Positions 1 through 40,000 of a DNA stretch of 40,000 nucleotides are shown here, piece by piece; within the stretch, counting starts at the first letter, position 1; each line of letters begins with the position of its first letter. The stretch comes from Proteus alimentorum (GTDB lineage: Bacteria > Pseudomonadota > Gammaproteobacteria > Enterobacterales > Enterobacteriaceae). The notes beneath the pieces are model-generated. The model searched no databases. It was given only the letters and a program-made list of their open reading frames with translations, and was not told where the DNA came from. The DNA is taken from contig NZ_NBVR01000034.1 of NCBI RefSeq assembly GCF_002607735.1, forward strand, positions 6,328 through 46,327. Direction: 5' to 3'. The position numbers and the translations under genes were made by a program.

Positions 1-1
1 A

Positions 2-676
2 AGAAAGCTATCTAATGCATCTAAAAATAGATATAGAGCTTTCATTATGCGAGCTTTTTCACTTGCTCATAAAATGGGATGGATTAAAGAACAATTATAT
101 ATTCCAAGAATGAGGGAACCTACGGTTAGAGTCCGATGGATTAAAAAAGAGCAAGCAATTGATTTAATTAATAATTTAAAACTTAAGTGGATGAAAGACC
201 TTGTTAGTTTAGCTTTACTGACTGGAGCCAGACAAGGAGAATTACTTTCATTAACGTGGCGCAATGTAGACTTAGACAAAGGTATAGCTATTATTACTGC
301 TGAAAATGCAAAGTCGAAACGAGCTCGCACTCTTCCACTTAATGAAGAGGCAGTAAATATTCTAAAAAATATCCCACGAAAATTCGATTACATATTTACT
401 AGAACTGGAAAGAAAAAACATTCAATCGGCTTAGAGGATTTCGCACGAGCAATAAAGTTAACTAGATTGGTTGATTTTAGATTTCATGATTTGAGACATA
501 CATGGGCAAGTTGGCATGTGCAAAATGGAACCCCATTGATGGTACTTAAAGAAATGGGAGGATGGGAGACTTTAGAAATGGTTAAAAGGTACGCCCATTT
601 AAATACAGAACATTTAAGTAAATATAGTGAACTCGTCACAATTTCGCCACACTCGATAGATAAGACCAAAAAATGA
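2..676 (+). CDS. int: Tyrosine recombinase / phage integrase, C-terminal catalytic part (5' end lies left of the window)
   Basis: The frame of the 47..676 ORF stays open back to position 2. Motifs LLTGARQGELLSLTWRNVDL, FRFHDLRHTWASW and LEMVKRYAHL give the R...HxxR...Y catalytic pattern. The C-terminus is collinear with the P22/DLP12-type Int as I recall it. Confidence 0.85.
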   Translation, partial: RKLSNASKNRYRAFIMRAFSLAHKMGWIKEQLYIPRMREPTVRVRWIKKEQAIDLINNLKLKWMKDLVSLALLTGARQGELLSLTWRNVDLDKGIAIITAENAKSKRARTLPLNEEAVNILKNIPRKFDYIFTRTGKKKHSIGLEDFARAIKLTRLVDFRFHDLRHTWASWHVQNGTPLMVLKEMGGWETLEMVKRYAHLNTEHLSKYSELVTISPHSIDKTKK

Positions 677-850
677 AACAACTAATATCTTAATTAATTG
701 ATATTTTACAATAGTAATAATGCTCTATTATATTCAATTCAATAAAATTTAATGCTTGAGATATCATAAAATAAATAATAAATCTCAATCTATTAATATT
801 TAATGAAATTAAAAAAATTAAAAGGTAAGAAAGATAGTTTACTTAATATA

Positions 851-877
851 AAAAGGCCCTCTTACGAGGACCTTTTG
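851..877 (-). terminator. Intrinsic terminator downstream of the flagellin gene
   Basis: Hairpin aaaaggccctc-ttac-gaggacctttt (one mismatch). On the minus strand a T-rich run follows it, 36 nt after the fliC stop. Confidence 0.6.
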
Positions 878-912
878 AATATAGAAAGGTATCTTTTGTG
901 TCAGTGTACGAA

Positions 913-2055
913 TTAACGTAACAGAGACAGAACAGTTTGTGGTACTTGGTTTGCTTGAGCAAGTACTGAAGTACCCGCTTGTTGCAGAATTTGACCACGG
1001 CTCATGTTAGAAACTTCTGTTGCATAGTCAGCATCTAGGATACGGCTACGTGCAGCAGATAAGTTGTTAACAGTGTTGTTCAGGTTGTTGATAGTAGATT
1101 CAAAACGGTTTTGAATCGCACCTAAAGAAGAACGCATACTATCAACGGAGTTAATTGCTTCGTCTAAAGTTTTCAATTGAGCTTCAGCCTTTTTAGTCTT
1201 TTCCTCCTCAACCTTAACTTCTTCAGGTGTATAAACTTTAACCTCTTTACCAACTTTATATTCTAAGGTTTTTGCTTGAAGTGGGTCAGCTGGGTTTTTA
1301 ACTGATACTTCAGCTTCATAAGTTTTACCGCCAACAGTGATATAATTCTTGCCATTTACTTCAGCAACATCATCTACTGTAGCAGCAGGTGCTCCATCAA
1401 TTGATGCTTTACCTAAGTCAGCAGCAACAATACCTTCACCAACTTTAGCTGGAGCCAACTGTGCAGCTGTTTTTTTACCAGCGGTCATTTCAGCTTTAGT
1501 TACACCACTAAATTTAGTTTCAGCACCAACTTCTAATTCGTCGATTTTCAACGTCTTGCTATCAACTTTTATCAATTCAAATTCAATTTTTTCTTTGTCG
1601 TTAGTACCAACGTGAACAGTCATAGTTGACTTTTCGCCACTCAGCACTTTAACGCCGTTGAATTGAGTTTGCTCAGAAATACGGTCAATTTCACTAAGAC
1701 GTTCTTTAACTTCTTCTTGGATTGATTTGATATCTGATTCTGAGTTAGAACCGTTTTTCGCTTGAACTGTTAACTCACGGATACGTTGTAAGTTGTTGTT
1801 GATTTCGTTCAGTGCACCTTCAGTAGTTTGAGCGATAGAGATACCATCGTTCGCATTACGTGCTGCTTGAGTTAAACCATTTACGTTAGAAGTGAAACGG
1901 TTAGCAATCGCTTGACCCGCTGCATCGTCTTTAGCGCTGTTGATACGCAGACCAGAAGACAGACGCTCGATTGCACTTCCTAAAGCTCCCTGAGATTTGT
2001 TCAGGTTGTTTTGAGTTACCAGAGATAGATAGTTGGTATTAATGACTTGTGCCAT
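913..2055 (-). CDS. fliC: Flagellin
   Basis: 380 aa. Conserved N-terminus MAQVINTNYLSLVTQNNLNKSQ...LSSGLRINSAKDDAAGQAIANRF and C-terminus ...SNMSRGQILQQAGTSVLAQANQVPQTVLSLLR, with a variable middle. A sigma28 promoter lies upstream. Confidence 0.97.
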   Translation of the reverse strand: MAQVINTNYLSLVTQNNLNKSQGALGSAIERLSSGLRINSAKDDAAGQAIANRFTSNVNGLTQAARNANDGISIAQTTEGALNEINNNLQRIRELTVQAKNGSNSESDIKSIQEEVKERLSEIDRISEQTQFNGVKVLSGEKSTMTVHVGTNDKEKIEFELIKVDSKTLKIDELEVGAETKFSGVTKAEMTAGKKTAAQLAPAKVGEGIVAADLGKASIDGAPAATVDDVAEVNGKNYITVGGKTYEAEVSVKNPADPLQAKTLEYKVGKEVKVYTPEEVKVEEEKTKKAEAQLKTLDEAINSVDSMRSSLGAIQNRFESTINNLNNTVNNLSAARSRILDADYATEVSNMSRGQILQQAGTSVLAQANQVPQTVLSLLR

Positions 2056-2133
2056 AGCTAGATTCCTTTAAAATCAAGTCGATAAAATAAAAGTTTGCCT
2101 ATTCATTTACGGTGTCAATCACCGGCAACAAGT

Positions 2134-2160
2134 TTATCGGCACCCCACATACAACCTTTA
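2134..2160 (-). promoter_or_regulatory. sigma28 (FliA) class 3 promoter of fliC
   Basis: The minus strand reads TAAAGGTT-N11-GCCGATAA (plus strand TTATCGGC 2134-2141, TTTA 2157-2160). Consensus is TAAAGTTT-N11-GCCGATAA. It ends 78 nt upstream of the fliC ATG. Confidence 0.8.
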
Positions 2161-2372
2161 ACTTTTCCGACAAATATTTCTGTGTTTTTTTATAGAATTA
2201 ATATCAACCCAATGATAAATAAAGAAATTAATTTATTATTTTTTTATTCATTTTTTATCAGTTTTTATCTCAAGCCATTTTTCAGTTATCTAAATTCGAC
2301 TTTGGTCATCAATAGCAATAAAAGGCTTCTATATGGCAGCCTGTTTACGTCATCAAAAATGCCAAATAGACG

Positions 2373-2399
2373 TAAACTTTTCGCCGATTCTACCGATAA
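2373..2399 (+). promoter_or_regulatory. sigma28 (FliA) class 3 promoter of fliDST
   Basis: TAAACTTT-N11-ACCGATAA, 7/8 matches in each element, ending 43 nt upstream of the fliD ATG. Confidence 0.7.
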
Positions 2400-2442
2400 C
2401 GGTTTTTGAGGATTATTTTACGAACACAGAAAGGAGACCGGT

Positions 2443-3873
2443 ATGGCTGGTATTGCTTCACTAGGCGTGGGCTCAGGGATGCCTCTTAGCCAAACATTGG
2501 CACAATTAGAGGCGGCGGAAAATAAACGCCTTGAACCCCTAGATAAACAGATGAAAAGCTACGAGGCGAAAATTACCGCTTACGGTAAGATCCGTAGCCA
2601 ACTTGATAAATTACAGAAAGCATCAGAAGAGTTAAAAAAATTCGATAAAATTGTTGCCACCAAAGTGGATGATGAGTTTGATGCCTTTAAAGTGACTACT
2701 GACGGTAAAGCTAGCGTAGGTAACTATACCGTTTCAGTAAAAACACTTGCTCATGCACAAACATTAAAATCAATTCCAGTTAATAACGTTAAAAATCAGA
2801 TTGGGGAAACGTTAGGTGCAGGTAAAACACGCACATTAGTGATAACCCAACCCGGTGAGAAAGAACCTTTACGCATTGAGCTAACAGATGAACAAACTTC
2901 AATGATTGAATTGCGTGATGCAATCAATAAAAAAGAAGGTAATGTTTCTGCCTCAATCGTTAAAGCTGAAGATGGCGTTAACCATTTGATCTTAACCTCT
3001 CGTAAAGAAGGGACAGATTCAATGATGACCATCAAAGTTGAAGGTGATAACGAACTGAATAAGTTTTTATCTAATTCACCCGATGCTGATAGCGCTCCAC
3101 ATAAATCAGGTATGAAACAAATCGTTGCCGCAAAAAATGCAGAATTAACGATTAATGGTATTGAAATTGAACGCCAGACCAATGAGATTAAAGATGCCCC
3201 AGAAGGGATCATTTTAAATCTTAAAAAAACGACTAACAGTAATAAAGAGAATATTGATAAGCCTGAAATTATTAATGTCGCTCGTGATATTGAGCCAATG
3301 AAAAAGGCCATTAAAGCCTGGACAGATGCTTATAACGAGTTAAACAGTACCTATAAATCTCTGACTAAATATACACAAGTAGAAAAAGGCGAAGCGGCAT
3401 CAAAAGATAATGGTGTATTACTGGGTGATACCACCAGCCGTATGATTATGTCAGAACTAAAAAGCTTTGTAACAAGTTCACAAAGCACCTCTGATTTAGA
3501 TACCCTTAATAAAATGGGAATTAAATTTAAGGTTGATGGCTCTTTAGATATTGATAGCAAAAAACTGGATGAAGCGTTAAAAGAAAAACCCGCTAACGTG
3601 AAAGAGTTTTTTATGGGTGATGGTAAAGAAACAGGCTTTGGTACCCAAACCTATAATTACCTAAAGAAAACTCTGCAATCTAATGATGGTACTTTAGATG
3701 TTGCCACTGATGGCGTAAAAAAACGTAAGAAAACATTAGATAGTCAAATTAAAAACACGGAACGCAATATTGCAGCCACGATGGAACGTTATAAAAACCA
3801 GTTCCAACAGTTAGATAAAATGGTGAACTCCATGACTAACTCGAGTGCCTCAATCGGCCGTCTATTAATGTAA
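2443..3873 (+). CDS. fliD: Flagellar filament cap protein
   Basis: 476 aa. RBS AAAGGAG. N-terminus [28 protein letters not shown] and C-terminus [28 protein letters not shown] are typical of FliD. Its position next to fliC/fliS agrees. Confidence 0.95.
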
Positions 3874-3892
3874 TTTTTAAAAGTAGGATAAT

Positions 3893-4291
3893 ATGTATCA
3901 ACAATCAGCCAGTAAAATGTATGCTCAAATCGACGTTGAAAGCGAGATTTTAAATGCCACGCCTTACCAGCTGATCCAGATCCTATTTAATGGGGCGCTT
4001 AGCGCCCTTCGCCGTGCATTAATATTAATGGAACAAGGAAATATCGCCGGTAAAGGCGAAAATATTTCTAAAGCCATTAATATTATTGGTAACGGATTAA
4101 AACAAGGGCTGGATAAAGAAAAAGGCGGCGAGCTTGCAGAGAATCTGGAGCTCCTTTATGACTATATGGTTAATCAGCTACTCGATGCTAACTTAAAAAA
4201 TAATCCAGAAAAAATTCATGAAGTCATCAAGCTCTTAACTGAAATTTCTGATGCTTGGCAACAAATCGGCACACAGATTAATTCTTATTAA
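3893..4291 (+). CDS. fliS: Flagellin-specific export chaperone
   Basis: 132 aa, collinear with E. coli FliS (YAQIDVES...KGENISKAINIIGNGL...DAWQQ). Confidence 0.95.
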   Translation: MYQQSASKMYAQIDVESEILNATPYQLIQILFNGALSALRRALILMEQGNIAGKGENISKAINIIGNGLKQGLDKEKGGELAENLELLYDYMVNQLLDANLKNNPEKIHEVIKLLTEISDAWQQIGTQINSY

Positions 4292-4297
4292 ATTAGA

Positions 4298-4663
4298 GTG
4301 GACAACAATATGGATATTATGGCGGCTTACGAGCATGTTTTAAAATCAAGTGAGCAAATGTTAACGCTTGCCAAAGATCAGCAATGGGACAAGCTGATAG
4401 AAATGGAAATGGATTATTTAAAAAGCGTAGAAAGTATCACTAAAATGATAAAACCTGCTGACGGTGAGCTGAGACTACAACAACGCCTCACGGATATGCT
4501 AAAGAAAATCTTAGAAAACGAAAATGAGACGCGAAATTTATTACGAGCTCGTCTAGATGAGCTTGGCATATTAATAAGACAGACTGAACAAGAGCAGAGG
4601 GTACAAAATAGCTATGGTCAGTTTACAGAACATAGTTATTATCCTGATCTCAATCTTAAATAA
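4298..4663 (+). CDS. fliT: FliD chaperone / FlhDC anti-activator
   Basis: About 120 aa, helical. The block SSEQMLTLAKDQQWDKLIEMEMDYL parallels E. coli FliT. Synteny after fliS agrees. The start could be GTG 4298 or ATG 4310. Confidence 0.85.
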   Translation: MDNNMDIMAAYEHVLKSSEQMLTLAKDQQWDKLIEMEMDYLKSVESITKMIKPADGELRLQQRLTDMLKKILENENETRNLLRARLDELGILIRQTEQEQRVQNSYGQFTEHSYYPDLNLK

Positions 4664-4791
4664 CTCTCCTCTGCGCCAAAAGCGGTTTTATTAGCTAATG
4701 GCGTCTTTACTTAGAAAAAGTGATTCTTATCATTCAGCTTAACTTGTTATCGGTAACGTAAAAATCTATGTTTACCATTTTGTTTTTTTGA

Positions 4792-5262
4792 TTACATAGA
4801 CATAGATTGTACAGATTGCACTAAAACCATATCAATATGTGGAATGTTATCTTCAAGATAAGTTTCTGAATCGATAACAAAACCATGTGATTGATAAAAT
4901 GAGACTAAATAAGCCTGCGCCATTATTTTTATTGTATGGGTATTAAATTGACGACACGTAGTGGCAATCGCCTCATTTATTAACTGATGGGCAATACCAC
5001 TTCCCCGCTGATTTTGAGCGACAATCACCCGCCCTATTGAGGCTTCTTTAAATGCGATACCTTGAGGCAACAGACGAGCATAAGCAATGATTTGCTGGCT
5101 ATCTTCCTCTTTAGCAAACAGGTGTAACGTATTTTGATCTACCCCATCCAGATCTTGATAAGCACATTGCTGTTCACAAATAAATACCTGATTTCTTAAA
5201 GCTAAAATAGCGTAAAGCTCATCTGTGGTGAGTTGTGAAAATGATTTTAAAATCCAATTCAT
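4792..5262 (-). CDS. elaA: GNAT family N-acetyltransferase, ElaA-like
   Basis: 156 aa. LTTDELYAILALRNQVFICEQQCAYQDLDG...GRVIVAQNQRGSGIAHQL...FYQSHGF...EDNIPHIDM is collinear with E. coli ElaA as recalled. Confidence 0.75.
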   Translation of the reverse strand: MNWILKSFSQLTTDELYAILALRNQVFICEQQCAYQDLDGVDQNTLHLFAKEEDSQQIIAYARLLPQGIAFKEASIGRVIVAQNQRGSGIAHQLINEAIATTCRQFNTHTIKIMAQAYLVSFYQSHGFVIDSETYLEDNIPHIDMVLVQSVQSMSM

Positions 5263-5342
5263 GTGCTTTTTCCCGTGATTGTTGTGTATTAATATAATTT
5301 CTATAATTTCTTATTATCTTTCTGCGAAAGCAAATAAAAGAA

Positions 5343-5368
5343 ATCGCCCACTTTCACTGTGGGCGATA
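5343..5368 (-). terminator. Intrinsic terminator after the DUF2235 gene
   Basis: Perfect 9-bp stem atcgcccac / gtgggcgat. On the minus strand TTCTTTTATTT follows it. Confidence 0.65.
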
Positions 5369-5400
5369 TATTAGCTCATAATAATCTGATAAATAATAAT

Positions 5401-6534
5401 TTATTTAATTACATCATAGAGTTGCTGATTAGATAAATAATCTGCGGTTAAACCTACTGATGGGTTATATTGTCCACCATGGATCTCAGAGAACGCTTTA
5501 CCCTCTTTACCCAATGAGACTTTTCGCTCATCTTTACCCGTACTTTCATAAATAGAATAGGTTTTACGACGCATTGCGATATATTTATCTGCATCATTAG
5601 CAATATCGGTGTGATAGCCCGTAATTTGTGTATCCGTTAAGGCTAATTTATTGGCTAAATCACAACCCCAACGAGTTAAACAGACTTCTGCAAAATGGCG
5701 AACCACAATACCCGGCGCATATAATGCATTTTCACCTTCACTACCATCAATAGATGCATTACCCACTAATGTGGCGTGGCGTCCTGAAATAGGGAAAATA
5801 TGCATTTTAGTGTCCGCAGCGACGGTTGGGATCACGCAAGTAAATCCTTTAGATCGCTCATCTCTTGCATAAAATCCGACATATTCTTTGACGTTTTTAC
5901 CCAGTGTTACTTTTTCATGTTGGAAATTCAGTGGACCGGGAACAGGGTCAATAGCAAAAATATTTACTGGAATATCTTTTAATTGAGGATCTGCCAACAT
6001 CGCATTCGCTAACATATGGCAAGTAATACCACCACGACTCCAACCCACTAAGTTAACTTGTGTTGGAATAATGCCATCTTTACGGAAGATACGAATAATT
6101 TGCTGTTGAAGTTGTTGCTGAGTGACTTGACGATCGCCATAGTCATATTTACGCCATAAAAAAGAGCCTGTTACTTTGACATCTTCAATAGGAATGCCCG
6201 CTTTTTTCAGTTGGTTATACTGCTCTTCTGTCAATTTTTCACGCTGCCAATCAAAGTTACCTTTCATTAAGCAAAGTGCATGATTAACATTTTCTTCCCA
6301 ACCACTACCAAATAACGAACCCTTAATATCAGAGTAATTAGGGCTTTCAACCCATAAATCATCTTCTTGCAGATTACCACTACCTGGGCCATCAACAATC
6401 AACCACTGTGCAAACTCTCTACCTTGATTGTTTTGCGCTAAAGTGGAAACTAATTCACCTTGCCAGAAGGTCGGATTATTATTATCAAATGAGTTAGACC
6501 CAGTACCACATAAATAAACGGTTAATACTGTCAT
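5401..6534 (-). CDS. DUF2235-type alpha/beta hydrolase (Tle1-like lipase fold)
   Basis: 377 aa. The N-terminal VYLCGTGSN block resembles the DGTxN start of DUF2235. A GWSRGG nucleophile-elbow motif (GxSxG) is present. No signal peptide is visible. Confidence 0.55.
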   Translation of the reverse strand: MTVLTVYLCGTGSNSFDNNNPTFWQGELVSTLAQNNQGREFAQWLIVDGPGSGNLQEDDLWVESPNYSDIKGSLFGSGWEENVNHALCLMKGNFDWQREKLTEEQYNQLKKAGIPIEDVKVTGSFLWRKYDYGDRQVTQQQLQQQIIRIFRKDGIIPTQVNLVGWSRGGITCHMLANAMLADPQLKDIPVNIFAIDPVPGPLNFQHEKVTLGKNVKEYVGFYARDERSKGFTCVIPTVAADTKMHIFPISGRHATLVGNASIDGSEGENALYAPGIVVRHFAEVCLTRWGCDLANKLALTDTQITGYHTDIANDADKYIAMRRKTYSIYESTGKDERKVSLGKEGKAFSEIHGGQYNPSVGLTADYLSNQQLYDVIK

Positions 6535-6888
6535 AATTAAATTTCCTTTTATTAATAACTAAAAAATCAAAATAATGATTTTTATTTCCTTGTATTGAGC
6601 TATTCCTTAGCCCACCAGCACATTAACCATAAGCCTTTTTTTATTCAATGAGTAAAAATGGATTAGTACAGTTGAGATCACATATCTTAATTTTACTTAC
6701 GTAAAAAAACGAGAAAATCATTGTCAGATCAAAGTAATTAAATTATATAAGTAAACACCTTATTTTTACTTATTTTCACCCGAAGATAAATAAACTGAAT
6801 AAAGCTTTTTAAAAGGCAATTCTTTAAATTTTGGATAAAAAAATCCCGCATTAAATAAAATGCAGGATTTTCTATTAGATAAAATATC

Positions 6889-7152
6889 TTATAAACGATT
6901 AAAAGCAACTACTCTCACCGCAGGAATATCAGCTTGTGCCCCTTCTGCAACTTCCTGACATGCTTTTTCTAACGCAATATGGGGTGTGATCCCACTTTCT
7001 GTTTCTACAATTTTATGTCCGGCGTAGGTATCACCATTTCTGGAACGCACTTTATACGCAATAAACCAATATTCCATATCATCACCGTTTACGTTATTAA
7101 TCATGTAATTACCATAGCCGTTTATGACTCGCTTTAATGTGATAATAATCAA
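6889..7152 (-). CDS. Small hypothetical protein (the true start is probably internal, ATG 7104 or 7077)
   Basis: Only ORF here. A hairpin at about 6843-6872 (atcccgcat...atgcaggat) lies downstream. No family recognised. Confidence 0.45.
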   Translation of the reverse strand: MIIITLKRVINGYGNYMINNVNGDDMEYWFIAYKVRSRNGDTYAGHKIVETESGITPHIALEKACQEVAEGAQADIPAVRVVAFNRL

Positions 7153-7208
7153 TAATTTTTAGTTTAATAAAATCGTTTTATAAAAAAATGAACTTTATCG
7201 TAGGAAAG

Positions 7209-7439
7209 TTAAGCGTGCTCTTTCATTTCTGATTGCACTAATTTTTTTATTTTTACTGCTTTTTCAAAGTGATCCAATTTATGTGTCATAATCCACCATG
7301 TTACAGCTTCCATTAGTAATTCAGGGTTGTTATTTTTATTTGCAAAAAAAGCATAAAAGGATACTCCCACCCCCTCTCCTTTGGCTAAAACCTTGTCATT
7401 ACATATTTGAATTATTTTTTGTTGTAGTGATTTTCTCAT
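7209..7439 (-). CDS. Small hypothetical protein
   Basis: 76-aa ORF co-oriented with its neighbours. No family recognised. Confidence 0.4.
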   Translation of the reverse strand: MRKSLQQKIIQICNDKVLAKGEGVGVSFYAFFANKNNNPELLMEAVTWWIMTHKLDHFEKAVKIKKLVQSEMKEHA

Positions 7440-7492
7440 ATTCTTTCTATCTGTATTTTTGGCATGGTAATAAATAGCTAAGCGTAAAGACT

Positions 7493-7831
7493 CTATCCAT
7501 GAAATTTATTCCACAGCAAAATAAGCAACCAAGCCGCGACAACCCAGCAGATAACCGCTGTAGCCAATGCTGTAAATAATTTTACATAGTTGATCATCAC
7601 ATAGAGTGAAATTAGATAAACCAGATAAGGAATAGTAGCCCATAGACTAAAAATAATTGTGGTTCGTAACGCTTCAATAGAGCGCTCAGCACCAACGATA
7701 TAATGTGCAATAAGCGCAAAAGTTGGAAATAACGGAACCAATCCCGCGATATAGTAATGACGAGATTTCGATAAAACAGCGATTAATACCACTAAAAACG
7801 CGCCTATCAGTGCTTTAATCAATAATCCCAT
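7493..7831 (-). CDS. ydgC: GlpM/YdgC family inner-membrane protein
   Basis: 112 aa, four hydrophobic helices. YYIAGLVPLFPTFALIAHYIVGAERSIEALRTTIIFSLW is nearly collinear with E. coli YdgC as recalled. Confidence 0.8.
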   Translation of the reverse strand: MGLLIKALIGAFLVVLIAVLSKSRHYYIAGLVPLFPTFALIAHYIVGAERSIEALRTTIIFSLWATIPYLVYLISLYVMINYVKLFTALATAVICWVVAAWLLILLWNKFHG

Positions 7832-8000
7832 GATTTTTTCATCAAGTTATAAAAATATTACTACTAGCATACCTATTCACATTTGTATGTGAGCTAATTT
7901 TATTTTTAGTTATTTAAAATGTTATTAAATATTTACTAGCAAAAAAAGCTCAATAACTTTATTGAGCTTTAAAGCTTATTAAATTTTATTTAAGCAAGCA

Positions 8001-8888
8001 TTAATCTTGTTGCCAAGAAATATCTTGTTCACCTTCTTGAGTTTTCAGCAGAACCAATTCACCTAACTCTGTTGTTTTATAGGTATTCAGTCTATAGTGC
8101 TTCGTTTTTTTCCCTGTTTGAGGATCTTTTGTTATCCAACTGATATTACCTTCAAAATCAGTTCCTTGATAATAAGTCGAAAAGCGTTTACGTTCACCAT
8201 CATACCAACCAACAACAATTACTGACTTAACACCCGCCATTAATTCTTCTAAAGGAAATTCTGACAGTAATACACTATTATTACCCACAGTTGCTACACA
8301 CGCTTTTCCACCCACAAAAGCACTGCAATTAGCATCAAAACCAAAAACTGATGAATTATTACCAAAAATAGCCGCTGTTTTAAAATTTCCTTCAGAGCCG
8401 ACCTTAGCGTTATTTCCAGTTGCTATGCCAATACTTCCTTCAGTAAGATCTTGGATCCATATATCATTACCTGTTGATATTGCTGTTGAATTAGAGGCAT
8501 AGCAATAGATAATCGCTTCGTCACCGGTCGTAATAGCCACTGAATCTTTCACAAGATTGACTTCTGCTGCTTCAATACTCTCATCTAGTTCAAAAGAATA
8601 TGAGATCTCAGCTTTTTTACCTGATGCAAAAGAGATTGATTGGCTAGATGCTTCAATAAAACTTTCTGCACCTGTTGTAATAAAAAGAGAATTTTTACCA
8701 TGCTTAATATTGCTTCCATTCTCACTAAACTCTACGCCTTCATTATCATAGATTTTAGCTTTATTACCAGTATGAATAATCTGAGCATCTTCACCTATAC
8801 AATTAACGATTTGCTCATTTAAAGTTAAAATGGCATTTTTATTTTCTCCGCTTAAAACAAGCGCATTATTTGTTGTTACGTTTGACAT
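8001..8888 (-). CDS. Beta-solenoid-like repeat protein of unknown function
   Basis: Start taken at MSNVTTNN (ATG 8888, AGGA 8 nt upstream), because the longer ORF would overlap its own promoter and LexA box. About 10 degenerate repeats of the form S.A..TG..A.I, then a distinct roughly 80-aa C-terminal domain. Confidence 0.7.
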   Translation of the reverse strand: MSNVTTNNALVLSGENKNAILTLNEQIVNCIGEDAQIIHTGNKAKIYDNEGVEFSENGSNIKHGKNSLFITTGAESFIEASSQSISFASGKKAEISYSFELDESIEAAEVNLVKDSVAITTGDEAIIYCYASNSTAISTGNDIWIQDLTEGSIGIATGNNAKVGSEGNFKTAAIFGNNSSVFGFDANCSAFVGGKACVATVGNNSVLLSEFPLEELMAGVKSVIVVGWYDGERKRFSTYYQGTDFEGNISWITKDPQTGKKTKHYRLNTYKTTELGELVLLKTQEGEQDISWQQD

Positions 8889-8930
8889 AATAATATCCTT
8901 ATTTAGATTTCCATTATTTAACACAAAAAA

Positions 8931-8950
8931 CACTGTTTAAATATACAGTA
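8931..8950 (-). promoter_or_regulatory. LexA (SOS) box overlapping the promoter of the 8001..8888 gene
   Basis: CACTGTTTAAATATACAGTA matches the TACTG(TA)5CAGTA consensus at 17/20, with CTG-N10-CAG intact. On the minus strand it overlaps TTGTTA (8962-8967) -16 nt- TATATT (8940-8945). Confidence 0.65.
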
Positions 8951-9409
8951 TATTTACTAAATAACAATCTCTATATTAAATTTTAGAAAATAAAATAACG
9001 ATAATAAAATCAAATAAATAAAAGCAAGTAACACATAATATATCTATAATTAATCAAATAAAGAAAAAATAAAATAGAAAAACTTAAGAAGAAAGATGAT
9101 GACCGAGCTTTATATAAAACTAATCCAACATAGGTTAAGTAACTTATTTAACAATTACTTTTGATCTTTTTAAAATATAAGAAGAGATAAAAAAGCGAGT
9201 TGCTTTGATATGGATGTGCAAAATCGCACATCAATAAAATGATGTGTCTATCTCATCCGCAAAAATCGGGGCGCTCATTATCATAAATAATAAACAATAG
9301 TATAAATATTCGAAGGTTTAATCACATTCGAAAGCTTATATCATCTATTCAATGACCTTGAGCAAATTGCCCCATTCTGTTTTGATTAGGCGCTTCTCTA
9401 TAGCTATAT

Positions 9410-9442
9410 AAAAGAAAAGCCACCTTTATCAAATGATAAGGT
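9410..9442 (-). terminator. Intrinsic terminator, probably the original fliE terminator displaced by the prophage
   Basis: The minus strand reads ACCTTATCA-TTT-GATAAAGGT followed by GGCTTTTCTTTT. It begins 3 nt after the TAG that follows the attL copy of the fliE 3' end. Confidence 0.45.
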
Positions 9443-9445
9443 ACT

Positions 9446-9464
9446 ACACTTGCATGCTCATAAT
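9446..9464. repeat. attL core (19-bp direct repeat ACACTTGCATGCTCATAAT)
   Basis: Identical to 22843..22861. The flanks diverge on both sides. The repeat is the reverse complement of the last fliE codons (I M S M Q V). Confidence 0.8.
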
Positions 9465-9523
9465 ATGGGAGTACAGATATCGAAAATATGAAAAGTTCGA
9501 GTTAGTTCAAGATTAGCAGATGA

Positions 9524-9582
9524 TTACCGCAAATTATTTTCTCAAGCGTTAGTGAGTTCGAGAAAGTTTGCGGTAATTTTTT
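9524..9582 (+). terminator. Long hairpin plus T-run (terminator-like) in the attL-proximal arm; function unassigned
   Basis: Perfect 11-bp arms ATTACCGCAAA (9524-9534) / TTTGCGGTAAT (9567-9577) with an inner TTCTC/GAGAA pairing. The final stem T (9577) begins a six-T run, 9577-9582. Confidence 0.35.
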
Positions 9583-9646
9583 GCCCCCTATACGTCCCCA
9601 CCTACTACCTTCCTGCTATACTCTCCAAAAACTAACCAGATCCGTT

Positions 9647-9877
9647 ATGAACCTCGCAAACCTAACTCAAGAAGAAAAAGACAAGATTAATGTCGATTTA
9701 GCTGCTTCAGGTATCGCATATAAAGAACGCCTCAATATGCCAGTTGTCGCGTCCGAAGTTGAACGACAACAACCAGCACATTTGAGAGCGTACTTTAATG
9801 AACGATTGGCGTTTTATCGTGAGAAAAGTAAGAGTTTGCCGGACGGGAATTCGGTGCAGTATTTGAAAACAGAGTGA
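9647..9877 (+). CDS. Hypothetical prophage-end protein (moron-like)
   Basis: 76 aa from ATG 9647 ([13 protein letters not shown]...). The upstream part of the ORF has only a TTG start. No clear SD. The stop abuts the convergent tfa stop. Confidence 0.4.
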
Positions 9878-10294
9878 TTACTCTGGTTTTTGTGGCCATT
9901 CAATATCTGGCGCTAACGATGTATCCACATTTGTTAATGCATATCGATAACGTTGCCACAAATCCAATCGTTTAATATCCCTTTTTTCAATGTACCCGCC
10001 ATTTTGGGCATCAGACATCGGATCGATAACGCTAGTCGCCTCACTAATTAACGATGCCTTTTTTCTCTCTTCCACCATAACCATTTCATCTTTTGTTAGT
10101 TGTGGCTTATCTCCCCATGCTGGAAGACCGTCTATTGCAATTCTAATTTTATTATCCGGGGGATTTTTAGAGAACTCCTCATAAATACTATCATCAACTA
10201 ATATCGCATCTTCCGGAAATGTTCCTGCTGAAATGTAGTCGGACTTCATGTCTTCAGGATAAAACGAGTTTGTCTTTTCACTAAAAAAATACAT
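9878..10294 (-). CDS. tfa: Tail fibre assembly protein (Tfa chaperone)
   Basis: 138 aa directly after the tail-fibre gene. N-terminus MYFFSEKTNSFYP and C-terminus LWQRYRYALTNVD...IEWPQKPE are typical of the caudoviral Tfa family. Confidence 0.85.
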   Translation of the reverse strand: MYFFSEKTNSFYPEDMKSDYISAGTFPEDAILVDDSIYEEFSKNPPDNKIRIAIDGLPAWGDKPQLTKDEMVMVEERKKASLISEATSVIDPMSDAQNGGYIEKRDIKRLDLWQRYRYALTNVDTSLAPDIEWPQKPE

Positions 10295-10295
10295 A

Positions 10296-11735
10296 TTAAT
10301 ACCCCACCGCTAGCCACATTATACGAATATTTGGCGCCGTCATTTCTGTCGCTATCTTTGATAATGTTGATTTTGATAAATTGATACCGATGTTTTTAGC
10401 TCCGTCATAATCAATTATGGATACCGATGCTATTGATGAAGGGAATGCTATTGGTAGGTCAATAAAGAAATCATCATATGATATATCTTTTCTTCCCCAC
10501 TGATAAATAATCCCTGTATCACCACATTTCCACCACCCATTTTGAGATTTTAATGATGTGTTTTTGAGCCCGTAATTTCCTTTCGGTTGGTAATTTTTCA
10601 CAGCCTCACTTCTTGGTAAAAAAACATCCAACTCATCTTTAGTTACTGCTACCCCCTTTTTTTTCGGTAATGTAATTGCAGTATGATAATCAGATGTGTC
10701 ATTTGCTTCTTCTCGTGAATATACTGTAACTGATCCGTCAGATTCACGATAAAGACGAACTGAACCATTCGCGCAGTTAACAGATCCCCGCCCAGCAGAG
10801 TCCACTCCCCCTGTTATTGTGTGATTGCCATAATTTATTTTCTTATCTAACTCTTTCGTGAAATCACTGGTTGTTACATAACTTCCTGCTGGCTGATAGT
10901 TACCCGCTGGTTGTTTCTTTCCTAATTCCCTCGCTAATAAATCAAGACTGGGAACTTTGTTAACATCATTGCCCAACTGCTGAGAGATGCTGGCTTTATC
11001 AATCTTCTTATTAAGCGCCACATTCATCGCTGATGTAGTGACAAAATTAACTAAATCACTAATTAGCGCTGCGATACCTTTCTTCTTTGGAAGTTCAAAT
11101 GATGTAACATAATTTGATTCATTATCAGGAAGCTCCCTACTGAATATGGTGACCACTCCTGCGCTGTTTCTGTAAAACCTCAAAGAGCCATCTGCAGCAT
11201 TCACAGAACCATTACCTGCCGAGTCAACACCTCCTGTTATTGCGTGATTACTGAATGTTATTTTCTTATCCAACTCGCTTTTAAAGTCATTTTTATTAAC
11301 AAAGGTATCAGTAGACGCTTTCTGACTCATTACGCTTGTTGTTGACGTGCCTGTGGATTGGACTACTGCGGTTTTGTCGAGTTTGTTATTTACACCTAAA
11401 AAATCAGCTAGCGGCTTCCAAGCATTTTGCGAAGTATTCGGCTGTTCTCCCTTTGTTACTTTTAATGCAACATAAAAAACAGATGATTGCTGTACCAATG
11501 CATCTTTCGGATAATCAACTGCGTCATCCCACTCAGCTAAACCACGCTGTGTTAAATACATTAACCATTCATCGACACGTTTACCGATAGCGTTGAACCA
11601 TTCTAATGGGGGTTTTCCTGCTGTTCTTTCCAGTGTGACGCCCCATCCGCGAAGTACATCTGGAAATGTTTCTATCTCACCTGTTTTTGCATCTTGTGCA
11701 AATATTTTTAGGTCTGGCTTTTTAATTACTGACAT
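10296..11735 (-). CDS. Tail fibre protein
   Basis: 479 aa. Conserved fibre N-terminus (DLKIFAQDAKTGE...GWG...YLTQRGLAEWD). Two internal 73-aa repeats. C-terminal NGWWKCGDTGIIYQWG block typical of fibre tip domains. Confidence 0.85.
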   Translation of the reverse strand: MSVIKKPDLKIFAQDAKTGEIETFPDVLRGWGVTLERTAGKPPLEWFNAIGKRVDEWLMYLTQRGLAEWDDAVDYPKDALVQQSSVFYVALKVTKGEQPNTSQNAWKPLADFLGVNNKLDKTAVVQSTGTSTTSVMSQKASTDTFVNKNDFKSELDKKITFSNHAITGGVDSAGNGSVNAADGSLRFYRNSAGVVTIFSRELPDNESNYVTSFELPKKKGIAALISDLVNFVTTSAMNVALNKKIDKASISQQLGNDVNKVPSLDLLARELGKKQPAGNYQPAGSYVTTSDFTKELDKKINYGNHTITGGVDSAGRGSVNCANGSVRLYRESDGSVTVYSREEANDTSDYHTAITLPKKKGVAVTKDELDVFLPRSEAVKNYQPKGNYGLKNTSLKSQNGWWKCGDTGIIYQWGRKDISYDDFFIDLPIAFPSSIASVSIIDYDGAKNIGINLSKSTLSKIATEMTAPNIRIMWLAVGY

Positions 11736-12378
11736 TCATTAACCTCGTAAATTTTCCATCATTGAATCCGAGTGAGTACGGATCATTAGCCCACCCAAAC
11801 GGGTGAGAGTCAGTGATAACTAAATATTTATAATTGACACCTATTGGCCTAACTAAGATGTCCAAGTTTTTTATGGCGTAAAGCCTGAAAGGAGTTAAAT
11901 AATCAGCTGGAACTACAATATTCATTGTCATATCGTAGTTATCTATAACAAATGTTTGCTCGCCTAATAGGTTTCTTATGGAATATGTAATTCCCTCAAT
12001 ATCAGGTGATTGGTAATTTTTTGTGATCTTCGCTTCAATAAAAAAACGATAATCTTCATCATCCAGTTTTGATGATTCTTTCAATGAATCACCGTAGCGA
12101 TAAAAAACACCTGCATTAAAACCAAGAGCACCATCAATACCTAAGAACCCAAAATAATCCTTTGGGATAAATGACTTCATTATTCGATTAATACCAACAT
12201 GCTTGCCGATTAAGTCAAGCCCATATCCTGATGATTGTTTTACATTTAAGATTGTTGATAGTCGTATAACTGATTCAAATGACCTCTTTGTTTCAGATAG
12301 CAAAAGCCCGGCTGTTTGTCGGGCCTTGGGTTTTCCTCTGTATTGCCAAATTAGAAAATCTTCTCTTTGTTTACTCAA
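11722..12378 (-). CDS. Baseplate/tail-fibre connector protein (DUF2612-like)
   Basis: 218 aa. The N-terminus FLIWQYRGKPKARQ resembles DUF2612. It sits between the baseplate J gene and the fibre gene, with overlapping stop/start codons. Confidence 0.6.
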   Translation of the reverse strand: MSKQREDFLIWQYRGKPKARQTAGLLLSETKRSFESVIRLSTILNVKQSSGYGLDLIGKHVGINRIMKSFIPKDYFGFLGIDGALGFNAGVFYRYGDSLKESSKLDDEDYRFFIEAKITKNYQSPDIEGITYSIRNLLGEQTFVIDNYDMTMNIVVPADYLTPFRLYAIKNLDILVRPIGVNYKYLVITDSHPFGWANDPYSLGFNDGKFTRLMNVSN

Positions 12379-13495
12379 TTAGCACCTCCACATCTTCCGG
12401 CCTAATTTGAGCGCACTGTCTAACTCCAACTTTCACCGAATCTGAACCATTAACGGTAATGGATTTGATATAGAAACCTTGTACTGAGTTAACCTGACAA
12501 GTTAAGCGCATAGCATAGACTGATTCGCCTATTTCAAATGATGTGTCCGATAATGCTGATTTTATGCTTTCTGTGTCAATATCATGAAACCCACCTACCC
12601 TTTCCAATAAGAGCTTAACTTTAATATTGACGTTAGATGCTCTATCAAATTTAACTGTCCTTTGTGCTCCTGCATATTCTTGAGTATTGCTGATGCTCCC
12701 AAACACACCGCAACCACCTATTTTCTTTTTAAGAATAGTCAGACCTATATCATCATCACTGCCACCAATCACAACCGCATTTAGTGAATGAGCAGGTACA
12801 CCTTTATCATCTGTTTGGTTCGTGAAGTTTTCGTATACTCTAGCTTGTTTTACGTCAGGCAAATCAAGTAAAGCACCCTCAAGCCCTTGCCTGTCATCAT
12901 GATTATTAATTGAGTGCGAACGCATGAACCGGGTTAATAAACTACCGTCCATCTCTTCGAACACACCTTCTTTAGCTATTTTTGTTGTCGTTATTTTTTC
13001 AACACCAACAATCACTGTGTCCATCGACAACTCTTTCCCAGCTTGAATTGAGAAAGCGCCTAATTCATGACTTCTCATATTCACCCTTGCCGATCCATTA
13101 ATATCTAAAACAATATCAGCAAGTGTCACCCACTTTGATAAATTTCCATCTGAGAAAATAGAGCCTTTTGGTACCTTTACGCCTTGCTTTCCTGTTACGA
13201 TCACGTCATCTAAGTAACTATAATCTGCACCTCGACGAACAATGCCGGCATACATTGCTCGTTGTTCTAACCATGCGCCAGTTGCTTTGTAGGGATCTAA
13301 CATCTGAGCAATCATTGATAATGCCTGATTGATGCTGTCTATTTCTTGAGAGAATAAACCTATCATCTGCCCGTCAGGGCTATCTGCATCAATACTAATA
13401 TCATCGCCGTAAATCCGTTTAAAACCGTCAGTGAGGCGTTTATGCACATCTGACAGACTATCAATAACTATCCCTGTTTCAGTTATTTGGAGCAT
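12371..13495 (-). CDS. Baseplate J-like wedge protein
   Basis: 374 aa. The N-terminal region (DADSPDGQMIGLFSQEI...ATGAWLEQRAMYAGIVRRGA) is characteristic of the Baseplate_J family. Coupled to its neighbours. Confidence 0.75.
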   Translation of the reverse strand: MLQITETGIVIDSLSDVHKRLTDGFKRIYGDDISIDADSPDGQMIGLFSQEIDSINQALSMIAQMLDPYKATGAWLEQRAMYAGIVRRGADYSYLDDVIVTGKQGVKVPKGSIFSDGNLSKWVTLADIVLDINGSARVNMRSHELGAFSIQAGKELSMDTVIVGVEKITTTKIAKEGVFEEMDGSLLTRFMRSHSINNHDDRQGLEGALLDLPDVKQARVYENFTNQTDDKGVPAHSLNAVVIGGSDDDIGLTILKKKIGGCGVFGSISNTQEYAGAQRTVKFDRASNVNIKVKLLLERVGGFHDIDTESIKSALSDTSFEIGESVYAMRLTCQVNSVQGFYIKSITVNGSDSVKVGVRQCAQIRPEDVEVLIE

Positions 13496-13841
13496 CTGTG
13501 TTTACCTCATTTTCTTTTCCGTAAATATCAATATACGTGACAGATATTGTGAATCGTCGCGTGTCGGGATTAAGCTGGATATCAAAATCAGTGATCTGCT
13601 CTACGCCATCTGTATTTAAAACAGTGCCTTTTATCTCTGTTTCCATTGCGATGAGATTTGGATTTTTTCGCAAGTAATCAAACCAGCGAACACCATGCTC
13701 TGTGTTGAGAAACCAGTCATTACGCAGAGATAGAAGTCGCGTTAAAACAGATTGGCTAATCGCCTCAGATTTTGTTGCGTAGTCAGCTCGCCCGCTTCCG
13801 AAAGTCCAATCATGATTATTATCAAGTCGTCTTACTTTCAT
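13479..13841 (-). CDS. Small baseplate wedge protein (GpW/gp25-position)
   Basis: 120 aa. Its position immediately upstream of baseplate J and the overlapping coupling are the only evidence. Sequence family not firmly recognised. Confidence 0.5.
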   Translation of the reverse strand: MKVRRLDNNHDWTFGSGRADYATKSEAISQSVLTRLLSLRNDWFLNTEHGVRWFDYLRKNPNLIAMETEIKGTVLNTDGVEQITDFDIQLNPDTRRFTISVTYIDIYGKENEVNTDAPNN

Positions 13842-14494
13842 TAATTGGGCGCTCCTGTATTTCCATGACCGGTTTCAACACCACTATGAGTATGCGTATC
13901 ACCAATATTTTTGCCGTTGTGTTTAATGGAGCCACCTGATGATTCGCTATTGCCTTTCACTGAGTGATTACCATTTATAAGCGTATTACCTTCTTGCGTA
14001 TTATTTCCTGTGTGTTCGATATCGCCTTGAATAAGGATCTTCCCTTTTTTCATTCGAATAAATGTTGAACCATCATCGGTCTGCATTGATAGTGAATCAC
14101 TGGAGTAATCAGGTATCTTATTTGGCTGACTACTTCCCATCGGTAGGAAGAAAGCATCAGATAAATCATGAAATCGTGTATCTAATGGCACGGATTGTTT
14201 GCCTGAAGCATACCAGCCATCAATGCAACGCTCGGAAAATATAGCCAGCCCCTCATCACCCTCTTTCAATGGAACAGTAACACAAAAGCCACCTCCACGA
14301 TAAAATCCAACTGGCACATCGACTAGAGGAGGCAAGGCAATCGAACCACCATCTTTCATTAAGTGGGTTATCATTAATTCAACTGTTGCGCTATGTCCGT
14401 CACATGAAATAAGACGGGCGGGTAATGCTGTATGTATGTCTTGCCGTTGGTTTTCTGATTGTCTCGATAAAACATCCAGTAGAGATGGTTCCAT
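13841..14494 (-). CDS. Baseplate central spike protein (Gp138 N-terminal-domain-like)
   Basis: 217 aa. N-terminus DIHTALPARLISCDG...VELMI...LPPLVDVPV. Gly/His-rich C-terminus (GDTHTHSGVETGHGNTGAPN) typical of spike tips. Confidence 0.6.
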   Translation of the reverse strand: MEPSLLDVLSRQSENQRQDIHTALPARLISCDGHSATVELMITHLMKDGGSIALPPLVDVPVGFYRGGGFCVTVPLKEGDEGLAIFSERCIDGWYASGKQSVPLDTRFHDLSDAFFLPMGSSQPNKIPDYSSDSLSMQTDDGSTFIRMKKGKILIQGDIEHTGNNTQEGNTLINGNHSVKGNSESSGGSIKHNGKNIGDTHTHSGVETGHGNTGAPN

Positions 14495-15318
14495 TATTTT
14501 TCCACCTTTTTAAACCTGCCGCCTATGCAGGTAATTTGTGAATACCAATCATCACCAAGAAAATCACCCTCATGGCTCAATTCAGTAATTTTATAATCAC
14601 CGTTATATTCAGACATGATTGACTGAACTCTAACTAAGCCACCAATGCGCAATGATGGATTACACAAACACGTTAAACTAAGACCATCATCCGTTTTCTC
14701 AGGTGAGCCAACCATTCCGGTTTCTTGTGAAAGCACAAAACCCTCGTTATCAGCAAGCACCTTATCTTTGGGTAATACAGTCATTTGACCATCTTGAATA
14801 GACCATTGAACATCGTTATTCTTGGCTATCTTGTGAAGTAACTCACGAGGATCGCCGAACATCACTTTACCTCGAGGAAGTTGCCTATCTTTTGGTAAAT
14901 CAACAACACCAGTCTCTATCCCCATCGACTGAGTATTTTCTTTCAGAATTTCAGCGTCACTCTTACCAGCTGACAGTGTTTTATTTACCACTGATGATGT
15001 GTAGGCTTTAAAACCATCACCACATATCAACTCACTAATAAAATCCTCACCATCTCTCAGCGTGTTGGCTTCAACAATATCGCCTGCGTAAATTTGACGT
15101 AGTTCTTCATAGCCCACTGACAGTGAGGCCCTATTGAATTCGTTGCTTGTTAGTAAGTTACGATGAGAAGCGTTGAGGTTATAAATTCTGATAACTGCGG
15201 GATTTGGTTCTGGTGTTAATGTTTTTTTTACTTCGAAAGTTACTCTAAGGTTTGTTATTTCTAATGATTCTTTATCGCTGCCAATAACTAATTTAAGTTG
15301 TCGTCCGAATTGCCTCAC
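14494..15318 (-). CDS. Baseplate hub-like protein
   Basis: Start reassigned to GTG 15318, which has AAGGAGG 6 nt upstream. The longer ORF overlaps the preceding gene by 50 nt. 274 aa, in the baseplate operon. Confidence 0.55.
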   Translation of the reverse strand: MRQFGRQLKLVIGSDKESLEITNLRVTFEVKKTLTPEPNPAVIRIYNLNASHRNLLTSNEFNRASLSVGYEELRQIYAGDIVEANTLRDGEDFISELICGDGFKAYTSSVVNKTLSAGKSDAEILKENTQSMGIETGVVDLPKDRQLPRGKVMFGDPRELLHKIAKNNDVQWSIQDGQMTVLPKDKVLADNEGFVLSQETGMVGSPEKTDDGLSLTCLCNPSLRIGGLVRVQSIMSEYNGDYKITELSHEGDFLGDDWYSQITCIGGRFKKVEK

Positions 15319-15631
15319 GCCAAACCTCCTTATCAACAACATATAACCTAAGTCGATTACCTAGCTCATTTTGAGAGACCGAGTTAATACCGAACTGTGA
15401 CTTATCAGATAGCATTAGAATAAAAGGTAAGTTCTTTTCTAACAGCGAAGGCGCATTAACAGCTAACCCCTGACGTTGAGTGATCACTCTATTTTTATCC
15501 GCATCGAATAGGTCAAACTGCCAGCCTTTTGATACAGAATTAAAATAAAGTGTTAAGCGAATATTCATATCGAACAATATAAATATCTGCTCCTGACTGG
15601 GTTTGCTTGATACTGGTATTTCATAAATCAT
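15293..15631 (-). CDS. Hypothetical baseplate-module protein
   Basis: 112-aa ORF translationally coupled on both sides within the structural operon. Confidence 0.5.
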   Translation of the reverse strand: MIYEIPVSSKPSQEQIFILFDMNIRLTLYFNSVSKGWQFDLFDADKNRVITQRQGLAVNAPSLLEKNLPFILMLSDKSQFGINSVSQNELGNRLRLYVVDKEVWREAIRTTT

Positions 15632-16392
15632 GGCTTAATCCCCATCATATCTTTTAGCGCGCCTGCACCGTCTTTTATGAGAGATGAATTACCACCTTTA
15701 ACCTTATCAGTAGGTTGTGTGCGCCCCATATTCTGTTTTTGAGGCTGACCTTTTAAATCAGGATGAAGCCCTTTTGCGGTCTGATTCTCAACAATAAATA
15801 TCTCCTCAAGGGTTAAAGTAACCTCAGCAGAACCCGGTTTATCTTGAATCGTACCGATATTCGTTATCATCATGTTTTTGTATAACTTAATACCCGTTTG
15901 CACATCTATCGTTTCACCGCGTTTTTGCAGTGATAACAAACTATCGTAAGCTCGACCAACTCTATCTAGTGTTTGAGATGTATCAGCGCTACCTATGCCA
16001 GAATCGGGATACCACGGTGCTAATACTTTTCCTACGGCATCAAGACCAGCATTAGCAATGCCAATATATTGCTCAATCATTGCTTCTGCTTGTTTTGTAT
16101 TCGCTGATATTTCTAATGGCAATGGGTAATCATCAAGCACGGAAGTATCGAACCCCGTCAGGTTCTTAAAGTTTTTAGGTGGCTCATAACCAACAACAAC
16201 GCCTGTTACAGTTAATGTTTTAGGTTCTAGAATCGCGTGATCTGCAATGTCAGCACCAGACTCAACAGGGTTCTTTGTTAGTCGTAACGATGAGGCGTGC
16301 TCTTCTCTTACTGTGCAATCGAGAATGAAGTCACCAATAGAGCGTGTAATCACCGACGCTCTACCTGTAAATAAACCACTTGTTAAGTCCAT
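15628..16392 (-). CDS. Tail/baseplate structural protein (first surviving gene of the structural operon)
   Basis: 254 aa, GGAG RBS 6 nt upstream of ATG 16392, coupled to the downstream genes. Family not firmly recognised. Confidence 0.5.
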   Translation of the reverse strand: MDLTSGLFTGRASVITRSIGDFILDCTVREEHASSLRLTKNPVESGADIADHAILEPKTLTVTGVVVGYEPPKNFKNLTGFDTSVLDDYPLPLEISANTKQAEAMIEQYIGIANAGLDAVGKVLAPWYPDSGIGSADTSQTLDRVGRAYDSLLSLQKRGETIDVQTGIKLYKNMMITNIGTIQDKPGSAEVTLTLEEIFIVENQTAKGLHPDLKGQPQKQNMGRTQPTDKVKGGNSSLIKDGAGALKDMMGIKP

Positions 16393-16404
16393 ATTGGCTC
16401 CAAT

Positions 16405-16430
16405 AAAAAAGGCCGCTTATGCGACCTTTT
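16405..16430 (-). terminator. Intrinsic terminator after the 201-aa membrane-protein gene
   Basis: The minus strand reads AAAAGGTCGC-ATAA-GCGGCCTTTT (one mismatch) running into a T-run. It lies between stop 16446 and the structural-gene start 16392. Confidence 0.55.
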
Positions 16431-16445
16431 GAGAAATTTTAATAT

Positions 16446-17051
16446 TCAAAAACCAAACTGCTCATGGTAAATACAGACTATGGTAGCAGATAAAATAAAA
16501 CTTAAGATCAAAATAAGCCAATCAAAACGTGTTATTTTTGATATCTTATCAGAAACTGGAAGCTTTGGAAGATCTTCAAGCTTCATGTAAAATGAGAAAC
16601 TTACCGCCATTGCCACCATAAAACCAAAAAACAAATACAACTTGTTAGATATACCAATAAAACCAGTAATGAAGAAAAAAGGTGTTACCAGATCAAGAAA
16701 ATAAATAACCATTAACCAAGCTAATTGCGTCTTTGGAGTTAAAGGTGATTTATTTCTTTTCTTTATACAGCTACACAAAAACTCAATGAGTTTAATTAAA
16801 AAATATGAAACAATCCCAGCAATAAAAGAAGTCTTCAAAATACCGCTAGCTTCAACCCCCCCAAACATTAGGGATATAAAATATGGGCATAAAAAAGAAA
16901 TAGCAAAAGTTACTAGGACTATTGCTAAGAAAAGAAAGATTCTAACCTTTAGTTTATTTACCACTTCTGCTTCTATTATTTTTTTTGTTGTAGTTTCTAT
17001 TGTCGCTTTTATTGTAGTTTCTATTGTCGTTTTTGTTGCTGCCACTTTCAC
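16446..17051 (-). CDS. Multi-pass membrane protein of unknown function (prophage moron)
   Basis: About 200 aa, GTG start with GGAG upstream. A charged N-terminus carries a TIETT(I/T)K repeat, followed by about five hydrophobic helices. Terminator-like hairpins lie on both sides. Confidence 0.55.
   Translation of the reverse strand: MKVAATKTTIETTIKATIETTTKKIIEAEVVNKLKVRIFLFLAIVLVTFAISFLCPYFISLMFGGVEASGILKTSFIAGIVSYFLIKLIEFLCSCIKKRNKSPLTPKTQLAWLMVIYFLDLVTPFFFITGFIGISNKLYLFFGFMVAMAVSFSFYMKLEDLPKLPVSDKISKITRFDWLILILSFILSATIVCIYHEQFGF
16988..17035. repeat. 2 x 24-bp tandem repeat inside the membrane-protein gene
   Basis: ttgtagtttctattgtcgctttta / ttgtagtttctattgtcgtttttg, 22/24 identical. It encodes the duplicated TIETTIKA/TIETTTKK segment. 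Confidence 0.85.
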
Positions 17052-17118
17052 CTTCTCCCCATAACACCCTTAATTGTTAATTTAACTTAACATTACATTA
17101 TTACTAATTGAAGTTAAA

Positions 17119-17141
17119 GAAAAAAGCCTCAGTTAAGAGGC
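17119..17141 (-). terminator. Intrinsic terminator after the RexB-like gene
   Basis: The minus strand reads GCCTC-TTAACT-GAGGC followed by TTTTTT. A second hairpin (cagaagg...ccttctg, 17171-17192) lies just before it. Confidence 0.45.
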
Positions 17142-17203
17142 GTGGTGAAATTCAGGTAATAAGAAACCCGCAGAAGGCAGTATTACCTTCTGAAAACAAA
17201 AAA

Positions 17204-17641
17204 TTAATTATTTTTCTTTATGTTCAAGAGTTGAATCCCAAGGAAACCTATAAGTAAAAAAGTTATCATTGAGAAAGTTAATGAGTATGATGCAACCTTA
17301 ATACTTTGTATGTTAGACAAGCAAAGCAAGGACAGGCACATTGTAACCCCAAGCTCAAGAAAAGTTATCATATAAATAAAATAAGTTGTGTGTAGATAAC
17401 CACCTTTTTTAAAGTTATCTAATCTCGGCCCATCCAATCCAAAAATCACAACAACCATAGCTATAAGTAATGCCATCATTGCTGTTGAGTAGGTAACCAG
17501 AGACGAACCTAGGTTACCTAAGTTGTCTTTAAAGGTAACCGTATGGAAAAGGTATTTTTTTGACAGGTAAAGCGCACCAAATCCCACTCCATTGCAGAGT
17601 GCGATCACAGTGAGCCCTGTCATGAAATCCTTTATTTTCAT
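17204..17641 (-). CDS. rexB: RexB-like four-TM membrane protein
   Basis: 145 aa (lambda RexB is 144 aa) with four hydrophobic helices. The block YLHTTYFIYMITFLELGVTMCLSLLCLS parallels YMTSVVIVYALSFVELGALFFCGLLLLS of lambda RexB as recalled. It starts 11 nt after the RexA-like gene. Confidence 0.6.
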   Translation of the reverse strand: MKIKDFMTGLTVIALCNGVGFGALYLSKKYLFHTVTFKDNLGNLGSSLVTYSTAMMALLIAMVVVIFGLDGPRLDNFKKGGYLHTTYFIYMITFLELGVTMCLSLLCLSNIQSIKVASYSLTFSMITFLLIGFLGIQLLNIKKNN

Positions 17642-17652
17642 ACCATTACCTC

Positions 17653-18462
17653 TTAATAACCCAAGTTTCTTAGAGTTGCATTGTTAGTGTAGTTGTTTTC
17701 CATCTGTGTGTTTATGTCTGTAGTGCTACTTGTATTTACAAAGTCACAAACGGTATTGGACATGATTACATTCAGATCAGTAGCCACATCCCCGATATGT
17801 TCCTTAGCGGACACTGCAACCGATGTTACTTCCTGAGGCATTGCGCTCATCACTCCTGAGAATGTGTCTTTAATGTCTCTTGCTCTTTTTGGTATTATCT
17901 TTATCTCAAAAGAATCAACATCATCGTATGAAACGTTACCCGCAAATAATGTGCCTAGGCGACCAATCAGATTCTGAGACTTATCTAACTTCATTGTTAT
18001 TCTACCAACGTGAGCATAGTTAAGTACTTCTTGTTCTGTTACCTGATTCGCTATCGGTTCAAAATTTATATTGTGATTATTGTTTCTTGCTAACATTACC
18101 AAGTCATAAATTTCAGCTAGCTTACCTATTCTTGGTGAGTACAAAGTATTGCTAAAGCCAATTAAATTGTTCTTAATAATGAAGAATGAAGCGAAGGCTA
18201 TCTTTTCATTTGCGGTTAATATCTGAGATAAATCCACACATATATTATTACTAAGATCCAGCTTTCTAAATACATCTCTACTGTTAGTCTTTATGAACGT
18301 ATATACATCACCAGCAACAGGCTGAATGACATAGTACTCTCCAGCCATATTTGCCGTGTTATTTCCACTTGATATCATTGAATCTATTGTGTCTTTTAGG
18401 CTTTCTGATGGCACGTAACCATCAACTGGAAGATACCTGTAAGTAAAATAATTTGTTTTCAT
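17653..18462 (-). CDS. rexA: RexA-like protein
   Basis: 269 aa from MKTNYFTYRY (ATG 18462). By eye it is collinear with recalled lambda RexA: FIKTNSRD vs FTKTNDKS, IAFASFFII..LIGFSNTLYSP vs LGFPSFLFV..TIGFARTVFGP, HVGRITMKL vs FIGRTTVKV, SFEIKIIPKRARDIK vs SLDIVIKPKFKRDIK. Confidence 0.6.
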   Translation of the reverse strand: MKTNYFTYRYLPVDGYVPSESLKDTIDSMISSGNNTANMAGEYYVIQPVAGDVYTFIKTNSRDVFRKLDLSNNICVDLSQILTANEKIAFASFFIIKNNLIGFSNTLYSPRIGKLAEIYDLVMLARNNNHNINFEPIANQVTEQEVLNYAHVGRITMKLDKSQNLIGRLGTLFAGNVSYDDVDSFEIKIIPKRARDIKDTFSGVMSAMPQEVTSVAVSAKEHIGDVATDLNVIMSNTVCDFVNTSSTTDINTQMENNYTNNATLRNLGY

Positions 18463-18579
18463 CCCTAATATCCACGTAATTTTTTTACGTAATTTTAGGA
18501 CATAAATTAAATTTATACATCTGTGAATAAAAACACTGGTTTTATATTCACAAACTATATATGTAGCCATAACAAGATA

Positions 18580-18623
18580 TACTGCATATATATACAGTAT
18601 ATCTTGTTTTTTTGATGCCTCAA
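18580..18623 (-). promoter_or_regulatory. LexA (SOS) box plus overlapping sigma70-type promoter upstream of the RexA-like gene
   Basis: 18580-18599 TACTGCATATATATACAGTA matches the LexA consensus at 19/20. On the minus strand TTGAGG (18618-18623) -16 nt- TATACT (18596-18601), so the box covers the -10 element and the start site. Confidence 0.7.
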
Positions 18624-18720
18624 GAGAAGTCTTGTAAAGATTATTTTAGTAATTCGGCTATCTTCGGACAAGATTGGGATTGGTGCTTTCAGAAAACAAC
18701 AAGCCGTCCTTGGCTTTATG

Positions 18721-18965
18721 CTATTTATCCGTAATGGTAAATTGTTTCTTTAGCTCTGAAACTATTTCATATTTTAATTTTGATAATGCATCATGAGTTA
18801 TTTTTTCTTCATCAAATTCGCTTAGATAAAATTCAATAGCTTGAACAATTTCTGAGTTAATAGACCGTCCATTTCCTTTGCTCTTTCAGCTATAGCATCC
18901 TTCATTCCGTCAGGAAGCCTTAGATTAAACCTATCCTGTAATTGGCTTGGGTACTCTTGCGTCAT
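18721..18965 (-). pseudogene. arc: Arc/Mnt-type ribbon-helix-helix repressor gene with a 1-nt frameshift
   Basis: ATG 18965 (AAAGG RBS) gives MTQEYPSQLQDRFNLRLPDGMKDAIAERAKE. The frame then breaks in the A-run at about 18871-18874. The shifted frame continues NGRSINSEIVQAIEFYL...TITDK*, restoring the Arc signature FNLRxP...ENGRSxNSEI. Total length is 245 nt, one short of a multiple of three. Confidence 0.7.
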
Positions 18966-19011
18966 TTCGTTACCTTTATTTTTATCCAATGCTTGATCAT
19001 TACTACTATTG

Positions 19012-19926
19012 TTATGCGATTAGTGGAGTATTTAAAATATCTCCGCTTTTCTCACCTTGTAGAACTTGAGTGCGCAGGCGGAAGTTTTGTAACAACTCAA
19101 TGAGAGCATTAGAGTCACGTTGTAATTTTTGAATATATTCAACACTGACAACGTTATGACCATCAACACTAACTACTTGTTGCTTGCCACCCTTATAAGA
19201 AACCAACCATCTACCTTCTTTTGGTATGGTTACAGTGATTGAGCTTTGATTCGGCTCAAAAAGTATATTTTCTTCCTGTTTAGGAATGTATTCACCTTCA
19301 AGTACAAATTTGTGAATATACTCAACCGCATCAGGTATCTGATCCGCTGTTAATTCTTCAATGCTACTAACATTGAATTTCTGGTGAACAAGAGAATAGG
19401 CTTCTGGATACATAATGCCTTTCTTGCTAACCAATAGATTGACAGCATTCTTTAATGGGTTGCGTTCTTGAACAGTTGATTTGTGTTTTTTCTTAACCTC
19501 ACCAGTAGTCCAGTATTCGTAAAGTACATCGTCACATTCTTCTTGATACTTGATTACTTTATCGCGGATCTCTGGTTTGACTTTGTTAGGGCTGATAGTG
19601 TGAAGCCAGCCAGATAATTTTCTAAGAGCGATACAAACCATGTTACGCAATTTTCCATCTTCGGCAACCATTTCGATTTCCGAAACACTTGAATTAAAGC
19701 GTTGTTTTAACTTGGCAAATTGAGCACCCCATGCTAAACCCATACCCTCTACGATAGGGCGCATTGGTACATATGGTTCGCCATTGAAATTTACTACATA
19801 CAAGTTGTTACCGTGGAAAGTTGCTTGGATTATTTGGTGATGATGCTTGGTATAACGGCTGGCCAACTGTTCCCAACCCTGAATATCTAAGAATGGAATC
19901 ACGATTAAACGCTGTTCGTGAGGCAT
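19012..19926 (-). CDS. ant: Phage antirepressor (P22_AR N-terminal domain type)
   Basis: 304 aa. FHGNNLYVVNFNGEPYVPMRPIVEGMGLAWGAQFAKLKQRF...MVAEDGKLRNMVCIALRKLSGWLHTISPNKVKPEIRDKVIKYQEECDDVLYEYW matches this antirepressor family. The N-terminal start is uncertain. Confidence 0.8.
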   Translation of the reverse strand: MPHEQRLIVIPFLDIQGWEQLASRYTKHHHQIIQATFHGNNLYVVNFNGEPYVPMRPIVEGMGLAWGAQFAKLKQRFNSSVSEIEMVAEDGKLRNMVCIALRKLSGWLHTISPNKVKPEIRDKVIKYQEECDDVLYEYWTTGEVKKKHKSTVQERNPLKNAVNLLVSKKGIMYPEAYSLVHQKFNVSSIEELTADQIPDAVEYIHKFVLEGEYIPKQEENILFEPNQSSITVTIPKEGRWLVSYKGGKQQVVSVDGHNVVSVEYIQKLQRDSNALIELLQNFRLRTQVLQGEKSGDILNTPLIA

Positions 19927-19948
19927 TAAAACAAATAAAGGTGGAGTG

Positions 19949-20191
19949 ATGGATAAATCAAGGCAGCAGTTTGAAGAGTGGATAAATAAAAACCACCCTA
20001 AATGTAGTAAGTATCACAAGGATATTAGGCTTGAAGCATGGCAGGTATCACGCGACTCACTCTTATTAACTCTACCAGAAAGAGAGAAAAGTACAGGTAA
20101 TTATGATTATTTCACTGATGGATATAACAGTGGAATATCAGCATGTGAAACGGTCTTATTAGATAATGGAGTGAAAATAAAAAATGAATGA
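19949..20191 (+). CDS. Hypothetical phage early protein
   Basis: 80 aa from ATG 19949 with GGTGGAG RBS. First of a run of tightly coupled small ORFs. Confidence 0.5.
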   Translation: MDKSRQQFEEWINKNHPKCSKYHKDIRLEAWQVSRDSLLLTLPEREKSTGNYDYFTDGYNSGISACETVLLDNGVKIKNE

Positions 20192-20339
20192 TAAATATAA
20201 AGCCGAGCTAATTAACGGCAAGCCAGTTATTTTATTAAATGGGAGTATGATTGAAAAAGGATTTATTTCAATTATAGATGCGGAACAAAAGGCTGATAAA
20301 TTAAATCAAGCATCAATAAAAAATAACCAAGTCGAATAA
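20184..20339 (+). CDS. Small hypothetical phage protein (51 aa, hand-translated)
   Basis: ATG 20184 overlaps the previous stop. MNDKYKAELINGKPVILLNGSM... Below the ORF-track cutoff, supported only by the coupling pattern. Confidence 0.3.
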   Translation: MNDKYKAELINGKPVILLNGSMIEKGFISIIDAEQKADKLNQASIKNNQVE

Positions 20340-20351
20340 AACAAAATAACC

Positions 20352-20513
20352 ATGCAAATAATCGGATATGTATTACTCATGCTAATACAGGGTTCTGCTG
20401 TGCCTGTAACGGAAGATATATATACGCAATTGGAATGCAATAAACGTGCTGAATATTTAATGTCAGTGAGGAATATTGAAGTTGTTTGTGGCGAGGTGAT
20501 TCATGGGAAGTGA
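20352..20513 (+). CDS. Small hypothetical phage protein (53 aa, hand-translated)
   Basis: MQIIGYVLLMLIQGSAVPV... has a hydrophobic N-terminus. Its stop overlaps the next ORF start. Confidence 0.3.
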   Translation: MQIIGYVLLMLIQGSAVPVTEDIYTQLECNKRAEYLMSVRNIEVVCGEVIHGK

Positions 20514-20712
20514 ACTAATTCAAATTCCAAGGAATTTGCTAGAGGAATTAGCGTCGGAGTATCAAGTTAAAATATCTTGGTTTATGGAGGCGTATAAGGG
20601 TTATTACGATGTGGTAGGTTCTAGATATAACAGGGATTACAACGATTATGTCGATAACTTTAATGTCGCCGCTGATTTATTAGGTTGGGATAAGATGGAG
20701 AAAATAGAATGA
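20503..20712 (+). CDS. Hypothetical phage protein
   Basis: 69-aa ORF in the coupled early-gene string. Confidence 0.45.
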   Translation: MGSELIQIPRNLLEELASEYQVKISWFMEAYKGYYDVVGSRYNRDYNDYVDNFNVAADLLGWDKMEKIE

Positions 20713-20885
20713 AAGATAAATATTATGCTGGATTAGAAAATTACAAAGATTGTATTGAGATTGAACCTACAACAAAGGATTGCTTTGTTTTAAATGCTCC
20801 ATCTTGGAATATGGATTTAACAAAACAGGATTTGATTGATATCAGAAATACTATTAATGAAATACTAGAGGCTGATAATGAATAA
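20709..20885 (+). CDS. Small hypothetical phage protein (58 aa, hand-translated)
   Basis: ATGA overlap with the previous stop. Its end overlaps the next ATG (20878). Confidence 0.35.
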   Translation: MKDKYYAGLENYKDCIEIEPTTKDCFVLNAPSWNMDLTKQDLIDIRNTINEILEADNE

Positions 20886-21237
20886 ATACACCGAACTATC
20901 TGACTTCGAGATTAATAAAAAGGTTGCTATTAATGTCGGTGGATTCGCACTATCTCTAATGGTTTTTGATGATCGCAATGGGGTAGTAAAAAAGAATATC
21001 CCAAATATTGGCTCGCGGGTATTCACTGAATTCAACCCATGCAACAACCCAGCCGACGCAATGACGATTATTATTGAGAATAAAATAGGAATGAATTTTG
21101 TTAATAACAATATAGGCTGGTCTGCAATTCATCAATGCATAATCAAAGGCGAGCTAGAAGTATATGGAAAGCGATACTATCGAACGGCAATGGAATTATT
21201 TTTATTAATGAAGGATGCGGAGAATGAAAAAGTATGA
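20878..21237 (+). CDS. NinX/DUF2591-like phage protein
   Basis: 119 aa. LSDFEINKKVA...FNPCNNPADAMTIIIENKI resembles the DUF2591 (NinX) pattern. Confidence 0.55.
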   Translation: MNKYTELSDFEINKKVAINVGGFALSLMVFDDRNGVVKKNIPNIGSRVFTEFNPCNNPADAMTIIIENKIGMNFVNNNIGWSAIHQCIIKGELEVYGKRYYRTAMELFLLMKDAENEKV

Positions 21238-21826
21238 CTTGATATTGTGCGACCCACCTTGGCCTTACAATAACAAAGTTTCAAATGGCGCAGCAGATAA
21301 TCATTATAACACCACCGATTTATATTCCCTCTCTCGATTACCAATAGAAAAACACTCCTCTAAAAATGCCGTGCTGTTTATGTGGTACACCGGAAACTTT
21401 GCACTCGAAGCAATTAAATTAGCCGAAGCATGGGATTTTAAAGTTAAAAACATGTTCGGGTTCGCATGGGTGAAATTAAATAAAAATGCAGGAGATAGAA
21501 TAAATAAAAAACCGCCAGAAGATTTTTTTGACTTTATGGAAATATTAAACAATGAGACAAAGATTAATTGCGGTAATTACACCCGTCAAAATGTCGAAAT
21601 GTGTTTAAGAGCCACAAGAGGAAATGGATTACCTCGTAAGTCTGCAAGCGTTAGGCAAGTTATTTATTCGTGCTTAGGTGAGCACAGCGAAAAACCAAAA
21701 GAAGTCCATCATCGTTTAGAGGAATTATATGGAGATGTTCCACGGCTCGAATTATTCGCTCGTGAGAAATACGGTGATTGGGATGTATATGGCGACCAAG
21801 CAGAAGAAAGTATTCAATTAATATAA
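21224..21826 (+). CDS. MT-A70 family DNA N6-adenine methyltransferase (orphan)
   Basis: MKKYDLILCDPPWPYNN carries the DPPW catalytic motif. About 200 aa. No adjacent endonuclease. The start could be ATG 21215 or 21224. Confidence 0.85.
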   Translation: MKKYDLILCDPPWPYNNKVSNGAADNHYNTTDLYSLSRLPIEKHSSKNAVLFMWYTGNFALEAIKLAEAWDFKVKNMFGFAWVKLNKNAGDRINKKPPEDFFDFMEILNNETKINCGNYTRQNVEMCLRATRGNGLPRKSASVRQVIYSCLGEHSEKPKEVHHRLEELYGDVPRLELFAREKYGDWDVYGDQAEESIQLI

Positions 21827-21839
21827 AAGGAAGAGAAAG

Positions 21840-22076
21840 ATGGATAACTTAACTCAGTTGATGCCAAATAAATGGGTGACAGAACCGGTTTTAGTTGCTA
21901 TCACAGGAATGAAACCGGGAACAATAAAGCGAGCTAGGGAAAGCTCATGGGCAATTGGCAGAGAATATATTCACGTATCGCCAGAAGGAGAACCAAAGCC
22001 AAACTCAGAGTGCATGTACAATCATCAGGCAATCAACACATGGATTGAGAGACAAATAAAGAAACAACCGAGGTGA
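21840..22076 (+). CDS. xis: Excisionase (DUF1233 type)
   Basis: 78 aa. KWVTEPVLVAITGMKPGTIKRARESSWAIGREYIHVSPEG...SECMYNHQAINTWIE matches lambdoid DUF1233 excisionases. It lies immediately upstream of int. Confidence 0.8.
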   Translation: MDNLTQLMPNKWVTEPVLVAITGMKPGTIKRARESSWAIGREYIHVSPEGEPKPNSECMYNHQAINTWIERQIKKQPR

Positions 22077-22080
22077 TGTA

Positions 22081-22835
22081 ATGATTAAATATCCGACTGG
22101 GGTTGAGCTGCATAATGGCTCCCTCAGGATAAATTTCGTTTATAAAGGAAAAAGGATTAGGAAATGGCTGGCTATGCCAGATACAGCGAAGAATAGAAAA
22201 ATTGCTGGTGAATAAGGCCGGGTGAGTTAACAGGATTAGCATGGGAGGATATAGACTTAGTTAAAAAGACAATAATGGTCAGAAGGAATGTTTGTGGCCC
22301 TTCCGACTTTTCATACCCGAAAACAGGTGCGAGCACTGATAGGATAATTAGTTTATTAGAGCCAGCCTTTAACTGCCTAAAGGATCAGTCTCTATATACA
22401 AAGATGACAGCTCCAATTGACGTTAAAGTAAAAACTCGTGAGTTTAATAAATATCGAACAGACTCATGCACATTTGTTTTTCAACCATCCATTGTTAGTG
22501 TGAATGGCGTTATTACTAAATTTTATTCACCGGGAGGTTTCTCGCAAATATGGAGATCATTAATTAGAAGATCTGGCGTTAGGCACAGAAAGTCATATCA
22601 AACAAGGCACACCTATGCTTGCTGGATGTTATCTGCTGGAGCGAATCCTGCATTCATTGCAACACAGATGGGGCACTCGTCATCAAAAATGGTACACGAT
22701 GTTTATGGTGCTTGGATGCCTGAGAACGATCAAGACCAAATATCGCTATTAAACCAAAAATTGAATGATTCTGTCCCCTATGTGTCCCCACCGAGTCACA
22801 ATAAAGGTAATATTCGACTTATATCAAATAGTTAA
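22081..22835 (+). pseudogene. int: Integrase with internal deletion and frameshift
   Basis: ATG 22081 encodes a 44-aa arm-binding N-terminus (MIKYPTGVELHNGSLRINFVYKGKRIRKWLAMPDTAKNRKIAGE) ending at TAA 22213-22215. A different frame opens at 22212 (..GELTGLAWEDIDL...TRHTYACWML...GHSSSKMVHDVYGAW). The core-binding domain and the first catalytic Arg box are absent. Confidence 0.8.
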
Positions 22836-22840
22836 CTCTA

Positions 22841-23152
22841 TCACACTTGCATGCTCATAATTTCTTGATAAGCGGCAACTAGCTTATTACGCACTTGTAC
22901 GCCCATTTGTAATGAGATACTGGATTTTTGCATATCCACCATCACATCATTTAATTCAACACCCGGCGTACCTAAGGTAAACGCTTGAACTTTGTTGGTT
23001 GCATTCACTCGAGTTTCATTAATTTTACCCACGGCTTGAACAAGCTGAGTTGCAAATCCTGCTTGTACTGGCTGGGGTTTCGCAATATTGGATGCTTGTA
23101 AAGTCTGGATTTGCATTTTATCCAGAACACTTTCAATAGCTGGAATTGACAT
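22841..23152 (-). CDS. fliE: Flagellar hook-basal body complex protein FliE
   Basis: 103 aa from ATG 23152 (AGAGG RBS). FTLGTPGVELNDVMVDMQKSSISLQMGVQVRNKLVAAYQEIMSMQV is nearly identical in pattern to E. coli FliE. Confidence 0.95.
   Translation of the reverse strand: MSIPAIESVLDKMQIQTLQASNIAKPQPVQAGFATQLVQAVGKINETRVNATNKVQAFTLGTPGVELNDVMVDMQKSSISLQMGVQVRNKLVAAYQEIMSMQV
22843..22861. repeat. attR core (19-bp direct repeat ACACTTGCATGCTCATAAT)
   Basis: Identical to 9446..9464. It lies within the last codons of the intact fliE. Confidence 0.8.
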
Positions 23153-23428
23153 ATAAACCTCTGCGTTAATCATCTAATTCAATTACTGAATCAATGTCAT
23201 AGTAAGGAAGTGAACCAACACGCTTACCGAGTTATACCCTAACACAGGGGCTTCATTCCAAAGCGAGTAATTAACGCAAAAGTTAAGGGCTAATTACGCC
23301 ATTAAATGAAACGCAAAAGGCCAATAATGAGACACCTGAGAGTAGGTTTATTTATTTGCGTAAGGGGAGTCTGTTTTGTTACGCCACGCTTTTAGTATTC
23401 ATCCCGAACTACAAGGCAAGGATTGTCT

Positions 23429-25174
23429 ATGAATGCCGAAAAAACCGACGTTGTGAACCAGAATAAGGGTTTTAACGCCATTATTAACCGGATAAAAGCC
23501 GATCCGAAAATTCCGCTCATTATTGCGGGTTCGGCGGCTATTGCCATTTTTGTTGCTGCATTTTTATGGTTACAAAGCCCTGATTATAAAGTGCTTTATA
23601 GTAATCTTAGCGATAAAGACGGTGGCGAAATTGTCACACAGTTAACACAGATGAATGTACCTTATCGCTTGTCACAAAATGGCGCAGCGATTATGGTGCC
23701 TGACAATCAGGTTCATGAATTACGCCTGAAACTCGCACAAGCGGGGCTTCCAAAAGGCGGTGCTGCCGGTTTTGAACTGTTAGATAAAGAAAAGTTCGGG
23801 ATCAGCCAATTTAGTGAACAGATTAACTATCAACGTGCACTTGAAGGTGAGCTTGCTCGCACTATCGAGACATTAGGTCCTGTACAAAATGCTCGAGTTC
23901 ATTTAGCACTACCAAAACCATCTCTTTTTGTTCGTGAACAGAAATCCCCTTCTGCATCCGTTACGGTGGGTCTTTTACAGGGTAGAGCGCTGGATGAAGG
24001 TCAAATTAATGCCATCGTGCATATCGTTGCGAGCAGTGTTGCAGGTATGCCTGACAGCAGTGTGACCATCGTTGACCAAAGCGGCAAATTATTAACACAA
24101 CCTGATGCGTTAGGTCGTGATCTTAACTCTATCCAACTGAAATATGTTCAAGAGCTAGAAAGCCGTTATCAGCAACGTATTGAAACGTTATTAGGCCCAA
24201 TTGTAGGTCGTGGAAACGTTCATGCACAGGTGACTGCTCAAGTTGATTTCTCTCATACCGAAGAGACAGCTGAAGAGTACAAACCAAATCAGCCACCAAA
24301 TCAAGCCGCAGTGCGTTCAAAACAGTTGAGCCAAAGTGAGCAAAATGGTGGCATGCTGGCTGGCGGTGTTCCTGGTGCATTATCTAATCAACCTGTTGCT
24401 CCACCACAAGCACCTATTGAAGCGCCAAAAGCGCAAGAAGGTGAGAAAACAGATGATGCTAATGCAACCAATTCAGCCAATACAGCGGGTACAAATCGTA
24501 CATTAACGCGTAATCCAAACAGCAATAGCCGTTTAGATGAAACAACCAACTATGAAGTTGATCGCCGAATTCGCCATATCAAGCGTCCAGTAGGCAATGT
24601 TGAGCGTCTTTCTGTCGCTGTTATTGTGAATTACAAAACAGTTGAAGATAAGAAAGAAGCCGCTGAAGGCGAAGAGCCTGTTGTTGAAACTAAACTTGTT
24701 CCGCTAACTGATGAACAAATTCAGCAAATTGAAGGACTTGTTCGTGAAGCGATGGGATATTCCCAAGAACGTGGTGACTCTTTAAGTGTCGTGAACTCGC
24801 AGTTCAACGATATTGAAGAGAAAGTGATCACCATTCCTGTATGGGAAAATCCAGAAATTCTTGCTAAAGCATTAGATTTAGGTCGCTGGTTATTACTTGT
24901 CATCATCGCATGGATCTTATGGCGCAAACTGGTGAAACCACAGATTGAAAAACGCCGTGAAGCTGAAGTTGCTGCACAGAAAGCCGTGCTGAAAACCAAG
25001 CTACAAGTTAAAGATGATGTTGATGAAGCAGAATTAGATGACGAAGCAAGACGTAAACAAGCACGTAAACGTGTGAGTGCCGAATTGCAGAGCCAACGTA
25101 TCCGAGAAATGGCAGAGAAAGATCCTCGTGTCGTCGCAATGGTAATTCGTCAATGGATGAGTAAAGAACAATGA
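23429..25174 (+). CDS. fliF: Flagellar MS-ring protein
   Basis: About 581 aa from ATG 23429 (AAGGA 7 nt upstream). Long collinear blocks with E. coli FliF ([30 protein letters not shown]..., [29 protein letters not shown]). Confidence 0.95.
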
Positions 25175-26169
25175 GTAATAACTTAACTGGAACCGAAAAA
25201 AGCGCCGTTATGTTACTAACACTGGGTGAAGACCGAGCGGCGGAAGTATTTAAACATCTAAGTACACGCGAAGTTCAGCAGCTGAGTATTGCAATGTCTT
25301 CAATGCGTCATATCTCAAATCAACAATTGATTGATGTTATGGCAAGCTTTGAAGAAGATGCGGTTCAATACGCGGCATTGAACGTCAATGCGAACGATTA
25401 TTTACGCTCTGTTCTTGTTAAAGCCTTGGGTGAAGAACGTGCGAATAATCTATTAGATGAGATCTCTGAAACTCGCGAAACAACAACGGGTATCGAGACA
25501 CTTAACTTTATGGAGCCACAAATGGCTGCCGATATTATCCGCGACGAACATCCGCAGATTATCGCAACTATCTTGGTTCACCTCAAACGGGGTCAAGCGG
25601 CAGATATTCTTGCCCTGTTTGATGAGAAATTACGTAATGACGTGATGTTACGTATCGCAACATTTGGGGGTGTTCAACCGTCAGCATTAGCAGAGTTAAC
25701 TGAAGTACTGAATAACCTGCTTGATGGTCAAAACCTCAAACGCAGTAAAATGGGTGGTGTTCGTACTGCTGCTGAAATCATCAACTTGATGAAGAGCCAG
25801 CAAGAAGAGAATGTCATTACTGCGGTTCGCGATTACGACGGCGAATTGGCACAAAAAATTATCGACGAAATGTTCCTGTTCGAAAACCTTATCGATATCG
25901 ACAACCGTTCTATCCAGCGCATTCTACAGGAAGTGGAATCCGACTCCTTGGTTGTGGCATTGAAAGGATGCGATCAAGAGCTGCGCGATCACTTCCTCAA
26001 CAATATGTCGCAACGTGCTGCTGAAATCATGCGTGATGACTTGAATTCTCGTGGCCCTGTACGTATGTCTCAAGTGGAAGCAGAGCAGAAAGCAATTCTG
26101 CTTGTGGTACGCAAATTAGCAGAGACTGGAGAGGTTGTTCTTCATGGAGGAGACGATACCTATGTCTGA
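25171..26169 (+). CDS. fliG: Flagellar motor switch protein FliG
   Basis: 332 aa. ATGA overlap with the fliF stop. Typical FliG sequence throughout ([26 protein letters not shown]...). Confidence 0.97.
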
Positions 26170-26881
26170 TAAACATACTGATACTAACTGGAAGCCTTGG
26201 GTTCCCAAAGAACTCACTGATTGGGCATTAACTGTCGAGGAAACGACAGAAGACGAAAAGGAAGTCGAAAAACAGGAAAAAGAAGTTGTTCAGCAACAGA
26301 AAGTCCTTGAGCAAATCAATATGCTTGATGACATGAAAGACAAGGCCCAGAAATTGGGCCACGCTGAAGGCTTTGAGGCAGGGAAAAACCAGGGTTATCA
26401 GGAAGGCTATCAGGCTGGATTACAATCAGGTATTGAAGAAGGCATTCGCCAAGGCATTGCTCAACAATCACCATTAATTAATGAGTGGCAAGGATTGTTG
26501 GCTGAATTTAGACACTCTTTAAATGGGTTAGACAGTGTTATCGCTTCACGTTTAATGCAAATCGCCCTCACTGCGGCAAAAGAAGTTCTGGGTCAGCCTG
26601 CTGTTTGTGATGGGTCTGCATTACTGGCGCAAATCACCTTAATGTTGCAACAAGAACAAATGTTTACAAACAACCCACAGTTAAGAGTTAACCCAAAACA
26701 TATTCCACAAATTGAAAAAGAGCTGGGTGATTCACTTTCTGCTCATGGTTGGAAAGTGGTTGCCGATAACAGTATTCATGTTGGTGGATGCCGTGTTGTG
26801 ACAAATGATGGCGATCTTGATGCCACGATTGCAACTCGTTGGCATGAGCTTTGCCGTCTTGCTGCTCCGGAGGCGTTGTAA
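26162..26881 (+). CDS. fliH: Flagellar export apparatus protein FliH
   Basis: Start at [13 protein letters not shown] (ATG 26162, GGAGGAG RBS). [10 protein letters not shown]... and the C-terminus [19 protein letters not shown] match FliH. Confidence 0.9.
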
Positions 26882-28248
26882 TGACAGCAAGATTGGGGCG
26901 TTGGTTAGAAAAACTCAGTGAGGCAGAAGCGCGTTTAAATAAAATTCCGCGTGTACGTCAATATGGTCGTTTAACCAGAGCAACAGGTTTAGTCATGGAA
27001 GCTAAGGGGCTTGTTATGCCCCTTGGCTCTACGTGTTTAATAGAACGTACCATTGGTAAAACTGTTGAAGAAGTTGAAAGTGAAGTTGTTGGGTTCAATG
27101 GTAGCCAAATGTTGTTAATGCCTTTACAGGAAGTCGAGGGATTAACACCGGGAGCCCGTGTTTATGCACAGGCTACTCCAGGTGGTGAAAATGAAGGTCG
27201 CCAATTGCCTCTTGGAGATGCGCTGTTAGGGCGTGTTTTAGATGGCTCTGGTTATCCTTTAGATGGTTTACCACCTCCAGATACAGGTTATCGTGCACCA
27301 CTGATCACGCCACCTATCAACCCGCTACAGCGAACACCGATTACAGATGTTCTTGATGTGGGTGTACGTGCAATTAATGCATTATTAACGGTTGGTCGCG
27401 GTCAGCGTATGGGGCTTTTTGCAGGCTCTGGTGTAGGTAAAAGTGTGCTATTAGGCATGATGGCGCGTTTTACTCAAGCTGATGTCATTGTTGTTGGATT
27501 AATTGGTGAACGTGGACGTGAAGTTAAAGACTTTATCGAAAATATTCTCGGTACAGAAGGCTTAGCACGCTCTGTGGTTGTCGCCGCACCTGCTGACGTA
27601 TCACCACTTCTTCGTATGCAAGGCGCTTCTTATGCAACGCGTATTGCTGAAGATTTTCGTGATCGTGGAAAACATGTCTTACTGATTATGGATTCACTCA
27701 CACGTTACAGTATGGCGCAACGTGAAATTGCCCTTGCTGTAGGCGAGCCACCAGCAACCAAAGGCTATCCACCTTCTGTCTTTGCTAAATTGCCAGCATT
27801 GGTCGAACGTGCGGGAAATGGCGTTGATGGTGGCGGTTCTATCACGGCTTTCTATACTGTTTTAACAGAAGGTGATGATCAGCAAGATCCCATCGCAGAC
27901 TCTGCGCGTGCGATTTTGGATGGCCACATTGTGCTTTCGCGTTCTCTTGCAGAATCTGGGCACTACCCTGCTATCGACATCGAAGCTTCTATTAGCCGTG
28001 CAATGACGTCACTGATTGATAAAACACATTATCGTCGCGTACAAGTGTTTAAACAGCTGTTGTCTAGTTATCAACGTAACCGCGATTTAATTAACGTAGG
28101 TGCTTATGCTGCGGGTAGTGATCCTATGCTTGATAAAGCCATTGCGCTTTATCCGTCCCTCGCGAAGTTCTTACAACAAGATATCCAAGAGCAATGCAGT
28201 TATCAAAGTGCATGTGAGCAACTTAATCAACTGATCACAGTAAACTAA
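26881..28248 (+). CDS. fliI: Flagellum-specific ATPase FliI
   Basis: Start at MTARLGRW (TAATG overlap). Walker A GSGVGKS, and an F1/T3SS ATPase fold pattern throughout. Confidence 0.97.
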
Positions 28249-28284
28249 TTCTGAACATAATCAGAGAAAGTAAAGAGGGTTCCA

Positions 28285-28731
28285 ATGCGGGAGCAGTCAC
28301 CTTTAGTGACACTGAGAGAACTGGCACAGACAGCGGCTGAACAAGCCGCTATTCAACTGGCTCAGGTCCGGCAGAGTCATCAACAAATGGAACAGCAACT
28401 CAATATGTTGATTGGGTATCAGGATGAATACCGTGTACGTCTAAATGAAACGTTGAATTTAGGGGGGATGTCGTCAGCATCATGGCAAAACTACCAACAA
28501 TTTCTCAAAACGCTCGAATTGACTATCGAACAACATAAACAACAACTTCAACATTGGCAGTCGCAGCTTGATCTAGCAACTGAACAATGGAGAGAAAAAC
28601 AGCAACGACTCAATGCATTTGAGACTTTGGAGCAACGCGCTGAAGATAGCCGTAAGCGACATCTTGATCGTATTGAACAGAAACAAATGGACGAGTACGC
28701 ACAGCGTAGTACTTTACGGAGAACAACTTGA
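28285..28731 (+). CDS. fliJ: Flagellar export chaperone/stalk protein FliJ
   Basis: 148 aa, coiled coil. LIGYQDEYR...WQNYQQFLKTLE...WREKQQRLNAFETL parallels E. coli FliJ. Confidence 0.9.
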   Translation: MREQSPLVTLRELAQTAAEQAAIQLAQVRQSHQQMEQQLNMLIGYQDEYRVRLNETLNLGGMSSASWQNYQQFLKTLELTIEQHKQQLQHWQSQLDLATEQWREKQQRLNAFETLEQRAEDSRKRHLDRIEQKQMDEYAQRSTLRRTT

Positions 28732-30131
28732 TGGAGATAACGCTTCTGACCATGGATGTCGCTGCAGCCTCTCCGGGAACGACATCCGCTTCAAATAGTC
28801 AGCCCGGTGATAATGCCCCGACATTTGCTCAGCTTTTGGGCTCTCAACCCCAAAATGCACAGAGTGATAAAAAGACAGCCAATATCACAAACCATTCAAC
28901 AAAAGAAAACAAAGCACATTCACACTCTGATGAAGACAAAACAAAAGAAGACGGTAGTCATCTTGCGTCTGTCACCACAGAACCCAATGTGACAGAAGAG
29001 TCATCGCTTGATAAATCTCAATTGACTCTTACTTTGCCGGATAATGAACAATTTGCGGCTATTGTTGAAAATAAAACCGCTTCTTTATTAATGTCGGCAG
29101 AAGAGCTTGCCGCTGAACTTCCCGTTCAGTTAGCCGGGCTACCTGGATTAAAACGTCTTACCCTTCCCTCAGAGCAACTGACTCAAGCATTACAACAGCC
29201 TCAATCAGTTCAACGTGATGAAAGTTTAGCTTCGTTAGCACGTACTATTTCAAAAGATAGCGATATGTCGGACTTCAACCTTACCGACAAGCTAAACCTA
29301 TCAAAATCAGATGAAAAGTCCTTGTTAACTCAGCTACGTCCAGAGACAGCGACATTAGCAACAGAAAGTACACTTGTTGGTGCTCATCAAACAGAAAAGC
29401 CTTCTGCAAAAAAAGTGGATAGCATCGCAACGCTTTTAACGCCAACAGCAGAAAAAGTGAATGCATTGTTAAATGGCGATAAGCAAGTTACAAATGCAAA
29501 ATTAGCCGACAATGTTTCTCAGCAATTGGCGACAAGTCATCGTGTTGTAGAAAGCGATCTTCACCATACCCTTTCTACTTCTTCTTTGGCGTCACAAAGT
29601 ATTACGGCTCATGCTCACTCTTCAACACAACCACAAATGCAATTTTCACCGATGGCAACACAGGTATTAAGTGCACAAGTGGGAACACAAGAGTGGCAAC
29701 AGCAACTAAATCAACAAATTGTGATGTTTAGTCGTAATGGCTTACAAAAGGCAGAACTACGTTTACACCCTGAAGAGCTAGGTTCATTGCATATCCGCAT
29801 GAAAATAGAAGATGGGCAAGCGCAGTTGCACCTTGCTTCACAAAACGGACAAGTTCGTTCTGTATTAGAAAATGCCATGCATCAATTGCGTCAAGCTCTC
29901 TCTGAAAATGGGATCCAGCTCACGCAGAGTCAGGTATCTAGCGACACTCATGACAATTGGCAACAACAAAATATGTCAGATTCCTCTCAATTTAGTGGAG
30001 ATGGTGCCGATAATCATCAAGGAAGCGAGGGTAATTCAATGCAATTAGCCTCTGAAACGGCACTACAAAAGATAACCCTTACGCCTCAAGAATTAGCATC
30101 TGCTCGTGGTGGTGTCGATATTTTTGCCTAA
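28731..30131 (+). CDS. fliK: Flagellar hook-length control protein FliK
   Basis: ATG 28731 overlaps the fliJ TGA. Low-complexity Q/S/T-rich N-terminal half. Conserved C-terminal domain (AELRLHPEELGSLHIRMKIEDGQAQLHLASQ). Confidence 0.85.
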   Translation: MEITLLTMDVAAASPGTTSASNSQPGDNAPTFAQLLGSQPQNAQSDKKTANITNHSTKENKAHSHSDEDKTKEDGSHLASVTTEPNVTEESSLDKSQLTLTLPDNEQFAAIVENKTASLLMSAEELAAELPVQLAGLPGLKRLTLPSEQLTQALQQPQSVQRDESLASLARTISKDSDMSDFNLTDKLNLSKSDEKSLLTQLRPETATLATESTLVGAHQTEKPSAKKVDSIATLLTPTAEKVNALLNGDKQVTNAKLADNVSQQLATSHRVVESDLHHTLSTSSLASQSITAHAHSSTQPQMQFSPMATQVLSAQVGTQEWQQQLNQQIVMFSRNGLQKAELRLHPEELGSLHIRMKIEDGQAQLHLASQNGQVRSVLENAMHQLRQALSENGIQLTQSQVSSDTHDNWQQQNMSDSSQFSGDGADNHQGSEGNSMQLASETALQKITLTPQELASARGGVDIFA

Positions 30132-30308
30132 TACAAATGTATTGGGAGGACACACTATGTCAATAAACGTAAGAGTTAATGGTTTTTTCCCTATCTGTTT
30201 CTGCAATTAAAAAACAGAAATAGCGGGATAATTAAGGTTGATTTAGATGGATATGGAAGTCCACAACAGTGAACACGTATCCACTACAAAACAGGAATTT
30301 AACTGTCC

Positions 30309-30791
30309 ATGTCTAATTACAGCAATGAACGTAAAAGCTATAGCTTAATTCTGATCATCGTATTATTGGTGATCGCCATTATTGCAGCGGCATTCGGTGG
30401 ATATAGTTGGTGGGCATTGAAGCATGCTAAATCAGGTTCAGCGGGCACAAGTCAGCAAAAAGTTATACCAGCACCCGTTTTTATGTCATTAGAACCCTTT
30501 ACGGTAAATCTAATTGATGACGAAGAACACTTAGACAGGGTTCTCTACATTGGCATCACATTAAGATTGCATAATGATGAGACTCGTAAGCGTCTACATG
30601 ATTATTTACCTGAGGTTCGTAGCCGCTTGTTATTACTGCTTTCTCGTCAACAGGCTAATAAGCTCGCGACAGACAATGGAAAACTCCAGCTAATGACGGA
30701 TGTAAAAGAAACGCTGAGACCGACTCTCGTACCGGGAGAATCTGAACAGATCCTCTCCGATGTACTGTTTACCACGTTTATTCTGCGATAA
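30309..30791 (+). CDS. fliL: Flagellar basal-body-associated protein FliL
   Basis: 160 aa, single N-terminal TM helix. DRVLYIGITLRLHNDETRKRLHDYLPEVRSRLLLLLSRQ is nearly identical in pattern to E. coli FliL. Confidence 0.92.
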   Translation: MSNYSNERKSYSLILIIVLLVIAIIAAAFGGYSWWALKHAKSGSAGTSQQKVIPAPVFMSLEPFTVNLIDDEEHLDRVLYIGITLRLHNDETRKRLHDYLPEVRSRLLLLLSRQQANKLATDNGKLQLMTDVKETLRPTLVPGESEQILSDVLFTTFILR

Positions 30792-30796
30792 TCATT

Positions 30797-31828
30797 ATGA
30801 GCGATAATATCCTTTCACAGGCAGAGATTGATGCTCTGCTGAATGATGACACATCAGGTGACGACGCCAAAAAAAGCGCGAAAAGGGAACCTGCGATAGC
30901 GAAGGATCCGAATGAACCGGATATTCAGCCTTATGACCCCAACACGCAACGTCGTGTGGTTCGAGAACGTTTACAGTCGTTAGAAATTATTAACGAACGC
31001 TTTGCGCGTCAATTCCGTATGGGGCTGTTTAATATGCTCCGTCGGAGTCCTGACATTACTGTTGGTGGCGTTAAAATTCACCCTTATCACGACTTTGCTC
31101 GTAACTTACCTGTGCCAACAAACCTTAACTTGGTGCATTTAAAGCCTTTACGAGGAACCGCGTTATTTACCTTTGAACCGAATCTGGTTTATATCGCAGT
31201 AGATAACCTGTTTGGTGGTGATGGCCGTTTTCCAATCCCTGTGGAAGGACGTGAATTTACCAACACAGAGCAGCGGATCATCAACAAAATGTTGAAATTG
31301 GCACTTGATGCCTATCGTGATGCTTGGGATTCCATATTCAAGATCCAGGTGGAATATGTTCGTTCTGAAATGCAGGTGAAATTTACCAATATCACCTCAT
31401 CACCGAATGACATTGTTGTTACGACACCTTTTCAGGTAGAAATTGGTTCAATGGTTGGGGAATTTAGTATTTGTATTCCATTTGCCATGATTGAGCCATT
31501 ACGTGAACGACTGATCAATCCACCAATTGAAAATGTTCGTCAAGAAGATGGGGTTTGGTTAGATAGTTTAGTCAACCAAGTTCAGCATTCAGAGCTTGAA
31601 CTGGTCGCAAACTTTACTGACATCCCACTGCGTTTATCAAAAGTGTTAACACTTAAAGAAGGGGATGTTATCCCGATTGATAAACCAGAAAGATTGATTG
31701 CACATGTTGATGGTGTGCCCGTATTAACAAGCCAATACGGTACAGTAAATGGGCAATATGCCCTTCGTGTTGAACACCTAATTAACCCTGTTTTAAACGC
31801 TCTGGATGAGGAACAAACCAATGAGTGA
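30797..31828 (+). CDS. fliM: Flagellar motor switch protein FliM
   Basis: 343 aa. MSDNILSQAEIDALLN carries the CheY-P binding motif, and the rest is collinear with FliM. Confidence 0.96.
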   Translation: MSDNILSQAEIDALLNDDTSGDDAKKSAKREPAIAKDPNEPDIQPYDPNTQRRVVRERLQSLEIINERFARQFRMGLFNMLRRSPDITVGGVKIHPYHDFARNLPVPTNLNLVHLKPLRGTALFTFEPNLVYIAVDNLFGGDGRFPIPVEGREFTNTEQRIINKMLKLALDAYRDAWDSIFKIQVEYVRSEMQVKFTNITSSPNDIVVTTPFQVEIGSMVGEFSICIPFAMIEPLRERLINPPIENVRQEDGVWLDSLVNQVQHSELELVANFTDIPLRLSKVLTLKEGDVIPIDKPERLIAHVDGVPVLTSQYGTVNGQYALRVEHLINPVLNALDEEQTNE

Positions 31829-32231
31829 TGCAAATCGCCCAACTGATAATTCACAATCGGCTGAGGATATGTGGGCTGATGCAATGGAACAGCAAACTGG
31901 GAAAAGCCAGGATAATAGTTCCGATCTATTTGAACATCTTTTACCTGAAGACGATGCGCTGAACCATCTATCTGATATTAATTTGATTATGGATATTCCA
32001 GTCAAATTAACCGTAGAGTTAGGTCGCACCAAAATGACCATTAAAAAATTACTTAGCCTGTCACAAGGTTCGGTCGTTTCATTGGATGGTTTAGCTGGTG
32101 AGCCTCTTGATATTCTTATCAATGGTTATTTAATTGCTCAAGGTGAAGTTGTGGTTGTTTCTGATAAATACGGTATTCGCATTACCGATATCATTACACC
32201 ATCAGAACGTATGCGTCGTCTGAGCCGTTAA
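31821..32231 (+). CDS. fliN: Flagellar motor switch protein FliN
   Basis: Start at MSDANRPT (ATG 31821, GAGGAA RBS, overlaps the fliM end). C-terminal SpoA domain IPVKLTVELGRTKMTIKKLLSLSQGSVVSLD. Confidence 0.95.
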   Translation: MSDANRPTDNSQSAEDMWADAMEQQTGKSQDNSSDLFEHLLPEDDALNHLSDINLIMDIPVKLTVELGRTKMTIKKLLSLSQGSVVSLDGLAGEPLDILINGYLIAQGEVVVVSDKYGIRITDIITPSERMRRLSR

Positions 32232-32234
32232 TCT

Positions 32235-32681
32235 ATGGAACAGCTTCCTTCCTTTTCCAGCCAAGGTGCGGTAAATACTACCGCACCCGCTACAACACAA
32301 ACTGTTCAAACACCTGCACAACCGTTGCCTGTAGGTCAAAGCCTTGCTCAAGTTAGCACGGCACTTGCAGGCATCATCGTTCTTATTATTGTTGCTATGT
32401 GGTTATTTCGCCGTTTTGGCTTTACCCGTGGCTCATTTAAAGGAACGACAGCAAAGCTTAACGTCAAAGCAAGTTGTTCATTAGGTGCGAAAGAGCGTGT
32501 GGTGGTCGTTGAAATAGAACAGGAATGGCTCGTATTAGGGGTAACTGCATCACAGGTAAATCTGCTGCATAAATTACCCGTCCCTGATAATGCCACGCAG
32601 GAAGCGACCTCATCACCAACATCGCCATTGTTTACTCAAATATTACAAAAAACGCTAAAGCGAGATAAAGGCAACTCATAA
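32235..32681 (+). CDS. fliO: Flagellar biosynthesis protein FliO
   Basis: 148 aa with a single TM helix ([15 protein letters not shown]). It sits between fliN and fliP. Start uncertain. Confidence 0.8.
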
Positions 32682-33451
32682 TGCATCAATGTGTCACTTT
32701 TTTTAACGCATTAAAGCGTTGGCGTCTCTTCGCTAGTGTGCTGGTTTTAATCTTGTTACCTACCAGTGCGTTTGCCCAATTTCCGGGTGTGATTACACAG
32801 CCTTTACCGGGTGGTGGTCAAAGTTGGTCATTACCAGTACAAACATTAATCTTCATTACAGCGTTGGGATTTATTCCTGCTGTTTTGCTGATGATGACAA
32901 GTTTTACCCGCATTATTATTGTTCTTGGATTATTACGTAATGCTTTAGGTACGCCTTCTGCACCACCAAACCAAGTGGTTCTCGGTTTGGCATTATTTAT
33001 GACCTTTTTCATTATGGCACCGGTTTTTGATAAAATTTATCAAGATGCCTATATGCCATTTACTGAAGATCAAATTACCTTCGAGCAAGCTTTAGAAAAT
33101 GGCGCTAAACCTTTGCGTCAATTTATGATGCAACAAACTCGTGAAACTGACTTGGCTCTATTTGCTCGTCTTGCCGATGCACCCGCGTTTGAAACTCGTG
33201 AAAGTGTACCAATGCGAATTTTAGTGCCTGCTTATATTACGAGTGAGCTAAAAACCGCCTTCCAAATCGGTTTTATGATTTTTATTCCTTTTCTTATTAT
33301 CGACTTAGTTGTTGCCAGTGTATTGATGGCGCTAGGTATGATGATGGTGCCCCCTGCCACAGTTTCATTGCCATTTAAACTCATGCTTTTTGTTTTAGTC
33401 GATGGTTGGCAATTAATACTAGGCTCACTTGCACAAAGCTTTTTTAATTAG
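32681..33451 (+). CDS. fliP: Flagellar export gate protein FliP
   Basis: 256 aa. [56 protein letters not shown] is nearly identical to E. coli FliP. Confidence 0.97.
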
Positions 33452-33466
33452 CGCTGAGGTAATCCC

Positions 33467-33736
33467 ATGACACCAGAATCCGTCTTAGCACTAGGTACTG
33501 AAGCGATGAAAATCGCTTTATCACTAGCGGGTCCTCTTTTGTTGTCTGCTCTGGTGACAGGTCTTGTGATCAGTATGCTTCAAGCTGCAACGCAGATAAA
33601 CGAAATGACATTATCGTTTATTCCAAAAATTCTTGCTGTATTAGCCGCAATTTTAGTTGCTGGTCCTTGGATGTTAAGTTTACTTGTCGATTATATGCAT
33701 AACTTATTTACAGGCATTCCTGGGATGATTGGTTAA
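33467..33736 (+). CDS. fliQ: Flagellar export gate protein FliQ
   Basis: 89 aa, two TM helices, typical FliQ sequence (LLSALVTGLVISMLQAATQINEMTLSFIPKI). Confidence 0.95.
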   Translation: MTPESVLALGTEAMKIALSLAGPLLLSALVTGLVISMLQAATQINEMTLSFIPKILAVLAAILVAGPWMLSLLVDYMHNLFTGIPGMIG

Positions 33737-33741
33737 TAGCA

Positions 33742-34524
33742 ATGATAACCCTGACCAGTGAAATGCTTAACGGCTACATTAGTGATTTTTTCTGGCCATT
33801 TGTGCGTATACTTGCCCTTTTTAGTACCGCACCGCTATTTAGTGAAAAACAGACGCCTAAAAAGTTCCGCATTGCACTCGCCTTTTTAATTACTGCATTA
33901 ATCGCACCAGGCTTACCACAGAGTAATGTGCCTTTATTCTCGCTTATTGCCTTTTGGGTGCTGTTGCAACAAATTTTAATTGGCACAATTCTAGGGTTAT
34001 CAATGCAACTGGCATTTGCTTCTGTTCGTCATGCCGGTGAAGTCATTGGTTTACAGATGGGGCTTTCATTCGCTACCTTCGTCGATCCATCAGGTGGCCC
34101 TAACATGCCTATTCTGGCACGTATTTTTAATATGCTAACAATGCTGTTATTTATGGTCTTTGATGGTCATTTATGGTTATTGTCTGTATTAGTTGATACA
34201 TTTTATGTTGTTCCTATTGGAAATCAGACTTTTAACTCATTAGGTATCCTGACTTTAGTGCAAAGTGGCGGCACAATCTTTATTAACGGTATGATGTTAG
34301 CCATGCCATTAATCACCCTACTTTTAGTCCTCAACCTTTCATTAGGTATTCTAAATCGTATGACACCACAACTTTCTGTCTTTGTGGTGGGCTTCCCTCT
34401 TACGCTGACTATCGGTATGTTAGCATTATCCATGATCATGCCTGCACTACCTGTGTTTACAGAGCGTGTCTTTAGTGATACGTTTAATCGCATCACATTG
34501 ATATTGCAACAATTAGTTTCTTGA
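33742..34524 (+). CDS. fliR: Flagellar export gate protein FliR
   Basis: 260 aa polytopic membrane protein. It is the last gene of the fliL operon and matches the FliR pattern (FWPFVRILALFSTAPLFSE...). Confidence 0.95.
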   Translation: MITLTSEMLNGYISDFFWPFVRILALFSTAPLFSEKQTPKKFRIALAFLITALIAPGLPQSNVPLFSLIAFWVLLQQILIGTILGLSMQLAFASVRHAGEVIGLQMGLSFATFVDPSGGPNMPILARIFNMLTMLLFMVFDGHLWLLSVLVDTFYVVPIGNQTFNSLGILTLVQSGGTIFINGMMLAMPLITLLLVLNLSLGILNRMTPQLSVFVVGFPLTLTIGMLALSMIMPALPVFTERVFSDTFNRITLILQQLVS

Positions 34525-34525
34525 T

Positions 34526-34546
34526 ATGGGCTAATAATCAGCCCAT
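34526..34546 (+). terminator. Hairpin terminator after fliR (shared with the convergent cassette)
   Basis: ATGGGCT-aataatc-AGCCCAT followed by tatttatttttt. It overlaps the stop of the convergent 153-aa ORF. Confidence 0.5.
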
Positions 34547-35007
34547 TATTTATTTTTTATACTTATGACTAAAGCGTTTTCAGTACCTATATTGGGATAA
34601 AATATTTTTTCGAACTCTTTTATTGTTTCAATATGCTCATAAGTTTTCGACATAATATCTTCATGTTGTTGAATAATATATATATCTTCTTTTTTGGCTA
34701 ATAATTCATTGATAAATCTATGGAATTCTTCAGCATTATTCTCTGAATTTTTTGCTGTTATTAAATGATTGGTTGAATCTTCTAAAACATAAACCCAATA
34801 ATCATCAAGATTTAATCGCTTTGAAAATAAGCATTCTAATGCACTACCGCAGGCTTTATATCGTGTAAATATAAACGTGTTATTCCAAGAGTATTTTTTC
34901 GGATCTTGTGAAAATAACTCATCACCCCAGCTAACTTTTTGCTCAATACATTTAATTAAAGAAAGCGGTATTGATTTATTAATTAGTAATTCAAAATAAG
35001 CACACAT
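34546..35007 (-). CDS. Hypothetical protein, very AT-rich gene (second gene of the two-gene cassette)
   Basis: 153-aa ORF starting 6 nt downstream of the 143-aa ORF stop, acidic, no recognised family. G+C hand count is 17/60 and 14/60 for 34561-34620 and 34621-34680, against 29/60 for a fliR line (34021-34080). Confidence 0.5.
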   Translation of the reverse strand: MCAYFELLINKSIPLSLIKCIEQKVSWGDELFSQDPKKYSWNNTFIFTRYKACGSALECLFSKRLNLDDYWVYVLEDSTNHLITAKNSENNAEEFHRFINELLAKKEDIYIIQQHEDIMSKTYEHIETIKEFEKIFYPNIGTENALVISIKNK

Positions 35008-35013
35008 AATTTT

Positions 35014-35445
35014 CTATCTCAACGATTCTAACCACAACAGAAAAAACTCACGTTGTTCCGACGGTGTAACTAAGGTTTCATTTCGATAGTCATTAAATGT
35101 ACCGACTAAATCTTCTTGGCGCGCTTGCTTTCCCATTTTCATACAATAAACTGCCATACCACTTCCCATATCACGAGACATTCCTGATGGATAGGTATCT
35201 ATTCTTGCGCCATGGCAGTGAAAAATAACATCCGTTAGTTGATTACGAATAGCATCTAAACAGGCAAAATAATCTGTTGCTGAAAATTCACCATAGTGAT
35301 GGCCTTCAATATCGACAGTAATTTTACATTTTCTTTCAGGAGAGGTTGTCAATCGTAATTCAGCGATAGCGTCTTTATGATTAATTGTAATTGGGATATC
35401 GAATTGTTTTCCATTCATAGATAAAAGTCCTTTGTTGTTTGCCAT
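35014..35445 (-). CDS. Hypothetical Cys/His-rich protein (first gene of the two-gene cassette)
   Basis: 143-aa ORF (alternative start at MNGKQF, 35418). Contains EGHHYGEF, YFACLD, FHCHGARID and VYCMKMG. No recognised family. Confidence 0.5.
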   Translation of the reverse strand: MANNKGLLSMNGKQFDIPITINHKDAIAELRLTTSPERKCKITVDIEGHHYGEFSATDYFACLDAIRNQLTDVIFHCHGARIDTYPSGMSRDMGSGMAVYCMKMGKQARQEDLVGTFNDYRNETLVTPSEQREFFLLWLESLR

Positions 35446-35677
35446 TTAACATTCTAATTTATTTTCTATTTACTCATTAATAATTAATCCACTTTTAATC
35501 TAATCGTACATATTTATTACTATACAAAAAGATATAAAATCAAATTTACAACCCAATACTCGTGAATGTGCAATTATTAATACTGCTACTGGCGATATTA
35601 TTTAAACTACAGAACCTTTCATGTACATGATGCCCAATATAGGAAAAATAGTTTACCTGTTTTATCCAATAAACAAT

Positions 35678-35709
35678 AAAAAAACCCCTGATAAATACAT
35701 ACCAGGGGT
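35678..35709 (-). terminator. Intrinsic terminator after flgL
   Basis: The minus strand reads ACCCCTG-12 nt loop-CAGGGGT followed by seven T. It starts 34 nt after the flgL stop. Confidence 0.6.
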
Positions 35710-35742
35710 GATATCAAAATGTCTAAAGACAAAACTAAATAA

Positions 35743-36687
35743 TTAGCGATACATCTTAAACATCGACATCTCTTTCATGTCGTTAAAGACTTTATAAGAA
35801 GCCTGTAATACAGACTCTTCTTGATAATAATCTGAAATCGCTTGTGTCCAATCTAAGTCACGCAATTCGCTTAAGCGTTTTGCATTTCTTAAAGTCGTAT
35901 CTGCACCTAAATCATCTAAATTATCAAGTTCTTGAAGTTGCAAACCTAACTTCGCCTCAACACTAGAAATATTATTTAATGTTGCACGGTTAACACTGTT
36001 TGCCGTATCAATTTTCGCTAAGGCAGCATCACGATCCGCTTGTGGCTTACCGATTAAAGGTTCACGTAATGCGGTAATAGCACCATCAAGAGCATTAAAA
36101 ATATCAGGCTCTGTCCCTTTACCCCCTGAAGATTGTAATGTTTCAATCCCAGTGAAGTTGGTGACCATTTCAATATTGCTATCTACTTTTTGGGTAATTT
36201 GCTTGTCACCACCTTGATAGGTGATTTTACCCGTTGCATCAGCGACAAAAGGAGGCTTATCTGATTGGAAACCGGCAAAAATATAACGGCCGACACCATC
36301 TTTTGTGTTACCAATACCGACTAGCTGATCTTTTAAACCTTGTAATTGATCAGCCAAAGATGAACGGTCTTCATCACTTAATGTTGCATCATTACCTGCT
36401 GCAACCAACGTTTCTTGAATTTTAGTCGTGATATTAACCATTTGGCTTGCTAAGCTCATTTGCAAAGACATACTGTTTTTTGCAAATCCACGCGCTGTCG
36501 CATACTGTTGGTTACGTGATTCAGATTGTTTCACCATCACCGCTTGAGAAGCCGCCATGGGATCATCTGAAGGTTTTTCAACACGACGACCGCTGGAGAT
36601 TTTATTCCCTTCCGTCATCCATTTGCTTTGTGAACTCGTGATATTATCCACGCGCTGGCTAAAAATTTGACTTGAACTTAAACGCAC
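35743..36687 (-). CDS. flgL: Flagellar hook-filament junction protein FlgL (HAP3)
   Basis: 314 aa, GTG start with GGAA RBS. GRRVEKPSDDPMAASQAV... and the C-terminus QASYKVFNDMKEMSMFKMY are collinear with FlgL. Confidence 0.93.
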   Translation of the reverse strand: MRLSSSQIFSQRVDNITSSQSKWMTEGNKISSGRRVEKPSDDPMAASQAVMVKQSESRNQQYATARGFAKNSMSLQMSLASQMVNITTKIQETLVAAGNDATLSDEDRSSLADQLQGLKDQLVGIGNTKDGVGRYIFAGFQSDKPPFVADATGKITYQGGDKQITQKVDSNIEMVTNFTGIETLQSSGGKGTEPDIFNALDGAITALREPLIGKPQADRDAALAKIDTANSVNRATLNNISSVEAKLGLQLQELDNLDDLGADTTLRNAKRLSELRDLDWTQAISDYYQEESVLQASYKVFNDMKEMSMFKMYR

Positions 36688-36718
36688 AGTGATATTCCTT
36701 ATTCTGATGAAACGTTAC

Positions 36719-38368
36719 TTAGAAAACTTGCATAATCGCATCAAACATGCTGTTGGCTGTTTGAATTACTTTTGCATTTGCCATGTAGTATTCTTGAATG
36801 CGATACATTTCACCGTACTCTTCATCCAAGTTCACACCAGAAACAGACTGTTGTTGTTCTACAATACTTTTAGTGATAGAAACCTGAGCATCGAAATCAA
36901 CTTGCGCGGTATTCACTTTATTACCGACCATACTGATCAGTGAGCCATAACCACCAGCAATTGTTGTTTTTCCATCAATAATTTTTGCATCGGGTAACTC
37001 AAACAGTTTTTTCATGTTTTCGTTATCACTTGGTGCCGTTTCACCATCTGCATTTAACGAACCCGCAGCAGCAATTTTACTTGGATCAGTGACCGCAACT
37101 TTCATACCTGCAATCACATTACCCACAGATTGAACAACAATGGAATCACCCGATTGAGCCTTGCCAGAGAGAGTCATTTTCATCCCTTCAAACTCTAGCT
37201 GATCACCTGTTTGAGTCGCTTCAAATTTACGATTACCAGGTTCTACAGTGACGTTCCATTTGCCACCTTCATACTTAACCGTATATTCGGCTGCTTTAAC
37301 TACTTTTGTATCTGTATATTCAACAGTAAAATTAGCATCGCCTTTGTTTTTACCGTTAGGCATTACATGAGCACCACCAAGGTCGAAGAATTTATCACCT
37401 TTTTTACCTTCTAGATCAAAACCTTGCTCATGTTGTTTATTAAATTGATCGCCCAACACTAACGCTAATTGGTTTAATTGGTTACGGCTTGGATCTAACA
37501 CTTCCTCACGGCTACGGTAAGCGCCGCCAAGTTCACCACCTTTAATGCGTTTTGCATCTACTTCACGAACTTCATCAATACCATTGCTATAACCGATAAC
37601 AAGGCGTTCGCTATTTTTACTTGATGGAATAGCAGAAACTTCATAAGAGCGAGTACCAGAGACTAATGGCAAACCATTAGCAAATGTGACGTTAACAAAA
37701 CCACCATCCTGTTGAGTGACTTGCACATCAACCAGTGTGTTTAGCTCTTGAATTAAACGATCGCGTTGGTCTAATAAATCGTTAGGATCAGCGCCATTAA
37801 AGCCTTTAGAACGACTAATTTCATTATTTAATTTTGCGATCTGTTTTGTATATTCATTGATATTTTTAGAGGTGTTAGTCACCTGACTATTAATATCTTT
37901 TTCGAGGTCACGCAATGATTGGTCTGCTTTAGCAAACATATTAACCATGGCTTCTGCTTTACCAATAACCGTTGTACGCGCAGGGTTATCTTCTGCGTTA
38001 TTGGTCACGTTTGGTAAGCTGGTAAAAAATTCGTCAATCGCACTCGAAACGTCATTCCCTTTATCTGCTAACAAATCATTAATTTGTGAGATATTTTGGG
38101 TATAGCTATTAAGTGCGCTCTGTTTTGACATTGCACGGTTCATTTGACCGGCAAGAAATTCGTTATACTCACGATGAATACGGCTAACATTAACACCATT
38201 ACCGATATAACCATTACCGGTCATTGTGCCGCTGTTTTCATTAAAAACAGTCATTTGACGGTTGTACCATTTTACATTTTGGTTAGCGATATTATTACTC
38301 ACAGTGCTCATCGCAGCTTGTGCCGCATTAAGTCCGCTCATCGCTGTATTAATTAAACTGTTGGACAT
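36719..38368 (-). CDS. flgK: Flagellar hook-filament junction protein FlgK (HAP1)
   Basis: 549 aa. MSNSLINTAMSGLNAAQAAMSTVSNNIAN... and the C-terminus SGVNLDEEYGEMYRIQEYYMANAKVIQTANSMFDAI match FlgK. Confidence 0.96.
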   Translation of the reverse strand: MSNSLINTAMSGLNAAQAAMSTVSNNIANQNVKWYNRQMTVFNENSGTMTGNGYIGNGVNVSRIHREYNEFLAGQMNRAMSKQSALNSYTQNISQINDLLADKGNDVSSAIDEFFTSLPNVTNNAEDNPARTTVIGKAEAMVNMFAKADQSLRDLEKDINSQVTNTSKNINEYTKQIAKLNNEISRSKGFNGADPNDLLDQRDRLIQELNTLVDVQVTQQDGGFVNVTFANGLPLVSGTRSYEVSAIPSSKNSERLVIGYSNGIDEVREVDAKRIKGGELGGAYRSREEVLDPSRNQLNQLALVLGDQFNKQHEQGFDLEGKKGDKFFDLGGAHVMPNGKNKGDANFTVEYTDTKVVKAAEYTVKYEGGKWNVTVEPGNRKFEATQTGDQLEFEGMKMTLSGKAQSGDSIVVQSVGNVIAGMKVAVTDPSKIAAAGSLNADGETAPSDNENMKKLFELPDAKIIDGKTTIAGGYGSLISMVGNKVNTAQVDFDAQVSITKSIVEQQQSVSGVNLDEEYGEMYRIQEYYMANAKVIQTANSMFDAIMQVF

Positions 38369-38447
38369 TTGTCTATCCTTTTACGTTTAGTCATCACCCG
38401 TATGCACGGAGCATAGCTGGCAAGTTAAATGGATGCTCTGGTCTTTA

Positions 38448-38474
38448 TTATCGGTTCTTCCCCTCTAAACTTGA
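38448..38474 (-). promoter_or_regulatory. sigma28 class 3 promoter of flgKL
   Basis: The minus strand reads TCAAGTTT-N11-ACCGATAA, 7/8 matches in each element, ending 79 nt upstream of the flgK ATG. Confidence 0.65.
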
Positions 38475-38485
38475 GGGGAAAATAA

Positions 38486-39472
38486 TTAAAATAGGTCGCT
38501 TAAATCGTGAGTATAAGTTTTAGCAACTTGCTCACCACTTCCTTTTAATTGACCAATAATTGAAACCAGTTTTTTCGCATAACCCGGATCGGTGGCATAA
38601 CCTGCTTCTTGAATACGGTAAGCCGCTTGTTCAGGGGTTTGAGCTTGAGGTACTTTGGCGTAACGAGGACTTTCAGTGATCAATCTGAGGTAATCTTGAA
38701 TAGCTTCAACATAGGAGCCATAAACACGGAAATTATCACGCATTTTAATTGAGTTACCATCAATCACTTCGGTTGTCATGATATTCGTGACAGGCCCTTT
38801 CCAGCTACTTCCTGCTTTAATACCAAACAGGTTATAACTTGGCTTACCATCGCCGGTGAGAATTTCACGTTTACCCCAACCTGATTCAAGCGCAGCTTGA
38901 GCAACAACTAAAAGATGGTGTACACCAGTACCTTCTGTGGCTTGTTTTGCAGGCCCTAACAGTTTTGATGCAAAAGAAGCACTGCTTTCAGATAAGCCCT
39001 TAAGCTTACCAAGCGTACTTTCAACGGCATTTTGATAAGGCTGCATCGCACGATAGAGTTGCCCCAAAGCTTGCGTTGGCATAGATTGAAAAATATCGCT
39101 ACCATCTAATGGCATTGGCGTTTTGCCAGCCATTTCACTTGGATCCATCGTGACTTTGGCAGAAAGTTGTTTTTCTATCATGTCAGCAAAGCCCAAGCCT
39201 TTTTGTGATAAGTCTTGAGCAATTTGTTGATCATAAAGAGAGGTGTACATCTTGGTACTTTCTGAGTTGAACATGCTTTCTTGAGGAATAGCATCGCGCA
39301 TGCTTTTTAACATCATTTGAACGAAAACACCTTCAAGTTGCTGCGCCACTTGGCGCAGCCCTTGCTGATCAGCATTTTGTCCAACCTGATATTTAAGTTT
39401 ATTCAATGCATTACTATCATATGCCGGCGCTGACATCGTCGACATTGAAGAAAGCAGAGATAAATCTTTCAT
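38486..39472 (-). CDS. flgJ: Flagellar rod assembly protein / peptidoglycan hydrolase FlgJ
   Basis: Start at MKDLSLLS (ATG 39472, overlapping the flgI TGA by 1 nt). N-terminal rod-binding block QQLEGVFVQMMLKSMRDA. C-terminal glucosaminidase block AQAALESGWGKRE...YNLFGIK. Confidence 0.93.
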   Translation of the reverse strand: MKDLSLLSSMSTMSAPAYDSNALNKLKYQVGQNADQQGLRQVAQQLEGVFVQMMLKSMRDAIPQESMFNSESTKMYTSLYDQQIAQDLSQKGLGFADMIEKQLSAKVTMDPSEMAGKTPMPLDGSDIFQSMPTQALGQLYRAMQPYQNAVESTLGKLKGLSESSASFASKLLGPAKQATEGTGVHHLLVVAQAALESGWGKREILTGDGKPSYNLFGIKAGSSWKGPVTNIMTTEVIDGNSIKMRDNFRVYGSYVEAIQDYLRLITESPRYAKVPQAQTPEQAAYRIQEAGYATDPGYAKKLVSIIGQLKGSGEQVAKTYTHDLSDLF

Positions 39473-40000
39473 CAGATAATCTCCAATCTCGCACGTAAGC
39501 AACCCGCGCTTTCCATTGCTTGCAAAATTGACATTAAATCAGTGGGTGTTGCACCTAATGCATTTAATGTGCGGATCACTTCGTTTAAGCTTGCGCTGGC
39601 ATTCACTTGTTGTAATGAGCCACCTTGTTCACTCATATTCACGCTAGTATTACGCGTTACAACAGTGCTTCCCCCAGCAAACGGGGTATTAGGTTGACTT
39701 ACATTAACTTGGCTATCAACCGTAACGGAAAGGTTGCCTTGTGCAATAGCACAGCTTCCTAATGTCACATCACGATTCATCACAACAGAACCGGTTCTTG
39801 CATTAATAATCACTTTCGCATCGGCAACAACACGTTTAATCTCAAGATTCTGAACTTCCGCCAAGAAACGGACTTGTTCACTTTTACCGATAGGAACACG
39901 TAGTTGAACGGTACGTGCATCTAAAGGAATAGCCGTACCCACACCGCGTAATTTATTAACGGTATCAGAGATGTGTTGCGCTAAAGTGAAGTTTTCTTCA
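39472..40000 (-). CDS. flgI: Flagellar P-ring protein FlgI (3' part; the gene continues beyond the window)
   Basis: The frame stays open to position 40000. [23 protein letters not shown]...[31 protein letters not shown] is the conserved FlgI C-terminus. Confidence 0.93.

Follow-up and report, generated by a model that had tools for sequence, protein, structure and literature searches.

Predicted LexA control of an acidic beta-solenoid protein distantly related to YdhT in Proteus and other Morganellaceae

Gene organization and product

The window, i.e., the whole 40,000-nucleotide stretch of Proteus alimentorum DNA analyzed here, encodes a 295-aa protein on its reverse strand, between glpM and a phage-derived island. 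It is a stand-alone gene, with one ORF and a predicted terminator behind it. The following features are recognized at this locus.

7945..7970, reverse strand: intrinsic-terminator-like hairpin with an 11-bp stem and a 4-nt loop, followed by a T-run (scan and sequence)
8001..8888, reverse strand: CDS of 295 aa, stop codon included in the span (ORF and translation)
8022..8252, reverse strand: six-stranded C-terminal beta domain, residues 213 to 289 (AlphaFold2 and alignments)
8259..8864, reverse strand: beta-solenoid, residues 9 to 210 (AlphaFold2 secondary structure, pLDDT, and 18-residue register)
8896..8900, reverse strand: Shine-Dalgarno sequence AAGGA, 7 nt 5' of ATG 8888 (read directly; invariant in 7 Proteus loci)
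8931..8950, no strand assigned: predicted LexA operator (SOS box), TACTGTATATTTAAACAGTG on the gene strand, 8950..8931 (consensus match, index scan, and comparison)
8940..8967, reverse strand: sigma-70 promoter-like site with -35 TTGTTA (8967-8962), a 16-nt spacer, and -10 TATATT (8945-8940) (scanner, 9/12)
8951..9130, no strand assigned: AT-rich upstream non-coding region (Proteus species comparison)

The first-pass annotation of this DNA had proposed an SOS-controlled beta-solenoid protein with no assigned function. Every element that it described is found at the place given for it, and the proposal survived every test run and is strengthened by the comparative data presented below. Translation of the ORF yields the expected 295 aa, with a molecular mass of 31.8 kDa, a pI of 4.63, and a net charge of -16 (physico-chemical computation). 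The protein has no signal peptide, as already annotated, and no transmembrane segment either, with a maximal Kyte-Doolittle 19-mer score of 1.13.

ATG 8888 is the start to which distant homologs align. Some database gene calls instead use GTG 8933, which results in 307-aa forms. This start can be ruled out, because it falls within the LexA box, lacks a Shine-Dalgarno sequence, and is not the position at which distant homologs begin to align. At the other end of the gene, the terminator-like hairpin, which had been absent from the annotation, begins 31 nt past the stop codon. Its position directly 3' of the stop suggests that the gene is monocistronic.

Predicted structure and sequence motifs

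The AlphaFold2 model of the protein (mean pLDDT, 86.8; pTM, 0.83) agrees with the annotated combination of a repeat solenoid and a separate C-terminal domain: it shows a confident beta-solenoid followed by a six-stranded beta domain. The solenoid is built of short beta strands that form ~11 coils with an 18-residue (2 x 9) period. Each coil consists of a pair of 9-residue half-repeats that follow the pattern x-S-x-A-I-x-T-G-[DN], and disordered or variable insertions are seen at residues 50-61 and 105-107. The family signature, G-W-[HY]-D-G-x-R-K-R...Y-Y-x-G, is located in the C-terminal domain, which in the Proteus-type proteins also has an inserted hairpin of ~20 residues that is absent from the shorter relatives. 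The positions that are invariant across the family include glycines and W228, D230, G231, R235, Y240, and Y270; family alignments show no conserved catalytic-looking residues.

Acidity is another shared feature. The net charge is between -14 and -26 in 19 of the 22 aligned family members and is retained even at 23-30% identity, although values near -16 to -25 are unusual rather than extreme.

A Foldseek search, suggested in the first-pass annotation along with structure prediction, returned no PDB match for the beta-solenoid model at E <= 0.001. The best hits are generic right-handed beta-helices with TM <= 0.34. In PDB sequence profile searches, the protein matched LacA (E = 2.8e-4). This match is a repeat artefact: with a broader family profile its E value rises to 0.77, and it is replaced by chance antibody matches.

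Relationship to YdhT and to phage proteins

Profile-based comparisons with known families are largely negative. In Pfam, the protein gives only a sub-threshold hit to DUF1344 and no pentapeptide match at E <= 1. In PHROGs, it has nothing below E = 0.015, and 22 relatives give nothing meaningful; in PADLOC-DB v2, 0 families match it at E <= 1. Searches of Pfam, PHROGs, PADLOC, and PDB thus reveal no clear profile match to a characterized family; such a match, if to a family with a mundane function, had been named in the annotation as one of the findings that would speak against its proposal. The family members have no Pfam model and no solved structure, and they are named only "hypothetical protein." A literature search on ydhT, DUF7666, the Proteus LexA regulon, and LexA-linked morons found nothing about this family. 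None of 50,697 sequenced phage genomes gave a match in tblastn searches with three family members as queries. A tblastn search of plasmids picked up nothing but two P. mirabilis chromosomes that carry a wrong plasmid label, in which the match is their true YdhT. Scans of genome contigs and of metagenome contigs contributed one extra Proteus locus each, and a second word-index protein search added only P0040.

The protein does match the profile of YdhT (NCBIfam PRK09946), with an E value of 5.8e-10 and 39.2 bits for the window protein and up to 65 bits for its relatives. The two share 9-residue "x-S-x-I-x-x-G-x-x" solenoid repeats followed by a C-terminal domain with [WY]-H-D-G-x-R-x-R, i.e., the signature expected at the superfamily level; in YdhT of E. 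coli, this motif reads AYHDGERVRF. An hhalign comparison gives 88% probability across the last solenoid coils and the C-terminal domain. However, the score of the window protein is far under the 300-bit equivalog cutoff, and it does not have the helical N-terminal region of ~100 aa that is present in YdhT. Further, ydhT is the last gene of the FNR-regulated ydhYVWXUT operon, whereas the window gene is not part of a ydh operon, and P. mirabilis encodes a true YdhT ortholog at another locus with 26.5% identity. E. coli YdhT is close to neutral (net charge of -4), compared to -16 for the window protein, and an index scan upstream of the true ydhT genes of E. coli and P. mirabilis found no LexA box, in contrast to the window gene. 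From these comparisons, the window protein is a predicted soluble, cytoplasmic beta-solenoid and a distant paralog of the uncharacterized YdhT of E. coli and Proteus.

A similar predicted architecture is found in several beta-solenoid proteins of phages in BFVD, including A0A6J5M0X7, A0A0U2C121 from Paracoccus phage Shpa, Q2Z0Y1 from Pseudomonas phage EL, and a protein annotated as "DUF7666 domain-containing," none of which has an assigned function. Foldseek E values range from 1.7e-5 to 1.5e-3, with probabilities of <= 1.0 and TM of up to 0.51-0.64. However, these proteins share only 13-18% sequence identity with the window protein, which has no Pfam match to DUF7666. The product thus has some relatives, YdhT by sequence and these phage proteins by structure, none of them characterized. 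As for the hexapeptide-repeat left-handed beta-helix acyltransferases, there is no Pfam Hexapep match, and no LbH structures are among the Foldseek matches.

LexA box and promoter

The annotated LexA box at 8931-8950, a 17/20 match with an intact core, is confirmed. This 20-bp operator differs from TACTGTATATATATACAGTA at 3 positions and retains CTGT-N8-ACAG. Only two sites with <= 3 mismatches, at 8931 and 18580, are present in the 40-kb window, whereas 0.00 are expected from shuffled sequences. The heterology index (HI) of the box is 3.1, which is better than that of ~25 of the 29 E. coli LexA sites, on a matrix built from E. coli and not from Proteus sites. Apart from 18580, the next-best site in the window has an HI of 11.6. 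Between the box and ATG 8888 lie 42 nt.

The promoter that had been read as overlapping the box, TTGTTA-16-TATATT, has a less certain standing. Both hexamers are present, the -10 hexamer lies inside the box, and most family members have TATATT within their boxes. However, promoter-like matches of this 9/12 quality are found 12 times in the AT-rich region versus 8.7 expected, which is not above chance. Since such matches occur at chance frequency in AT-rich DNA, the promoter is plausible but has no independent support. Canonical SOS genes such as umuDC, recN, and sulA have their operator over the -10 element. The window box is of the same high-quality CTGT-N8-ACAG type and would overlap the predicted core promoter, and in this family such boxes are located 26-44 nt before the start codon. 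LexA control of the gene is a well-supported prediction in silico.

Conservation of the LexA box in unrelated contexts

Within Proteus, conservation of the box is uninformative by itself, because the entire upstream region is conserved: the ~240 nt at 8889-9130 are 84-92% identical among Proteus, versus 63-82% for the CDS and 47-68% for third codon positions. At 9096-9130, this region still contains the first few codons of a divergent DUF4440 gene, the remainder of which is lost at the locus. There are no convincing small ORFs in the conserved upstream region, and an Rfam search over the whole window found no family.

A phylogenetic footprint across the family is more informative. LexA boxes with HI values of 1.4-4.3, ending 26-44 nt before the ATG, are found in 8 independent genomic contexts, with homologs ranging down to 23% identity and with the rest of the upstream DNA unrelated between contexts. 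The box-bearing Proteus orthologs, at a locus in the flagellar region, include the window gene and those at loci L001, L002, L003, L007, L009, and L015, among which the core is invariant. The other box-bearing members are found at a different locus (L008; 48% identity), in Providencia sp. in an int-xis remnant adjoining icd (L016/L017; 46%), in P. rustigianii (L018/L019; 32%), in Morganella morganii (L020/L021; 27%), as two paralogs in one prophage of Proteus genomosp. 4 (L022; 27% and 23%), and in IMG/VR prophages (L011/L012). Sites with HI <= 6.5 are rare, only 27 in 300,713 scanned positions of the fetched DNA, and most of them are family boxes. Three more distant relatives (K. oxytoca L023, L024, and L014) have no box directly upstream, suggesting that LexA control is a feature of the Morganellaceae clade and not of the whole superfamily.

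The palindrome could instead be a chance product of AT-rich DNA or the operator of another regulator, in which case the gene would not be damage inducible. The base composition and the conservation of the whole 240-nt Proteus upstream region are compatible with this explanation. However, 7 further contexts with otherwise unrelated upstream sequences have the box at the same spacing from the ATG, no such site is expected by chance, and the sequence fits the LexA consensus over all 20 positions, beyond mere palindromy, so that this explanation appears very improbable. The LexA box is, by sequence comparison, the sole conserved upstream element across the 8 contexts, before orthologs and paralogs alike, and this comparative evidence is decisive for the predicted LexA control of the gene. 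The family as a whole looks like an undescribed DNA-damage-induced protein family of acidic, rod-like repeat proteins.

Phage association and the adjacent island

The first-pass annotation had placed the gene as the last chromosomal one before a prophage attL. It is indeed the last backbone gene before the island, which is flanked by a perfect 19-bp direct repeat, ACACTTGCATGCTCATAAT, at 9446-9464 and 22843-22861; P. cibi has an empty site. What had been called a prophage is, however, a remnant of 13.4 kb, in which a tail/baseplate module and an excisionase are found together with a truncated integrase. The second annotated LexA box is present at 18580-18599, with 1 mismatch. It does not precede a gene of unassigned function, as had been thought, but is located 10 nt upstream of a pair of genes for RexA-like and RexB-like proteins, both of which score above the Pfam gathering thresholds. 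The island also encodes a KilA-N/ANT-type antirepressor.

Relatives of the window gene are found in prophages after holin-endolysin-Rz, before Q, and after the Q antiterminator. There are several divergent paralogs per genome or prophage, and the family shows a narrow taxonomic range with a patchy distribution of paralogs; the gene is missing from two P. mirabilis chromosomes. As with LexA-controlled accessory genes carried by mobile elements (colicins, 186 tum, Gifsy antirepressors, and qnrB), the window gene is single and associated with a mobile element, whereas its product is unrelated to those of all these accessory genes and of the canonical SOS genes. Colicin-type operons include an immunity or lysis partner, and the window gene has neither. 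Taken together, these data indicate that the gene is probably a stand-alone LexA-repressed cassette, consisting of a promoter/operator, one ORF, and a terminator, and a member of a small family that is associated with phages and occurs mainly in Morganellaceae.

The locations after Rz, around Q, and at prophage ends are typical of morons and defense hotspots. Together with the narrow and patchy distribution and the presence in the same window of a RexA/RexB-like exclusion pair behind its own LexA box, they could indicate an anti-phage exclusion or defense protein, or a bacteriocin- or Stx-like cargo released by lysis, expressed when damage signals imminent phage release and directed either against superinfecting phage inside the cell or, after lysis, at targets outside it. 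Such a role is quite improbable: there is no PADLOC match, no immunity or lysis partner gene of the kind a bacteriocin would need, no signal peptide, and no recognizable sensor or effector domain.

An SOS-induced inhibitor of cell division or the cell cycle, comparable to SulA, Kil, DicB, or SfiC, whose beta-helix would bind FtsZ or Min proteins (compare the C-terminal beta-helix of MinC), has a similarly low probability. In its favor are the LexA control established in silico, the common occurrence of division inhibitors on prophages, and the Providencia relative that adjoins icd, which is the e14/sfiC position in E. coli. Foldseek matches ranked 7, 8, and 20 are to CAP-type right-handed beta-helices with a MinC-C-like fold, but these are not significant (E >= 0.24; TM, 0.12-0.27), Pfam gives no MinC or bactofilin match, and nothing in the sequence points to FtsZ.

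Evolution of the gene

Proteus-type homologs form 11 clusters with 48-98% identity. Their dN/dS values of 0.1-0.45 indicate purifying selection and, hence, a real gene; positive selection can be ruled out, as dN/dS is < 0.5 everywhere. The fastest-evolving part of the window protein, aa 48-210, has a mosaic appearance. Because dS is also very high in this variable middle region, the pattern is better explained by mosaicism or recombination than by diversifying selection. At L001, L002, and L003, and at L007, where the insertion site is empty, the Proteus copy occupies a fixed place in the chromosome with no prophage next to it. The most fitting view of this copy is that of a "moron" cassette that has become domesticated or orphaned, which would represent a fixed version of the one carried elsewhere by prophages.

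Possible mechanism

In the undamaged cell, a LexA dimer would occupy the 20-bp operator at 8931-8950 and exclude RNA polymerase, because the operator contains the -10 hexamer. Upon DNA damage, RecA would become active, LexA would cleave itself, and the promoter would fire, producing a monocistronic mRNA that would end at the hairpin at 7970-7945. The product would be a soluble, strongly acidic 31.8-kDa rod with an ~11-coil solenoid capped by a small beta domain that bears the conserved W-[HY]-D-G-x-R-K-R patch. Such a rod might bind and block a basic or DNA-binding protein during the SOS response, as a decoy or a DNA-mimic-type inhibitor.

The absence of conserved catalytic-looking residues, the conserved negative charge, and the fact that a partner gene is never present all point to a non-enzymatic binder. 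Combined with the analogy to known inhibitors, they make a decoy or inhibitor of a DNA-binding or basic protein a tentative proposal for the effector function. SbmC/GyrI, Qnr/MfpA, lambda Gam, and LexA-controlled antirepressors offer parallels to such a decoy, without homology. One such analogy is with the pentapeptide-repeat DNA mimics (Qnr, MfpA, and AlbG), which are likewise acidic solenoid rods that have no enzymatic motifs and are linked to SOS; qnrB itself is LexA regulated. This analogy is a functional one: the repeat period of Qnr/MfpA is 5/20 versus 9/18 here, and the window protein has neither a pentapeptide match in Pfam nor a Foldseek match to the Qnr/MfpA structures. It is conceivable, but rather unlikely in this full form, that the family comprises SOS-induced polyanionic beta-solenoid "decoys," a non-pentapeptide counterpart of Qnr/MfpA that spreads among Morganellaceae prophages as a self-contained cassette and neutralizes a DNA-binding target. 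If so, the targets of this class could include a topoisomerase, a nuclease such as RecBCD or a restriction enzyme, a nucleoid protein, or a phage repressor.

The last of these targets corresponds to a special case of the decoy model, in which the protein is a LexA-controlled trans-acting antirepressor that would induce resident prophages by binding a prophage repressor of the non-cleavable kind, as do Tum of coliphage 186, AntC of N15, and the Gifsy antirepressors of Salmonella. The acidity of the protein is compatible with this role, as is the occurrence of its gene by itself in prophages, behind a LexA operator of its own, and the mosaic, fast-evolving middle region fits, as do the divergent paralogs, which might be tracking immunity types. 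Yet purifying selection on the Proteus copy at its fixed, prophage-free site is hard to reconcile with this role, given the cost that the host would bear from an orphan gene that induces prophages. In addition, Tum-type proteins are far smaller than 295 aa, no PHROG antirepressor family is matched, and the neighboring island already has an antirepressor of its own. An antirepressor function thus seems improbable, and the more general decoy model is the one that we prefer, on a tentative basis.

Biological significance

The SOS regulon is poorly charted outside E. coli, and the LexA-controlled accessory genes of prophages often matter, as antirepressors, toxins, resistance determinants (qnrB), and division inhibitors. 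In this family, the tie to the LexA operator has been kept through divergence to 23% identity and through moves between unrelated loci, which suggests that the cell or its phages specifically require this function when DNA is damaged. The link to YdhT would provide the first handle on a long-uncharacterized E. coli protein. Proteus, Providencia, and Morganella cause urinary and nosocomial infections and are routinely exposed to SOS-inducing fluoroquinolones. A new damage-induced factor in these organisms could therefore be relevant to the way in which they tolerate drugs, induce prophages, or resist phages.

The probable LexA-controlled transcription unit

The ORF, the 17/20 LexA box over a -10 element, the solenoid with a C-terminal domain and the lack of a signal peptide, all described in the first-pass annotation, are indeed present. 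The unit has the following layout.

Features of the window gene
8967-8940, minus strand: sigma-70 promoter-like site TTGTTA-16-TATATT, 9/12 match, with its -10 element within the LexA box
8950-8931, read on the minus strand: LexA box TACTGTATATTTAAACAGTG, 42 nt upstream of ATG 8888
8900-8896, minus strand: Shine-Dalgarno sequence AAGGA preceding ATG 8888
8888-8001, minus strand: ORF of 295 codons starting at ATG 8888
7970-7945, minus strand: terminator-like hairpin, 11-bp stem followed by a T-run, 31 nt past the stop codon

The box departs from the gammaproteobacterial LexA consensus at 3 positions but keeps CTGT-N8-ACAG, and it is one of two sites with ≤3 mismatches in the 40-kb window (8931-8950 and 18580-18599); shuffled sequence contains none. 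Its heterology index (HI; lower values are closer to reference operators) of 3.1 beats ~25 of the 29 E. coli reference sites, although absolute HI values are approximate; the index was built from E. coli, not Proteus, operators. Apart from the two boxes, the best site in the window has an HI of 11.6. Matches of 9/12 to the promoter consensus occur at chance level in this AT-rich DNA (12 observed versus 8.7 expected), and the candidate promoter TTGTTA-16-TATATT is therefore plausible rather than demonstrated. The operator, single ORF and downstream hairpin thus form a unit of operator/promoter, one ORF and terminator, whose transcript would be monocistronic. LexA would repress this gene, and RecA-stimulated self-cleavage of LexA would derepress it.

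Retention of the LexA box

The core of the box is invariant within Proteus. By itself this says little, because the whole upstream region is conserved, and more distant relatives were therefore fetched. Seven further contexts each contain a box with an HI of 1.4 to 4.3, ending 26 to 44 nt before the start codon, and the rest of their upstream DNA is unrelated to that of Proteus and to each other.

Further contexts with a LexA box (identity to the window protein)
L008: 48%, a different locus
L016/L017, Providencia sp.: 46%, int-xis remnant beside icd
L018/L019, Providencia rustigianii: 32%, near flhDC
L020/L021, Morganella morganii: 27%, beside a holE-like gene and umuDC
L022, Proteus genomosp. 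4 prophage, protein P0017 (7001-7867): 27%, directly after lysozyme/Rz
L022, same prophage, protein P0019 (1208-2020): 23%, before the Q antiterminator
L011/L012, IMG/VR prophage contigs: about 25%, after holin-endolysin-Rz

P0017 and P0019 are divergent copies, each with its own box, so paralogues can coexist in a single element. In 300,713 positions of fetched DNA there are 27 sites with an HI of ≤6.5, the majority of which are family boxes. No box lies directly upstream of three more distant relatives (K. oxytoca L023, L024 and L014), nor is there one at the bona fide ydhT of E. coli and P. mirabilis. A top-quality operator has been kept eight times independently and at a fixed distance, for which anything but functional LexA control can hardly account; a non-functional box at the window gene would be a most improbable reading. 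In silico, a LexA operator of the high-affinity type thus lies over the -10 element of the only plausible promoter and is retained throughout the family's Morganellaceae clade.

Other boxes were seen on the relatives' contigs. Two paralogous small Cys-rich, Pro-rich ORFs of 67 aa (MTQVTKETCCENGQTVIKIVVNNCCKCGCKCEEPEKPEP...) and 77 aa on L008 (3081-3336 and 7843-8129) each have a strong LexA box ~30 to 35 nt upstream (HI 2.8 and 2.0) and look like another putatively SOS-controlled family on the contig of the homologue P0011. Strong boxes also precede the phage Q-antiterminator gene in M. morganii (L020/L021, 8243-8262) and rusA-ylcG-Q in Klebsiella oxytoca (L023, 3176-3195), where the family member is immediately downstream of Q, without its own box. 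Boxes before these Q genes suggest that LexA directly controls late-gene antitermination in both prophage remnants.

Constraint on the gene and its upstream region

In pairwise comparisons of Proteus orthologues, dN/dS is 0.1 to 0.2 in the first 47 residues and in the C-terminal domain and 0.16 to 0.45 in the middle, as expected from a real, constrained gene. The middle (aa 48 to 210) diverges between lineages beyond the reach of blastn; this divergence and the very high dS point to mosaicism over positive selection. Among Proteus species, the upstream 240 nt (8889-9130) are 84 to 92% identical, and the coding sequence is 63 to 82% identical overall and 47 to 68% at third codon positions, an unexpected pattern. 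It implies either that leader/promoter DNA outside the LexA box is itself strongly constrained, more so than the protein, or that recombination breakpoints lie within the coding sequence. No Rfam family and no convincing small ORF were found in 8889-9130.

Predicted structure and relatives of the protein

AlphaFold2, run on a 12-sequence alignment, predicts (mean pLDDT 86.8, pTM 0.83) short strands that recur every 18 residues from residue 9 to ~210 and a six-stranded β domain at residues 213 to 289. The repeat is a 9-residue unit, two per coil, and this predicted 2 × 9 geometry is that of a two-sheet β-roll/solenoid, not of a penta- or hexapeptide helix. The initial reading of an SOS-controlled β-solenoid protein is thus supported by the predicted fold and extended by the box retained in eight contexts. 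The signature of the family, G-W-[HY]-D-G-x-R-K-R...Y-Y-x-G, lies in the C-terminal domain; the window protein has no signal peptide or transmembrane segment.

No clear profile match to a characterized family was found in Pfam, PADLOC, PHROGs or PDB, the last searched by both sequence and structure. Foldseek searches of predicted viral structures retrieved apparently similar uncharacterized phage proteins (E values down to 1.7e-5), one of them named a DUF7666 protein; INPHARED sequenced phage genomes contain no detectable homologue. The window protein scores 39 bits and its relatives ≤65 bits against the NCBIfam YdhT model (cut-off, 300 bits), and hhalign aligns it with E. coli YdhT at 88% probability over the last coils and the C-terminal domain. 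The two are thus homologous at the superfamily level and are not orthologues. When 1.84 billion representative proteins were searched exhaustively with an HMM, there were only 42 matches at E ≤ 1e-3, the named ones being "hypothetical protein" of Providencia, Morganella, Proteus and Klebsiella. Close homologues are found exclusively in Proteus (Proteus sp. ZN5, Proteus sp. GOKU, P. cibi and Logan assemblies). The family is uncharacterized and lacks a curated model; no paper was found on it or on a Proteus LexA regulon including it.

Genomic locus and phage-derived island

The window gene is located in a variable segment separating two flagellar gene blocks, in the order fliD-fliS-fliT, acetyltransferase, 377-aa unknown, 87-aa ORF, DUF6500, glpM, window gene, DUF4440/DUF2933, fliE-fliF. 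At this locus, glpM, the window gene and its upstream region are absent from two P. mirabilis chromosomes, which encode only the true ydhT, ending a ydhYVWXUT-like operon. These references are listed in PLSDB as plasmids (NZ_OL790811.1 and NZ_OL790812.1; 4.08 and 4.09 Mb) and are evidently complete chromosomes. The 377-aa protein (5401-6534, minus strand), which has no Pfam domain, is found at the same position in every Proteus locus examined, that of P. mirabilis included; 69%-identical DNA, annotated as hypothetical, is found on Serratia marcescens plasmid AP028515.1.

Features of the island
9446-9464 and 22843-22861: 19-bp perfect direct repeat ACACTTGCATGCTCATAAT bounding the island
9465-22842: phage-derived island, 13.4 kb, inserted 558 nt upstream of the window-gene ATG, just upstream of fliE
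9644-9877: holE-like theta-subunit gene
17204-17641, minus strand: RexB-like gene, after the RexA-like gene
17653-18570, minus strand: RexA-like gene
18580-18599: second LexA box TACTGCATATATATACAGTA, 1 mismatch, HI 3.6, within a 34-bp near-perfect palindrome, ending 10 nt upstream of the RexA-like ATG

The island also encodes tail-fibre and baseplate proteins, an Ant-type antirepressor, a methyltransferase, a DUF1233 excisionase and a truncated 186-aa integrase. Its site is empty in P. cibi (L007) and holds another prophage (tail spike, acyltransferase, holE-like) in L006. The repeat-bounded island therefore makes the gene, as originally described, the last chromosomal one before attL, although the element is a degraded remnant rather than a complete prophage. 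The second box suggested for it exists, but it precedes RexA/RexB-like genes, both passing the Pfam gathering score, rather than a gene of unknown function. For a prophage remnant to carry an abortive-infection pair of RexAB type under putative LexA control would be unusual, since lambda rexAB is expressed together with cI.

Family members lie beside flagellar genes in three contexts: fliE/fliD in Proteus (window 1-9464 and 22843-40000), a flagellin gene in IMG/VR L011 (6028-7188) and flhDC-motA, ~3.5 kb away, in P. rustigianii (L018, 9452-10930). The proximity may simply mean that prophages have integration hotspots close to flagellar loci.

Possible function

With a pI of 4.63, the window protein has a net charge of -16, versus -4 for E. 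coli YdhT. Of the 22 aligned members, which mostly share just 17 to 30% pairwise identity, 19 have a net charge between -14 and -26; acidity is thus a family trait. Glycines and a few aromatic and basic residues of the C-terminal domain are conserved family-wide, with no catalytic-type constellation among them. The charge is conserved, catalytic residues are lacking, the gene stands alone and prophage copies occupy moron (accessory gene) positions; on these grounds the product could tentatively be viewed as a non-enzymatic binder. In the SOS response such a polyanionic rod would bind and block a protein that is basic or binds DNA, by analogy with SbmC/GyrI, Qnr/MfpA, Gam and antirepressors. 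This is the preferred reading, though of low probability; less likely rivals are an antirepressor of the Tum/Gifsy type, a division inhibitor like SulA or Kil, and an exclusion or defence factor or lysis-released cargo.

The regulatory logic appears canonical, and the window gene would be either an SOS-regulon gene or a LexA-controlled prophage moron. The persistent LexA coupling of an uncharacterized family makes it a worthwhile experimental target, and one that is cheap to test.

Follow-up and report, generated by a model that had tools for sequence, protein, structure and literature searches.

A defective prophage remnant at the final codons of fliE in Proteus alimentorum

The 13.4-kb segment between positions 9465 and 22842 of the window (the whole stretch of 40,000 nucleotides that was analysed, from contig NZ_NBVR01000034.1 of Proteus alimentorum) is very probably what decay has left of a temperate Proteus phage that was inserted at the end of fliE by a lambda-type tyrosine integrase. 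It carries phage genes without the essential modules, as is characteristic of defective (cryptic) prophages. Because its integrase gene has suffered a 547-bp out-of-frame deletion, it is a relic of a tyrosine-integrase integration system and not an active member of it. The features are listed in Table 1.

Table 1 Features of the element and its attachment site in fliE (positions in the window).
Feature	Position	Strand	Basis
Native fliE 3' flank, detached: last two bases of TAG (9444-9445) and AU-rich hairpin with U-run	9410..9445	-	
attL core, 19-bp copy of the fliE end	9446..9464	.	Repeat search
DNA polymerase III theta-like gene, first inside attL	9581..9877	+	PF06440, E 6e-34; PHROG 1105
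P' arm, tandem TGCCCCC / CGTCCCC, 11 bp apart	9582..9599	+	Candidate arm-type Int-binding sites
Tail-fibre assembly protein and tail fibre	9878..11735	-	Pfam Caudo_TAP, Gp53-like_C
Baseplate module	11722..16392	-	Pfam matches
201-aa ORF	16446..17051	-	Pfam, PHROG, PADLOC: no match
RexB-like and RexA-like phage-exclusion pair	17204..18570	-	PADLOC, Pfam
Arc-like fragment and antirepressor (Ant)	18822..19926	-	Pfam Arc, P22_AR_N; PHROG 524
Small early-region ORFs, NinX-like gene, MT-A70 DNA methyltransferase	19946..21826	+	Pfam; PADLOC MTase_II
Excisionase (DUF1233), apparently intact	21840..22076	+	PF06806, E 7.5e-31, profile positions 3-69 of 70
Integrase pseudogene	22081..22835	+	Alignment to intact 433-aa Int of P. 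vulgaris PR00166
P arm, inverted TGCCCCA (about -172) and tandem TGTCCCC, within int 3' end	22668..22789	+	Motif comparison
fliE	22841..23173	-	Pfam PF02049 FliE, E 1.9e-26
attR core, last six codons of live fliE	22843..22861	.	Repeat search

The element is bounded by two copies of the 19-mer ACACTTGCATGCTCATAAT, without a single mismatch between them. In reverse complement it reads as the codons ATT, ATG, AGC, ATG, CAA and GTG, that is I-M-S-M-Q-V, followed by the T of the stop codon, exactly as the earlier note had proposed for both positions. Further copies at up to two mismatches were not found in the window (0 expected from 100 shuffles), and the 3.84-Mb assembly holds exactly these two at up to one mismatch; the possibility raised before, that the 19-mer occurs at many genomic sites, is thereby discarded. 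A short direct repeat at both ends that is unique in the genome is what site-specific prophage integration leaves behind. At attL the core is preceded by a T, and the frame ends in GTG TAG; at attR a C stands in this place, and the frame ends in GTG TGA. The last two bases of the TGA (22841-22842) are supplied by the phage. The exchange of the stop codon that had been claimed can thus be read directly from the DNA, and it is also correct that the insertion left the FliE protein unchanged and replaced its stop codon and 3' flank. The true start of fliE is probably at 23152. The FliE protein is 96-100% identical in six further Proteus genomes whose site is occupied or scarred. Directly past the TAG at attL, folding gave a hairpin followed by a U-run. 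The hairpin that the earlier note had called a terminator is indeed present; it is AU-rich and fails a simple terminator scan, and a function as a terminator is plausible. On the strand of fliE as it now stands, a terminator-like site next follows some 900 nt further down, at 21947-21930.

The uninterrupted junction of fliE, TAG and left flank that had been predicted for related genomes was found exactly in 14 out of 21 genomes of Proteus species. In these empty sites the 9410-9445 flank directly adjoins fliE, the left-flank and fliE matches overlap by the core, and fliE ends in GTG or GTT TAG. In the other seven the site is occupied or scarred. In P. vulgaris PR00166, an independent case, a full-size prophage of 49.65 kb (49,650 bp) lies inside identical 19-bp boundaries; its Int of 433 aa is intact, and genes for Xis, terminase, portal, head, tape measure and tail fibre are present as well. 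Besides the window and PR00166, five Proteus genomes have scars at this position. The nearest relative of the window is genome G016, with 99% identity over 578 bp.

A tyrosine recombinase gene lies beside attR; it is intact in PR00166 and a pseudogene here. Compared to the Int of PR00166, the 547-bp internal deletion leaves 44 N-terminal codons, which run into a TAA at 22213-22215, and a C-terminal part that starts at 22212 in another frame. The core-binding domain is removed, the first catalytic Arg box is upstream of any start codon and the remaining open reading frame begins after the box; the gene no longer encodes a functional, catalytically complete integrase. Pfam PF00589 matches at profile positions 107-165 only, and this fragment (22275-22835) ends 7 nt before the core. 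Judged from this gene defect, the element is a locked prophage remnant that would be unable to excise alone. A search of the genome for a helper gave no other close Int of the same type at E 1e-60 or better.

When the open reading frames of at least 50 aa that tile 9465-22842 (overlapping shadow ORFs left out) were scanned against Pfam and PHROG, genes for head, packaging, sheath, tube, tape measure, lysis, replication or a repressor were not found. The only virion genes remaining are those of the baseplate and tail-fibre block. Its baseplate module comprises DUF2612, Baseplate_J, a sheath initiator (a weak match under the Pfam cut-off), spike, gp41-like hub, plug and Dit-like genes; tape measure, tube and sheath were not found upstream of it. 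Thus, of the original designation as a prophage, a phage-derived insertion in the last codons of fliE stands, and a prophage capable of excision does not, given the broken int and the missing modules.

Could the small size be original? A helper-dependent satellite or mobilisable island that has 13 kb by design would have att sites, xis and a cargo with a defence pair, as seen here, but we consider it very unlikely. Primase or replication module, capsid-redirection and packaging genes are absent, the integrase is broken, the early region has segments that are collinear with, and at the DNA level 88-96% identical to, the full-size prophage of PR00166 at the same site, and the isolated half of a tail module speaks for deletion and not for design. 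Slightly less credible still is an intact, inducible prophage that continues to excise from fliE. In its favour are the perfect cores at both att sites, the arm motifs and an intact xis. Against it, int is split as described, genes for capsid, terminase, portal, tube, sheath, tape measure, lysis, replication or a repressor were not found, and 13.4 kb are to be compared with 49.65 kb in the intact relative. That the contiguous baseplate, spike and fibre module with its open reading frames is a domesticated tailocin, and the remainder its integration scar, is just as improbable, since the sheath, tube, tape-measure, tail-terminator and lysis genes required beside the baseplate of an R-type tailocin are absent from 9465-22842.

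A phage remnant at fliE is the preferred reading, and its origin can be pictured as follows. The attB would consist of the last six codons of fliE and the T of its stop codon, and the attP of the phage would hold its own 19-bp copy followed by GA; therefore, after recombination, the fliE joined to attR would still encode the complete protein, now ending in TGA, and the original TAG with its hairpin flank would be stranded at attL, 13.4 kb away. Int probably bound core sites within the 19-mer and arm-type TGYCCCC-like sites at -172, -70, -59, +138 and +149, and Xis would have controlled the direction of recombination. Later deletions would have cost the element the greater part of its phage genome as well as 547 bp of int, so that it would no longer excise by itself. 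Only the joint of the int deletion could be mapped, because in 24 related genomes no close DNA relatives of the baseplate-to-Rex region were found; two short repeated intergenic pieces matched. Since the remnant retains att sites, arm motifs and xis, it might be excised in trans by an integrase of the same type.

The retained RexA/RexB pair, methyltransferase, theta homologue, Ant and baseplate/fibre block are cargo or debris. The theta-like gene also adjoins attP in the Proteus phages Brookers and Pm34. RexA and RexB were recognised by PADLOC with E values of 1.5e-106 and 5.7e-52, respectively, and this exclusion pair would be the likeliest of the possible reasons for the retention of the remnant.

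The assignment to the lambda type is suggested by several features of the sequence. Like lambda, the element would have had a tyrosine integrase whose N-terminal segment binds the arms, an adjoining excisionase (PF06806) and repeated motifs in both arms around a short core, but it differs from lambda in arm motif, core and target. In the P' arm the motifs are at +138 and +149 from the core; in the P arm the tandem TGTCCCC is at 22772-22778 and 22783-22789, corresponding to -70 and -59. These distances match among three attP sites, those of the window, the P. vulgaris prophage and coliphage IdasGreatGrand, with differing DNA in between. Morganella, Izhakiella, Fels-1 and a wrbA-type phage likewise have a tandem motif where int ends (3'), in the last of these as TGCCCCA. 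This conserved geometry of presumptive arm sites, placed by motif position, points to a lambda-type mechanism, in which Int may have bound heterobivalently.

The mechanism by which the target gene survives has precedents. The element e14 and phage 21 integrate in the 3' end of icd, and a copy of the last codons in attP keeps the protein functional. By analogy, the Proteus element appears to follow the same logic of a replacement end; it differs in the target gene and in that its duplication has only 19 bp, with zero amino acid changes.

The use of a structural flagellar gene as attB had been regarded as unusual, which for this integrase family is wrong: the fliE end is used in Proteus, Morganella, Izhakiella and E. 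coli. Integrase relatives adjoin fliE in Morganella, Izhakiella and E. coli K-12, in the latter as the pseudogene intG (b1936, annotated as cryptic prophage PR-G), a 3' stub of int in convergent orientation to fliE, whose 3' end it touches. The stub is 53% identical to residues 378-415 of the Proteus Int, and the core at the fliE end, ACACCTGCATGCTCAT, is nearly the same as in Proteus. E. coli K-12 retains only about 280 bp of int, whereas the Proteus element has 13.4 kb and both att sites, and the hosts belong to different families, Enterobacteriaceae and Morganellaceae, respectively. A 228-bp query that starts in the intG stub and takes in the first 31 bp at the end of fliE was matched at least in part by 5308 of 5426 complete E. 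coli genomes, and over at least 80% of its length by 2683 of them. Also comparable is the isolated temperate coliphage IdasGreatGrand (PP925829), which has the order xis-int-attP of the Proteus element, an Int with 47% identity over 98% of the length and an attP containing CTACACCTGCATG, identical to the E. coli fliE end; in contrast to the Proteus element, this phage is complete and has a different host, and its attP matches fliE over a shorter stretch. Comparison of the window, P. vulgaris, Morganella, Izhakiella, E. coli K-12 and IdasGreatGrand placed the element in the fliE-targeting group typified by intG and this phage, in which int, convergent with fliE, is located at its stop codon and attP repeats the end of fliE.

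The fliE-site integrases do not form a single clade. In a tree of 14 sequences the four that belong to fliE sites share a clade with the Fels-1 and wrbA-type integrases (support 91/90) and need at least two changes of target; the Int of IdasGreatGrand groups with those of Fels-1 and the wrbA type and not with that of Proteus. The wrbA-type Stx phages are relatives by Int only, with 46% identity to the Proteus Int. An isolated phage with a close integrase was not found in the phage collection (47% identity at best). The order-wide search for Int relatives gave six matches of 33-47% identity, none adjoining fliE, and a full-text literature search found no paper describing fliE as an attachment site. 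The flank to the left of attL reads NDLEQIAPF, with TGCCCCA at -78; that it is an older integrase stub like intG of E. coli was not supported when 14 integrases were compared with 8900-9464 by tblastn at permissive settings; the best hit (E 0.017) was an unrelated match.

One observation counts against our best explanation. In the right half of the core, four out of seven bases differ between the window and G016 (Ser TCG to AGC, Ile ATA to ATT), and the core of the window is not accounted for by one simple crossover into an attB like that of G016. The Ile codon ATT is found in all seven occupied or scarred Proteus sites, compared to three of the 14 empty ones. Possibly, codons borne by the phage are copied into fliE and persist after loss of the prophage; synonymous attB variants acting as a barrier to integration are the other possible reading. 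That lysogeny by fliE-site phages rewrites the end of a flagellar gene lastingly, or that attB variants decide on lysogenisation, is a speculation to which we give little credence.

Altogether, the feature is real and ordinary: the element adds one more member to the fliE-site integrations already known and raises no new mechanistic question. It is a worked example of a phage landing in the end of an essential structural gene without harming it, and it underlines that one integrase family has landed repeatedly at the end of fliE, in several genera of enterobacteria. For the annotation of Proteus genomes, the glpM-fliE region is a prophage hot spot, which explains the strain variation in the fliE stop codon and 3' flank.

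The perfect 19-bp direct repeat claimed by the earlier note, ACACTTGCATGCTCATAAT, is present in the two copies that form the attL and attR cores (see table). A third copy is absent from the window at up to two mismatches, with none expected by chance, and the possibility that the 19-mer occurs at many other genomic sites is removed by a count of exactly two in the whole 3.84-Mb assembly. On the minus strand the core reads ATT ATG AGC ATG CAA GTG T. The next two bases are GA at attR, which makes a TGA stop, and AG at attL, which makes TAG. The proposed exchange of the fliE stop codon is confirmed by this direct reading. A terminator hairpin had also been proposed beyond the TAG at attL; an AU-rich hairpin with a U-run is indeed present there, but it does not pass a simple terminator scan. 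Past attR, a terminator-like site is first met on the fliE strand at 21947-21930, in xis antisense.

Features of the element and its att sites, with cores and genes in attL to attR order and attP motifs listed last (window positions; signed numbers are distances from the core in the joined attP)
Feature	Position	Remarks
attL core	9446-9464	
DNA polymerase III theta-like gene	9581-9877	first gene inside attL
Tail-fibre assembly protein, tail fibre		after theta-like gene
Baseplate block		DUF2612, Baseplate_J, sheath initiator (weak match, below Pfam's cut-off), spike, hub, plug, Dit-like
201-aa protein		between baseplate block and RexB/RexA; no family match
RexB, RexA		PADLOC E 5.7e-52 (RexB), 1.5e-106 (RexA)
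Arc-like fragment, antirepressor		past RexB/RexA
Small early ORFs, NinX		between antirepressor and methyltransferase
MT-A70 methyltransferase		between NinX and excisionase
Excisionase (Xis)		between methyltransferase and integrase fragment
Integrase fragment		last gene before attR
attR core	22843-22861	
fliE	22841-23173	minus strand; FliE, Pfam PF02049
Inverted TGYCCCC-like copy	-172	
Tandem TGYCCCC-like pair	-70 and -59	in int 3' end
Tandem TGYCCCC-like pair	+138 and +149	

Separate searches were made for the fliE segment and for the left flank in the genomes of 20 other species of the genus. In two of them (G006, G014) the fliE match and the left-flank match share exactly 19 bp; in several others the overlap is 10 bp, owing to a different right half of the core. 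The empty site that had been predicted, a fliE-TAG-hairpin junction, is found in 14 Proteus genomes in which the junctions were read directly: the left flank leads through one core into fliE, fliE stops with GTG TAG or GTT TAG, and the hairpin flank after the TAG is the one now located at attL of the window. The left-flank homology in the relatives begins variably (window 9130, 9187, 9203, 9260 or 9332), the stretch common to them beyond the fliE stop is only about 110-330 bp, and in G012 and G003 other DNA replaces the glpM-to-fliE stretch. The entire interval between glpM and fliE is a hot spot of variation. The native flank also carries TGCCCCA at -78 from the core and reads, in one frame of 9340-9392, HLFNDLEQIAPFCFD up to a stop; its faint likeness to an integrase-family C-terminus with an arm motif, considered as an older integrase trace, was rejected since the similarity is not significant.

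P. vulgaris PR00166 (G018) has a 49,650-bp prophage with the 19-bp segment at each boundary, in the variant ACACCTGCATACTCATAAT that is identical at both ends. It has an intact integrase of 433 aa as well as terminase, portal, head, tape-measure and tail-fibre genes. Aligned to this integrase, the window int keeps 44 N-terminal codons (22081-22212), ends in TAA and picks up again at 22212 in another frame; it is shorter by 547 bp, a number not divisible by three, and the BLAST segments at the deletion joint overlap by a few bases. The core-binding domain is gone, and every possible start codon comes after the first Arg box. No other integrase of the same type was found in the genome at E 1e-60 or better. 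Since int is broken and a second integrase of its type was not found, the element is, judged from its sequence, in all probability a locked, defective remnant; Xis, both cores and the arm motifs are kept. The claim of a prophage in the last codons of fliE was right in outline but has to be narrowed to such a remnant, in which int is broken and phage modules are missing.

The best phage matches of the element are Proteus phages. Among its genes, none was found for head, packaging, portal, tube, sheath, tape measure, lysis, replication or repressor. The intergenic pieces 16402-16443 and 17116-17177 sit on either side of the 201-aa ORF, and copies of them (83-97% identical) are present at several unrelated loci in other Proteus genomes; possible explanations are a small repeated element and shared terminators. 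A theta homologue is the first gene past attP in the element as well as in the Proteus phages Brookers and Pm34. The theta and methyltransferase genes at the flanks are common to these phages and the element, but between the same neighbours the phages have a different integrase in opposite orientation. This difference in the integration module is a module swap.

In an attP view built by joining about 250 nt from either end of the element, TGYCCCC-like motifs have the same spacing from the core as in the P. vulgaris prophage and in the isolated coliphage IdasGreatGrand, whose inter-motif sequence is unrelated to the Proteus attP. These motifs are candidate arm-type sites, arranged as expected of a lambda-like integrase, which would bind them. 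Morganella, Izhakiella, Fels-1 and one wrbA-type phage likewise have the tandem pair in the int 3' end. Fels-1 and phage P14437, whose integrases belong to this family but have other targets, carry tandem TGCCCCA motifs, 11 bp apart, at the int 3' end. The arm motif appears to be family-wide, with the core differing.

The view that fliE is an unusual attB could not be upheld, as its end is occupied or scarred in Proteus, Morganella, Izhakiella and E. coli. Among 21 Proteus species genomes, 14 sites are empty, one has the full prophage (G018), one is the window remnant and five are scars, with the last 86 int codons left in G012, about 95 codons of a 51%-identical int variant in G002, about 37 int codons in G017, and only an arm-like motif in G003 and G009. 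The fliE stop codon at occupied or scarred Proteus sites is TGA, TAA or TAG. A truncated int (77% identical) adjoins fliE in Morganella psychrotolerans, and a full int (45% identical) does so in Izhakiella australiensis. In E. coli K-12 the annotated pseudogene intG of 'cryptic prophage PR-G' overlaps the fliE end, and the attP of IdasGreatGrand holds CTACACCTGCATG, which is the E. coli fliE end. Of 5426 complete E. coli genomes, 5308 matched at least part of a 228-bp query that runs through the K-12 intG stub and takes in the fliE end for its first 31 bp, and 2683 matched at least 80% of the query length; the weakest match, among the matches listed, still reached about 60 nt into the intG stub. 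The fliE end is a common attachment site for the integrase family of the window.

The nearest relative, G016, differs from the window at 8 of 578 positions, and four of these fall within the seven bases of core positions 11-17 (window 22853-22859), where from G016 to the window a Ser codon changes from TCG to AGC and an Ile codon from ATA to ATT. Both attL and attR of the window carry the AGC/ATT form, which one crossover alone into a site like that of G016 does not explain. ATT is present in 7 of 7 occupied or scarred Proteus sites versus 3 of 14 empty ones, a contrast that is not a valid statistical test because the genomes are related.

A literature search found no paper describing a fliE attachment site; for Proteus, the element is previously undescribed, though of an already known kind. 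In a 14-sequence tree, one clade (support 91/90) unites the fliE-site integrases with those of Fels-1 and wrbA type, and the fliE-site ones do not form one single group. Six further Int relatives from an order-wide sample were inspected for adjacency to fliE, and none is next to it. Since the fliE-site integrases are not grouped and these six relatives are located elsewhere, the target site has changed, in one direction or the other, within the integrase family.

Follow-up and report, generated by a model that had tools for sequence, protein, structure and literature searches.

A RexA/RexB-type gene pair under a predicted LexA operator in a Proteus prophage remnant and related Morganellaceae prophages

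Results

The rexAB pair

The window (the whole 40,000-nucleotide stretch of DNA analysed here) carries two adjacent genes homologous to rexA and rexB of phage lambda (Table 1). They lie on the same strand with rexA first and 11 nt between its stop and the start of rexB, an order common to every related locus in which the downstream gene was read. The product of the first gene matched the Pfam RexA model (PF15969; 2.9e-31, residues 1-225) and, over its full length, the PADLOC RexA model (9.8e-107), and that of the second matched the corresponding RexB models (Pfam PF15968, 3.6e-12; PADLOC, 5.7e-52). Both proteins also matched PHROG models and, by BLASTP, their lambda counterparts (8e-25 for RexA and 7e-16 for RexB). 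The profile comparison proposed in the first-pass annotation (an earlier reading of the sequence made without database searches) was run with a profile of 18 relatives, which matched the crystal structure of lambda RexA (PDB 8TWQ) at 1.6e-33, aligning residues 19-259 to 20-260. A Kyte-Doolittle scan placed four hydrophobic segments in RexB, as in lambda RexB, and its FLELG block aligned with lambda FVELG. Judged by these comparisons, the homology is strong and collinear, in line with what had been proposed by eye for the 269-aa protein and its four-TM neighbour.

Two basic residues of lambda RexA, R219 and K221, are required for DNA binding and exclusion; the position aligned with R219 holds a serine in the window (Ser218), and the equivalent of K221 (K220) is invariant across the 18 relatives. 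Both genes are intact and under purifying selection, with dN/dS values against relatives of 0.08-0.26 for rexA and 0.04-0.39 for rexB.

A longer, 305-aa reading of rexA (from 18570) was rejected, since the alignment to the Pfam RexA model already begins at the first residue of the 269-aa protein, and the family models and all homologues start at MKTNYF. A 201-aa membrane ORF (16446-17051) was rejected as a third gene of the cassette: terminator-like hairpins part it from rexB, it is absent from the Providencia locus L027 and from the Proteus loci, and it gave no significant family match in Pfam, PADLOC, PHROGs or NCBIfam.

Table 1. Features of the rexAB locus and its neighbourhood (window coordinates)
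Feature	Position	Strand	Basis or remark
Two terminator-like hairpins after rexB	17126..17192 (17192-17171, 17141-17126)	-	Terminator scan
rexB homologue	17204..17641	-	145 aa; Pfam, PADLOC and PHROG models; four hydrophobic segments
rexA homologue	17653..18462	-	269 aa; Pfam, PADLOC and PHROG models, PDB profile, BLASTP
Leader hairpin 2	18458..18506	-	Fold prediction; rexA Shine-Dalgarno (UAGGG) and start region paired with upstream UCCUAA
Leader hairpin 1	18519..18555	-	Fold prediction
LexA (SOS) box, predicted	18580..18599	.	TACTGCATATATATACAGTA on +, TACTGTATATATATGCAGTA on -; 19/20 to consensus
-10 hexamer TATACT, 16-nt spacer	18596..18601	-	Promoter scan; LexA box overlaps by 4 nt
-35 hexamer TTGAGG, rexAB promoter	18618..18623	-	Promoter scan; TTGAGC at the same position in Proteus L022
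Terminator-like hairpin between arc-like gene and rexAB promoter	18701..18716	-	Terminator scan
arc/mnt-like ribbon-helix-helix gene, frameshifted	18721..18965	-	Pfam Arc on N-terminal half only
P22 Ant-type antirepressor gene	19012..19926	-	PF10547 9e-44, phrog_524 6e-76

The carrier element

The pair lies in a prophage remnant of ~15 kb (8.0-22.8 kb) that splits a flagellar locus. Homologues of neighbouring genes point to Proteus. The description of the element as a dead prophage was borne out; the integrase gene is broken and the arc-like gene is frameshifted, with the C-terminal half of the latter (GRSINSEIVQAIEFYL...) running on in another reading frame; this frameshift marks either a pseudogene or a homopolymer sequencing error. 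The reported lack of a cI-type gene also held, since no HTH or S24 repressor was found among the scanned ORFs of the remnant (several small ones were inspected by eye only). Lambda-style co-transcription with cI from a PRM-type promoter was not found in the window, where rexAB follows a separate predicted promoter and is bounded by terminator-like hairpins; such co-transcription is a trait of the lambda-type members, and the Pfam and PADLOC definitions do not demand it.

A predicted LexA operator over the rexAB promoter

Just ahead of rexA there is a single promoter-like site, TTGAGG-16-TATACT (18623..18596, reverse strand). Its -10 is overlapped by a predicted LexA box, which also covers the transcription start predicted at about 18589. 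The single mismatch of the box to the 20-mer consensus TACTG(TA)5CAGTA falls in the right arm (GCAG, not ACAG) and leaves the CTG/CAG cores intact. Its PSSM score of 21.0 (training median 19.1) makes it one of only two hits scoring at least 12 in the 40 kb, and its heterology index (HI) of about 3.5 is no higher than is seen among the E. coli sites used for training; the matrix and the index were built on E. coli sites, and all HI values are approximate. At three or fewer mismatches, no match to the consensus occurred in 100 dinucleotide-preserving shuffles of the window. Sequence and coordinates agree with the first-pass annotation, which had placed a 19/20 LexA box over the -10 of this promoter.

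Downstream of the box lies a leader of about 125 nt; folded as a 141-nt segment, it is predicted to fold better than its shuffled counterparts (MFE -30.9 kcal/mol, z = -3.27). The left arm of its first hairpin (18553-18534, TTGTGAATATAAAACCAGTG) lines up, by eye, with the LexA box that the Morganella and Xenorhabdus cassettes carry, and with CTG changed to GTG and an approximate HI of 10.7 it looks like a decayed proximal LexA box. The leaders of Proteus and Providencia differ very little from each other, and those of Morganella and Xenorhabdus fold differently; we do not claim a riboregulator role for the leader. An Rfam search of 16000-20500 returned nothing meaningful. Upstream, the hairpin between the arc-like gene and the promoter would insulate the cassette from incoming transcription, and the promoter of Providencia L027 is likewise preceded by a terminator.

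The box in related loci

Relatives were gathered by genome-contig, metagenome and viral scans and by exact look-ups; a single-protein scan of genome contigs gave one locus, in Morganella, and an exact look-up of the window RexA sequence found no record of it. A megablast search of 16400-20000 against 50,697 phage records returned no match, and tblastn against the same records returned only lambda-type RexA hits (19 records, all below 60% identity), so the cassette is in no phage genome of that collection. In the three of these records whose annotation was read (lambda, Klebsiella phage ST101-KPC2phi6.1 and Hafnia phage yong1), cI directly precedes rexA.

LexA boxes scoring 18.5-22.9 stand at -93 to -137 of rexA in related loci, namely those of Morganella (L001), Providencia (L015 and L027), Proteus (L021, L022/23 and L028), Xenorhabdus (L032) and an unassigned IMG/VR contig (L016). 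Together with the window they hold eight different box sequences, from four genera, in which the CTGT/ACAG arms are conserved, the interior and the flanks are variable and the surroundings are often unalignable; the background for boxes this strong is 0.004 per 250 nt, as measured over 310 kb of the same loci. In Providencia L027 the box starts inside the -10 of a TTTACA-16-TATACT promoter and Proteus L022 (TTGAGC-16-TATACT) has the same layout, the overlap of TATACT and box in both being identical to that of the window. The one promoter-like site of Morganella L001 follows the box on its downstream side, the scan passed no promoter at the Xenorhabdus locus, and in a further Morganella locus (L043) the box is degraded (CTA for CTG, score 13.9). 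As far as the sequences tell, the geometry of repression is clear for the Proteus and Providencia types only.

The boxed copies sit as a moron in the tail or late-gene modules of Morganellaceae prophages, several of them apparently intact (Providencia sp. wls1922 contig WLUG01000001 bears one such carrier), and in these prophage loci the cassette is co-oriented with the tail or late genes. The regulators of the carriers differ: one has Arc/Bro-N, another an HTH-S24 repressor and a third a Q-lysis region. No upstream LexA box was found for rexAB pairs that are equally close but reside on small plasmids of the Col type or in defence islands of Klebsiella. Among the loci compared, only the Morganellaceae prophage copies of this 267-271-aa RexA subfamily carry the box, and the entire subfamily is uncoupled from cI.

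The window allele combines these types. From -98 onward its rexAB is 98% identical to Providencia L027, and over its promoter, box, leader and the initial ~140 nt of rexA it shares 90-100% identity with Proteus loci that, in the rest of rexA, reach only 60-70%; in the RexA tree it is nested within the box-less plasmid/island clade. These identities indicate a mosaic in which a plasmid-clade coding region is joined to a Proteus-type LexA promoter. Because the box recurs across genera while the window allele is mosaic, the SOS wiring reads as a trait of a mobile cassette and not as an accident of prophage decay. The earlier claim that the pair is wired to the SOS response instead of to cI therefore stands at the sequence level (box score, position over the -10 and +1, conservation in four genera), but the promoter with the LexA box did not originate as a replacement within a dead prophage.

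Discussion

Comparison with known systems

Rex is the oldest known phage-exclusion system, and its trigger and true purpose are still debated. The lambda proteins are homologous to the window pair, RexA with 23% identity over ~240 residues and RexB with 28% over ~120, and the two systems are alike in gene order, short intergenic gap, protein sizes, four-TM RexB and carriage by a prophage. They differ in control, the window pair having no adjacent cI gene and no PRM-type promoter but a promoter of its own with a predicted LexA operator. Transcription of lambda rex is shut down after CI cleavage and Cro repression of PRM. The predicted SOS response of the window pair is induction, in contrast to lambda rex, which is transcribed during lysogeny from this repressor-maintenance promoter (PMC11077077).

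Prophage-borne two-gene Rex types are also found in Pseudomonas putida (RexAB(pp) of prophage P1) and in actinobacteriophages (Sbash gp30/31, CarolAnn, Toast), with phage defence shown for RexAB(pp), Sbash gp30/31 and the rex-like genes of CarolAnn. As in the window, the pairs of Sbash, Butters and Rubeelu are separated from the immunity repressor, whereas RexAB(pp) belongs to an operon headed by a putative repressor (PP_3896) and several actinophage pairs adjoin cI-like and cro-like genes. In every described case that we found, rex adjoins the prophage immunity region or is close to it; the lambda and P. putida genes are transcribed with the repressor gene. A LexA operator is unreported in the papers on the P. 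putida and actinophage pairs, and our literature search found no report of a LexA-controlled Rex, in agreement with the view that this regulatory logic is undescribed for Rex. The box-less members of the subfamily (Col-type mobilizable plasmids and Klebsiella defence islands; RexA 58-90% identical) share the rexAB pair and its autonomy from cI, but have other promoter regions; in the records read they are annotated as hypothetical proteins.

LexA-repressed genes are familiar from mobile elements, among them colicin operons, tum of coliphage 186 and other LexA-controlled antirepressors, and SOS-induced toxins such as tisB. Such genes are potentially lethal or linked to lysis, and an operator for the host's LexA, overlapping their promoter, confines their expression to SOS-induced cells. 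The cargo of the window differs from these genes, as it comprises a Rex-type sensor and a membrane effector. A coupling of defence expression to DNA damage also has precedents with other regulators, namely DdaA (WYL-type), BrxR and CapW, and has been explained by the prophage outbreaks that damage sets off (PMC12392091); these are dedicated regulators that sense single-stranded DNA, whereas in the window the global SOS repressor itself is the predicted switch. In a 2025 preprint, E. coli defence systems were on average negatively correlated with recA expression, a trend to which an SOS-induced cassette would run counter.

Proposed mechanism and alternatives

We consider it fairly likely (a probability of roughly 0.65) that the locus represents a self-contained LexA-controlled rexAB exclusion cassette, carried as a moron by Morganellaceae prophages and derepressed in the SOS response. 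Its transcription unit would comprise a terminator, a sigma-70 promoter, the LexA operator, the leader, rexA, rexB and terminators, and its proteins belong to a distinct 267-271/145-aa subfamily of lambda-type Rex. Binding of host LexA over the -10 and the predicted start, which is most likely, would keep a potentially toxic pair silent in undamaged cells, until RecA-stimulated LexA cleavage derepresses it; the cassette is thus probably switched on by DNA damage and not made constantly as in lambda. By homology to lambda, RexA (a soluble, DNA-binding dimer) would act as sensor or activator and the four-TM RexB as membrane effector, the two jointly collapsing cellular energetics and aborting phage growth. 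SOS gating may arm the system upon damage that signals prophage induction in the cell or its kin; alternatively, the cue may be infection itself, where it generates RecA-activating DNA. The sequences show homology, gene order, the quality, position and conservation of the box, and purifying selection; that LexA binds, that damage induces the pair, that it excludes phages and what triggers it are inferred. If repression is tight, the pair could not protect against fast lytic phages, in which host transcription is shut off ahead of SOS induction, and this argues against the classic role as guard of the lysogen.

It is conceivable, at distinctly lower odds, that the pair is LexA-controlled but serves mainly to help its carrier prophage pass from lysogeny to the lytic cycle, with RexA stabilising the lytic state and RexB modulating either proteolysis or toxin-antitoxin systems, together with the SOS response. 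Expression in SOS-induced cells only would coincide with prophage induction, and the orientation of the cassette along tail and late genes, as well as its position next to ant and arc in the window, would fit such a task. In lambda, RexA tips the CI/Cro switch to the lytic side without RexB, and the authors of its structure ask whether exclusion is its true function or only a by-product (PMC11077077, whose reference list also includes work implicating rexB in the lysogenic-lytic switch). Yet the cassette moves among prophages with unrelated regulators, which makes an interaction with a specific repressor unlikely, near-identical coding sequences reside on 3-5 kb plasmids and in defence islands with no prophage to induce, and the pair has stayed intact here in a remnant that is no longer inducible.

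We find it improbable that the palindrome is not a working operator or is bypassed, so that rexAB would be a conventional, always-on Rex exclusion system, expressed from some other promoter or by transcription reading in from the ant/arc genes or late operons. The box-less relatives evidently work with ordinary promoters, one Morganella box is degraded (L043), and promoter-like sites are, as a class, no commoner in the window than in shuffles. The only other such site on the reverse strand within 250 nt lies further upstream (TTGTCC-17-TAAAAT, 18671..18643), but its TAAAAT is TAAAAG in the Proteus relatives (the -10 T is lost and the site is not conserved), and transcripts from it must still cross the box. 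Between the box and rexA no bypass promoter passed the scan, terminator-like hairpins would insulate the cassette on both sides, and eight distinct strong boxes at the same place in four genera stand against the low background given above.

That RexA is mainly an RdgC-like modulator of RecA and recombination, giving feedback within the SOS regulon as DinI or RecX do, with RexB as an accessory, is very unlikely: lambda RexA has a fold in common with RdgC, a protein that restrains strand exchange by RecA as well as the RecA-dependent cleavage of LexA (PMC11077077), and LexA control would suit such a modulator, but the pairing with a membrane protein is kept in almost every locus examined (the rexB frame is shortened in a few), some copies sit in defence islands and no RexA is known to be linked to RecA.

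Implications

Should the LexA-controlled exclusion cassette be real, an abortive-infection-type module would join the LexA regulon. LexA control would reverse the SOS response expected of Rex proteins and make the question of their timing testable, raising the questions of whether Rex works when made only after damage, against which phages, and for the host or the prophage. As a tentative extension, the Rex modules of Morganellaceae prophages may have been rewired to exist only in SOS-induced cells, so that their native arena would be prophage induction and not the quiescent lysogen, where they may sabotage competing prophages and superinfecting phages co-induced by the same damage, or help their carrier to commit to lysis; if this is true, a natural variant would separate the exclusion role of Rex from its role in the lysogeny-to-lysis transition. 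In the records read, the members of a RexAB subfamily that is widespread on small plasmids and in defence islands bear no annotation beyond hypothetical protein, and, if the predicted wiring holds, fluoroquinolone-type SOS-inducing antibiotics could alter phage susceptibility in Proteus, Providencia and Morganella.

RexA and RexB homologues in a prophage remnant

The 269-aa protein matched the RexA models of Pfam (2.9e-31, residues 1-225) and PADLOC (9.8e-107, full length) as well as the PHROG 'RexA-like exclusion protein' (1.4e-26), and its 145-aa neighbour those for RexB (Pfam, 3.6e-12; PADLOC, 5.7e-52; a RexB-like PHROG, 1.3e-16). BLASTP identities to lambda RexA and RexB were 23% (8e-25) and 28% (7e-16), respectively, and a profile from 18 relatives matched one solved structure, lambda RexA (8TWQ, 1.6e-33), collinearly. 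A hydropathy scan located four hydrophobic segments in the 145-aa protein, arranged like those of lambda RexB, and its FLELG block aligned to the lambda FVELG. A 305-aa rexA reading from 18570 was rejected, because the family models and all homologues start at MKTNYF.

The window is chromosomal, and its flagellar region (fliC, fliD, fliS, fliT and glpM on one side; fliE, fliF, fliG and fliH on the other) is split by a ~15 kb prophage remnant (about 8000-22835). The remnant carries tail-fibre and baseplate genes, ninX and MT-A70 methylase genes and a P22-type ant gene; its integrase is broken, no genes for head, terminase, replication, lysis or immunity lie within 8.0-22.8 kb, and neither an HTH nor an S24 repressor was detected in it. 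The first-pass annotation had described a RexA-like protein collinear by eye with several blocks of that of lambda, a RexB-like four-TM protein with a RexB-like FLELG block 11 nt further on, and a dead prophage with no cI-type gene; the profile comparisons, the ORF coordinates and the gene content agree with it on each of these points. By eye, an A-run in the arc/mnt-like gene appears to be one A short, and the conserved GRSINSEIVQAIEFYL half runs on in a different reading frame; the gene could be a pseudogene, or the homopolymer could have been misread in sequencing.

Three further ORFs were recorded. A multi-pass membrane ORF between rexB and the baseplate genes had no significant family match, is missing from an otherwise syntenic Providencia prophage (locus L027), and may be another moron. 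The HolE-like ORF, at the tail-fibre end of the remnant, matches in position a PF06440 gene of the same Providencia prophage. The recombinase ORF that adjoins the flagellin gene may serve in flagellin switching or be what is left of an integrase.

Features of the rexAB cassette and its surroundings (window coordinates)
Feature	Position	Strand	Remark
rexA homologue	18462..17653	-	269-aa ORF
rexB homologue	17641..17204	-	145-aa ORF, 11 nt 3' of rexA ORF
LexA box TACTGCATATATATACAGTA	18580-18599		one mismatch to 20-mer consensus
Predicted rexAB promoter TTGAGG-16-TATACT	18623..18596	-	consensus scan
Terminator-like hairpin	18716-18701		upstream of promoter
Terminator-like hairpins	17192-17171 and 17141-17126		after rexB
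rexA leader	18458-18555	-	~125 nt
arc/mnt-like ribbon-helix-helix gene	18721-18965	-	split by frameshift near 18875
Probable excisionase	21840-22076		recognised by eye only
Integrase	22081-22215 and 22275-22835		two pieces
Membrane ORF	16446-17051	-	201 aa
HolE/HOT (DNA polymerase III theta)-like ORF	9581-9877	+	recognised by eye
Second LexA box TACTGTATATTTAAACAGTG	8931-8950	-	PSSM 22.9 (E. coli-trained)
ORF downstream of second box	8001-8888	-	295 aa
Flagellin gene	913-2055	-	
Tyrosine-recombinase-family ORF	47-676	+	209 aa

A LexA box over the predicted rexAB promoter

When the window was shuffled 100 times with dinucleotide content preserved, no match to the LexA consensus at <=3 mismatches arose. 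On a position matrix trained on 29 E. coli SOS boxes (training median 19.1) the rexA box scored 21.0, its approximate heterology index (3.5) fell among those of the training sites, and a single other site in the 40 kb window reached 12. By consensus scan the box overlaps the -10 element by 4 nt and also covers the expected start site; the same scan found no promoter-like site between the box and rexA. With its own predicted promoter and terminator-like hairpins at both ends, the pair thus looks like an insulated transcription unit.

The leader is near-identical across Proteus and Providencia loci and its predicted fold is better than that of shuffles (z = -3.3); the Morganella and Xenorhabdus leaders fold differently. 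One predicted hairpin, long and AU-rich, takes in what looks like a decayed proximal LexA box, and the other pairs the rexA Shine-Dalgarno and start region; such a fold could limit RexA translation or dosage.

The second strong box precedes a 295-aa ORF by ~45 nt, in the AT-rich stretch that separates the end of the prophage from glpM. This ORF had no Pfam or PHROG match, resembled NCBIfam YdhT only weakly (5.8e-10, well short of the cut-off) and had homologues in Proteus or unnamed metagenomes only; it may represent another, uncharacterised gene under SOS control.

Distribution of the box among relatives

A search of 5.8 billion proteins returned 28 clusters (38-97% identity), all carrying PF15969 and either annotated as 'hypothetical' or unnamed, and 45 collected loci were scanned with the E. 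coli-trained matrix. Strong boxes (18.5-22.9) were situated 93-137 nt upstream of rexA in the following loci: Morganella (L001, TGCTGTATAAATAAACAGTG), Providencia (L015/L027, TACTGTATATAAACACAGTT), an IMG/VR contig with no host given (L016, TACTGTTTTTACATACAGTT), Proteus (L021, CACTGTATTTGCATACAGTG; L022/23, TACTGTTTTTATATACAGTT), Proteus mirabilis (L028, TACTGCTTGTATATACAGTA) and Xenorhabdus (L032, TACTGTGTTTACATCCAGTG). Outside these segments, boxes of >=18 numbered 5 in 310 kb (0.004 per 250 nt). Across the boxed loci the arms are conserved and the interior and flanks variable; as far as sequence can tell, a functional operator would leave just such a footprint. In L027 and L022 the sole promoter-like site upstream of rexA has its TATACT overlapped by the box; in L001 it lies downstream of the box, another Morganella locus (L043) has a degraded box (13.9), and no promoter passed the scan in Xenorhabdus.

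Some loci have no box despite RexA proteins 38-90% identical to that of the window: 3-5 kb Col-type mobilizable plasmids (E. coli, Shigella, Serratia, Citrobacter, Yersinia ruckeri, Edwardsiella), Klebsiella-type chromosomal islands (beside WYL, McrA-like HNH, DEAD-helicase and IS110 genes) and Pantoea icd-adjacent remnants. The plasmid RexAB (L044, L045, L029-L031, H20-H37) are the nearest coding relatives of the window pair (up to 90% identity), form the main cargo of these plasmids and are annotated as hypothetical only. The commonest allele (P0007; 517 blocks in the collection; L037-L040) lies in chromosomal islands alongside WYL, GTPase, McrA-like HNH, DEAD-helicase and IS110 genes, a defence-island context without prophage. 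On plasmid-like metagenome contigs (L024-L026) rexA has no box, and a strong one (AACTGTCCATATATACAGTT, 19.9) sits at ~+2108 from rexA, beside a ParE/RHH toxin-antitoxin pair. All 19 phage records matching RexA were lambda-type (<60% identity); the three whose annotation was consulted, lambda, Klebsiella phage ST101-KPC2phi6.1 and Hafnia phage yong1, show the order cro, cI, rexA, rexB, and the matrix scan found no LexA box near their rexA.

A mobile cassette

The window and Providencia L027 share ~98% identity between -98 and the end of rexB, and are unrelated further upstream. The stretch spanning -218 to about +140 shows 90-100% identity to Proteus loci, in which the rest of rexA is only 60-70% identical. 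A neighbour-joining tree places the window and Providencia alleles within the box-less plasmid/island clade, and the remaining boxed alleles form a Morganellaceae clade. Thus the window allele is a mosaic, with a plasmid-clade coding region joined to the predicted LexA-controlled promoter of Morganellaceae prophages. The cassettes occupy moron positions between tape-measure and baseplate-hub genes (E217-like myovirus prophage), between tail-assembly-chaperone and tape-measure genes (in the company of regulator genes of the Arc, Bro-N or HTH-S24 kind), or between Q antiterminator and lysis genes. Since the boxed promoter is common to moron cassettes in Morganellaceae prophages, the putative SOS wiring is a property of the cassette, not a result of prophage decay. 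The first-pass proposal of an SOS-wired pair in a dead prophage, with a 19/20 LexA box over the -10, stands as regards box, promoter and remnant, with the amendment that decay did not create the wiring.

Both rex genes are full length, unlike the broken regulatory and integration genes adjacent to them. Their dN/dS against the closest relative was 0.26 (rexA) and 0.39 (rexB), from small counts, and 0.04-0.26 in more distant comparisons where calculable. Together these observations are mild evidence for a host-benefiting function.

Inferred function

We reason that in undamaged cells LexA most likely occludes the -10 and start site, and that SOS induction would clear it, so that RexA and RexB would be produced together. 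By homology, RexA, a DNA-binding dimer, would act as the soluble sensor and RexB as the membrane effector; in published work such pairs are reported to produce energetic defects and phage exclusion when both proteins act together (PMC11077077; PMC12894663). SOS gating would keep this toxic module silent until damage signals prophage induction and a phage outbreak is near, a rationale published for WYL-regulated defence (PMC12392091); alternatively, gating would restrict Rex activity to the time of induction. Under the main rival explanation the cassette would aid the lytic switch of its carrier prophage, in the way that lambda RexA does (PMC11077077). The expression timing speaks for this; the promiscuity of the cassette among unrelated prophages, plasmids and islands, and its retention in a dead prophage, speak against it.

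The most relevant papers describe Rex genes as linked to repressor genes or apart from them, with no LexA operator (PMC12894663; PMC11077077), and full-text literature searches found no description of LexA-regulated Rex, as the first-pass annotation had supposed. The LexA-box rexAB, judged by comparative sequence evidence, is a new regulatory variant of the known Rex system.
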